Part shown: positions 1 to 64,000 of the stretch, piece after piece
How positions within the stretch are numbered: the stretch's first letter is position 1
Layout: each line of letters opens with the position of its first letter
NCBI GenBank assembly: GCA_024679065.1
Contig: JAGIQG010000002.1
Coordinates: 71,424,001 to 71,488,000 of the forward strand
From: Sphyrna mokarran
Taxonomy: Eukaryota
Length of the DNA: 64,000 bases
Reading direction: 5' to 3'
Notes under the pieces: model-generated
Databases searched by the model: none
Seen by the model: the letters and a program-made list of their open reading frames with translations, nothing else
What the model was told of the DNA's origin: nothing
Program-made: the position numbers and the translations under genes

Positions 1-290
1 GGATCTGCATGTAGATGACCTTGTTGATCCTTAACAGGCCCTACTCTGTCCGTAGTTACTCATTTACTCTTTATGTATTTGTAGAAGCTCTTTGAATCCT
101 CCTTTGCCTTATCTGTCAAAACAATCTCGAGTTCCCTTTTTACCCTCCTGATTTCTCTCTTAACTCTACTCCTCCACCCCTTATACCCTTCAAGAGATTC
201 ACTTGCTCCCAGGTGTCCATGCATGTCATGTGCCTTCTTCTGGTTCTTGCTCAGGGCCTCAAAATCCCGACTCATCCATGGTTCACTACT
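1..290 (-). mobile_element. CR1-type LINE ORF2 fragment (degenerate)
   Basis: Minus-strand translation ...VKREIRRVKRELEIVLTDKAKEDSKSFYKYIKSK resembles the CR1 ORF2 region between the endonuclease and RT (K.FY.YI..K motif). Confidence 0.7.
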
Positions 291-2228
291 TCTACCACTC
301 TAAGAGGAATTATATATTTTTTAGAAAGCCCAGCCTTGTAACATTGCTGCCACATATGCACAGCCTGTACCCATCAATACAGTGGAATTAGGGATTGTAA
401 AGTCTCACAGGAGTTCAACAATATGTTCTCCAGCATATTGCTCAGAATGCTGAGGCATCATCTCATGATAGCGGCGGTGATTCCTTGGAGAACAAACCTG
501 TTGTCCTCTTGTAAGAAGATTGCATTCATCTTTCTACCACCGTTTGAAATGCTCCCTTCCTGTTGTATGTCAACCAGTCAGCCCAGACTACTATCATCCA
601 TCCCAAGATAGTGTAGTCTGAAGCCAGCCCTTCCAGGCCCAGAATCCCTTGACAATATCCTGCAAGGTAATCTGACCCACTGATAATCAACAGCTCTCTT
701 TCAGCCATGCTGCAAGTGCATTGCAACCCCCCAAAGGACAAGATGGGGACGACAGGCATCAAGAAAACACAGGAGAGTGGACAGTAAATAGTCTTTGTCA
801 CCCAGTTTCGTGGTGACTCAAGTACTGATGATACACTGGACAACCACAGAATAAAGGTGTCAGTGACTGTTGTCTGGATATTAGGTATTGAGCTGGATAA
901 TGTGTTGTGTATGGTCACACACACTGAGTGAGTGAAGTACTTTGTGGTTGCGCTACATTTTTAACTTTACATGTGGCATCCTCAAAGCAACATGTATTTT
1001 CGTTAGTAGCACTGCTTCACCCCATGGAGGAGCCCATTGTCCTGGTAAGATTGCTTCACCATATTGTTTGAAAATATATTTCCCTCTCTTTGCAAGATAT
1101 GTGTTCCTCACCTCCCTGAAAGAGCAGCAGACGGTAACCTTTGAGATATTAGATCATAATTATTGTGACATTAATGTACCTTTAAGATTTTTTTTTAAAT
1201 CATCTTCTCTGCAGTTGTAAGGAGGCCTTTGGTTTCAGTACTTTAAGGCTCGCTGCTAGAATTCCTTTCATTGCTCCTTCAATGGCTTCAATGGGTTTTT
1301 TTTTAGTCTAGGCTTCATTGACTTTCTGGGAGTTGTTTTATGACCCTGCATTCTCAGGAGGAAGACCATTGGCAGGTTATATGTTTTGGACATCTTTTTT
1401 TCTTCATAATGAATTCAAGGTTTCACTATTAATTTGGCTGATAGCAGTTTTAGTTTGAAAGGGGTGACCATCAGACTGGAAAGCAGAGTTTTTCTCCCTC
1501 ATTGTCCCTGGTTTTGGGAATTCTGCTGTTGACTAGAAACAAGGTACTGAGCCTCTCTGAAGTACAAAATTTACTCTTTGAGTAAATACTTCTCTCTCCA
1601 TGGTGTTCTAGGAAGCAGTTCTAGCTTCAAATTGATCTGGGTGTGTATCCAGAGTACAGCTAGAAGTTACAAGGCTGAGAAGTCAGGTTTCAATTCTCCA
1701 TCCAAAGTCTCAGTTCCAGCATCATGTGAACATTTGTATTTGCTATGTTAAACCTGTGGCAATTGTTTTGCAGATAGGCTTTGTTTGATTGGAACATTTC
1801 CTACATTAATTAAGGTTTATACAATATCATATTTGTTTCTTAATGTTTATAATTGGTAAAAGTTATCACAAATTTTCTTTCTAAATGTATTAATATATAC
1901 GTAATAATACATATGAAGTATACTATACATATACTTAAATAAATTTTGTTTAATATAAGTTTCCTAGTGGACCATTTAAATCATACATGAAGTGAAACAT
2001 ATCATTCTTACTCTAGCCAAATTCAAGTTGCAAAACTTCTAATCCAGGTAAACTTCATAAAGTACTTTGAAGTTTCTGATGTGAAATATAACATTGTGAT
2101 GAAAGATTGGGTCAGTTGAGGTTATTTTCTTTGGTATGAAGGAGACTGATTGGAATCTGGGTAAGGGCAGTCTGAAATTTATTAGCTGAAGTGGTGTTAG
2201 AGGCAGCTACTCTCATTGCATTTAAAAA

Positions 2229-2550
2229 GGGTGGCATGGTGGAACAGTGGTCAGCACTGCTACCTCACAGCATCAGAGATCCAGGTTCAATTCCTGGCTG
2301 GGGCCACTGTCTATGTGGAGCTTACACATTCTCCCCAGTATTGCTGGGGTTTCCTCCAAATGCTTCAGTTTCTTCCCACAGTCTAAAGATGTGCAGGTTA
2401 GATATATTGGCCATGTTAAATTGCCCCTGAGTGTCACGGTGGTTAGAAGGGTAAATGCATGGGGTTGCGGGGATAGGCCTAGTTGGGACTGCTGTTGGTG
2501 CAGGCTTCATGAGCCGAAAAGCCTCCTTCTGCACTCAGGATTCTAGAATT
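2229..2550 (+). mobile_element. HE1/V-SINE-type tRNA-derived SINE with CR1-like tail
   Basis: tRNA-like head (ggtggcatggtggaacagtggtcagcactgc...ggttcaattcc), V-domain core (gtttcttcccacagtctaaagatgtgcaggttag...ggccatgttaaattgcccc), tail gccgaaaagcctccttctgcact...attctag. Confidence 0.85.
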
Positions 2551-2719
2551 CTATAAAGTCTTTGAACATATGCTAGAGATATTGTAATCCTAAAGGTTAT
2601 GGACGAAGAGCAGAACAGAGAAATGAGACTGGATAGTTCTTTTTCAGCCAGTGTGGATACAGTGGACTTTGTGGCCTTCTTCTGTATCATAAATCCTTTT
2701 ATCTTTCTATGACACCTTC

Positions 2720-2890
2720 TCCAATGCAAAGCAGGCCACCGACGCCCTTAGAGCTGCAACCTGCTCTGAGGCTGACATTCTGCCTGCAATACATGGCCAA
2801 TTTCAGGGAGAACCTCCTTAGTGAAAAGGAGATATCACACATCCTGCGCTTGTCATAAGTTGAGGTAGGGAAATGCTCCCAAAGACCTAG
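2720..2890 (-). mobile_element. PIF/Harbinger transposase N-terminal remnant
   Basis: Minus-strand reading YLNL*QAQDV*YLLFTKEVLPEIGHVLQAECQPQSR resembles the HARBI1/Harbinger N-terminal segment; interrupted by stop codons. Confidence 0.45.
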
Positions 2891-3084
2891 GTGGATACAG
2901 CTTCCAGCAGATAGTCCTCTTCCACCTGCTCTCTGTTTAAACAATTTGGCTTGTTCTACAGATTGCTGCTCATTCTCCCTGTCATCTTGCAGGTCAGGGA
3001 GAAATAGAAACCACAGCATCAGTGACATGGGGGAACAGGGGCTGGAGTAAAATCCTACAAGTGAAAGCATTGGGTTTCACCACC

Positions 3085-3211
3085 TAATACAGCTCTCCCT
3101 CCAGACCACACCCCAACTACAGCTCTCCCAAACTACACCCTAAATACAGCTCTCCCTCTAGACTACACCACAAATACAGCTCTCCCTCTAGACTACACCC
3201 CAAATACAGCT
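3085..3211. repeat. ~30-bp tandem repeat, about 4.5 copies
   Basis: The unit aaatacagctctccctctagactacacccc is repeated with small variations. Confidence 0.85.
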
Positions 3212-4975
3212 GAAGTTAATAACCCCTTTAAACAGCATTGGGTATGAGTGAGTGTGGGGGGCTGGGGTAGGAGGAGAAGGTGGTGAGAGGTTCCTGCCTG
3301 TTGCTGAATGCACGTGTAAAGGTAAGAGAAGCATTAGTCAACAGTCAAAATGAAAGATTGACAGCAGGAATGGGCATTCTCACAGGAATTCTGAAATGTG
3401 GAACTGGATTTTCCATCCGTGCTTACAGCAAAACTGGAAAATCCCACCCGAGGTCAATAGACCTTTCCATGGTCCCATCCCCTGCCCACTATGACTCTCT
3501 TAGCAGGTGAGTGGGAAGATTTGCCCCATAGTTTATGCTGGCAGGATTTCCTGATCTGACTGTATTTCCCCTTCACCCCCGCCTGTAATAGAACCAGAAT
3601 CTCAATGTTCAATATCAGCATCTCCATTTGAATATATTTAAATATAATTATCTGGCCTTATGCCCGATAGTCGACCCCAGTTAGAGTGTCCATTCACAGT
3701 ATGAGGGTCTGTATGCTGTCCCACTGGTGAACAGAACCCACCTGAGCCTTGCAGATAAGTAAATCCCTCAGGGAGGAGGGTCATGCCAGGACAGTGCCCT
3801 GGCATCCCAATTGGCACTGCCAATTGTTGTGTTGGGGAGGATGTTGTGTGGGGAGGTGCTGGGATGGTGTATCATGGGTGTATCTTGGGGAATGGTGTAT
3901 TGTGGGGGATGCATAAAGGGGGTGAATCATGGAGTGGCTGCACTATGAAAGGTATTGTAGGGGTTATTCTATGGGTTGAAGCATTCTGTGTGGGAGGCAT
4001 GTTCCATGTTTCAGAGGGATCTGTTTATAATATTTTAGATCAGGACATCCAATACTTAGTTGCCGGCAGGGTGGACTTTGTTTCCAGTATAATGCTGTGG
4101 GATGCAGCTCTTCATTTTTTTCTGGCTATGTGCCAGGCAATATAGTGGGAAAGCCACCTTTGGAACTGGCAGTCACCATCCTGCTTTTCTCACCCTCTGT
4201 GTCCCTCTACCTTTTCTTAAGAAACCTTTTACCCACAGGAACTGCACAACCTTATTTTGCAGCTTATAAGGTCTTTATATGGCTTATATTAGACTTTCAT
4301 GCATAATTCATAATCAGTCTGTGACGTAGATCTCTGAAATATAATGATTTGATGCACTGGGGAACAAAATTCTTTATTATAAGTATCCATAGTAATAAAT
4401 GGAAGTCAGTGATTGAAGTGCCTAGACCGGTAGTCCAGAATTCTGGGTCCTTGTTTTAACGAATGCATACTTTTGTCAATGGATTAAGTGCAAGTAATGG
4501 TCAATACAGGAATGCAATTTAAACAAATAATGCAGTTTAATATGTTAGGAGCAATTTTCCTCCTCCCACTTTGCTCATTTTTCGGTCATGTTGTACCTAC
4601 CCAAGCTGTTCTCTGGCTGATGTAAAGTGAGCCTGCCTGTGTGTCAGGGTTCATGTATTTACACAGGCCAGATGTTGCCTGCCAGGGTCTGATGCTTGCA
4701 AGTTGTGGAGGAGGAGGTCAGCCTGAGAGTTCTGCAGCAGCAGTAATGGCCACCAGCTGTGAATCTTTTGGCCAACGTCCAAAAACAGCAGCCAGAAATT
4801 CTTCCAGTTCCAGAGGCGTTGGCCAGGCCTCGCAAAAGAGAAAGGTACTTACTTTCTTTCACTGCAATCTTCTTGTTACCGACCCTATTTCAGGATTAGG
4901 ACTGAGAGCTATCTGTCTTCATGGTTGCTATGGAAATTCTTAATTGTTTCTCAGAATAAATTCAGCGCTATGATT

Positions 4976-5290
4976 CATAGAATCCTACAGTGTAGAAGGA
5001 TGCCATTCTGCCCATCAAGTCTGCACTGACCACAAGTCCACCTAGGCCCTATTACTATAACCTCATGCATTTACTCTAGCTAGTCCACAAAGGTGCAATT
5101 TAGCATGGCCAATCCACCTAACCCACACATCTTTGGACTGTGGGAAGAAATCTGAGCACCCGGAGGAAACAGATGTAGACACAGGGAGAATGTGCAAACT
5201 CCACACAGACAGTGACCTGAGCCGGGAATTGAACCTAGGTCCCTGGCACTGAGAGACAGCAATGCTAGCCACTATGCCACCATGCCTCCC
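4976..5290 (-). mobile_element. HE1/V-SINE (CR1-like tail)
   Basis: Reverse complement of the same SINE head, core and tail (catagaatcctacagtg ... actatgccaccatgcc). Confidence 0.85.
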
Positions 5291-7514
5291 ACTCATGTCA
5301 CTCTCATCTCATTTGCACATTGTCAGATTTACAAGCTCTCAGGGCACAAGGAGAAAAATTGAGGGGATAAGTTTAACCTCCGCAGATATGGTGGGTTGGG
5401 GTTATAAAAGCTTTGAAAATCTCAAGCTGACCTCAAGCTCAGCCTAACACACCAATTTCCTGTTTTCATGGAGGTGGAACAAGGGCTGTGAAGCCATCCT
5501 GCTTGCAGTTGCAGGTTGACTACTTCTTGATTTTTGCAGATTTAACCTGCTCCTCAAGTTTAACCTTGTCAGGTTATGTTTCTGAGGCTTCAGCAGGTGA
5601 ATGGATGCAAGACAAAATTACAGAGAAGATAAGTACCTTTACAGCATTGCTTGTGCGCCAGGAGGAGGACAAGTACTTACACCTAGTCCTCTTCCCTTGG
5701 ATTGGATCCACAACCATCAACCCTTTAAACCTTCCCCATTAAAAGATTCCTGGGGTCAGGGATCAACCAAACACCCCACCCCATCCTACCCCAACATTCA
5801 GTTGCAGTTGAACTTCATCTAGGAGTGAAATCCCTTCCCTTTCACTCTTCTGCCCCTGACCCAGAGCCAGGGATCTGACACCCACCCCATGTAATGTTTG
5901 GCTCTATACCCATGACTGAGGATTGCTTAGATTTTCCCAGCCAGACTGGAAGACAGACTTGTCAATCAGACTGACTTCTGGACGGAGCCCCCTCCTAAAC
6001 AGTCTCTACTCTCTTCACGGATAATATTATAGCATTCCTCACCCTCCTCCTGGCCCCAGCAAAAACCATCACATCTCCTCAAATATTTGATTACCATATT
6101 TTTCAATTCTGTCCTACATAGGATAGTTATTTAGCTCTTTCTGAAGCACTTAATTAATCCAGTATTCACTGTGCACAAGAATTCAGCTCCATTTCTCTCT
6201 AAGCTGTGGGGTCAGGCATATTGAAAGCCTTACAGAATCAGTTAAAGAAGATCAACTTATTGACTTCTGAACTCTTTACTGACAATACCTAGTTTCAGTA
6301 ATGGAGGCAGGCAGTCAGTGGCAGGTTTGACAGGCAGCACTCCTTGCAGGCCTAGAAGGCCTTCCTACCTGGGTACAAGACTGTCAAACATCTGTATAGT
6401 GAATCCCCCACCAACCTCCCACAATGGCCACTGAATCTACTTTTTAATTAATGTTTCAAAACATTTTAGAGACAGTGTGCCTCAATGTTGAAGTATCATC
6501 TCCCCATTTACCATCAAAAGTAGCCTCTAGCTGGATGGTCTCTGACTGAACCTGCATCTTCAAGGGCCTACCCACTACCCTTAATTGGACAGGCAACCTA
6601 TTTCTACATCAATTAACAGGTCCCTTCCTTGTAAATTACACTGAGTGACTCTTTCCTCCTAGGAGTGGGAAACTGTTACGATCCTTGATTTCTACCACTG
6701 GAGGGAAAATCCCTGAGACTAATATAATTAAAAGGCAGCATATCAATTAGGAAATGGTAGAGGTGGAGGGGAGGTGAGGGGCAGTTAAAATGGAGGGAAG
6801 AGGAAATCAGTGGATCAGAAAATTAGTAATGTGTATAATAGGCAGCCAAACCATTCCAGCTGGCCACCTCATTATTTACTATACTTGAACTTGGATCTTA
6901 CTACAGCATGCCATTTTAGGTGAGATATTTATTTTTAAGATAAACCTATGAAATGATGAGGCCAGTGCTTTGGAAAGGCATTGCATTATATTGCATTAAC
7001 AAAGAGAGAAAAAGATAGTGAGAGGGAGTAAATTCTGTATGGATCGGAGTCCATTAGAACAGCAACAATGAAGCGATGTTCATCCTGTTGTGATCTCTAT
7101 GGCAATGTTTAATATAATGATGGGGTTCTTATACAGTAGCTGAGATTTAGTGAGAACCTCTTCCCCTCCTTTGGAGAAATCCTGCTGGATTAAATGCCCA
7201 AACACTTGCAGCCAGTCAGAGGCCAGCAGTTCTGCACGGGGACACTGGTTTATTTAGCCTGTCTGCGAGATTCGGGTCAGGTGAAAACCATTCTTTCAAA
7301 ATAGCCTTTCCTTGTTGCATACATTACTCCAGAATCCCATGAATGTGGAACATCCTGTCCTGTGCCAGCTCCACGGACCACCCAGTAACCTTACTGATGT
7401 TTTTCTTCTTTAAATGTTCCAGTATGTGGCACAGCAAGCAATCCAATGCCATCCTTGAAATGTTGTTTCTCAACTTATTGCCTAATTCACGAAATTCTCT
7501 CTGCAAGATTTTTT

Positions 7515-8095
7515 AAAATTCATTCATGGGATATGGGTGTCATTGGCTCAGTAAAGTTTTACAACACCAATTTTAAATCCAACCAATTCATTTGATAGTA
7601 AATTCGCGAGCTTTCGACTCTATAGCCTTCGACGAAGGCTATAGAGTCGAAAGCTCACGAATTTACCATCAAATAAATTGGTTGGATTTAAAATTGGTGT
7701 TGTAAAACTTTACTGAGTTTACCCCAGTCCAACACTGGCATCTCTACATCGTCATTGGCTGGCCAGCATTTATTGCCCATCCCTAGTTGCCCTTGAACTG
7801 AGTGGCTTGCTAGGCCATTTCAGAGGCTAGTTGAGAATCAACCACATTGCTGTGCCTCTGGAGTCACATGTAGGCCAGACAGGAGAAAGACAGCAGATTT
7901 CCTTCCATAGAGGGCATTAGTGAAACAGATGGGTTTTTCCTGAAATCGTGGTCATTGGTAGATTTTTCATTTCAGATAATTATATTGAATTCAAAGTCAC
8001 CATCTGTTGTGGTGGGATTCGAACCCCAGTTTCCAGAACATTAGCTGAGTTTCAGAATTAATGATCTACTGATAATACCACTAGGCCATGGCATC
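7515..8095 (-). mobile_element. Second tRNA-derived SINE family (CR1-like 3' end), interrupted by a Penelope-end insertion
   Basis: cattcatgggatatgggtgtcattggct...ggccagcatttattgcccatccctagttgccc...gggattcgaacccc. Related copies lie at about 16430-16900, 27305-27560, 35420-35550 and 36800-37155. Confidence 0.65.
7549..7750 (+). mobile_element. Penelope-like terminal fragment with an inverted duplication (171-bp palindrome) and a 10-bp TSD
   Basis: The right arm plus tail matches the end of the Penelope copy at about 24960-25085 (aaataaa..gttgga..tggtgtt..tactg..accccagtccaa..catctc). gtcattggct flanks both sides (7539-7548 and 7751-7760). Confidence 0.75.
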
Positions 8096-9254
8096 CCTTC
8101 TTGAGATATTTAACGTATCTCAATTTAAATTATTACGTCTGATATGAACGATGGTTTTTAACTGCTCTCTTGATAACTGTTCTATGATACTTTTCACTGT
8201 AACTCCAGGGAGGCAGCATATTATTTGGGTATCCCAACCAGGACTACAAAACAGGATGTTTATATTCCTGACTACATCATCTCTCACTCTTGTTCTCTTA
8301 TTCTTTTAGTCTGTATTCAACACACTCCTTTGTTTCCTTACAAACCCCCGCCCCCCACCCCCAACCTTGTTCTAACACCTTTTTTCTTTCATCACAGAAT
8401 TATAGTGTCAGGCCCAACACCTCCCTCAGAGACTGCTCTTTCAAACCCTTCCACCAATGAGTGTCTGTTGATAAGTTTCAGTAACTCAGGAATTTCTTAT
8501 ACCTATTAGGATTTTTTTGATCTCTAGTGTTCCTGCAGATGCTTATCTACACCTTTCTTTCCACTCTACACCAGGTCCCAAAACATTTAGCCTGCACTTT
8601 ATCTCACAAAGTCCTGCTCTATATCATCCTGAGCTTACTAAACTCCATTCGTCTCCATTTACAAATCTCTGCACAACTTTGCGAAACCTACCAATTGCAG
8701 ATACAGCCAGCCACATATCCTGCCTTCCCTTTTCTGACATTGTTTGTGCTTCTACCTTTCTGATCTCTTCTTTGGTGTAGAGTTTGCAATCCAACATTCC
8801 AAAACTCTCTCCCTAAACATCTCTGCCTGGTCTTCCTCTTCCAACTGTGGAGAATCTCTTCAAAACTCTTTTTTCAATCACACTTTTTAGTCAAGTTCAC
8901 AAAACCTCATGTTATTACTTAATGTTTTTTCTTTCCTTTGTGAAGTGACTTAAGATATTTAATCTGGTAAGGTACTGTACAAATGCTAGATTTTATTATT
9001 GGTTGGATCCCATCTAGAACGGGTTTGGATATCTAATTGTCATAAAATCCATGGAATCGTAGAATCCTACAATGCAGAAGGAAGTCATTCAGCCCATCGA
9101 GTTTGCAGCGACCACAATCCCACACACTGCTGTGAGGCAGCAGTGCTAACCATTGTGCCACCCGGCCACCCTACATAAAAGGAAAATGTATAGAATTTAC
9201 ACTAAACTTGCAGGAGGTTTCAAATATACAAAATTGGACTTAAGTCAGATGTAC

Positions 9255-11395
9255 TAACAGCTTGTGCTGGAAGAAGACTCGAGAAAGCTTATCACCATTC
9301 ACATGCATTAAAGCTGATTCCAATATGCGAGACTGCTCTTCGGCATTTCATCTGTATGCATTATTTTTCAGTACACCATGGAAAGCCTCCTTCAATGGAT
9401 CCTCAGAGATGTCATGTATCTTGACATGTCTTAATAACAGGGGTGTTACCAGAGGAGCACTGGGCTAACTTAGAAGAAGTTCTCAAAAGATTCAAAGAAG
9501 CTGGTGGCCACTTGAAAAGAAAAGAATGTACTTTCCAAGCTGAAGAGGCTATGTATTTAGGATTCCAAGAAGATGCAAAATGCTTGCACTGACTAGAAGA
9601 GAAGACAAAGGCAAAGGCGTGCCTGCACCAAAGAATATAACAGAGTGAAATTCTTTTTAGAGATGGTCAACTATTATAGGTGTTCTTTACCCAACTTCCC
9701 TGCATTTTGGCTGCCTGACAGTGACTTCTAAAAAAAAATCAATGTTAGCAATGGGAAGATGCACAGAAGAAATGCTTTGACCAAATGGTTAGCACTGCTG
9801 CTTCAGCACGAGGGATCCAGGTTCAATTCCAGCCTCAGGAGACTCTCTGTATGGAATCTGCACGTTCTCCCTGTGTCTGTGTGGGGGTTTCTGTTTTCTC
9901 CAGATGCTCCAGTTTCCTCCCACAGTCTAAAGATGTGCAGGTTAGGGTGGATTGGCCATGCTAAATTGACCCTTGATGTCCTACTTGTGTAGGTTTGAGT
10001 GTTTAGCTGAGTGAATATGCAGAGTTACCAGGATAGGGTGCTCCTGACCAAAATGCTTTGTTGGAGAGTCAGTGCAGACTCAATGGGCCAAATAGCCTCC
10101 ATCTGCATTGTTGGAATACTATTTTGGAATACTAAGTAAAACAGGGCTTGCAATCATCTATTTTACCTGTTCATTTTGACCTGGGCAAGCAGATAATAGT
10201 GATGTATGGTACATCAGCTTATAGCATAGAAGCTGTACTGTCCCATCAGATGGAAGATGGCAAGGTCAGGGATTTACAAGCAGCTAAAGAGTGTGGTCAA
10301 CACTTGTCAACATTGTCATATGGAGCAGACCCTTCGCCTGCAGCAACTTTACGCCCCTGGGAATGGCCTGGCCACGCTTAGACAAGGCTCCACATTGATC
10401 TTGTTGGCCATTTCATGGGGATGATGTCTTTGATCCTGATGGAAGCCCACTCAGTGTGGTTTGATGACATGCATTCCACAACCTTGTCAATCACCGTGGA
10501 CAAGCTACAGCAAATGTTCATGATTCATGGCATTCCATAACTAATGGTTTCTGACAATGGCAGCACTTTCATTGCTGAAGATTTCAGCATTTGTCGGACC
10601 TAATGGCACGGCTCCATACTATGCTGCTTCCAATGGATTTCAGAAAGGGCAATGAGGACTTTCAAAGCATTGAAGAGGAAACAGTCCAATAGGCCAATGC
10701 CCCTCCTATTGGCCAATGTCCTAATCTCCTATAATACTACCTGTCAAACTGACAGAGATTATGCCGGCCAGGTTACTGATGGAGCAGTGTCTGAGAACTT
10801 GCCTTGACCTCATTTTTTTAAAAATTCGAAGGAGAGGATGAAGGCTAAGCAAACCTCACAGAAGGACTATTATGATCCCGTTAGGGGAAATAGGTCATTC
10901 ATCTTGAACGATTTGGTTTTCGTCCGGAACTTTGGGGAGTTGGAGGCAGGCAGTTTAATAACCAGAAAGATCATTCAAAATACTGGCCCGGTATTTTATA
11001 TTTTTCCTGCAGGGCCTCATCACATCAGAAGGCAGAAAGCTACAGACCTTGCTACCCTCCATAACAGAGTGCAATGAGTCAGCAGCTCAGTAAGCACATG
11101 TTCTCCAGGGAGAATCTCAACAGCCATTGGAAGCAGAAGAAGAGGGTGCCGGTTCTTGCTCAATGTCAGAATTTCTTGACCCACCTACCACTGTTGAAGG
11201 CTCAGTTACCCTTGGCTCAGAGATCCCAGATAAGGAGTTGTGCAGCTCCATAGGAATCCAGAAGACAGCCAAGCGATTGACTTTGTGAACTTTGCTGAAA
11301 GGCCCTTCTTGCAAATTTTGTTTTGACTGCATATATCTGAACATAAAGTTTTTGTTTGTGTTTTAATAAAAGAACTTAAGAGGGGAGGAATATGG
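9255..11395 (+). mobile_element. Degenerate Ty3/Gypsy LTR-retrotransposon pol (RT, RNase H, integrase)
   Basis: Frameshifted motifs LEEVLKRFKEAG..KECTFQ..YLGF, MVNYYR, VHFD..TSAYSIEAVLSHQMEDG, PWEWP..RLHIDL, HGIP..VSDNG, APY..ASNG. A purine tract aagaggggaggaa lies near 11378. Confidence 0.8.
9785..10115 (+). mobile_element. HE1/V-SINE nested inside the Gypsy remnant
   Basis: tggttagcactgctgcttca..ggttcaattcc..cccacagtctaaagatgtgcaggttagg; it splits the RT and RNase H segments. Confidence 0.8.
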
Positions 11396-13254
11396 TCCCT
11401 TTAGAATTTGGGTGTTCATAGGTCATGCAAGCCAGAACCCTTCTGAGACCTATCAGGTGAAGTGCATGAACCAGTACCTATTGAATGTTGGAGTGCAGGG
11501 CCTGGTAGGAACATCCCGAGATTTGGTGGAATGAGGCCTATACCTGCATTGGACTTGATTCTATATCTTTTTACCTTTCCTTCAGGAAATTGCTGCTGTG
11601 ATTCAGTGCTTCCTTATAGCAGCCTATCCACATTTTCCATTCCTGCCTGTGACAGTTTGCAGAATATTCCAGCCTCAATCAGTAATATTGCAAGGGCAAG
11701 TCAGGCATCAATCTATCCGTTGGCAGAAGAGAAGCTGATGTTTCAAGTCCAGATGACCCTGTGTCAAAACTTTAACAAAGGATCATCTGGACTCAAAACA
11801 TCCGCTCTTTTCTCTCCTTATAGGTGCTGCCAGACCTGCTGAGATTTTCCAGCATTTTCTCTTTTGGTTTCAGATTCCAGCATCCGCAGTAATTTGTTTT
11901 TAATCAGTGGCAGGTTCCTATTTCCAATACATTCGTTTCCATGAATTCTCATCATAGGTAAACTTCTTCAAACTCAGTCCTTCCGTCAATGTTAAGTCAT
12001 CTGCATGTAGGAAACTTGTGACATCAGTTTCCAGCTTGTTTAACAGTGATGGAAAGCAGCTGCTTTATCCAGTTGGATTGGAGATGAATGTTGTCTTTGT
12101 TGAACACCTCTGGCACAAGGACGGGGAGCAGGAGAATTGCAGTTTGGATGGAGGTTTCAGAGGATGACTTGGGGTCAGGGACATCTACAGGGGTTGGAAT
12201 TCTGAGGAATGGGGTGGGTGGGGTTACAGCATGTGGAAGAATAAGAGGGCATCAACAAACAAGGGAGAGTGGGTTTGGAGTGTGGAAATGTTCACTGGGA
12301 GAGTCTGGTATTTTGGGTGCGATCAGATTGGCGGGGAAGCCAAAAGGAAATGCAAAATGAGAGGTCAGAAGGGTGGGTCTAATACCATCCAATGTTGAAT
12401 CCTGATTTCTAATTAAGGAAACTGCCTGACTTGTGGAAGATCCATATTTACAGAGGAAAACTTTGACTCAGTAGTGGGGGCAGGTCCAATCTGAGGCAGT
12501 TGAAAATCTAAGAGGATGAGTCAAGGGATTCGAAGGACACATCAAGGTTGATAGGGGCAGTGTAAGGTCTAGGAACAGAGGGGAAATGTCGTCAGTGAGG
12601 CATTAGTCATTTGGAGGAATTAGAATATCTAGAGTTAACCCTGGGGTAAACAGGGAAGACACACAGTGACACTTGGAAGGTTAAACTTATTGGATTCAAA
12701 CTCAAAGGTGATGAAGAGAGGTTGGATGTGATAAATTCCAAGTGAAGAGAGATTCTGGTTCTTTTGCTGTTTCTCCAGACATACAATCAGCTGGCAGGAG
12801 TCCAGATTCAATTGAGAAGAAAGCACTGCTGGTGGGAGGAGATTTCCATGAGAGGAGTTGAAAATCTCACTTCCTGACAGCTGTGTGAATAAAAGCCATG
12901 CAGTCAGAGGAGTTCATATCATTAACTGCCTTCTTCATACAGTTCACATGATAGAATTCATAGGTTGTGAATTTGACAACCTCAGGAGCCGCTGGAGAGA
13001 ATGCAACAAGAGAAGGCTGATTCTGGCCACCATCAGAGGCTACAAGACATCAGCATTAGCAGAGAAGGAGGCTGGCTAGGAGGCAGATATCCAGGGAAGG
13101 TACTGCAGACAATGGATTCTGGATAATGGATGGTTGAAATTCATCACCATCCAACCTCTCTCCATTGGATAATGCCTTGCTGATTTCCCTTTTGATCCCA
13201 GATCTTAACAAGCCTTCAGGATGAGAACTAACTACCTGCAAGTATTGGAGAGGG

Positions 13255-13600
13255 AATGCTAGAGATGGCTGAGGCTATCTTGAGAAGCAGAGATTTGTGT
13301 AATCCTGCAGCATGACGTTCAGCTACATGGATTTAGTTGGAACTCCAAGCCAGTGGCCCTCAAGATGACTTTGGTGTTCAATTTTCTCACCAGGTGTGCT
13401 TCCTAGAACTCCACGGACAAGATGTGTGCCATTTCACACACTGCCGTACAGGTGCATGAAGGAGGTGACCAATGCCTCTTCTGTCATGCAAATGAATTTG
13501 CCAAATTCCCCAAATTTAAGGACAGCTGTGTGGCCGGGGTATTGGGCTTCAAGGCCAACGCTCATTTCTTCAGAGTGTAAGGGGTTATCAATTAGACTCA
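13255..13600 (+). mobile_element. PIF/Harbinger transposase remnant
   Basis: PVALKMTLVFNFL and YRCMKEVTNA resemble the Harbinger helix-turn-helix region; disrupted. Confidence 0.5.
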
Positions 13601-14639
13601 TATGGCTAATAGAGCTCCCTCGTAACTACTACATATATGTGAACCACAAAATCTTTGAGATCCTGCATTATCCTTATTTTGACTACATTCACAACAGTCC
13701 AGTTATCCCCATTGAGAGTAATCTTGGACACTGTTTATAAGGAAGGGCCAGTTGAGCCTACATGTTCAGCCATGTCACACAAACCAGTAAATACTAAACT
13801 GGACAAAGACTGAGTGTAAACATGAAACATTGTTTCTCCCTCAACAACTCTATCACCATTAATGTGTGCAAACCATGAGACTTGCCTGTACATTTTGCCC
13901 ACTGACCAAGTCTCAATAAATAACAATAATGCACACACAGATAAATTGAAACCAGTGTATTATGGAATGATTCCAAGTGAAACTTGAATTGTGCTTTCAA
14001 TTCTTATGTAAATGACATTGTAGTTGGGTGGGGAAATTGTGACCATGGTGCAGAGCCTCTCTATTCCCCTGGCAGAACTAGACACAGTACTCCAGTTGAG
14101 GCTGAACTAGTGTTTTAGGCAGGTTTGTCATAACTTTCTTGCTTTGATACTCAATGCTCTTATTTACAAAGCCCAGGATCCAGTGTGCATTATTAACCAC
14201 TTTTCTCAAAGAGCTGCCTCTCCTCATTCTTCCCACTGAAATAAATCACTTCACACATTTCAGCAAACAATTTCATTTGCCGCTTGTCCACCAACTTGCC
14301 TATGTCCATAGGAGTTCAACAATATTCTCCTCACACTTCACAATAATTTCATGTTTTGAGTTCTCTGCAAATCTTGAAATTGTATGTTCAAATAATAAGC
14401 TAAAAATCCCTCATTTATGAAGGGTACTTGTGACGGGAGAAGGTGAAGAAGGAGAAGGGGAGAAGGAATTTAAAACAAGATTCAGCCTTCTTGAATGATG
14501 AGAAATTTCAGTGAGATGGAGTACAAACTTCTTCCTATCCATAAACCTCAACACCACATCCCAGTCTCCTGATGCTGGGATGAGGGCAGGAGGTGAGATT
14601 GACATTAAGTCATCTACTGAACAGCTGCCTAGTTAGAGC

Positions 14640-14965
14640 CATAGAATCTCCACAGTATAGAAAGAGGTCATGCGGCCCATTGAGTCAGCACTGACTCTCT
14701 GAAAGAGTATCCCATGCAGGCCCTCCTCTCCACCCTTTGCTGATCAGTCTAACCAACATGTCTTTGGACATTAAGGGACAATTTAGCATGGCCAATCAAC
14801 ATAACCTGCATGTCTTTGGATTGTGGAAGAAAACCAGAGCATCCAGAGGTAATACACACATACACAGGGAAAACATACAGACTTCACACTGTCACCCAAG
14901 ACCACAATTGAACCCAGGTCCCTGGCATTGTGAGGCAGCAATGCCAACTGTTGTGCCACCGTGCA
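14640..14965 (-). mobile_element. HE1/V-SINE (CR1-like tail)
   Basis: Reverse complement of the SINE core and head (aatttagcatggccaatc ... tgtgaggcagca ... gtgccaccgtgc). Confidence 0.8.
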
Positions 14966-16949
14966 TGCATAACTATGAACTCTATCAACCCCTATATCCC
15001 CCACCCTCACCCAAACCTTCAATTTTTTTTCAAAGTGATTTGTGCATTAGAAACACCCCAGCTCACTGAAAGGACAGTTGTGGCTCCACACTGCTGTATG
15101 AAAATCCACAAATGGTATAGTTCACAACAGCCGATTTCATTTTATGGAAATGACTCTGTCCCTGGGGCTGGATTGAACTCAGGGTCAGGAAAAAGACAGA
15201 CTGCTCGGTGGAAGGCCTCTACCACTACACTTCTGACAGTGCAATTAGCCTCCAGCTATCTGAGGCATTATGTTTGCATTTTATATATCAACCTTTTGTC
15301 GTTACCAGATCTACTGACTGCTTTAACAACTGTTCGATGCCAGGACATCAGCTGTTCAGATGCTTTCTGAATTGCATAACAAAAAGTTGGTGGTTTATTC
15401 AAATATACCTTCTGCTAGAATTTTATGCAATAAACTGTTACTATGTGGAACACTGAAGCAAAGAAATAACATGATGCTTGAGACATTCAAAATGAAAATA
15501 TTACAGCAAGTTGGCTCCTGTTCAAAACTCTTCATTATTTGACTTGGCATCTTGTATAGCCTCGAATTATGACTCTGAGGCTTTTGATGATTTTGGCTCA
15601 GGTTGATATTGTATTTGCTGTTGGGTCAGGCTGGATTCCAATACTGACAATTTTTTTTCTGATGGTATGAACATTGTAACTTGGATTAACCTGGTCAAAA
15701 TTTGATATAAGGGAGGTGCCAGTTTTGCAGTTCACAACAGCAGCCTGCTGTTCCACATACTAGAATGTCATGCCACCAAATACAAGGCACCAATCAATAC
15801 TTCATGAACACATTCTGGTGCCATAGATAGCAAGCTTTGGATAAAAAGCATGAAATGAGGTTTCCTTCACCAGCAAGTACATTTAGAAATGTATTTGCAA
15901 GTTGACAGCAAATATAGGTTTGCAAAATTAGAGCTCATCCAGCAATCAATCTAATAATTTCATTCTCCATCATGTGCATCAAGAAGGTTGTATCAGTCTC
16001 ACCTCCTCAAGCTTGGTCAAACAGAGAAGGAGTGGGGGTAAATGGGGGCAGGTTGGGCTTCTGTTCAAAGAAAAAGTGGACAGCCATCAGATTATCCTTG
16101 CTGATTATCCTATCAATGAATGGAGTGGTGAGCATTCAGCAATGTGTGTATTTAAGACAGTGGCTTAACTAAATGGTGAAATGACAGATCTGGCATCAAA
16201 TCAGCCTAGGGCACTGACTAGCATCATGGATCAGATGACACAAGACCAGGCCTTCTGTGTAACGGCACATAGCTGCTACAAAAGATCTAAATTTAAAAAA
16301 CTGAAATGTGATGTAAAATAAGTAAGATTCATGGGTAACGACAGCTAGTATATCAATCAAATCATCTAACTTTATGTTTACCCTTGGTTATCTTCTGAAG
16401 TTGAGTTTGTTTAAATTTATTCCTATCTTTCATTGCCCTTGAACTTGTTTGGCCATTTCAGAGTGAACCACATTGCAGTGGATCTGGAGTGACATGTAAG
16501 CCAGACCAGCTAAAGATAGCAGATTTTCTTCCCAAAAGAGTTTTTAGCAACCATCAACAATGCTCCTCATTAGACATTTAATTCCTGATTTTTGTTGAAT
16601 TCAGATTGCCATGGCCGGATGTGAACTCAGATCCCCAGAATATTACATACACAAAAACAGAAAATGTTGGAAAATCTTGGCAGGTCAGACAACATCTGTA
16701 GAAGGAGAACAGAGCTAATGTTTCGTATCTGAACAGACTCAGAACATTGGCTCTACCGTCTCTCCGCAGATGCTATCAGCCTTGCTGAGATTTTCCAGTA
16801 TTCTTTGTTTTTGTTTGAGATTCCAGCAGTATTTTATTTTTAGCCCAGTGTATTACCTTGGATTACTAATTCAGTGATAATACCACTATACCATCATTCC
16901 CCACTGTGCAAATGCAACATGAAAGATGTCCTCTTTGGATTAAAAATCA

Positions 16950-17145
16950 GTGGGGGGAATTTTCCAGTCCCACTTGCCATGGGAATCGTAGCAGGCAGTG
17001 GAGAAGGGGAGGGAGGGGTGGTGGGAATGGGGATTGGGGGTGGTGGCGAGGGGAGGGGGAGTGTTGTGGGTGGACTATGCAAAGGTCCACTGACCTCAGG
17101 CAGGGTTTTCCAGTTTCGGGCGAGCGCAGCCAAATAATCTCACCC
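16950..17145. mobile_element. Short non-autonomous DNA element (MITE-like family)
   Basis: gggggaattttcc ... atctcaccc. The reverse complement recurs at about 43543-43688 and partially at about 3400-3530 and 50415-50525. Confidence 0.55.
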
Positions 17146-17377
17146 AATGGATTCCAACTACAAGAAATATGCCTGCTGAGTAAATCTAGAATCTGCCACA
17201 AGCTGGACAAAGGCAATATTGCCATTCTTTCAGCATCATGAGTAGGAAACATGTACCATTTTTATTTAATTTGCCTCGTGGGAAACTAACATCACAATTG
17301 GTGTTACTTTCCATTGACGACAATGGAGAGTGAAAACAGGCAGGATGTAAAACACTCAACTCATCTGAATTCATCAA

Positions 17378-17667
17378 AGTTCAAAGTTTATTTATTAGTC
17401 ACAAGCTGGCTTACATTAACACTGCAATGAAGTTACCATGAAAATCCTCTAGTTGCCACACTCCAGCATCTGTTCGGGTACGTGGAAGGAGAATTTAGCA
17501 TGGTCAATGCACCTAACCAACATATCTTTGGACTGTGGGAGGAAACCCAGGCAAATACAGGGAGAATGTGCAAAACTCCACACTGACAGTAACTCAAGCC
17601 AGGAATCAAACCCAGGTCCCTAACACTGTGAGGTAGCAGTGCTAATCACTGAGCCACCATGCTGCCC
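17378..17667 (-). mobile_element. HE1/V-SINE with an alternative (TAAA-ending) tail
   Basis: Same head and core, but the tail reads aaagtttatttattagtcacaag..ttacattaacactgcaatgaagttac on the + strand. Confidence 0.8.
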
Positions 17668-17689
17668 AGTTTTCCACAGGCAAATTTAG

Positions 17690-18340
17690 TTACCACATCT
17701 TCACTACCTGCATCTAAGTCATTGATATGAATTGCAAAATGTCAAGAGTCCAGCACAGTCCCCTATACAACTCCATTCTTTACCTACTGTCATTTAAAAA
17801 AAGACCCATTCATGAATGCTCTGTTTTCTGCCGACACATCAATTTTCTTTCTGTACAATTATGTTATCCTTTGAGCAAGCGCTTTTATTTTCTATAATAA
17901 CCTTTGATGTGGTACTTTATCAAATGTCTGTTGGAGGTCCAAGTATTGTACATCTACAGACTTTCCTTTGTCCACAATGTGTGTTATTCCTTCAAAGAGC
18001 TCCAATAAATTGCTTAAATATGATTTCTCTTTCACAAAACTGTGCCAACTCTTCCTAATTACCTTCAGCTTTTTTCAATGCCAGGCAATATCCTCCTTAG
18101 CGATTGATTCTGACATCTTTCCCACAACAGATGTCCAGCTCACTGGCCTGGTTTCCCATCTTCTGTCTTCTTCCCTTGAATAAGGAGTCATATGTGCTTC
18201 TTCCAAATCTGATAGAACCTTTTAAAAACCTAGTAATTTCTTCAAAATTAACAGCAACACATCTACCACTGCATCTTTTTTAAGACACTAGAATGAAGTC
18301 GTTCAGGACTCAGAGATTTATCAGTCCACAGTTTGATCAG
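17690..18340 (-). mobile_element. CR1 LINE reverse-transcriptase fragment
   Basis: Minus-strand reading HSFVKEKSYLSNLLELFE..VDKGKSVDVQYLDLQQTFDKVPHQR matches the CR1 RT (HGF..S...NL..F..D..YLD..AFDKVPH). Confidence 0.8.
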
Positions 18341-19344
18341 TTTCCTCAGTGGAGTGTTGTGTAATAATTTGTAAACATCCCCACTTCTAACCTTATAATG
18401 AAGGTGCATCGTTGATGAAGCAGCTGAAAATGGATGGGCCTAAGACACAACCCTATTTGTGAAGGGATATCTACGTAGTAAAGTAAATTCTGTGCCATTT
18501 TATAACCTGTTACAAATGATGCATAGAAAACACTAGAGTGTAATAATTCTGGCAAAGGAGATCCCTACTTCCATTGAATGCTGAACATGATTAAACATGG
18601 AGGGGATTTTTATGTTAACTGGAGCTCAGTTGCTCTGAACAACCATCCACCAGTGATAATTGATGTATGTAAAAAAATTTATCTGAACAGTTCTCCTTAT
18701 TCTCTGAGTAATTATTTAAAATTGATTTCCTTTTTCACTGACATCCCAACCAAATGAAATATTCTTCCCATAATCATTCTGTCAAAAGTCTCACAATTTT
18801 AAAAGCTTGTTCTTAAATCACTCCCTTGCCTTCTATGATCCACAGAAGAATGTCCCAATATCTCACATCTCTGATCACAACTATAGTTTCTAATCTCTGG
18901 TACAATGCACTCACAAAGGAGCAGGAAAAGGTATACCTTAAAATGAAAAGGTAATCTACTTAATTAGCAATGCAAAGTTGTCTAAATGACAAATGCCATA
19001 AACAGTAGGAGGTAGAAAAAATTAAGCAATCTGACAAGCAGCAGATCAAAATGAATACACTGTAATCTCTCGTGTCAAAAATGCTTCAGACCAAGGCATT
19101 TCTGGGTTTTGGAATTTTCTGGAATGTAGAATAATGTTAGAATACCTAACAATAAATCTGTGAACTCGATAAAAAACATGCACCTGACACAGAAAAGTGA
19201 CAAAATGTTACAAAGCATGAATAATAATTTCTTATTTATCCAAATACTGTATATTATATGTTTCCAAAGTACTATACTAAAATTATACTGATGATGTTAA
19301 GAGAACAGATGATTCCATACACTGCTTTATTTCACCAGTAGTTT

Positions 19345-19625
19345 AAAGTTAATTCATTAGTGTCACAAGTAAGCTTATATTAACAGTGAAATGAAGTTAC
19401 TATGAAAATTCCCACACTCTGGCACCTGTTCAGGTACACTGAGGGAGAATTTTAGCAAGACTAATGCACCTACACATCTTTTGAGGGAACCAGGATACCC
19501 AAACGAAACCCATTCAGACATGGGGAGAATGTGCAGTCTCCAAACAGATAGTGACCCAAGCTGAGAATTGAACCAAGGTTCCTGGCACTATGAGGCAGCA
19601 GTGTTAACCACTGTGCTACCATACT
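19345..19625 (-). mobile_element. HE1/V-SINE with the alternative tail
   Basis: Same structure as the copy at 17378-17667. Confidence 0.75.
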
Positions 19626-22106
19626 ACCAAAGGTTGTGAACGAAAGTTGCTGAGCATCAAAAGTAAGAGCTATGTTTGGTCAAGAATGCTGTTTGCAGAA
19701 ATTGGGCTTGGAGATTTGATGGTATACTTGCCAGGGTCTTCCAAAATTATCAAACATTTTCTGCAACATCATTAGTTTCATGTAATTTGGCTGTACTACA
19801 TTAATTTCTCTTCAATCCTATACACATGATTTATATCTTACTGGCTCATAAAACTTTGTTGTTCTAGAAAATGAATGAAGCAGGAGGCTAGATTTATCCC
19901 TTCCTCCATTATAATCTTTTCCTCAGGGACATCATCTTCTTAATCACTGTCCTCATTCCCCACAGATTTAGGATGCAGAGCAATATCTTGATGTTTAGTT
20001 TTGAAATGGTGGTCCATCCAGCAGTCAGCACTATACATGGATTTCATTAGGCACATATCTGTCAACTAGATGCTGATAGATAGAATGGGGATGCATCTGA
20101 GGCATCTTGTTGTGACTAGGAAGGCAGAAACTGTGTTGGTGATGAAAAACTCACGTTCATCACACACCTTCAGCAAGAGGAGGCCATTGCTGTTATAACT
20201 ATCATCCTCATTTTCCCATGACTGGTGACCTGCACCAAAAACAATGAGCTTGTCTTACTTTGACACTCTAACTATCGAAGAGTCTTCAAAGAGTTTATTT
20301 TTGACTTCATCAATGTTGATTATGTAGGGACGTGCGCACTGATGAGTGATGCTTGCCTATTGCCATGCAGAGAGAGTTTAAGCATGACCAGACAATCACT
20401 ACCAGAGTGCCGGAGTGTGGGGATTTTCACAGTAATTTCATTATACTGTTAATGTTGTTAATGTAAGCCTAATTATGACACTGATAAATAAACTTTAAAC
20501 TATTGGTGAAATAAAGCAGTGTATGGAATCACCTCAGAAAGACAAGTTGGCATATTGACGAGATGGTTCACGGCAGCGGAGCCAATGCCAGATAGGTTTT
20601 GCTATCTTCCTCATATAGATGAGTCTTGTTGAGGACAACAAGCCATTGTACTTTGACACAACCAGCACAGTTCTTCTCTTAAGAGCTGTAGTGTTGTTAA
20701 TAAGGATGCGCATATTCCATGGCCCAGTGTTGACTGGGCTCAGCTTATTCTGAGATTGTCTTATGACTGCGTTGTTAGGATCCCTGCCAGTTGCTGCCTG
20801 CTGTGAGGGATAGGCATGATGTGACACTAAGATAAGTCAATGATGGTGTCAAATGGGGATGTGAGAAAGTGTTGAAGCAGACAGATACATGTGCCTGCAA
20901 AGTGCGTTAATATATGGAGTGATGTGTTGAGTTAGGCTTGGGAAGGCAGTACAAGACGGAATTAATAGGCATTTGCAGGCCAAGGGAGGCATCAGTGATG
21001 TGTAATGTTGCCTTGCAATGATATGAATTCATTGCTGCAGATGCTTTCTGCGCTGAAACCATAGACTATCCTTTAATTTTCATCCTGAAGCTAGATACAA
21101 ATTTAGTGGCTGTATTAAAAAGCCACTGACAAAGATATAACTAAAAATTCTAGGTTCCTTCAGGCTGCTGGGTGACCCAATGCCAGTGGGGTCAGAAATT
21201 TAAATCATGTCAATAATAGTAAATCTTCTCCCCATTCACTGGTATTGGAAAAGAGATTTTCCAAAATACTTTTCTATTAAGTGAATAAATAGAAAGCAGA
21301 GCAAGTAATACCCCAGAGATTTACATTTTGTGTGGTGCACATGAATCTTAGTTAGTCTAAAATTCTATAGAATTAATCAACATTTTCACTACATGCAGTA
21401 AGTAGTATTTATTCATCCTTTAATGTTATGTTATCATGGTGGGATTACATCACAGTTAAGTGCTACCTGCATTCAGGAGTAACTATAGTCAGAATTTCCC
21501 CCTGCATCATCGGGAAAATCATAACAAGACAGATATTCTGCATGAGCCTTTGCTTTACCTCCTGAGACTTTCTTGTGAGGATGTGGTAGGCCTGAGGTAA
21601 AATAAATTGGCCAACATCTTGTTAGCTTTGGCCAGAAAGTTAGTTACCTGGCATGGCTCAGGCAGGAACCAACTATGTTTAGAATGGGGCCTGAATTAAG
21701 TTGCAATGCAATGGCTATGAAGAATTATGATCTATTGTTTCAATTTCAAAAAATGAAATTACTTGCAAATAAATGTTTCAATAGCACTGAAGCAACATAT
21801 CTGTTTTAAGAAGCATAGCCTGAAAAATCAACATTGTGACATTACTGTATAAAATACACTTTCATCATTGTTATTCTAACATATAACATGGATATCAGCC
21901 AATTTATCTTAAATGAACATAGTGATTGAAGAATTATATTCAAATATGATACACAAAATACAGAACAGTATAGTTTCCAGTTGACTGTTATCATTGCAAT
22001 AAAGCTTGTCAAGTAATTACTTTAATGTAACTTTTGAGAATCGAACGTTATTCATTTGCCCCAGAATTTGGGCATACGGACCATGATTCATGGTAACTGC
22101 TAGAGA

Positions 22107-22295
22107 TCAGGAGGATAAGGCACACAATTTGTCGACCCAAATCAACTCCCTGATAGTAGCAGGGCCACGAGTAGCCCCCGCACAGCCTTGGATGCTGTTG
22201 TTGTACAGACGTACTATGCACACTTCCGGAGGTTGAGTACATTGAGAAGAAACCAAGTGCACCAAGCAACCCTCCATTTCTAAAAGTGCAATCAT
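22107..22295 (-). mobile_element. Possible Gypsy integrase zinc-binding-region remnant
   Basis: IVRLYNNSIQGCAGATRGPATIRELIWVDKL loosely resembles the retroelement IL..H...GH.G..T...IR..FWW..L segment; locally CpG-rich. Confidence 0.3.
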
Positions 22296-22709
22296 TGTAA
22301 AACAGAAGTTCTAGCAATGCACTGCAGGCTGTTGAATAATTATTACTCAGGGACAAGGTTAAGCACATCAGGCAAAGATGAGGTTCCCCAAATTAATAAT
22401 GCAGTGCTAGATGAGGAATGTAGAGACTTCAAAATCAGGAAGGAGACCAATGGCTGAATCATCAGTCAATATGTAATCAGCACTCTGCTTACCCTAAACT
22501 CAAACTGTACATTTCTCACCCAGACATCCGACCTGGACGTGCTGAGAGGCATGCAACATAGCAGCTCGACGTGCTCCTTCTCTGCTGTGCAATAGTGTTG
22601 GGGAAAGTGAAACTACCCCCCATTTTGAAGCACCAGCTAATGTGAAACAATAAGGTTTCTGGCATTTCTTCTTCCTACCCTTCCTCCTCTTCCAGCTGTC
22701 ACACCAGTC

Positions 22710-22880
22710 ATGGCTTAGTTTGGTAGCACTCCTCCCTCTGAATCAGAAGATTGTGAATTGAAATCAAATTCCACTCCAAGATTTAAGCAAAAGAATCAAA
22801 CCTGACATTCAAATGCAACACCAAGAGAGTTCTGCATTGTCAGAGGAGCTGTCTTGCAATAAAATGTAAAAACCAAAGCC
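22710..22880 (+). mobile_element. DeuSINE/SacSINE-like fragment
   Basis: ggtagcactcctccctctgaatcagaagattgtg..cctgacattc..gcattgtcagaggagctgtc. Related pieces lie at about 37225-37395, 37655-37835 and 41800-42090. Confidence 0.55.
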
Positions 22881-23844
22881 CCATCAGATATGGGGATGTT
22901 TGTTGATCATTGCTCAATTATCAGCACCATTTGCAACTCTTCAGATGCTGAACCAGTCCATGTTCAAATGCAACAAGACATGGACAATATCCAGCTTGGG
23001 TTGACAATTGAAAAGTCTGCAGATGTCCCTCAGGATGTCTTTGGCCCAATCATTTTCAGCTGCTTCGTCAACAGCCTTCTTTTAGAGAATCAGTGTTGAC
23101 TCAATAGGCTGATTGGACTTGTTCTGCATGGCAAAGATTCTGTGATTCAGTATCAGAAACAGAGGGACAGATCTTCCTCTTTAACACTTGAAAATAAAAC
23201 ATCACTTCAATGTAGCAGAAGAATGAAGATCGGAATGATAGTGTCTAGTTCATTTTTCATTCATTCAAATTAATAGCCAGGCATCTCAGTGTAAAACAGT
23301 ATTGGTGTGATCCAATGTCTAGACCCATAGTTTCAGTCTTACTAATTCTGAATGGAAGTTGTTATTACTACAAGGCTTGGATTCTGTTAAGCTGTCAGAG
23401 CTTAATAGGATTCATTGATGGTGGGAAATTTGTGGATATCACCAAGGCGTGTCATGTAGATGAAAACAAAATAAATGGGTTTTGGAGGGAGCTTTTGAAT
23501 ATTCCCAAGATCATTGTACTGGAATAGGAGAATGAAACCATTGCAGTAAACAACGGAATCATTCATAAAGGAAACAAAGTCACATAAAGTGAAGAAAGCT
23601 GAGAATGGATATTGGGACAATGATTGAATGGTTTTGAAGGGGAGTAATAGGAGAAATGAGCATGAAGTTAGGTGGTAATGACACATTCAAGGACTTTGAG
23701 AAGGAAAGGAAAGTTGGAAATAGAGCAATAATTGGAGTTGGTGGAATGATGAATAGCTTTTAACAGGGAGAAGGTCGATATAAGATATCTTAATTCAGAA
23801 TCTGAGAAAACAAAACTATTGACAATATTGATGCCAATTGAAAT

Positions 23845-25090
23845 GAGCACTTCAGAATACCACAAGCCTGAGGATAACCTCACAATGTTCCACTTCTTCA
23901 GCTTCCACTCTAAACACGTTAAAGAAGCCATCCCCTACGGACAAGCCCTCCGTATACAGAGGATTTTCTCAAATGAGGATTATCGCAATAGATACCTCCA
24001 GACGCTGAAAGATGCCCTCATAAGAATAGGATATGGCACTCGACTCATTGATTGACAGTTCCAGCAGGCCACAGAGAGAAACCACACTGACCTCCTCAGA
24101 AGATAAACAGGGGACACTGCAGTACATTCAGTACATCCCCGGAGTGGAGAAACGATGACATCTTCTCTGGAGCCTTCAACATGTCATTGATGAAGATGAA
24201 CATCTTGCCAAGGCCATCCCCACACCCTCACTTCTTGCCTTCAAACAACCGCACAACCTCAAACAGACCTTTGTTCTCAGCAAACTACCCAGCCTTCAGG
24301 AGAACAGTGACCACTACACCACACAACCCTGCCACAGCAACCTCTGCAAGACGTGTCGGATCATTGACACGGGATGCCATTTTCTCACGTGAAAACACCA
24401 TCCACCAGATACACGGCACATACTTCGCAACTTGTCCAACGTTATCTACCCTGATACGCTGCAGGAAAGGATGTCCCAAGGCATGGTACATTGGGGAGAC
24501 CAATGCAGACGCTATGACAATGGATGAATGAACACTGTTCAACAATCACCGGGTAAGTGTGTTCTCTTTCTGTTGGGGGAACACTTCAGCAGTCAGGGGC
24601 ATTCAGCCTCTGATCTTCAGGTAAGCATTCTCCAAGGCAGTCTTCACGACACACGACAATGCAGAATCGCTGAGCAGAGATTGGTAGCCAAGTTCTGCAC
24701 ACATGAGGACGGCCTCAACCGGAATCTTGGGTTCATGTCACACTATCTGTAACCCCCATGACTTGCCTGGGCTTGCATAACCTCACTAACTGTCCTGTCT
24801 GGAGACAACACACATTTCTTTAATCTGTGCTTAACCCTCTCTCCACTCACATTGTCTGTATCTTTAGGACTTGATTACCTGTAAAGACTTGCATTCCAAG
24901 CATTATTTTGTAAATTGAGTTTGTGTTTTTAAATGCCCTGTTTGTGAATAGAACTCCCATTTACCTGATGAAGGGGCAGTGCTCTGAAAGCTAGTGCTTA
25001 TGCTACCAAATAAACCTGTTGGACTTTAATCTGGTGTTATGAGACTTCTTACTGTGGTTACCCAGTCCAATGCTGACATCTCCAAATCAT
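23845..25090 (+). mobile_element. Penelope-like retroelement, 5'-truncated (RT thumb, GIY-YIG endonuclease, terminal repeat)
   Basis: YHKPEDNLTMFHFFSFHSKHVKEAIPYGQALRIQRIFS (PLE RT C-terminus) and LIRCRKGCPKAWYIGET (GIY-YIG). The 3' end has ctgatgaag..gaaagct..aataaa. Frameshifted. Confidence 0.85.
24961..24997 (+). ncRNA. Minimal type I hammerhead-ribozyme-like motif in the Penelope terminal repeat
   Basis: uuac-CUGAUGA-aggggcagugcucu-GAAA-gcua-gug: core boxes at 24965-24971 and 24986-24989, a short stem II and a palindromic AGCU stem III. Confidence 0.55.
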
Positions 25091-25329
25091 TCAACTTGTA
25101 TGCCATTAACTCAGTTCTGGGAGACTCAAGGATGAACAGATTCGCCTAGATTGCTGAGATTTATGATTGCTCCCAGACAGCTTTTTGTGTCCCAAATGTA
25201 AATGAACCTCAATGACCTTTATTCCATAAATGGACAACTGTTTCGAAACATCATGCAAACATTCTCATGTGTGAATTTACAACATGCTGGTAGCTACCAT
25301 CGTGATTTAATATATTCTTTAAAATAAAA

Positions 25330-26085
25330 AAAATGCTTCGATGGAATATTACAAAACAAAATTTGACATTGAGCAATATAAGGAGATAATAGGCAAAATG
25401 AACAAAAACTTGGCCTAAGGGATTATTTTAACGAGTTTATCAAAAATAGGTTGAGAGGCAGAGAGGTTTAGTGAGAGAATTCTAGAACTTAGGGCCCAGA
25501 CACTTCAAAGCATGTCTACCAATAGTGGGGTGATTAAAATTGGGGATGCTCATGAAGCCGGAATTATTGAATGACAGGTATCTCAGAGGATTGTGGAGCT
25601 GGAGACCCTGAGGAATTTGAAAACAAGGACTAATTTTCAAATCAGAATGTTGCTTACTAGGAGGCAAAGGCAGTCAGCAAACATAGGAACATACAGGACT
25701 TAATGTGCATTAGGATACAAGTAACAAAAATTTGGATGATTTCAAGTTCCTGGAGAATAGAGTATGGAAGGCGAACTGGGAGGTACTGGAATGGTCAAGT
25801 CTAGACGTAGTAAAAATGTGAGTGAGGGTTTCAGAGTAGATGAGCTGAGGCAAGGATAGAGTTGGACAATATTACAGAGAGGAAAATAAACTAGTAGTGT
25901 TGGTGTGCAGTTGGGGTCAGAAACATGTCTCAGGGTCAAATATGATGCCAAGGATACAGGCAGTTAGGTTCAGCCACAAAAAGTTGCAGGGAAGGGATGG
26001 ATTTGGTGTTTGCAAAGCATAGATTATGGTAGTGATCAGAGACAGGGGTTATAGTTAATTGGAGAAAATTTCCATTTATCCGTTA
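25330..26085 (-). mobile_element. Degenerate L2/CR1-clade LINE 3' portion
   Basis: gaggtttagtgagagaattctagaacttagggcc..., ggaatggtcaagtctaga..., gggtcaaatatgatgccaagg are typical antisense L2 3' sequence. Heavily decayed. Confidence 0.5.
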
Positions 26086-29000
26086 CTTATCCAGGTTAAG
26101 GGATATTGTCTAGCATTTTCTTGCAAATTGTGGTATCATGTAGTGTGCTTCACTACTTTGCAATCAGAGGAGGACGGCTGGTAACTGGTCAACGATAAGA
26201 CTGTTGATAAAGAATTGAATACAGATTGTTAGTAACAATTGTTGTGCTGTTGAGACTGATTCATTCAGCACATATTCATAAAGGTACAAATATTATTAAT
26301 TGGAGAATGCAGCCATTAAGGATCTGCCTCTTCTCAGAAACTTGTCTATGGCTTTTACGGTGCCAATTTTTCTCTACATGAGAGATCATGTGGTCTTTAT
26401 AGCCATTTCTTCAATGCCCGTTCATTGATTTGTAAAAATATAGGACTCGGCTCCTCGTGCATCTATAGTGATCAAACAGCTTACTGAAATGTCCTCTCAG
26501 TGTTCAGCAGCTCTGCAACAAGACCCAGTCCCATTGATTCCAAGGGACTCATGATACTACAATGCAACTTAGCACTACTGACATGCCTAGAACTCACGTA
26601 TCACTGCAGCAGAGTGCTCAGAAGGGATTAGGAACAATATGGACAAAAACAATGGGTAAACTCAGAGATAATGGATTTTATTTTTCTGTAAGCATTACAT
26701 ACACGATAAAATTACTATTTTGTTGGATTCTTGGATTGAAGTGCCTACAAACCAGGGGAAGAGCAGATCTGATACTATCAATTAGGTTTTACAGATGTTA
26801 ATATTATCTTGAAGATTTCAGAGATTACTTTCCAGTGTTTTTTTCAACAATCCTCCAGTAGTGAATGTATTCACTGCCAAGGGATTGACTGATCAGGGAA
26901 GACTGATGCAAAGGTCAAAAAGGAAAATACTGGAAATACTCAGCAGGTCTGGTATTATCTGTGGAGAGAGAAACCAAGTTAATGTTTCAAGCTGAAACTT
27001 GTCATCAGAAATTGCAAAAAGTTCAAAACGTAGTTGGTGAAATGAAAAAAGATCAAAAGGGAAGATGTGATAGGACAAAAGACTTGGAGACATTAGAAGA
27101 GAATTGGAGATGGAGTGCCAATAGGAATAGTAATGAAACAAATGAAGAAACAAAAGATGAGTTCAGTGGAGGTTTGGATTGCAGAGTAATGAACAGCTAC
27201 CAAAAGCAAAAATGAAAACAACAAGAGAAAGGCTGATACACACAAAGGGAAGGAAGCAAAATGGGAAAGCAAAGATTAAGGTCTGAAGTCAATAAACGCA
27301 ATTTTTTTTATTCATTTGTGGGACATGGGCATCACTGACTGGGCTGGCATTTATTGCCCATCCCTAGTTGTCCTTGGAGGGGAGTTGAGCATCAATTACA
27401 TTGTTATGGGTGTGGAGTCACATGTAGGTGAGGCCAGGTAAGAACTGTAGATTTCCTTTCCTTCCTTCAGGTAAAGACATTAGTGAACCAGATAGGTTTT
27501 TCTGACACTGGACAATGGTTTCAAGGTCATCAGTAGGTTCTTAATTCCAGATATTTTTCTGAGTCCAGAAGTCTGTAACCTGTCTTAGCAAAAGATGAGG
27601 TGCTGTCCTTGAGGCTTTGAACTTCATGAGAACACCCTCCTAGACAGCGTGAGAGTTAAACTGACAACTCACTGCAAGCTGAAGGTCACTGCTAGCAGAC
27701 TGAAATTTTTACTGTTTGCGAATGTTTTACTTCAAATGGAATTGGGCCCTTTTCAGCATTGATCTAGAGATGGTGTTGAGAAACATTGGGTTACGTGATG
27801 CAATAAAACATTAAATTCAAAATCGTTAATAGTTTCACGGTTACAAACGTTACTGTTAACAAAGATAGACTTGTCGAATTTTTTCTTGATCAGAATTTTT
27901 TATCCAAGACCAGTTCGAACTTCAAGAATATTCACAAAATGTGATTACCGAAAGCTACAGATCATTGTAAAATGGAAGGCGCTTCCTTCTAATTGTATTT
28001 CTGGAGAGAGTCTATCTTTCCCTGCGGATCATAGTCATTTTAAAAGCATGTCCAGATGTGCATAAGGGATGAAATGCTGACTCGGGCACGGCTAAGGAAA
28101 AAAACAGCCCATTGTCTCCATAATTCAAGCTTAGTATCCCGGATCATTTAGAAATAACCGTGATTAAAACAATGTGATCTCGCTGCCTGATAACATAGGT
28201 GAAACCCCGTCAACATGAATATATGGCCCCCGACCCAATTTCACATCTGGCTAACATCTTCACATTTTAGATAAGAGAACTACTCGGCAAGAAGGGGTGC
28301 TGCTGCCGCCTGCTACTTCTATATGTCTGAACATGATTTTTCTTGCCCTGTGTCTCTTTTCCAATGAAACGTGAGCGGAGTTTTTGTTCCCTTTAGGCGC
28401 TAGACTGTGTTAAGAATTTGCCGATACGGCTTGGTGGCCATCACCAAACTGAAACCAACGCTACTTTCCTCCAAATGAGAAAGTTTCCAAAAATAATTTC
28501 GACTCTCGCACTCTCTCCATCTCCACCAAAATAGACAAGTGGTTCCGGAGATGTACAAAATGTTATTGATACATGTGCGATTGCAAAATTACTAAGTTAC
28601 TCGGTTATCCAGCATTTTGAATGACTTAGTCTGACTGACGTACAATTCAATAGACACAAAAGGAATGTGAGTATGTGGCATTGTCTACAGCTCTTAGCTG
28701 CAGATAAGAGCACAGTATCTGGTCATCTGGGGAGAGAAAACCTCAGCCACGATTATAATTAACACTGCATTTTAAATATAGCCAGTTTTCAAACCAGTTT
28801 GAATAGAAGATATTGTAAAGTGGTGAAATTAATCTGCATAGATACTGAAACCAGCACGAAGTCAGCAATAGACAGGTTGTATGGTTATATAATTTTGGAC
28901 AGTCTTTAAAAAATGTGAAAACCTTCTGTAAGCATAGCACCACCCCCACTCTCCAACTTTCCCCCACCCCCATCGCAAGTATAACTGCCTTCGTGTGATG

Positions 29001-30121
29001 AAACTTGGATTTGGAACTGGAATGGCAATTCCATCACTTTTTTTTAAGAAACTGACACAATTGAATGCGTTTCCGCTAAGCCACGAGTACACTTTAGATG
29101 AAGGCTGGGTTCTGATGAGAATGAAACCCTTTTCGGTTTAGCAATGATAAGACTTGCAACACTACTATAGCGGGGGCAATTCTGCATGGCGCTAACTGTC
29201 GGAGGCAAAAGGATGAACGGACAACTTTGACATTGCCGTTAAAAAGTTTTGTAAGCTTTTCAGAAGACACTAGTGGTGGAAGCTTACTGAATTAATCGTT
29301 TTATTCACAGAGACAAGCAGCGTCACCTAATCTTTTAACGTAAATGACATTTTGTACAGAGAGAGACGAAATGTTCCTCACTCCTATTGTAGCTGATGAA
29401 GGGACTTCATGTACATTCGGTGACAGTTCATTATGGTCCTGTGTAAACTTACAACTGCATTGCGACTCAGAAGCGACATTAATGTAAATTAAATGTGGAT
29501 TCAAACAAAAGAAAGTGTGTGTTTTTTTAACAATAGATGGTGTCATGCATGATTCATTTAGTCAGATATGGTTTATTGTACAGGGATACACTTATTTTAA
29601 TGTCTCATACCCTTCAGGGTGATTTTCAAGCGTGGTAGTGAGCATCTCCCTCTCTGCAATGTACTTAAATAATCTTTCGGTTGTCTCTGTTCCTTCACAA
29701 TGTAATTTGAACCCCTGCCGTTAGCTGTCTGTATACAATCGTTACCCTTGCGCAGGTTATGAAACCATTTAGGAATCTAAAACAAAAGCAAGATGATTTA
29801 AGAGCCTTGTTAAAAGTGCCTGCGTTGAAAGAAGGGAGCACCGTGAACTCTTGGGCAAAGGGCGTGGAGCTCAAAATATCATCCTTTTGATTTCGCTGTT
29901 CTTCCTTCTCATTGAAATAAGTGTCGAAGTTTCGACTAAATCCACTGGACTTTAAATTCTGCCCCGTAGTTAGCACAGATACCCGTTCTTTCCGATGCAA
30001 GTAACTGAGACGATCGTTAAGCTTTTGCTGCCGAAAAGATGGAATTTGTCCCAAAACAAACTGTTACAATGTTCCGTTCCTCGAGTTCGGAGACAAACTT
30101 TGCTCCCTTTATTCCACCCTT

Positions 30122-30130
30122 CCCCCCCCC

Positions 30131-30161
<31 letters not shown>
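30122..30161. repeat. Poly-C tract (C9-T-C30)
   Basis: Directly visible homopolymer about 320-360 nt upstream of the inferred transcription start. Confidence 0.9.
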
Positions 30162-30359
30162 ACCCTCTACAGTCTAGCTTGGTTAGTGCTAGCAGTTTGC
30201 TGACAAGGTAACCATCAAGGTGGGGGCAGATATTAAATACCCCAAGACAGTTCGCAAAGACTGACCCGAGGAGGCAGAGGGCTGGATTTAATTAAGTGTT
30301 TGTGGAGTCGTCACTGCAGTGATGCTGTGCCAGTATTCCTCTGGCAGGCTGGCCGCATG

Positions 30360-30485
30360 CTCCTCCAATGGACCTGTTGGGGTTGATAGCATTGGGCCGT
30401 AGAGTTTCTATTGGCTGAGGGGATGTCCTGACACGCAGACAGGGATCCTCCTGTACTATAAGAAGGGTACATCACGCTGAAGATA
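30360..30485 (+). promoter_or_regulatory. COL1A2: COL1A2 proximal promoter: CCAAT boxes and TATA box
   Basis: CCAAT at 30365-30369, inverted ATTGG at 30391-30395 and 30410-30414, TATAAGAA at 30457-30464. The following acggcaggagggttctgtaaagtctggag resembles the start of the mammalian COL1A2 5' UTR, so the TSS is inferred at about 30480-30487. Confidence 0.75.
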
Positions 30486-30532
30486 CGGCAGGAGGGTTCT
30501 GTAAAGTCTGGAGTTATCATCACCTCTGTTTT

Positions 30533-30547
30533 ATGCTTGCTGGGTAA
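30533..30547 (+). promoter_or_regulatory. Upstream ORF 1 (M-L-A-G-stop)
   Basis: ATG CTT GCT GGG TAA in the 5' UTR; fibrillar collagen mRNAs carry two short uORFs. Confidence 0.65.
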
Positions 30548-30565
30548 AAAGGCTGGGCTATTTTT

Positions 30566-30611
30566 CACAAGGAGTCTGCATGTCTAACATTTAGACATGC
30601 TCAGCTTTGTG
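30566..30611 (+). promoter_or_regulatory. Collagen 5' stem-loop (LARP6-binding element) containing uORF2 (30580-30594, M-S-N-I-stop) and the start codon
   Basis: cacaagg-agtct-gcatgtctaa-cat-ttagacatgc-tcag-ctttgtg forms two stems and an internal loop, the known 5'SL of collagen I and III mRNAs. Confidence 0.93.
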
Positions 30612-30678
30612 GATACACGGATTTTGTTGCTGCTTGCAGTAACGACGTTCGTTGCAAGAGGCCAATATGGAGATGAAT
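30597..30678 (+). CDS. COL1A2: Collagen alpha-2(I) exon 1 coding part (signal peptide)
   Basis: MLSFVDTRILLLLAVTTFVARGQYGDE plus 1 nt, followed by the donor gtaagt. Confidence 0.95.
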
Positions 30679-32591
30679 GTAAGTGCCCCTTTTAAATCTG
30701 ACAATATAATGTGTATGTTTGTTTAGACGCTGCAGCCCAGTAAGATAAGGCATGCCAGATTCTTTCAGAAACCCGAAGTTCAAACTTATCAAAAAGTATA
30801 GCAGCGAAACAAGACAAATAAAGTTTGACCCGCTATGAATCCAGTAATTTGCAATGAACAATCTCTCTTAAACAAGTAAGACCCTACAATAGCGAAGAAT
30901 CGCACCTTGCTTATTTCGTAAAATATATACAGAAATAGTTCCTTTAAAGTTGCCGTGTATTTTAAGTATTTAAAGGTGTGGCTCGCACAAGCGTTGAACT
31001 TTATACCGAAAACGAGTGCGGGTGCATTTCATATGTTTGATCCTTAAATTAGATCTATGCCACTTATTCTGTTTCACTGGGGCCCAGGTGATACAAGAAT
31101 CTGTGGTCAATTTTTAGATACAAATAAATCGGAAAGTATGTAGTCTGGAAGGGAAGGGTGGACTTTTAAAAATTGATATAAGTTATGATTTCAGTGATAA
31201 ATGCTGGGCTAAACGGGGGAAGAGGGGGGAATGTGGCGAGTATTCTGCTATGTCGCCACCTCGCGTTAGTCCTTACACTCGTGTTGGGCGTTTTGGCTCA
31301 TTGTTCTGCCCAGACTGCAGTGAAGACCGCTTTACTGAGTTTTAGAAATAGTTTTTAAGGGTGTTTGTTCTCATTTCCCATGTCTTTGGTGTGACTAGAG
31401 AATCGGCGAGGTTGCTGTCAGGGTTCTGAGCTGTGTGTTCCGTGCGCCTGGGTTTTTTTTTGTTAAAAGCACTGCCGACTCTCATGTTGTTCTCTGAGGA
31501 AGAGGACTACAGTTTACAAAGTACCCACACGAAGGGCGGTTTCTAAAATCTTAAATCCACTCAGAGGGCGTGGTTTTACTGAGCGGGTGTGTTGGTGGCA
31601 ATGTGGGGGAGGTCAGCAGGTTTGATCATTGGCGGGAATGATAATACATCTGCAGAGCCTCGGTACAGCTCCAAAAAAAACCCAATTGTACAGCGGCGAA
31701 ACAAATGTTGGGGCATTTTTCTAATTAATAACAAATGAGTTTGGGCTTTTTAATGTATTTGGCAGATTATATTGCCTGCAATTTAATTTACATTATATAT
31801 ATATATGCCTGCAACCTATAGATGTAAATTGACCACACCTCCCTATATAGATACATATATAGGTAGACTGAGTGGAAAGATCTGAAACCAACACTAGTCC
31901 TTTGGAGCCTCCCACTGGTAATTTGAAGTAGGTGCTGATTTGGCCCTGGCGAAAGTCAGAGGAATCATTCTTTCCATTTTATTTTGTTTTCTTAATCGGC
32001 CGTTCTCATTTTTTGGGCCGTCTTTTTTCGGGAGCTGGAAAGATAACCTGCGGCTGAGCAAGGCAGCTAGATTGTTTACCACATCGCAGTGATTTTATTA
32101 AAGCATTTATCAGAGTGATATAATATGGATCTGCTGCCAGTGCAAAACCTATCTGGGCTTACCTGCCCTCGTATAAGGGCAAATGGATAATCAAATACTT
32201 TCTATCTCAGTGTTATATGATCCATATTATAAATGTCATGCATTATAAATACGGTAGAAATATTTTTAAAATATCATTTGTCTACCATTGTTTGAAGTGT
32301 ATAGTTCTATACTCATATAACATTGCCACCACCAAGCTAGCCAATATACTCACTAAAAGGTCAAGCAAGTTTCTACTGTTAAGCCTTTTTTATGAATAAT
32401 TTGATTTCAGTGCATTTGTATATATACTTGAAACCAAAACAGAAAACATTGGAAAATCTCAGCAGGTCTGGCAGCATTTCTAAGGAGAGGAAAAACCATA
32501 TATATACATGGTTTGTGGCCACTCGCCATCACCTATCTGCTGTTGCAGCAGGTCTAGCTAACAGCACTGAATGAATGAAAATGCAGGAAAT

Positions 32592-32925
32592 TAGAACATA
32601 GAACATAGAACCATGCAGTGCAGAAACAGTCCCTTCGGCCCATCAAGTCTGCACCGACCACAATCCCACCAGGCCCTACACATTTACCCATTAATCCCTC
32701 TAACCTACACATCCTAGGACATTAAGGGACAATTTTTAGCATGGCCAATCAACCTAATCTGCACATCTTTGGGCTGTGGAGGAAACCAGAGCACCCAGAG
32801 GAAACCCACGCAGACTCGAGGAGAATGTGCAAATTCCACACAAACAGTGACCCGAGCCGAGAATCAAACTCAGGTTCCTGGAGCTGTGAAGCAACAGTGC
32901 TAACCACTGTGCTACCGTGCCGCCC
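32592..32925 (-). mobile_element. HE1/V-SINE in intron 1 (well preserved)
   Basis: Full tail (agaacatagaacatag), core and head (gctaccgtgccgccc). Confidence 0.88.
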
Positions 32926-34789
32926 TAAGAGCAAGGAGGTGTTGAAACCTTTGCCTTGTTAGTGGGTTTTGTGTGTCAGCAGTCTGATGATATCATTGGA
33001 GCATCGACAAGGTAGCCCCAAAGTCATAGGGAGGAAATGTTGCCAGATTGTCATCCTTGATCCTAACACCACTAGCCTTAGTTGGTCCATCAGACCACAC
33101 TTTTTAACCTTCTGCTTTCATCTGCATCATTGAACTGTTAATGTCAATATATAACTGGACTTCAAACTGAAAGCTGATAAAATAATTAACTACCTGAGAG
33201 AGATTTACACACTTGTTCTTAATGTAGAAATACTAGAGCTAATCTAATTAAACAAATTAATAAGGATAAACAATGATTAAGACATCCGTTTAATTTTCTT
33301 TCACATTTCTGATTAATATGCACTAGGACAATATAAAGCCTTTGCTTCACTAAAATTGGCATTTGAGAGAATTTTTAAAATACGTTTTTTATATTTTTAT
33401 CTTTTTTAATTACATTTTTAAATTTAAACTTATTTATACTCATTAATTTCAAGACCAAGGTGAATATGCACCACACTGATAAATAATAAGATTTAATAGG
33501 AATAATTCTTAAAATCAATTCCGAAATAATCTCTCTGCAAACTTGGTGCACAGCATACCTGCTGATTGATACAGTGACAACAATGGACATCAGTCTCCTT
33601 TCCCTTCAGCTGAAGATGAGTTTCTCTTCTAATTTACAGAGATTAGCTCTATTCCAGTGTGAATCCTACTTTAATGAGAACTAACAAAAAAAATGTTTCC
33701 TGTGATATTCTGTTTGGATGATGAAGGGGATAAATAAGATATATCCTTAGTTGGTATATTTGGTTTATTATTATGAGTTTATAAAACAGTCCAAAGAATA
33801 ATTGTTGCATGATAGTAGAGTGACATTAGATATCGTATTTTTTTCATAATTCCAGTATAATAAGATAGGATAAAGATTTTCTTTAAGTTCAATTGACAAT
33901 AAAAATTATATATGAACTTAGATTGGATGGTCTCAACCTTGTCATCCAAATACAAAGAACACAATTGGTGTATTTTTCTAGTAGATGGCAAGCCCGTTTC
34001 TCAAAGTTTAGCTATAGACAACGAGAATTCACTTCTGACAGTGGGCGTTGTGATTCAGCCACATTCTTACATTACATCTAACCCCGATATGCCTGCTTTG
34101 GGAGAACTTGATGCTGGATGCCTGAAATGCAAATGTGCTCCATTTATCTATGAATGCAAAATTCAGCACAGAAATCCTATATTGCATTTAAAAAAATTTA
34201 TGATACTAAGAAGTCATTTATAACATTATAAAGTGTATTAATTACCAAGAATTAAATTTACGTGTCAGATTTTGCTTTGTTACTCCTATGAAACACCTTG
34301 GGAATCTGTATTACATTAAAAGCACTGTGTTCATTATTGTTGTTCATAGTTCAGAATTCAGACATAGCATAGTTCTACTGTGGTTTATTTATTATTGAAA
34401 AAATTATGGTCATAAATGTCTTCATCAATGTAAGAAATAGAAATATATTTTTATTTACTTCATTTTTATTTGGTACATTTTGAAAAATATCACAGGACCT
34501 CCTCAAATATGGGAGAACATTTTACTGTTATTTTTAACAAAACCACATATATGTATAATGCCATTAAAAATTCACTGCAAGTAGTAATCTGACAAAATAT
34601 TCTGCCGTTTTCACTGTAATTATATATTGGCTAATTAATACCACAGAATCAACAAGAGGAGGTTTACAGCAATGTTCAATGATAGTTTTCATATGGAGTG
34701 TTGTGTTTGTATACAATGTACTATTAATGCTATAGTTAGATATGTCATGAATTCATAACTAATACCTTATTTCTGCTCTTTTTCCACAG

Positions 34790-34806
34790 ACACATACGAA
34801 AGCGAG
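34790..34806 (+). CDS. COL1A2: COL1A2 exon 2 (17-nt microexon, (Y)TYESE)
   Basis: ctctttttccacag|ACACATACGAAAGCGAG|gtaagt; phase 1 to phase 0, which fits exon 1. Confidence 0.8.
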
Positions 34807-34898
34807 GTAAGTATTGACAATCATAATCATTAGAAATTCTATTGTACTTTAGTTAGATAAGATAATTAAACAATTTTGTTTTCTCTTGTTTCTTGCAG

Positions 34899-34916
34899 AC
34901 TGACCAAGAATTGATG
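34899..34916 (+). CDS. COL1A2: COL1A2 exon 3 (18-nt microexon, TDQELM)
   Basis: ttctcttgtttcttgcag|ACTGACCAAGAATTGATG|gtgcgt; phase 0. Confidence 0.72.
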
Positions 34917-37900
34917 GTGCGTATAATGACATTTTTTCTTTATGTGATTGTGAACGCTGGCTTGGTGTATTTCTGCAGACTACTGAAATACAAATACGGT
35001 GAGACAACAAGCTATAGCCTCAACCAACATTTGACTACATTTCAGTACTAATTAGACTTCAGACACTATAGAACATTTAACATATCTATTGGAAATTGCA
35101 ACATCAATGTATAATATAGACACAATTCACGAGCCATGATTATTATCTTCTTCATGGTGTTCCCCATACTTTATGGAAACTATTTTACTCATGAGGTACA
35201 TATGTCCACACGCATGTGGCATAAATGACATTCCATTTTTGTAGCCTAGTTGTTCGCTTTGTGTCCACCAATTTGATAAAAACAAAGATACAGCAAAAAA
35301 TTAAAATACAAAAATTCAACATCCTTATCGACATGGATGTTGATGCTACACAAATATTTGAAGTGTGCTGCATGTGAGTTTTTGTCCCCTTTAACTTCAC
35401 ACCCATTACTCTTTTTGTATTCATTCTCGGGACATAGGCCAGCAGTTATTGCACATTCCTATTTGTCCTTGAGAGGGTGGTGGTGAGCCACCTTCTTGAA
35501 TATAATTGAGTGTTTACCAGACCATTTCAGAGGCAGTTAAGAATCAAGCAGTGGAATTCTGTTTGATTATCACAAAGATTTCAACTGTGATTCTTTCATG
35601 CTTTTTTTCTCATGGAATCTTTTGCTGTGAGATGCAGTCAACATATATCCTTCTCCAGTTTTGATTGCAGGATAATCTGAAGCACAGATATTTATCTGCA
35701 TGATTTTTATGGATTGCCGATATTATTCCACTCAGGAAATTAATTTATAATTAGATGATGTTACTTTATTTCCTTCCATCCATGAAATAATATTCATTGT
35801 TAATGTTTTATTGAGCTGCTTGGCTGAGCATTGACCAAATCAAAGAGGCTCTGAAATAAAACTTCGTGATGGACTAAGCTGCATAATCTTTCTCTATTCC
35901 TATTACATATGATCTGATGCTAAGGTAAAGTCACTGTAGTCCCAGATGACCATAGGAGCTGACTGCTGGTGATTTAACATGAGCATCACCACACCTCAAG
36001 CAAGAGGTGACGTTGAGAAGGTGAGGCCTTCATGAATAACCTCAGCCAGTATAGGAATTTAATGCACGCTGTTGATGTTGCTTTGCACCATGCATCAGCT
36101 GTCCAACTAGCTGAGTTAACTATTCTTTTTGAAAAAACAAATAAATTAAATAAACTGAGGGACAAGTTAAAAGGGGCAGCCCCCAAAAAGGAGGGAACCA
36201 CCCAAAACAAAAGGCAAAGCAGAAAGGAAATTTAAAACATTAAATCAAAATGTAGTTAAAGGAGTCAATAATACACCCCAGTCCCCAACTGAGCTAACTG
36301 ACCCCCATGTTCTGGTGTAATAAGCAAACAGCACTATGAAGCAGCCCTGAATAAGCATTTAACTGGTTGGCTACTGTGAAGCGAACATACAAAAAACTAC
36401 ATTATCAAACTTATCCTGTTTGCCGAACTTTTAATTAGGTGGCTTTTCATTCTGTCACTTGTCATAGTACCTTCACACACTAACTGGGAGAGACAGTAGG
36501 CAAAGTTGAAAAGGGAGGTTGAAAGCAGCATTCGAATGTAGAATGTGCTTTTTATTTAGATGAAGGAAATAAAAAAATTGCATTGCTTCTGAACTCATTT
36601 TCGTGTATACATTGATGTTGCAATTTCCAATGGATATGATAAATATGTTAGTATTGAAGTGTAGTCAAGTGCTAGTTGAGACTATAGCTTGTTGTATCAC
36701 TGTATTTGTATCTCAGTAATCTATATTCATCCATGCTTGATTTTAAAGATTTTATGTTAATTCTCTTTTCCCAGCCTCTCTGAGTGATCTTATTGTATTC
36801 CTTTGTGGAATATGGGCAATACTAGCTGGACTAGCACTTATTGCCCATCCTTAATTGACCTAGCTGTTTGTTAGGTCATTTCAGAGGGCATTTAAAAGTT
36901 AACCACATTGCTGTGAGTCTGGACTTACATTTGGCCAGATTAGGTAAGGATGTCAGATTTCCTTTCCTAAGTGGCATTTGTGAACCAGATAGGTTTTTAC
37001 GATAATCAACAATGGTTTCATGGATCATCAATAGACTTTTAAATTCCAGATTTTTATTGAATTATCACCATTTATCACGGTGGGAATCAAACCCAGGTTC
37101 TCAGAGCCCTGTCCCTCTAAGTCTCTCGACAATACCACTTTACCATCACCTCCCAAATCCTTTGCAATTTTTTGCGAAATTCTTTTGCATTTTTTGGCAT
37201 CTTTGTAGGCCCTTTCAGCTACGTGTCAGCTTTGGTTCAATGGTAGCTGTTCTGCCTCCATGACAGAAGGTTGTAAAGTTAAAGCTCCAATGCAGAAGGT
37301 TGAGCACATGATCCAGCCTGGAACTTCAGAGGAGTACTGAAGGAATGCTGGACTGTCAGAAATGAATAATGTTAAACTTGGCTCATCTGCCTTCGCAGGA
37401 CATACTGGTCTGAATTCTCCACACCAGTGCAATTCTCTGGCCCCACCAGAAGTGTATCCCTGCACAGTTTTCCCAGCAGCATGGAGTGGCTCCAATGAAA
37501 GTGCCCATTGACAGCGTCAGAGAATCTCATCGCCAGCAAATGGCACACAAGCTGCCACCACCAAGAAACACATGGCTGGGAGGATCTAGCCCACTATGGG
37601 AATATTGAAAGAAAATTTGAGAAATCTCTCCAATGTTCTGGCCCAAATATGGATCCCTCAATTAATGTCAGCAAAATAGATTCCCAGATCATTTATCTTG
37701 CTGCCACTTGTGGGAGCTTGCTATGCACAAAGTGGTCATCAAGTTTCCCTACATTTGCAATATAATCACCATTAGATAATCAAAGTACTTCATTGACTGA
37801 GAAGTGCTTTGGGATGCCTCGAGTTTATGAAAGACCATGGTTTAAGTACCTCTGCCCATCTATCTATAATAGGGTCCTATCACACACCAATCCAGGCAAA

Positions 37901-37981
37901 GTTAATGTATCAATCTTATAATCATTTGGGACTACGTCACATCTTGTATATCTAACTTGATTTAAATATTTATGTTTATAG

Positions 37982-38026
37982 GGACCACAAGGACCCCCTG
38001 GCAATCAAGGTCCAGTAGGAGACAGG
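37982..38026 (+). CDS. COL1A2: COL1A2 exon 4 (45 nt, minor helix GPQGPPGNQGPVGDR)
   Basis: ag|Gly-X-Y x5|gt. Confidence 0.9.
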
Positions 38027-38298
38027 GTATTTATACTTAAATTCTATGAGTTTACACCAACTTTTTTAATTACAGTATTAGTTGAACCTGTTTGGAGATA
38101 ATAGTGTTGCCGTAGAATATTGTTAGATTTTTCCAGTTATGCTTTCTGCTCATAATCCTGAATTGATTAATATATATTAACTAAAATTAAAATGTATTAT
38201 CTCTCTACTATATTGACTAAATTGCCAAACCTAAACATTTCCTTTTATTAACAAACTGTCAATGGTGCTTATTCACAATTTAAATACTTTTGTCATAG

Positions 38299-38376
38299 GG
38301 CCCTCAAGGACCAGATGGCATGGATGGATTACCAGGAAAACCAGGTCTTCCAGGACCACCAGGCCCACCCGGCGAA
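38299..38376 (+). CDS. COL1A2: COL1A2 exon 5 (78 nt, [26 protein letters not shown])
   Basis: tag|...|gtaagt; end of the N-propeptide minor helix. Confidence 0.92.
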
Positions 38377-38624
38377 GTAAGTTTAGCTGATTTAAAATTT
38401 AGCTGCTTCTATCAATTATTAGACCAATAATTTAGACCAAAGTCAATTAGCATTAATATATGTAAGTAGTACTAACAAAAGCATATAGTCCATCTCCAGT
38501 GCTCTCCCTTCCACCAGTAACATTAAGAAAAATACTTATGCTGAAATCTTGCTGGCCTTTACACCAACGGAATCTTACGGTTCTGTTGCCAGCATAACCC
38601 TGCCAAGGGTTTCCTGGTGATGAG

Positions 38625-38932
38625 TTTAAAATTTATTTATTAGTGTCACAACTAGGCTTACGTTAACACTACAATGAAGTTACCATGAAAATCCCCTAGT
38701 TGCCACGCTCCAGCACCTGTTTGGATGCACTGAGGGAGAATTTAGCTTGGCCAATGCATCTAACCAGCATGTCTTTCAGACTGTGGAAGGAAGTCGGAGC
38801 ACTCAAAGGAAACTCACTCAGACACAGGGAGAATGTGCAGACTCTGCACAGTCAGTGACCCAAACCGAAAATTGAATCCAGGTCCCTGGTGTCGTAAGGC
38901 AGCAGTAATAACCACTGTACCACTGTGCACCC
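38625..38932 (-). mobile_element. HE1/V-SINE with the alternative tail, in intron 5
   Basis: atttatttattagtgtcaca..ttaacactacaatgaagttac tail plus core and head; sits inside a MITE-like sequence. Confidence 0.8.
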
Positions 38933-39784
38933 GTGCTCAATGGGACATCCCATTGACAATGGCAGGACCATAAGATCCTGCCACCAGTGAGAGACGCACA
39001 GCTTCCTGCCATGGAGGAGAATGAATATCCCACTCTTAGTTTATTCATTGCAATTACTTTTCCTGCGCAGTTAGCACAGTAAAATTTAATGTTTTAATGA
39101 GAGCTTATTGATGACAAAAAAATGGGCTGTATTGACAATTATACAGTGCCTTAACCAGACACCAACTCTGGTATCTTTTAAAGACTGTGTCAGAAGTATA
39201 ATGTAAAGTAGGAACATCACAATCCAATCCCATCCTGCATTCACCCAGACATATCCTTCTAGCTGGGGGAGGTGGGAGGTGAATGCAGTGAGAGAGGGAG
39301 GCAAATGTGGAAACAAGTTACTGAAAAAAACTAGAATTTAATTGGTTTATTTTCTCATTATTAACCTGCAGGCAGTGGAAATAATTTGTGTTTCCCCCAT
39401 ATTCACCTTAATTGAGTTCAACGTAGCCCAGGAAATGAAACTGGAGCTGGGAGTTTCTGGTCCCTCCTGCAACGGGTGAGACCAGAAACTTTCACCCAAG
39501 GTCAGTAGAACTCAAGGACACAGAAATCCAGCATAAAAATTTCCTATTCCATAAAGCAACAATACGATATAATTTAAATACAATTATGTTTTTCTACTTT
39601 GATTCATAACAATTGAATATTTAAAAATTATTGATAAGGAAAATAAGAAGTGATAAATGTAAAAATATAGTTCAATTTTTCTGTCTTATTTCACTACTTC
39701 ATTTCCAGTCCTGTCCTTGTAAACAACTAGTTAATTAGGATGGCAGCTTTATTCACTAAAAGAGTTTTGTATAGATTTTGTTTT

Positions 39785-40165
39785 ATTCTTTCATGGGATA
39801 TGGCACCGCTGGCTAGCCAGTATTTCTTGCCCATCTTAATTGTCCTCAAGAAGGTGGTGATGAACTGCCTTCTTGAACCGCTGCGGTTAATGTGGTGTAG
39901 CTACACATCCACAGTGCTATTAGGAAGTGAGTTCTGGGATTTTGACTCAAAAACAGTGAAGAAGCAGTGATTGTTTTCAACTCAGGCTTGGAGGAATATT
40001 TGCAGGTGATGACATCCCCATGTATTTGCTGCCTTTGTCCAACCTCAGTAGTAGAGGGGTTTGAAAGGTGCTGTTGGAGGACCCTTGGTAAGTTGCTGCA
40101 GAGTATCTTGTAGATTGTATATACAACTGCAACTGTACATCAGTGGTGGAGGGAGTGAATGAGAG
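39785..40165 (-). mobile_element. CR1 LINE 3' end fragment
   Basis: ttgcccatcttaattgtcctcaagaaggtggtgatgaactgccttcttgaaccgctgc is typical antisense CR1 3' sequence. Confidence 0.6.
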
Positions 40166-40357
40166 AGGTTACTATTACTTATCTACATATTATTGGTTTT
40201 TAACATGGACAAACTGTACATGCAAGAATGTCTTTGCAACATTCTTTAATCAGTGTATTCTTGATGCTTTTAATAATAAATATTTCAATGACTACATATA
40301 AGTTAATAATCAGTTTGGTCCTCTCTTAAAATAATGATGTATCTGTTTTTTTCTCAG

Positions 40358-40408
40358 AGCTTTGCTGCTCAGTACATCAAACGAGACGAGCTGACACCAG
40401 GAATCCTG
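40358..40408 (+). CDS. COL1A2: COL1A2 exon 6 (51 nt, N-proteinase site and N-telopeptide SFAAQYIKRDELTPGIL)
   Basis: The FAAQY motif matches the procollagen N-proteinase site; cag|...|gtatgc. Confidence 0.92.
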
Positions 40409-42571
40409 GTATGCATTTACGACCTCTTTCTCGATCATTTCACAACACAGTATGGCAAATTTCAAGATCCTACTCCCCCAGTGTGGAAGCCACATTTGAA
40501 GAGATTGTACAGCCTTGATAAAGTTACAAGATTGTAGCTATGATTATTCAGCCTACATTTCTGAGAAGTGTGGCTGATCACTGGGACAGTAGGATTGAAG
40601 GAATAGTCTTTACGTCATTCTGTATCTGAATGTTCTTGTTTCATTTAAGTGTCCTGAAAATGAATCATGTATTATTTGAACATATTACTTAAAAAAACTG
40701 AAACCATACATTGGCTGAAATTTTCCAGCCATTCACACTAGCAGGATTCTCTGGTCCTGCTGCAGGGAACAGAGATTCGGCCTCTAACTTTAAAGTGTGC
40801 AAGCAATAGAATTTTTTTAATATAAAGAAGCATTAGAAACACCAAAATATACATGAAAAACACCAGAATATAGTTGAAAGGATGAACTTAAGCTGTTACA
40901 TCATCTTGTCATTACCAAGATCATCTTTACTCCTTGTATCAAGGAATTGCCAGTTGTTCAATATTATTAAGTTATTTTATAATTAATCTTTAATATGATG
41001 GCTGAATGTAAGGAAACATTTCAATATGAACTACTCCCCAGACTATTTATTTTGAGGTGTGACAAAAAGACCTACAGACAATGCCATTACTTTTAGTACG
41101 GTATCTCCCCAGCATGCTTATTTGCCATTTTGTTCTAGACTCTTATCAAATGCCTCTCCAAGCAGTTAGTCTAATGATGTGAGTTACAAACGTTTCCAGG
41201 AACAGCTCCATAGTATAACACAAAATTCAGAATTTGAAACAGGTTGGACACTAATTCAGTGGTCCATGGTCAAAGGAAATGTTGGGTTTTCACATCTCTG
41301 TATCCAAGAAGAAATCCAAATAGCAGGTTTCCACTGACTTAAAGTTTAATAATAAATTTTGTATAAATTCCTTATTTCTGACATTAAATTGATCATAATA
41401 GTGTTTCGCTAAATCTCCCCAAGCACATAAGACATAACAAACCCTGTAATGCCTCTCCAAACTAAGGTAGTAGGCAATGGCCATTAAGGGATATATTAGG
41501 TATTTTCACTCACTTTGTTTGTCTCCACTTAGGTTAGTTTAGTAGAATTAATTTAAATCAAAACTTGACAATGGTCAAGAAACCACTGGCAAAATAAAGA
41601 TAAAGTAGATGAGCATGAATAAAAATATCTCACACAGCTTATTCTCGCCTTGTTACCAGAAGATTTGTTTCTATTCTCATTTTGCGACAGTAAACAAATT
41701 ATAATTAGAACACAGTTAAAAATATTTTCCTTTGTCACTCTATTTTGGGCAGTTCCCTTTTAACATACACATTTCTTTTGATCTCCACTTCCCATTGTGA
41801 GCTTTGGGTAGTTGGCAGTCACCTCTATCAGAATGTTTAAGATCCATTCCAGCATTTCAGCAAAAATCTAAGCTCAGACTTGGGGCAGTACTAACGGGGT
41901 GTTACATTGTTGAAGATGGGCACTTCAGGTGACCCAGAAATGAACAAACTGATTACTTATCTCACTTTTTGGTAAGAATAATTGGCTGTGACTTTTATCC
42001 AAATTAGAACTCACTGCATTTAAGTATAACTTATTGTGAGGCTCCTTGAGATGTTTGCGAGGCACAATAAAGTCCTATGTAAATCGAAATGTTCATCTTT
42101 ACTTTTAACTGGTAGAAAACTAAATATGTAAATGTAGGTTAATTTGTTTGAAACATAACAAATAAAAATACAGCTAACAAATAGGAAAATAGGAAATCTG
42201 AAATAAAAACAGAAAACACAGGACTCAGCTGGCCTGTCAGCAACAGTGGAGAAAGAAACAGAGTGATCTTGTGACTTTTCGTCAGAGCCCTTATCTTTTA
42301 AATACTTTCAGTTCAGTTAAATGATCACCCAATGTTTGATTCACTATGGAATAAATTTCTGCTCCGTGCCATCTGCTTATGAAGACTAAAGTCTAAAGAC
42401 AGTCAAAAAATAATACAATAATATAAATTGTTTGTAAGTCATCATCATCACCCCAATTTTATCTGTCTTGCCTCCAACTATATTGTGTTTCTGTTTCAAA
42501 AGCTTGCCTTGCTGTTTTGACACTGATTAGCGTTGTATGTACTAATTCCAATATGTTCTTTATTTCTTCAG

Positions 42572-42616
42572 GGACCAATGGGACCAAAAGGCCCACAAGG
42601 AGCCCCTGGTGCCCCT
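42572..42616 (+). CDS. COL1A2: COL1A2 exon 7 (45 nt)
   Basis: GPMGPKGPQGAPGAP; ag/gtaagt. Confidence 0.95.
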
Positions 42617-42777
42617 GTAAGTTTTACAACTTTTTGATATTTTTCTCTTGCTCAATTATTATTGAAACTATGCAACACATTGTACTACCTCCATTTGAAA
42701 TTACTATGTTTAATGATTATTTTAGATATCTCAGACTTCCAAAAAATCTTGAATCAAATGCATTTGTTCACTTCCAG

Positions 42778-42831
42778 GGTTCACCCGGCCCCCCAGGAAT
42801 TCCAGGCATTACAGGTGAAGCTGGTGCAAGT
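42778..42831 (+). CDS. COL1A2: COL1A2 exon 8 (54 nt)
   Basis: GSPGPPGIPGITGEAGAS; ag/gtaagt. Confidence 0.95.
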
Positions 42832-42936
42832 GTAAGTACATGTTTGAATTAGCAGTTTCATTTTGTGACAACTTAAGTAATTTGTGATTTTTTTTCATAA
42901 TTATTTTGATTATCTTTTCATCTCTTTACTCACTAG

Positions 42937-42990
42937 GGTCCACATGGTCCTCGTGGTCCTCAAGGTGTACCTGGAAAACCTGGTGAAGAT
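42937..42990 (+). CDS. COL1A2: COL1A2 exon 9 (54 nt)
   Basis: GPHGPRGPQGVPGKPGED; ag/gtaagt. Confidence 0.95.
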
Positions 42991-44621
42991 GTAAGTATAG
43001 ATTATGAAGAAGTGAAATAGGAACCATGGCAGCATTTTTAAATGTTCTCAGCTCCCTGAATGGCAACTATATGTATCAATCAGATAACATCACTCATTGG
43101 GATGCCTCACCCTATCTGAAATTGGTTATCAGTCACGTTTTGTTGCCAAGCAATGGCAATGTCCAGAGAAAATAAAACAGAGTTAAGTTCTGAATAATTG
43201 AAGGAAGTCTCTAGAAACTAGAGCTGGATATTTGGATAATTCTGAACTGCAAATTGAGTACGCCACACACTTTCTCATCCCGTTAGAAATTTGTTGAATT
43301 TCATGTACAAAATTGAATTTATAGAAACTATTTCTGAAACCCAGAGCTACGATGTTAGTCCTATCATAGTGATTTTTCCTTATACTAAACGGCATACTTC
43401 AAAGAATTACTATGTTGTCAAATAGCTCTGCAGTTTTGACTTGGACATAGTTCCATTAATAGAAATCTGCAACTGCTTGTGTTTCGTTTTCTGCTTTGTG
43501 CCAAAGATAAGAGCTTACACTGGAGTGTAAATAAGTATCAAGAGGTGGGATTTTGCAGCTGCACTTACCCCAAAACCAGAAAATCCTACTCGAGATCAAT
43601 GGACCTTTGCATGGTCTGTGCCCCCTCATCCTCACCTCCCTGCGCGCTATGATTCCCATGGCAGGTGGGATGGGAAAATTCCCCTCCAAAGGTATTTCAC
43701 AATAAGATAAATTGACAGTATTACTAAGACATATATTATTTTTCCTTTCTGTGACTGACAAACATCTGCCTTCTTAGAATCTCATCAAATAATAAATTAA
43801 TTAATGTTACAGGGGAAATTGGTCTCTGCCAGAAGTACAGATTAGCAGCTAATTTTTAATCACTCCTGACCTCCTTTTCATAAGTTTCCAGAATGACAGT
43901 TCGGACTCTTTGGTGACTCATTTTGTGGTCTCACGATTACTTTTATTTGATTTGAAATGAAAAATCTTGGCAATATTTTCACAAGTTGATGGAAACTAAA
44001 AAGTGGCAGTTCACTATAAGCCAGTTTTGTCACCGCATCCCCTGCCCCCTAATCCCCTCATTACCCTGATCGAAAGAATAGCTAATCATCTGTTGCCAGT
44101 GCTTATTGGTTTCTGTAACCAGCATAATGCTGATGAGCACCTGAGGAATTCAAATCAACCTCCCCATTATAGAGAAACAAGCTTAGTTTCTCTCTGCAAG
44201 CTGGGGGTCTAGATAAAATCAAAAGTAAGCCAGTGGCAAATTTGAGACTTATCTGTCCAGGGTACAGTTTTAGGAATTTCCCTTCAGTTTGCCTCCCAAA
44301 AAAAATGAATTTAGCTATCATCTAATCTAGAGATCAAAAAGGCAATTGGATGCACCATGTTGGATGTTAGCATTTTGGTATATGATCCTGAAAATCTATT
44401 CATCCAACTGCAAACAATTCAAAAATGTTTAACGTATGAATATCCTATCAATAGTTGTAAATGTTCCAGAAGTAAATACATTAACTGTATATTTTACCAT
44501 ATAGAAGCACATTTCACATACCTGAATTACAATATAATTACCTTATTGTACAAATATATGTGTATTTCTTCTTTAATGGATGCAGTATTAATATTAAAAA
44601 TATTTGACTTTTTTCTAACAG

Positions 44622-44675
44622 GGTTCAAATGGCAAACCTGGCAAATCTGGCGATCGTGGTATTGCTGGACCTCAG
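44622..44675 (+). CDS. COL1A2: COL1A2 exon 10 (54 nt)
   Basis: GSNGKPGKSGDRGIAGPQ; ag/gtaagt. Confidence 0.95.
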
Positions 44676-44854
44676 GTAAGTGATACTGCCACATAAGTTT
44701 TATCTGTGCAATCTATTATCACCAGAAGGTGCTGATCTTCCAGTTCAATGCAAATATTTATTTCTTACTTTTTTTTTAACTAAACAGCCATAGCAACAGT
44801 GTCAGATCTTTCCACTTTGATGATTGGGTTGTTTTCTGTGCTTCCTTTACATAG

Positions 44855-44908
44855 GGTGCTCGTGGTTTCCCAGGAACCCCTGGTCTCCCCGGCAGGAAAG
44901 GACACCGA
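44855..44908 (+). CDS. COL1A2: COL1A2 exon 11 (54 nt, helical cross-link Lys87 in KGHR)
   Basis: GARGFPGTPGLPGRKGHR; the Lys falls at helix residue 87 by triplet count. Confidence 0.95.
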
Positions 44909-45003
44909 GTGAGTCAGCAATTTCATTTTTGATACCTTTGATAGCTTTTTTTCTACCCTGTATGTTTAACTGACATGTTTCATTATCTTCCACTTTACAA
45001 CAG

Positions 45004-45057
45004 GGTTTCAATGGTTTGGATGGAATTAAGGGAGAGCCTGGTGTCGCTGGTGAGAAG
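45004..45057 (+). CDS. COL1A2: COL1A2 exon 12 (54 nt)
   Basis: GFNGLDGIKGEPGVAGEK; ag/gt. Confidence 0.95.
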
Positions 45058-48000
45058 GTACAGCAATGATCGAGTTACAGTCTGAGTTTTAAAATATTAG
45101 TTGGGAAGTATATCAAACAAATGTTTTTTTTTCTAAATTTCAACATATAACAATATACCAGGAAATTAAACAGAAAACTGTTAACGCTTTCTGTGCATGT
45201 TGAGGTGTCATTTTTGACATTTCAAATATTAGTGAAAACTAGACATGAGTATAAAACTGAATGTGCAATATCACACTCATTTCACTGGGAAATAGAGTGT
45301 CCAGAAGCAGAAAATACAATTAGTGTCTTGAAGGAGAGTACGGATTACTCAAATTGTAAGATCCCTTGTAAAGGGCAGGTTTAGAATTTTGTCACATGGA
45401 CCCCATTGTGAAAATCTTCCTTCACTGATAATTCAGCTAAAACTAAGAAGGTCATTTCTTGTCATTTTTAATCTTATGTCTGAATTGTTCACTACTGCCC
45501 ACTTCCAGATCCTAATACTGATGTAGATCTCTTACAATGTAGATCTCTTCTGCTATATGGGTTTTCCTGGATATCTAAGCTCTTAGTGTAGATCCTGCAT
45601 GTAGTTCTTTCCTCTATATGTCTAAGGTACATCTTTTTAGTTACATTGTTAGCATTACTGCTATACTGTAACAACTAGCCTTTCATATGCCACAGCATCC
45701 TATTAAGCGACATCAGTGTTGCACTGAATATGTGATATATCAAAATATGCCATAAAATAAAGAGTTAAGGCAGTCATTTGCAGCTAACACCATTGCATAA
45801 AGGATTCATAAGGCACTTGGTTGAACAGATTTCCTCTTCAATTTCCACGCCAGTCCCAAAATTAAAGGCTTCATGATTCTCAATTATAAAGACACCCATA
45901 GAACAAGACTGATTAATATCAAGGAGCAATCATTCAAATAGAACAGAGATAAATAGCTATGGTCTTACCTGATACCCCAGGAATTGTAACCTGGCTGGAG
46001 GTATCAGACACAACGCTTATTGTTAAACAGAATTAAATTATGTGGCTGTGACTCATACAAAAGAGTACAATACCAAATATGGCCAGAAACTGCTTTGTTT
46101 AGTTATTCCCCATAGTTGTGGTTTGAAATGGCAAATGTTCTTTCTGCAGCACATATGTGAGAAGTTACTGTACTGGAAGGGTAATGATTCATTCATTGTC
46201 AAAAGGAAATATATTTTAGCTTCGTAGCCATGTATATCCCAGAGCAGAAATGAGAAACAGATTGATAACTTTAGGGCCATTAATTGTTCACCTAACAGAA
46301 CATGATAAATGATACAAATCAAATGTTTGCTGTTTCATCATATCTTTAAGACATTGGAAGCTGCTTTGGGATTTTGAAACTGCAGTAAACAGGGGACATA
46401 CTTTAAATATATATTTAAGTTCACCATGCAACGACCAAAATAGTTCCCCAACAGACATGCCAGATGTAATTCTCTGGCTTCCCAACACCATGGATGCAAG
46501 TTGCCCATGAGCAGTCCACAGAGGTTAGGCAATTAGAGGGAAAAGTGATAGCACTCCCTCCCTGCCTCCCCACTCATCCTCCCCCTTCCAATTTCTTACT
46601 CTTGGTGGATGCACATCCCACTCAGAGCCCAGAATTGACCCAGAAGTGTCTTCTTGACAGCAGACTGGGAGCCATTGAAACCTCCTTTCAATTGCCTCAA
46701 TCAATGGAGTTTCTGCTACACAACATCATCAGCCTGACAGTTGTGCCAATGTTTAATTTTTTAATGTCTTACAATGTTACATTTTAAGGCATCTTCAAGA
46801 TTTTCTCCCTGTCTCAGCATCGCCCACCTCTCCCAGTGTGGCTATCAGCCAGATAGTATTGCAGGCCTTCTAATTGGATCTTGTACTTGCTTGATTTGCC
46901 CACCATCCTTAATTGGATGGGACTTCCAGAAGCAGCTTCTTAACTGGTTGTCTCCAGGAAGATTGCGTTCAATGTCCTCCCACCATCACTTTCGGGTTTC
47001 CCATCTTAAATTACGGCCAACTTTGGGATCATGAAATTTCAGCCTTCTATAGTTAATGATTTCTTTTAGATAACTTGATGCTATATAGCAACTTGCTACA
47101 AGAATCAGAAATGCTTATTTTCTATTGAATCATCTCAGAAGTTTCAAAATTTACATATCATGATTCCATTGAAGAATCCCCAGCGATTGGAGATTTAACA
47201 ATGATCATGGCAGATAGTAAGAATCTGGTATTATTTCTGCTTTGAATCATATTTCTGATAAATCGAAAAAGAAAATGTTTATTAAAACTGAATCCAGGTA
47301 CACTGCATAAACATTTCTTTGCTTTTGTTTGATAAGGGCAAATCTTTCTTTTTCCTTCCCTACCCTGCACTTATTTTTATCAAGCCTTTTGGTTCAGCCC
47401 TAGAGCAAAATATGAAAAGATTATTACAGTATAGAGTCATAACAGGGCAAAGAAATTCACATCAATATCCTTCAGTTTTATGAAAATGATACTTTACACA
47501 TTATGCAGAGTAAAAGTAGTAAATTGAATGGTAGAATTCTCTGTTCTCTTATATCTTGTTGTTATCTTGCAGCAGATGTAAGTGGAAAAATGTTATTACC
47601 ATTTAACATCACCATGTTAGCATTCTCTTCCTCAACCAATGAGGAAGTGATGGACAGTCTGACTCATCCTGAGTTAAAGTTGTTTGCTTCAAGTAAAATA
47701 ATAATTTAACTTCTTAGTATTGCATTTACAATTAACCCTGCCATTTGCATTACTTTATTCAAATTAGTAGATATTTTTGAATCTTCTCTGTCAAAAAAAT
47801 GACTGACCTTTATCAGGATTAGTCTGTAAATGGATTATCTCTGTTACTAAATATGAGCATTGAGGAATCTCTAAGCTACAAACAGAGCCTATGTCATTCA
47901 TCACTGCAGTAGATTTTCCACTGTTATCAGAACAATGAGCATGTGCATTTCTCAATACTGTGAAGAAAGTACAGAGCAAAGCAAAATTTCTTTTGATTAT

Positions 48001-48151
48001 GCTTGTTTCAAAGTTAGGTAGTAATGTATTTTGCAAAAATTGGGATCTTTGTCCCAAGGTAAGATTAGGAAGTTTCATACGCTTTCTTGTGGTAATAGTA
48101 TTGTAGTCAGCAAGAAGTAAAATAAATGTTCCTTTCTTTATTTTTTCCCAG

Positions 48152-48196
48152 GGTGAAGTTGGTAACCCAGGAGCAAATGGTAATCCAGGACTCGCG
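48152..48196 (+). CDS. COL1A2: COL1A2 exon 13 (45 nt)
   Basis: GEVGNPGANGNPGLA; ag/gtatgt. Confidence 0.95.
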
Positions 48197-48332
48197 GTAT
48201 GTGTTCCATCATTCAAAATATAAAAATAATGCTAATCACATACCACAAAATCCTTACCATAATTTTGTACCTATGTTATGTAAAGCACTTAAAACTAAAC
48301 GGAGTAAAAATAAACACTTTTTTTGCCAACAG

Positions 48333-48386
48333 GGCCTTCGTGGTAGTGCAGGCGAGAGAGGTCGTCCTGGAGCTGCTGGCCCCGCT
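48333..48386 (+). CDS. COL1A2: COL1A2 exon 14 (54 nt)
   Basis: GLRGSAGERGRPGAAGPA; ag/gtgagt. Confidence 0.95.
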
Positions 48387-48417
48387 GTGAGTTTCAAGCT
48401 TTTAATATTTTCTCTGT

Positions 48418-48660
48418 TCATAAGTTCATAAGACATAGGAGTAGAATTAAGCCATTCAGTCCATCAAGTCCACTCTGCCATTCGATCATGACTGATCTGC
48501 TCCTCATCCTCATTTTCCTGCCTTCTCCCTTTAACATCACTATTTCAACCCATTACCAATTAAAAATTTGTCTAACTCCTCCTTAAATTTACCAGCATCC
48601 ACTTTGCTTTGGGATAGTGAATTCCACAGATTCACAACCTTTGAGGGAAGTGGTTCTACC
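48418..48660 (-). mobile_element. CR1 LINE 3' tail
   Basis: cataagttcataagacataggagtagaattaagccattcag...gaattccacagattcacaacc. Confidence 0.65.
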
Positions 48661-49052
48661 TATTGGTATCCCTAGGTAGAATCCCTAGGTAGTTCATGGA
48701 ACTGCATGAAACGAGAGGCAGATCAGACTATTCAGCTTGGTGATTCATAGCCCTTATAATTATTTACTTATTAATTGACAAATCAGCCTTCAGATTGAAT
48801 GAGGATATGTTTTAACATCACCATTAATGTTTTTGAATATTCTGAATTGTATGCCATTAAAATAGTTTTCTAAGATGCGTTTTTTCTATTTGTAATACTA
48901 TATTGTAATCCTTTCTAACATTTTCATGAAAGCTTTTATTTCAGTGTTTATGCTTATTTTCAATGGGATGCCTATTGACCATTTGTCTTACAAGATTGAG
49001 CATTCATAAGTTTTAGTAAATTTAATAATACAATTTTTGTGTTTCCTTTAAG

Positions 49053-49097
49053 GGTTCCCGAGGCAGTGATGGTATGACTGGACCTGCCGGCCCTCCT
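49053..49097 (+). CDS. COL1A2: COL1A2 exon 15 (45 nt)
   Basis: GSRGSDGMTGPAGPP; ag/gtaagt. Confidence 0.95.
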
Positions 49098-49849
49098 GTA
49101 AGTATGCAAATAAAATTTAATTAATCATTAAATTGATAAATGCACAATTATTAACAAATTACAAGAGTGATTCTGCAATACAATATCCTCAGTGGAGAGT
49201 CACAGTCTCTAGCAAAGCGAAGAGTGAATACTGGGCAACATACTGTATAGCTAGCTGATGACTTCATTGTATAACCCAAATGTATGTGTCCAGCATCCAT
49301 ACAATGAAAGCCTAAAATGTAAGAAAAACATTTCTGTTGCCTGGGCCAGAACAGCCTTAGAGCCCTCAGTAATGCCAGTGACAAAATTTGTGATAGTCTG
49401 CTACATACTGCACAACCCTACCATTATAAGGCCAAAGATCTTACTAGCAGCTACATAGTAGCCATTTGAGGTACAAAATGATGAGAAGGAGAATCAGGAG
49501 AATGTGAAAGGAAAGGAAGAAAAGGAAGGAACAATTCAGGCATTTGCTATCTGTCATTGACTTAACTAAGAGCAATATTAGTAACTGCAATCCAGTTTCC
49601 TCCATTCACAAACCTTTACCTTCTATCTGTCACTGACCATCACAGTGTCCACCGGCCACAATGATAGAATAGAAGTCATCACAAAAGAAACCAGATTTAA
49701 AAGTGAAATCATATAGCATACAAAAGTTAATTAACCTCCCTTGCATATTCCCTCAGTGCCTGTCCTCTGTGTGCCTCTGCCTCTCCTACAGCAGAATTTT
49801 ACACCAGCTGGGATTTTACAATACCGTCAAAGTCAATGTAGTTTTAAAC

Positions 49850-52060
49850 AGATTGCACATTTTACAGCCCCACCCCCACCACAATGTAGTTACAAAATTC
49901 CACTCATAGTGCTCCTACTCAATACAACCCCAGTGGCAACAGCAAGTGGAAGGCAGCAGACTTACACGCTGGCAGATTGCAGGTGGAGTGGCAGGGCCCC
50001 CTTGAGCAGCTCCAGGTCTTGAGTGCCTCACTGCAGCATCTCAGCTGGATGGCATCAGTCTGAGCTGCCTGGCTGACAGGCGACAATAAGGACACTAGTG
50101 GAGTGTTAGAAATGGGAAGATAAGTGCTGTCTTCCTGAGAGGAGACCAGTTTGGTGCCTCCTGGAGCCATTGACACTCTCGAAGCCAATGACTCAGAAAT
50201 CCTAATAAAATAAGAGAACAGACTACAAAGTCAGAAGGTAGTGGAGGCAGGAAACCTTACAACCTTTAAAAAATATACGGATGAGCTCTTGAAATATTAT
50301 AACATTCAAGGATATAGGATAAGTACAGTAAAATGGGATTAGAGTGCCTTTAGTGGTAGTTGTTAGCAGTGCAGACCCAATGGGCCGAAGGGCCTTTTCT
50401 GCACTGTATAACTCTATGGGCAGGATCTCCTGGCTGCATTCGATCCAAGAACAGAAAACCCTGCCTGAGATCAATGGATCTTTGCATGGTCAGCCCCACC
50501 GCCCACTACAGTTCCCGTGGCAGGCAGCATATGGACTCTGTGCAGGACTGCTGTGAGGTTCTGAAATTCCCTTTGAACATTGTAGTCTACAGCCTTGATA
50601 ACAGTAAGCTGACCTTGCATGATAGCAAGCTGAACTTTCACTGCAGCAGCCAGACATTGGGTGGCTGCTGCTTCTGCTGCACTGGAAGTTGTGACTTTAA
50701 CCATCAGTTGCTTTGTTATACTTGAGTCCACAAGTATTCTCAAGGAGAATACATTGACACCATTTCCAAGTCGAAAATAATGGGCTCCAAGCTCTGTGTG
50801 AAGTCTTGTGTCGAATTAGTGTTGGATTCCTTCATGCTTCTGGACATTGTTCACAGGATTTCAGATGGACTTACAATGCAGTAAGTGTTTAGTTGTGTAT
50901 GCCCATTCAACATGCATCTGCAGACTGCCCCATTGAAGTACTCATCTGAGTCCTAGGCAACAGAACTTGTCTAAAACTGAGCCTTCAGTAAGCTGGCAGC
51001 TGTGCTCCCCTTGTTCTGCCTTTTTGGGTCACTCAGACCCAGTATCATTACCACATGCAGATCTCACCTCAGTATGACTCTTTGCTTGGTGTTTTTCCAG
51101 TGCCAGGCCAAGTTTCATTTTTTAGATATCTGAAAGGAGAAATACACAATTTAGAATTATACTAGCGGGAAAGGGGAAAGTAAGTATTGTGTGTCTACAC
51201 CATTTACAAATTCCAAATCAGAAAAAAGTGTAGAAAGATGAGGAGGAGGAAGAGAAACTGGATTGGGTATGAGGCTATCTTTATCTTTAATAGTTTCATC
51301 CCCTTTAGTAGCTCAATCCTCAGCAATCACTATTCCCATAATAGTTAGTATCACCTCCTCCATGAGGCTTAAGACAAACAGGCTCACCTGTCTCTGTCTG
51401 GTTTGCTACTACAGTTGTCCACAAACTTATCTTGCAAAGAAGAGGGAAGTGTATCAGTGAGTGTGGTGCAGTCTGCTGTCTCTTTGGATATAATGGCTGC
51501 CAGTGTGTGAAAGGTATGGGATATGGGTATGAAGATTGCAAAGGTGCTAATAGTATGAAATAGTATGAAAGTATGAAAATAGTATGAAAGGCACATCGGA
51601 ATGTTGGGCATTGATATCAATTGTTGGTAGGTGAGAATTAGTCATAGTAAATTAAGCAGGGTGAGAGGTTGAGTGGAGTTGCTGGAATATGGCATTTGAA
51701 GATATATAAATCTTGCTCACTGAGGAGATGTGTTAAAATCTCACAGCACTGTATTCAGATCCTTAGGGTTTGACCCCTGGCACTGATCTCTATAACTATC
51801 AGCTCTCACAGTCTCCTGTGAGTTGGTCTTGTGGACTATATGGCCCCCTGCAAACAGAAGACATATCTCCTCCTCTGCCTCTTAACCAAGGTCTCCAATG
51901 CAGCCTTCTTATACTCATAGAGCCCAACCTCTCTATTTGATTCTCTAATAATCCCTGGTCAGATCACTTCTTGCATGACTAACAGCACCTGTTTCAGCCA
52001 TAAGGCAGCCTCACTTAAAGAAGCTCAAGGTTAGGTTTAAACACTGCAGACAGATTAGCT
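49850..52060 (-). mobile_element. Decayed Harbinger Myb/SANT-like ORF remnants with nested CR1 tail and MITE, in intron 15
   Basis: Minus strand at about 51720-51930 reads ALETLVKRQ... and IVIEISARGQTLRI*IQCC, resembling the Myb/SANT-like protein of Harbinger elements. A coiled-coil-like stretch lies at about 50560-50700 and a CR1 3' end at about 50235-50415. Confidence 0.45.
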
Positions 52061-53418
52061 TTAAGTGATGCTAGCCATTCATGATATTGGCCCCTGCTAC
52101 TGTATCAAGGTAATCAGCAATAGGGTGGGAATCGCTGGCCATTCATGCGGGCAGAATTCTCTGGTCTCGCTGCAGTGAATGGAGGTATGGCTGAGCACCA
52201 AATTCTCCATCCTTGCTGGCAGTGGCAGCGGGGCATGATCAGGCAGAGAATTCGGCCAGTTTGTGTTGCCTGGGTGAAGAAAAATTGAAATGAGCAGGGA
52301 GCACAAAGATGGCATGTTGCCTGCATTGCAATCAATAGATATAAATTGTCATGAAGCCTGCATCCATTTTCAGATGCAATTAAATTTCATCATCAGTCCA
52401 CCAACATATATTACTGATATTACTTTGTTTTGTATATTACTGCTAGTCTGGTACTGCACATTAATGGTATGAAAAAATGATCTATAAATGCTAAATTAGG
52501 TTAGTTTGTGTTATGTGACTTCCATGGAAGTTATTGTCCATGGTGGTAGGTCTGGAAGAGTGACATAATAGAATGTGGGTAGACAGGTACGATACTGGCA
52601 GAGTAACTGTCCAGGCATTGATGCCTAATCTACAATAAGCAGGTCCACTCTGATGGCATTGAATTGATTTGAATGGAGGTTTTAACAACTTCTCCAATTA
52701 CTTTAGTCTTCATTAGCATTAGCAAAAACGTTGCTTCTGCAGACTTTGATAAAACACAGAAACACAAGGGTTGAATCTTTCATCCGTTGGGCACATGCAC
52801 TTGGTAAACAATTATAATCATTCTCAGAGTGTGATTTCAGGCCTGCTGGCCAGTTTATGGCCAGTCATTGTAAAATGTGCACTCTGACAGGCTGAGCACT
52901 GCAAGGGAGGACAGGAAAAGAGTGGGTGCTGAGAACAGTGACAGTGCAAAAGGGCATTTCCAACAAGCATCCTGAAGTTTGACAGTTGCCTCAGGACCCA
53001 GTGACATTTGCACCAAAACCTCTCTCCATATTACAGAAACAAGCAACTGGTAACATAACACATAACACCTCAACCCTCAGACATTTTTTTTATCTCAGAT
53101 ATTTAATCTCATCCTGAATTGGGAATGGTGAAAAAACATGAATACCATGTGAGTCACATAACATTAGGGTCAATGGCATGCTTATTGGACTTAGTTGCCC
53201 TTTCACCTGTCAGTGACCACGTCCAATTCTTGTGTGTAACCATCGATTGAAATATTGCACCAGTACGTTAGGACATTTGTCTAACTTTTTACCGTGCAAG
53301 TTGAGAATGGATACCTACCCACTCAAGCTCTGTCAAAATTCTGGCCACAGTAAATTCTAGTATAAGAAGAACACAAAAAAGGCAAACTGTTAATATTTGC
53401 AATTTTATTTCTTCATAG

Positions 53419-53472
53419 GGACCCATTGGTGCAAATGGTCCCCCAGGCTTCCCAGGCAGCCCTGGATTCAAG
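53419..53472 (+). CDS. COL1A2: COL1A2 exon 16 (54 nt)
   Basis: GPIGANGPPGFPGSPGFK (Lys174); ag/gtaatt. Confidence 0.95.
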
Positions 53473-54717
53473 GTAATTTTTTTAATGACAAAAAGTGAAT
53501 GCAATACAATATTACCGCATTGAATAGGTGAATACCATAATATCATTTTTTAAAAAATCATTTTGTGGTTTGGAATATCCTTGTTTTTCTATCATCCTTT
53601 ATCTCAAACCATTCAGAACGCTCTCAATAAGTTGTTTGCCAATTAACTGCAGCCTGCCAATGTTTATTAAAAGCATAATTTAAAAATGTTTAAAGTCTAA
53701 CAATGATTTCCATTCACAAACCCTAGTTGTAACACTGGTGTTTCAGCCACAATTGTTCAGTTGTTCGAACATAATTCTACACAGACCAAACAGTTAACTT
53801 TTTGTTACATAGATGTCAAACTTATTGTATTCAATATTGTATCAAAGTAAACATGTATAACCTTGATAAATTACAGAATTACTGCAACTTTCCAAACTGT
53901 AGGTAAAGCATCACAATTAAGAATAACCACTGAGTTAATTTTATCTTTATGATAGCCATGTAGGAACTATTTTGAGTTAGGTTCCCACAAACGTAAGGGT
54001 ATGATAGTTGATAGCTGTAACGAGGCACCTATTTATGAATTGGATTTCTTCACTGTAACCTATTAATTGTAATGCTTCAAATATCACAGCAGTTCAGAAA
54101 CCTAATGCTACTAAAGGCACAAAACTCAAGTTTACAATATTTCCCAGAAAACAAAGGCAGGCAGAAATAACTAAAATTATGCAGAGCTTTTAACAACTAA
54201 GTTAATTTCATAACTGTCTTAAGACATTCTGCCTATAAGAAGAATGTTGCATCAGTAACTTATTTCAGACAGTAAAATAATATACCATCAAAATAAGCTT
54301 ATCGATTATTTAATGAAGTCTCCATAAAATGGTGATTTTCCAAGACTGTGAAAGTCATGCTTTGGTCTTGTTCTGTTATCACCTTAGTCAAGAAAGTGAA
54401 TATATTATTTATTTGTGGGTATGAAAAAAATTAAAAGTAATCTGTTTCCTTCTATTCTCAATAGCAACCTATAATTAGACCCAACAAATTGATCATTATA
54501 TTAATATAGTATTAATTTATATCACCAAGTAAAGTCAAAAGCACATCTACTTTATAATTAGATTAGGTTCTGGAACAGAATAACAATCATTCAGCTGTAC
54601 AAAAAAATCATCAATTTGGTGATTAAAAACCTTAAAAGGGTCTTCAAATACTGAATGTAAATAAAAACAGTAAAGTTACAAGTTATTTATTCTAGCACCA
54701 AAAGATGTTGAATTAAG

Positions 54718-55035
54718 TGCGGCACAGTGGCGCAGTGATTGACACTGCTGCCTCACAGCGTCAAGGACCTGGGTTCAATTCTGGCCTTGGTCACTCTCTG
54801 TGTGGAATCTGTGCATTCTCCCCATGTCTGTATGGGTTTCTTCTGGGTGCTCCAAAGTCCAAAGATGTGCAGGTTAGGTGCATTGGCAATGCTAAATTGT
54901 TCCTTAGTGTCCTAAGATGTGTAAGTTAGGGTGGATTAGAAGGGTAAATATGTGCAGGATGGGATCCTCCATTAGAAAGCCGGTACAGACTAGATGGGCT
55001 GAAAGACCAGCTTCTGCACAACAGGGAATCGATGA
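54718..55035 (+). mobile_element. HE1/V-SINE in intron 16
   Basis: ggcacagtggcgcagtg..ctgcctcacagcgtcaaggacctgggttcaattc..aaagatgtgcaggttagg. Confidence 0.85.
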
Positions 55036-55361
55036 TTTTTGTGATAAATGTCCATTTTTCATTATCCATTAAAATTATTCAATGGTATTTAATTATTGTT
55101 AGATAGGATCTGTTGCAGCAACAATTCAATTTGTTTTAACATCCTCATGAAAACAATAGACCTAAAAAGAATTTGAACTTAAATAGTGCATCACCAAACC
55201 AAATTAGACATTTACCAGTCTGTAATTTTGAGTGTTTGTTCTAGATGTGTTTAATTGTATATTAATGAGCTTTTAACACCTTAATAAGTGCAGCATAAGT
55301 GTGGTAACAACCTATATTGAATATATAAGTTGATCTTTTTTTTAACTTCCTTATAACATAG

Positions 55362-55460
55362 GGTGAAGTTGGACCAGCCGGTGCTCGTGGTCCATCTGGT
55401 GCTCAGGGCGCTAGAGGTGAGCCAGGTGCTGTAGGTCCAGTTGGACCAGTGGGTCTTCCC
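55362..55460 (+). CDS. COL1A2: COL1A2 exon 17 (99 nt)
   Basis: GEVGPAGARGPSGAQGARGEPGAVGPVGPVGLP; ag/gtaagt. Confidence 0.95.
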
Positions 55461-55558
55461 GTAAGTAGTTTTAGTAACAATATCATTACTACCTCTTGAG
55501 ATATGATTTTATCTAACTGGATAAATTGTACCTATAATATTCATTATTCTAATCCTAG

Positions 55559-55603
55559 GGTAATGCTGGTGCAAATGGTCTTACCGGAGCAAAGGGTGCC
55601 ATG
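55559..55603 (+). CDS. COL1A2: COL1A2 exon 18 (45 nt)
   Basis: GNAGANGLTGAKGAM; ag/gtgagt. Confidence 0.95.
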
Positions 55604-55714
55604 GTGAGTACACATGACTCACCCATTTAGTACTTTCTTGAACAATCTCATTGATAAATCTACTTTCATTTTAAAATAACAAATGTTTGTCTTGTGTCTT
55701 TTTTTGAAACAAAG

Positions 55715-55813
55715 GGTGCTCCAGGTATTGGTGGTGCCCCTGGTTTCCCAGGACCACGTGGTCTCGCTGGCGCACCTGGAGCAAGCGGTCCTGCAGGTCT
55801 TCGCGGTCTCAGT
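55715..55813 (+). CDS. COL1A2: COL1A2 exon 19 (99 nt)
   Basis: GAPGIGGAPGFPGPRGLAGAPGASGPAGLRGLS; aag/gtgagt. Confidence 0.95.
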
Positions 55814-55946
55814 GTGAGTAACAAGTATAATCCTATAGTGAGGCAATTACTAGAAATAACTCATTCTTTGATTACAATAATGGCATTTTATTAAAGTTAT
55901 GAGTAAAATTCTAAGAAGATTTTCCTTTCCTAAACTCACCATACAG

Positions 55947-56000
55947 GGTGATCCAGGCATTCAAGGTATCAAGGGTGAGACTGGTGCCAAAGGCGAGCGT
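55947..56000 (+). CDS. COL1A2: COL1A2 exon 20 (54 nt)
   Basis: GDPGIQGIKGETGAKGER; ag/gtaagt. Confidence 0.95.
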
Positions 56001-56109
56001 GTAAGTACTTTGTAATAAATATGCATTTTATATTTTAATTGTGTAATTTATTTCCTATTTTTGATTACCCATTGCCCATGTCCTCACCTTTTTTCTGCTC
56101 CAAAACCAG

Positions 56110-56217
56110 GGTGATGTTGGCCCAGCAGGTGCCCCTGGTTCAGCTGGTGAAGAAGGAAAGAAAGGTCAACGTGGAGAACCTGGTTCTCAGGGACTTCCTG
56201 GAGTTGCAGGTGAAAGG
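56110..56217 (+). CDS. COL1A2: COL1A2 exon 21 (108 nt)
   Basis: [36 protein letters not shown]; ag/gtaaga. Confidence 0.95.
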
Positions 56218-56749
56218 GTAAGATGAACTTTATATCCTAAAAATTACATCGACACATGATTTAAGTAAATGTAGAGATCTTCACCTTTAAAACAATAAGT
56301 CATGGTAATTCTGAAACGATGAAATAAACTAATGAAATGCTTATATTTATTGCTTACAGTTATAAAGTCCTAGTACCCTGGCTATGATCTAATGAATGTC
56401 AGATTATTAAAAGATTTTGCATACACATAAATTAATTTGTGTCTGAATACAGTTGATAATTAGAACATATTTGGATATTTTAAACAAATTTCAATAAGCT
56501 GATCACAGGAATTTTAGTGGAACGATCCTCTACACACAAACTAGACATAATAGTTTTGACATCATAATTTAGTCTATTTACTTCATAATAATTCTATATA
56601 TATTAACAGTACAGTAAATGGAAAAATATTAATTTTAAGTTACCACTCTTTAACAGTAAGTTTAACTCATTCACAGTACATTCCCAATTCATTAAATTCT
56701 CTTTAATTAAGAGATAACTTTTCAACTTTTTCTCTCATTTCATTTGCAG

Positions 56750-56803
56750 GGTTCCCCTGGTCCCCGAGGTATCCCAGGTCGTGATGGACCAGTTGGCGGC
56801 ATG
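56750..56803 (+). CDS. COL1A2: COL1A2 exon 22 (54 nt)
   Basis: GSPGPRGIPGRDGPVGGM; ag/gt. Confidence 0.95.
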
Positions 56804-56967
56804 GTACATTTTGCTTTGTTATGCTTCATGCATTGAGTAAAAAATGAGAAACCTGTTTTTTATTTTTAAGGAATAGTGAGATTTTCTTTATTAGATGATT
56901 AGAATGGTTCATTTGATTGATGCTATCATTCAAAATGATGCTACCTTATTTTGTAATTCATTTCCAG

Positions 56968-57066
56968 GGTGCACCTGGCAGACGTGGTGAAGCTGGTCCT
57001 GCTGGTGCCAAAGGACCTCCTGGTGACGTTGGACGCCCTGGTGAAAGTGGTATGCATGGTGCTCGG
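56968..57066 (+). CDS. COL1A2: COL1A2 exon 23 (99 nt)
   Basis: GAPGRRGEAGPAGAKGPPGDVGRPGESGMHGAR; ag/gtgagt. Confidence 0.95.
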
Positions 57067-57748
57067 GTGAGTGAAATTGAAATAGACATAGATGTACAGC
57101 AAAGACATAGATGTACAGCATGGAATTAAACAGCATGGAATTAAACATTTCTTGAATGATATTTATCATTTCTTCATATACTTTTAGATTTATTTCTCAC
57201 TTAGATATACCCCCATAGTTTTTTAAATGCTAATTAATTGTAAATGACATTTTAGTAGAAACTCCCAGAATTAAGTTGTAGACAATAGAATCTTTTATAA
57301 AAAGTACCATGTAACTTACACATTTTAACCTACCTCCTGATCTTGTAAAAATAAATTTGTCCTCAAAAGAATGTATTTTCACTGATTTTGTTTTTCTTAT
57401 TTCTTACCTTGGATATGGGCCGGATTTTACTGTCAGGGTGGGCGAGGCTCACAGAACGGAATTCTCCATTGGCCTCAGGCTGGATTCCACGAGCCTCGTC
57501 CGAGTGAGGTCATAAAATTTGCATATGATGTTCCATTGGTTTTTCTAAGATTTGAGCGCTGTTAGAAGCAACAAACTTTATTTGGACAAATGTGATTGTT
57601 ATCTCTCCCAATTAAAGTTGATCTTTGAGAGTTTTTAAAAGAGTTTGCACAATGAAGTAAGTGTCATTGAAAATATAAAATAAAGTATCTTTGCTGTATA
57701 CACAATGGAATGGGATCTAAAATTGTTTTGCCTCCTCAACATTTATAG

Positions 57749-57802
57749 GGTCATACTGGACAACCTGGTAGACCTGGCGCTGTGGGAAATCAAGGTGTTG
57801 CA
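57749..57802 (+). CDS. COL1A2: COL1A2 exon 24A (54 nt, candidate mutually exclusive exon)
   Basis: atttatag|GHTGQPGRPGAVGNQGVA|gtaagt; six intact Gly-X-Y triplets. Confidence 0.8.
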
Positions 57803-57842
57803 GTAAGTTTTCTCACCTTACAGTAATGTGTTACTTTTTCAG

Positions 57843-57896
57843 GGTCTCGTAGGTAGTGCTGGCATTATAGGTGCTCCAGGCAAATCAGGTCCTGCT
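57843..57896 (+). CDS. COL1A2: COL1A2 exon 24B (54 nt, candidate mutually exclusive exon)
   Basis: actttttcag|GLVGSAGIIGAPGKSGPA|gtaagt; six intact triplets, closer to the mammalian exon 24 (GLPGSPGNIGPAGKEGPV, recalled). Confidence 0.85.
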
Positions 57897-59108
57897 GTAA
57901 GTTGTTTTTGAGGTTTTCTGCTCCCCATTCTTGACAGCTTATTCAATCTAAAAGTAGGTTTGAATCAAGCATGGCAAATTGCATGGGGGTATTAAATGAC
58001 ATATATTGCAGAACATCTAAAAATGAAAAGGCTTCAATTGTTAGGTTTTGCTAACGTCTAAAGTAACAACTCTTTTAATTAAGAAGCAATTGAAATAATT
58101 TATTAATATAGGTACAGTAACTGCAAACACTGCGCCATTTAGTGATACTAACAATTACTTATTTACGATGCAATAATATTGCATACTCATTATTAATTAA
58201 CAAAAGCTATGTCCAGTAACCTGAAATAATGTTTTCTTTCCATATTGTAATTGAAATTCCTCCCCCACACACAAAACCTGTATTTCACGATTAATTCAAA
58301 TATATAATTATGGTAATCGATTACCCAATTCATATACTTATTTTAAAAATACATGTTTAGGCATAATACATATATGATGTTGTGGAATTCAAAATAGTCT
58401 CTTAAGTACAACATTGCAATTGCATATGTATGAGAAGTCACACAAGGAATTCAGTGCATTAAAACAATATTTGGCTACATAAAAGACAAAAAGTCAGAAT
58501 AACCTGCTTGAGAAAGAAAAACTGTCCATATGGAAACATTTTGAACGTCAGATTAGAACCCTATTATGCACTGAGCACAAAGAATTCTGAATATATTAAG
58601 AACATCGGCCATCTCAGTACAATTATAGCAGTCGATTTTGATTTGGTTGCTGTTTTATGTGTTACTGTCAAGTGATCATTAGAATATTATTAAGATTATA
58701 ATATCCTGATTTAAATACCAGCTCCTCAGACCAACACATGGACCAGATTAAAGGTATATATCCTACTATAATTCATGTATCACTGAATATATTATAGGAG
58801 TAATAGTAATTCTCAGTTGTGTTCCCCAGACTACAATTCTCTTCAAAATAGAATGTCATCCTTAGAATACTAAAGCGTACTAATGTGTTAGATTTGTGCA
58901 TTGTATCTATGCCAACTACTATGAAATTACAAATGAATAACTCATGCGGAATATTTACTCAAATGTTTTTGCAATAAGTAATAACATGCATGGAAGTAAA
59001 ATAATAAACCAAAACACAATTAATTGACAATTGACAATTAATATACGAAAATAATCTCCAGTAACTTGTGAAGAGCATTGTTTCATTCTCTAAGATTGTA
59101 CATTTTAG

Positions 59109-59207
59109 GGCCCAGCTGGTGAAGAAGGTCGCACTGGTCCCCCTGGTCCTCTTGGCCCAAGAGGTCAAGCTGGTATGATGGGCTTCCCTGGTCCAAAGGG
59201 TGCTGCT
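59109..59207 (+). CDS. COL1A2: COL1A2 exon 25 (99 nt)
   Basis: [33 protein letters not shown]; ag/gtaagt. Confidence 0.95.
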
Positions 59208-60233
59208 GTAAGTGACAGTTACATTATTTGTCAGTATTAAATTCTAAATATTCTGTCTTAACATTATCTGAGTAGCCTTTACAGTTGATCTATAAATACC
59301 TTTGTTGCAAACTGAAATTATTTAGATGATTTCTTAAAAACTTTCCTTAAAAGTTTATAATATTTAATGAAATTTAAAAGTATTAATTTATATTGTAGCC
59401 AAATCCTTGGTGTAATCTAAAACCTTTAGCTTAGATGCTTAAAAATAGCTTTAGTTGGATTAGCAATAAGTGATTGGAGGTTGATTCTATGACTAAAGCA
59501 ATGTTTTCTAGCTCCACTGTAGCAAGATCTGCCACAGGGGAGTGGCAGGCCTGCTAAAAGTCCATTGACTTTCAACATGATGGGGAGATCCCTGTGGCAG
59601 GCAAAGCCGGAACTTCCTGGCCATTGTTACTTATTGGCGAGCTAAATGTTTAATGCGCAATTGTTTGGGTTATGGCTGAGTGATTTATCTCTGTTGGTTC
59701 TAGCATTTTAACATAACTAAAACCAGCTCCTGAAACTGAATGGCAAAATTGACAGCCTAGGCAATATAGATCCAGAGAACTAACTGTCATTGTCTCAGAG
59801 CCAGAAGTTTGAAACGTGGAAAGCAGCTTTAACATCGATTGCACAAGCTCTGCCATATATTGGCTGGAATTTTCTACCTGCTGGAATTAGTGGGACCTTC
59901 TGATTCCACTGACAGTGAACCCCAACGATGCCAAATCCCTACTGTGGGAAATCCTGTTGACAACGAAGGAAACCCCACCGCCGGATAATATCAGGTCACC
60001 TCTGCCATTGGGAAATACACCGTAGCAGGTGCAAAAATTCCTATCCATTGTCTGGTATTAAGCCCCCACATTTTGGTTCAGAAATAGATCCTATTTGTCA
60101 AGTTAAATAAAATATAAGTTCATTTGAATTAATTTAGATGCATTCAAACAAGATTTTTCAAAATTCCAAAGATTAAAAAACTTGTAATGGGATCATAACT
60201 TATTCTTATTAATATATATGTTTTGTTTCCCAG

Positions 60234-60287
60234 GGTGTACCTGGCAAACCTGGTGAGAGAGGCGCTATTGGTTCTGCTGGTCCAAGG
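60234..60287 (+). CDS. COL1A2: COL1A2 exon 26 (54 nt)
   Basis: GVPGKPGERGAIGSAGPR; ag/gtatgt. Confidence 0.95.
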
Positions 60288-60720
60288 GTATGTTTAATGC
60301 CATTAGTTCTTCTGTATGAATTTGAACAGTATTATTTACATAATTTTCCATATAAAGTAATGGATAATACACTCAAGCTTTAATGGAGCCCCAAATCACC
60401 ACCCACTGGGAGCAAGACAGTAGGGAAATTTACCCAGAGGCAGCATCCTAATTGTCTGTCTCTCTGCTCACCAACTAGTACCATGAATGTCTCCCAGTGC
60501 ACCCAGCACAATCAAAGGGCAAGCATCTGGTGAGCCTGGGCAATCCTACTGGGAAAGGTGAACACTGCTGAGTAACATTGGAGACCATATGGGTGTCTCA
60601 ACTTGGAGGCCAAAATTTTAATGAAAATTTCAGAAGAGCCAAGCCTGTAAGTCTGTTAGAATAGGGTAGAAACCACTCTGGCTAGAATATGTAGCCTTTC
60701 TTGCTGGCAGGCTCTCAGTG

Positions 60721-60796
60721 ATAACCTCGAAAGCTTGTGAGTTCACTATCAAATAAATCAGTTGGACTTAAACCTGGTATTGTCAGACTTCTTACT
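60721..60796 (+). mobile_element. Short Penelope terminal fragment with a probable 12-bp TSD
   Basis: cgaaagcttgtga..caaataaatcagttggacttaaacctggtattgtcagacttcttact, flanked by aggctctcagtg (60709-60720) and aggctgtcagtg (60797-60808). Confidence 0.65.
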
Positions 60797-62591
60797 AGGC
60801 TGTCAGTGGGACATGGGGCCGTTGGATCTGATAGCTCCCAGCCTGCTCCAGGGCAGGTCACCTACATGAAGTTGGTGCCATCCTCAAGTGGCAGAGGGTA
60901 GGGGTGGGGGGGAGGGCTCTGCTATCAGTAGTACAGCAAAATAAGGTTGCCCTATTTGTAAATTGGATACCACGTTCCATTCAGAAGATGGCCAGTGTGA
61001 CCTTGGAAACTTCTCCAACAGAAACACGCATGTACCCACTCCCTGCTATTTTCACAGATTCCCTGTCTCCAAGCCCATCATCACAAGGTGAAAAAAATCT
61101 GCCCAATGTATTTACTTAGGCACTTAAAGTAAGAGTGTGCTTTCATAGATCAATTTAAGTACATTACCCCTAACCCGCACTGGCATGGAAATTTTGCCAT
61201 GAAATACAGCTATTTAAATTTTAATGTGTCTTCTGAAACTCTTTCCTCCACTATCTTAGCAGAAACATCAATTGATTTATTTCAGATTGGTTTATGGCTC
61301 TGCTAACATGATGAACAAGGAATTTCAGACCATTTTATTAGCACTCATATGCAATATTCCATCATATAATTCAAACTGTAGTCCTTTTAGTCTAAAATGG
61401 TTATCTTTGCCTTAGCCTTAGACTATTCAGATAGTCAAAAGATTTTCAAAAACAGGTAACTAGACAATACAACACTGTAAGGACTGAAGTCGACCTTCAA
61501 GAGAAAGGTATTTAAGAAAAAGTATGATAATATCTATTGCAATCAAATGGCAGTTTGATGTTCTTTCAGGCAATCTGGTAAAAACATGCAATGTGCTTAC
61601 GTTTTAGGAGTCCACCCTTCTTCAATTATTCATAGGAATCATGTGCATTATATAGGACCTTAAGGAATAACTGAAAGCAGTTTAGGAGGAAGGCTACCAA
61701 ATTGAACGGGGAATTTCAAATTTGACCATAAATGGATTTTGGAACTTGCAGTGAATCGAGGCCACATGCCTAAAGCCACAATCCTAAGGCCCCTATCATT
61801 CTTATGTCCTGGCGTTATTTGAACTTGCAACAAGTTGTAGGAATAAAATAGGTACAGGTTATAGTTTCTGGACCTCAGAAAATTACCAGCGTCCATAAAG
61901 AGTCATCCTTCTGATTTCACATAACCTGAGAATAAAATATAAATTTCTTGCCCTGTGAACTTTGGTTAGGCCTCTGGATGTCTGGTAGAAATCTAATTAG
62001 TGTGCACACTTCGTCCTCATTTCTATTAGCATTACAGTCAAAATCCTAAAACCCAAGGTTTTGAGTGAGAGAGACTGGACCCCTATTGCAAGAATTGCCT
62101 GAAGGTTGAACCAGGTGGATAGATTATTGTCCAAAATACTCTCCAGGTTTTCCTCTGCTTGTCACTTGTTTCCCGGGCAAGGAAGGCATAGCCACCAATT
62201 GAAAATTCCTCCCCAGTATGAGAGAGAAAGTAATTGTTGTTAATATTTTTGATCGATTGCTCTTCTTAATTAAAGTTCCTTTGAGAATTACACAAAAAAT
62301 AGATCATTTATTACATTTAGAAAAATGCAAAGATCTGTAGATGATTCTCTATTTCTGGAAATGATATAACAACAATTCTTGATTCTTCAACAAATTCAAT
62401 ATTTGAACAGCAGGGCACTGTGCAGGATATAGAATCATAACAGTCTCTTAAAATGGCAGCCACAAAATGTGAGTTAGCTATTTGTTCTGAATTTAAATTT
62501 GCCATGAGGAATAGAGACATGCAATAAGTTATGTTTAGCAATATATGTAATACCACAGACAAAAATTTTTTCTGATCTCTTTGCTTCTCAG

Positions 62592-62645
62592 GGTGCACCA
62601 GGCAAAGATGGTGAGATTGGAGTACAAGGTCCTCCTGGTATTGCT
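62592..62645 (+). CDS. COL1A2: COL1A2 exon 27 (54 nt)
   Basis: GAPGKDGEIGVQGPPGIA; ag/gtaagt. Confidence 0.95.
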
Positions 62646-63130
62646 GTAAGTAAATAATTACAAGCATAACAAATAACTATGCTTTAAAATAGTGCTGTAT
62701 GAATATTAGTTATGAATGTTTAATTCCTTATATTTAGTTCATGCTTCTTTATTCTTAAAATAAGTGGGTCAATGCCTAGATTTAAATAACAGAAAGGAAC
62801 TTGATATTGTACAACATATTAACCTGATTATATACTAATATTAACAGACATTAATTTGAAAACATTAAGTTTTTATATAGGCTGTAATTTGAAATTTTCA
62901 AAATGTTTTCCTCATGCAGTGTTATGCTGGAAGATGTTACATTGCTGCTAAATCAATAAATATATATAATTGACTTACTAAGATTTCATATTAGAAGGTT
63001 TTAAATGCCAATATTACTGCTGAATAAATACATTTATTACTTCTGATTATCATGAATATTATGTTCATAAATTTGACAAGTTAGTTATACTTTTCACTCA
63101 GCAATCAATTTTAATGTGTTTTTTCTTTAG

Positions 63131-63184
63131 GGTCCTGTTGGAGCAAGAGGTGAAACAGGTCCAGCTGGCGGTTCTGGCTTCCAG
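63131..63184 (+). CDS. COL1A2: COL1A2 exon 28 (54 nt); the gene continues beyond the window
   Basis: GPVGARGETGPAGGSGFQ; ag/gtatgt. Confidence 0.95.
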
Positions 63185-63467
63185 GTATGTCCCTCAAAAT
63201 GAGTATTGTTTTTATATTAGATACAATTGAATAAGCGTATTGAACTATAATACTTTTGTGTGGAGCAGCAGAGTAAAATTACACATTAAAATAGGTAAAG
63301 CAATCCTGTTCTTTTTACAATAAACACAAATGGCTTACAATTGATTGGTTTACTAGTCTTAAATTTAAAATCAACTGTTTTGTATAAATAATGGATGTTC
63401 AAGCATTTGTGTTCATCTGTGTCTTATTGATATCACACTAAAGGTATCCTAGAATCATAAAATCAAT

Positions 63468-63800
63468 CATAGAATTCCTACAGTGCAGGAGGAGGCCACT
63501 CGACCCATTGAGCCTGCATGAACAACAATCCCACCCAGGCCCTAACTGCATAATCCTATGTATTTATCCTGATAATCCATGTATTTATCTTGATAATCCC
63601 CTAATACAAAGGGCCAATTTAGTATGGCCAGTCCACCTAACCCGCACATCCTTGGATTGTGGGAGGAAACCGGTGCACCAGGTGAAAACTCAAGCAGACA
63701 CAGGGAAAACGTGCAAATTCCACACATGCAGTGATTCGAGGCTGGAATTGAACCCGGGTCCCTGGTACTATGAAATAGCAGTGTTAACCACTGTCTGCCC
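63468..63800 (-). mobile_element. HE1/V-SINE in intron 28
   Basis: catagaattcctacagtgcagg tail, core and head, with an internal ~21-bp tandem duplication near 63558-63600. Confidence 0.85.
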
Positions 63801-64000
63801 CTCCTCTTCAAGGATGAAAGCTAATGATACGAAACAAATATTTAAGACATTCAGAACAATTAATTCATTCATTCATCGGAAATATCAGCGGGAAGAAGTT
63901 GGTATAAACAAGTTAAGCAACTCATGCATTCATATCTCCTGTAATCATTTCTGTACTTTTTAAATATGGTGTAATTACTGAGAAGAATAATATGGAGCGG

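Follow-up and report, generated by a model that had tools for sequence, protein, structure and literature searches.

Two tandem 54-nt exons 24 in shark col1a2: probable mutually exclusive splicing within the type I collagen helix

How can a shark gene for the alpha2 chain of type I collagen carry two exons 24 when its triple helix has room for one? The helix of vertebrate type I collagen is treated as fixed, with the gain or loss of one or two triplets described as pathogenic in the available part of one source (PMC11607015). In the window, by which is meant the whole stretch of 64,000 nucleotides analysed, two 54-nt exons lie between the 99-nt exons 23 and 25, as the initial annotation had it. 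Each encodes six Gly-X-Y triplets and is flanked by an AG acceptor and a GTAAGT donor, and in the 40 nt between them read-through from the first exon meets a TAA. The features are as follows.

34790..63184, + strand: col1a2, candidate exon 2 to exon 28, with exons 29-52 beyond the window
56968..57066, + strand: exon 23, 99 nt, last letter G; its partner is 24A in the major transcript and probably 24B in a minor one
57749..57802, + strand: exon 24A, 54 nt, helix residues 361-378, used in the sole spliced contig seen
57803..57842, + strand: spacer, 40 nt, out of frame, with a TAA in the 24A frame
57843..57896, + strand: exon 24B, 54 nt, acceptor use suggested by contig starts, the more ancestral-looking copy
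57897..59108, + strand: intron between 24B and 25, 1212 nt
59109..59207, + strand: exon 25, 99 nt

The reading favoured here, at a probability of roughly 0.7, is that splicing of 24A and 24B is mutually exclusive, 24A being the major form and 24B a minor one that is nearer to the ancestral exon. An old tandem duplication of col1a2 exon 24 would have given two interchangeable 54-nt exons that are spliced singly.

The two exons share two of 12 X/Y residues and differ at the third position of four of the six Gly codons, as earlier counted, with a nucleotide identity of 27/54. The residues of 24A are polar (His, Arg, Asn, Gln) with two Y-position prolines, those of 24B hydrophobic (Leu, Val, Ile, Ile) with one Lys and one Y-position proline, and a PDB search with the 24B frame gave no matches. 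The pair is tandem and homologous, equal in length and phase and intact at its splice sites, in keeping with a mutually exclusive pair. Among 173 introns read in the five clade-A collagen genes of the genome none is as short as the spacer, the next measuring 85 nt. Two branch-like adenines lie in the spacer 13 and 18 nt from the 24A donor, one at 57815 in the CTCAC motif described at the outset and another at 57820 in a second motif, and an AG occurs within it at 57822-57823. With a spacer of 40 nt and the 24B branch point this near to the 24A donor there would be no room for the spliceosome, such that joining of 24A to 24B would be blocked. Upstream of the pair, intron 23 contains a short high-copy repeat (57432-57518, depth about 5000 in a DNA-type run), and at 57084-57145, just 3′ of exon 23, there are two adjacent small tandem duplications of 18 nt and 15 nt.

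The gene is, on the evidence of its sequence, shark col1a2, in agreement with the first assignment. Its exon series is canonical through exon 52 (read past the window end), with exons of 45, 54, 99, 108 and 162 nt and a helix of 1014 residues as in COL1A2. The gene has very small exons 2 (17 nt) and 3 (18 nt), no recognisable VWC exon and a Ser where the second C-propeptide cysteine would be, a combination which we take to be diagnostic of COL1A2. Among the matches listed for exon 51, the full-length named ones to CO1A2 were 78-79% identical vs 67-74% for COL2A1. Compared by eye, a catshark Col1a2 probe shows about seven differences per 155 nt from this gene, and exon 36 of the catshark partial protein is identical at 17/18 residues; the catshark sequence, in the part of the source available, begins at exon 32, short of exon 24 (PMC4584932). 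A misassigned gene or a shifted exon count is ruled out by the exon series, the exon lengths, the spacing in PDB 3hqv (see below) and the paralogues. A search of the 2.77-Gb assembly with exon 51 gave nine matches, five clade-A collagen loci among them, and no second col1a1-like gene.

With a single exon 24, exons 7-48 come to 2988 nt, the same as in col1a1 of this genome, which is 996 residues with the terminal triplets in exons 6 and 49. In PDB 3hqv the alpha1 chain matches exon 23 at 344-376 and exon 25 at 395-427, and the alpha2 chain matches them at 339-371 and 392-421, the latter with query residues 3-32, leaving 18 residues between the two exons in both chains. The equal 2988 nt and the 18-residue gap both uphold the proposal that only one exon 24 fits the register. 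Inclusion of both exons, whose reading frames agree once the spacer is removed, would make the alpha2 helix 18 residues longer than alpha1, but the spacer is less than half the next-shortest of the 173 introns and human duplications of one or two triplets, like deletions of that size, lead to severe or lethal osteogenesis imperfecta, going by the text available (PMC11607015).

A single exon 24 is present in each of col1a1, col2a1 and col3a1 of this genome (three of four paralogues, named from sequence, exon 24 of col5a2 lying outside the stretches read), ruling out for these three an exon 24 duplication common to the paralogues. The col5a2-like and col3a1-like genes lie tail-to-tail at 32.53-32.81 Mb of another contig with a canonical exon series in the parts read, and the col3a1-like helix ends ahead of Cys-Cys. 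In col1a1 of the shark genome exons 33 and 34 are separate and of 54 nt each; the two are fused in mammalian COL1A1.

The 24A/24B stretch is single-copy in the assembly (one match). A 3′ UTR bait was held by 20 of the 22 runs listed, under ten organism labels (one a metagenome) and in all cases as contigs, and four of the 22 were compared over 56742-60341, these being X19 of DNA type and X1, X5 and X11 of RNA type. In X19 (organism I) one unbroken contig of about 96% identity extends over 57637-59544; about 82% of X19 was read, the splice-site state in organism I lying beyond the part listed. The single locus and the contiguous pair in this DNA-type contig of a related organism, which spans both exons, rule out an assembly artefact, and the exon pair is real and conserved. 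Fifteen metagenome loci at 37-68% identity were taken as unrelated collagen-like genes.

The identity of 27/54 between the copies is within background, 24A scoring 20-35 and 24B 21-33 against 43 unrelated in-register helix windows, such that the evidence for duplication is the resemblance of each copy to paralogous exon 24 and not that of one copy to the other. With col1a1 exon 24 the X/Y residues shared are 4/12 for 24A and 5/12 for 24B, with 1.8% and 0.4% of 228 control windows doing as well, while with col2a1 exon 24 both copies share only 2/12. A col1a2-like locus, which we infer to be of bony-fish type, has a single Gly-periodic 18-mer (shifted frame, within 258 nt between exons 23 and 25, mean of 3.7 options per position) that is compatible with 24B at 6/12 and with 24A at 3/12 X/Y positions. 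Judged by these likenesses to col1a1 exon 24 and to the col1a2-like locus, both copies are derivatives of exon 24 with 24B the more conservative, such that 24B looks more ancestral than 24A.

The free sites between the copies are saturated (15/42 identical, JC d 1.46), and despite this the 12 Gly G's and four splice letters are intact in each copy; a neutral copy would have remained so with a probability of about 4e-5 at half the divergence or 4e-3 at a quarter. Both copies look constrained and both are present in related organisms, in keeping with the selection on both that had been suggested. Exon 24B is indel-free in organisms A and B with at most two substitutions in B: none of the 10 gap letters of the X1 contig falls in 24B, and over 57842-57988 the X5 contig is gap-free and differs by at most two substitutions. 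Extra conservation around 24B was not significant among the rows listed (P 0.12 and 0.054). The organisms compared are only 4-6% apart. No shark col1a2 protein spanning exon 24 was recognised among the word-index matches listed (35, 83 and 120 of 149) or among 133 HMMER matches, with 356 proteins screened.

These data also bear on the view that 24B is the ancestral exon lately displaced by 24A and now a vestige with a leaky acceptor and no protein. The more ancestral look of 24B (6/12 vs 3/12 X/Y positions with the col1a2-like locus), the use of 24A in the sole spliced contig and a divergence of 4-6%, too close to expose decay, would all suit a vestige, but saturated divergence with intact structural sites argues that both copies have long been kept and 24B is free of indels in both organisms, making this an improbable account.

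The splicing of one exon at a time into two isoforms of equal length, proposed from the sequence at the outset together with a count of junctions, can be followed in contigs rather than reads. In X1 (organism A) contig 1, with a depth of 707.5, joins exons 22-23-24A-25-26 at GT..AG (57065>57748 and 57802>59109) and skips 24B. The 23-24A and 24A-25 junctions are therefore found in X1, with 24A alone in the spliced contig. A 24A-24B joint was absent from all four runs, one of which was informative and all of which are contigs, and 23-24B and 24B-25 joints were likewise missing from the listings of all four, contigs being prone to drop rare forms. As such the 24A half of the proposal stands as a transcript, whereas the 24B half has no listed joint. 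There was no spliced exon contig in X5 or X11, an absence that, records being filtered, has no bearing on expression, and X11 holds repeat pieces only; a spliced contig was thus obtained in one of three RNA-type runs.

In each of two studies one contig begins at 57842, where the 24B acceptor ends: contig 3 of X1, at a depth of 27.3 and with one unmatched leading letter, and contig 26 of X5, at a depth of 4.8 and with none. They cover 24B together with about 1.1 kb of the downstream intron, to 58916 in X1 and in three pieces to 58953 in X5. Contig 3 of X1 has about 4% of the depth of the spliced contig 1, at 27.3 against 707.5, although such depths are a poor measure. Seven simplified k=31 graph models were tested, in an argument that turns on one or two letters: unspliced RNA alone gave a start at 57774, a 24A-24B junction one at 57843 and a 23-24B junction alone 25 unmatched letters, while the only two models to give 57842 without an extra letter were those that combined a 23-24B junction with unspliced RNA. 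Any upstream exon ending in G would fit the contig start as well as exon 23. The contig starts taken with the graph models point to a joint between 24B and an upstream exon, for instance 23, and use of the 24B acceptor in two species is accepted with moderate confidence. The same starts fit 23-24B and not 24A-24B and the spliced contig skips 24B, such that double inclusion is very unlikely.

The 24B-bearing RNA retains its downstream intron, which the initial annotation did not foresee and which allows for the main rival, in which 24B begins an alternative last exon, exon 23 being spliced to 24B, the 24B donor ignored and the RNA cleaved near the AATAAA at 59003. The read-through product would end four codons past 24B, have no C-propeptide and be unable to enter the trimer, and its production would throttle alpha2(I) output instead of adding to its diversity. 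In keeping with this, the only AATAAA of the 24B-25 intron (59003-59008) lies 50-90 nt past the RNA contig ends of the two studies, at which no loose end is listed and beyond which the DNA-type run continues, although contigs cannot reveal where an RNA ends. Elsewhere in X1, listed intron pieces have depths of at most 7.3 compared with 27.3 over the 24B intron, and X5 lists none outside the repeat. Such a last exon would leave unexplained why, with divergence at saturation, 24B still has all six glycines, a length of exactly 54 nt and its GTAAGT donor. An AATAAA occurs about once per kb in the introns of this gene (19 in 19,173 nt), and this one is in an A-rich tract (58990-59019, 19/30 A) that could capture oligo-dT. 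Assemblers drop short weak paths beside deep ones, and in doing so could shorten the intron end and mask a 24B-25 junction. A terminal exon at 24B is accordingly regarded as unlikely.

Under mutually exclusive splicing the common path would be 23-24A-25, seen in one run, and in the minor path exon 23 would join 24B, as the contig starts in two studies suggest, with removal of the 24B-25 intron then completing a second mRNA. 24A would be the default and 24B a minor or tissue-restricted choice, and by either path the 1014-residue helix would stay in register with alpha1(I) with residues 361-378 swapped. Two full-length alpha2(I) isoforms of the same length are, as such, the probable outcome.

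Removal of the 24B-25 intron looks slow or regulated, and sequences to either side of the pair may speculatively be connected with this.

57179..57231, + strand: intron-23 stretch in which the run 57179-57190 and the 5′ part of 57207-57231 are a perfect complement to 57945-57992
57919..57992, + strand: predicted hairpin 3′ of 24B, with two GCATG at 57969 and 57981

Two runs of at least 10 nt were found in 0.28% of 11,990 control intron pairs, a figure for windows picked after seeing the match, and long-range pairing between intron 23 and 57945-57992 is possible. The hairpin ranks 11-12 of 119 introns with a fixed window, a modest support, its z of -2.76 applying to a trimmed window only (-1.35 in the fixed window); it is a lead only, and the hairpin sequence could instead pair with intron 23. 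No RNA structure stood out over both exons (z 0.08) or the spacer (z -0.69). The motif GCATG, which we take to be an RBFOX-type element, occurs twice 70-90 nt past 24B and twice past exon 23, two copies within the first 150 nt being present in 4/119 introns, two of which flank the exon pair. Those past exon 23 arise from a small tandem repeat, the second duplication (15 nt) doubling the element. The GCATG, hairpin and pairing leads were all found after the fact. At position 57989, the would-be partner of 57210 in intron 23, each of the three organisms with coverage has a difference. Control of 24B-25 removal via GCATG and the hairpin 3′ of 24B is plausible, if speculative.

A rather doubtful extension is a three-way switch at residues 361-378 between a 24A chain, a tissue-restricted 24B chain and a truncated transcript. 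RBFOX-type factors or competing RNA pairing 3′ of 24B would turn on 24B, while 24B without activator would run to an intronic poly(A) end, lowering alpha2 and shifting the balance of heterotrimer to homotrimer. If this were true, splicing of a single gene would determine the make-up of the fibril in chain sequence as well as in chain composition, a task for which teleosts have an extra alpha3 gene.

The alpha-tropomyosin precedent invoked at the outset was reportedly described by Smith and Nadal-Ginard in 1989, exclusion of exons 2/3 being said to be steric with the branch point too near the upstream donor. The intron between alpha-tropomyosin exons 2 and 3 is the longer one and has a distant branch point, whereas in col1a2 the whole spacer is 40 nt. 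The precedent holds for a branch point near the upstream donor, while a closer match for the spacer is the alpha2(IV) gene let-2 of C. elegans, which has mutually exclusive exons 9/10 with a developmental switch (PMC2119826) and a 30-nt spacer of which excision was never seen (PMC4165533), both as given in the available portions of these papers. As far as those portions describe it, let-2 resembles col1a2 in having tandem homologous exons with lengths divisible by three and a spacer too short to splice, and it places one exon in each mRNA with the downstream exon promoted from its own downstream intron (ASD-2). It differs in being a nematode network collagen with exons of 108 and 111 nt that differ mainly in a Gly-X-Y interruption, whereas the helix encoded by shark col1a2, a vertebrate fibrillar collagen, has no interruption and must hold a strict register, and both of its exons 24 are of 54 nt. 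A developmental switch has been established for let-2 and would be hypothetical for the col1a2 pair.

In vertebrate fibrillar collagens the variable-region exons of COL11A1 are alternatively spliced. Exon 2 variants of COL2A1 give IIA, IIB, IIC and IID, and the available part of the same bone splicing review treats COL1A1 and COL1A2 splicing only as pathological (PMC12627340). The COL2A1 and COL11A1 events alter the N-propeptide region, whereas the col1a2 swap would alter the mature triple helix at the same length. Teleosts have an alpha3(I) chain, reported in hake in the text available (PMC7465276), in which case chain variety comes from an extra gene, whereas the col1a2 pair would provide it within one gene. 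A reef-fish col1a2 splicing event proved, in the part of the paper available, to be a skipped 36-nt exon and not this pair (PMC8933327). No alternative helix exons were found for vertebrate type I collagen in literature searched mostly outside subscription journals, and a text search for isoform peptides returned only an unrelated hydrogenase paper. The exon pair may already stand in annotation databases.

Within the literature searched, two alternative exons 24 would, if true, appear to be the first case in vertebrate type I collagen of a splice polymorphism at the level of the helix. They would offer a natural experiment in which an 18-residue alpha2 change is set against local stability, fibril packing and ligand binding, and would bear on shark collagen as a biomaterial and on peptide-based species identification. 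The swapped segment is about 20 residues ahead of a Met-Gly-Phe motif kept in exon 25, for which PDB 4dmu and 2v53 contain matching collagen III peptides. The partners in those two structures are presumably VWF and SPARC. Mammalian alpha2 differs in this motif region. Exon 25 is also unusually alpha1-like, with 15/22 X/Y residues common to col1a1 vs 90/182 over eleven exons.

Other features of the gene concern its chain composition and surroundings. Over 42572-63184 and the downstream exons the col1a2 helix is proline-poor relative to alpha1 of the same genome (169 vs 213 Pro, 85 vs 111 in the Y position) and histidine-rich (12 vs 5). Exon 6 (40358-40408) is of 51 nt and encodes an unusual charged N-telopeptide with one Lys; strong cross-linked alpha2-alpha2 dimers are described in blue shark skin in the available text of one study (PMC7465276). 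Downstream of col1a2 lies a 352-codon stop-free frame that looks retroelement-derived.
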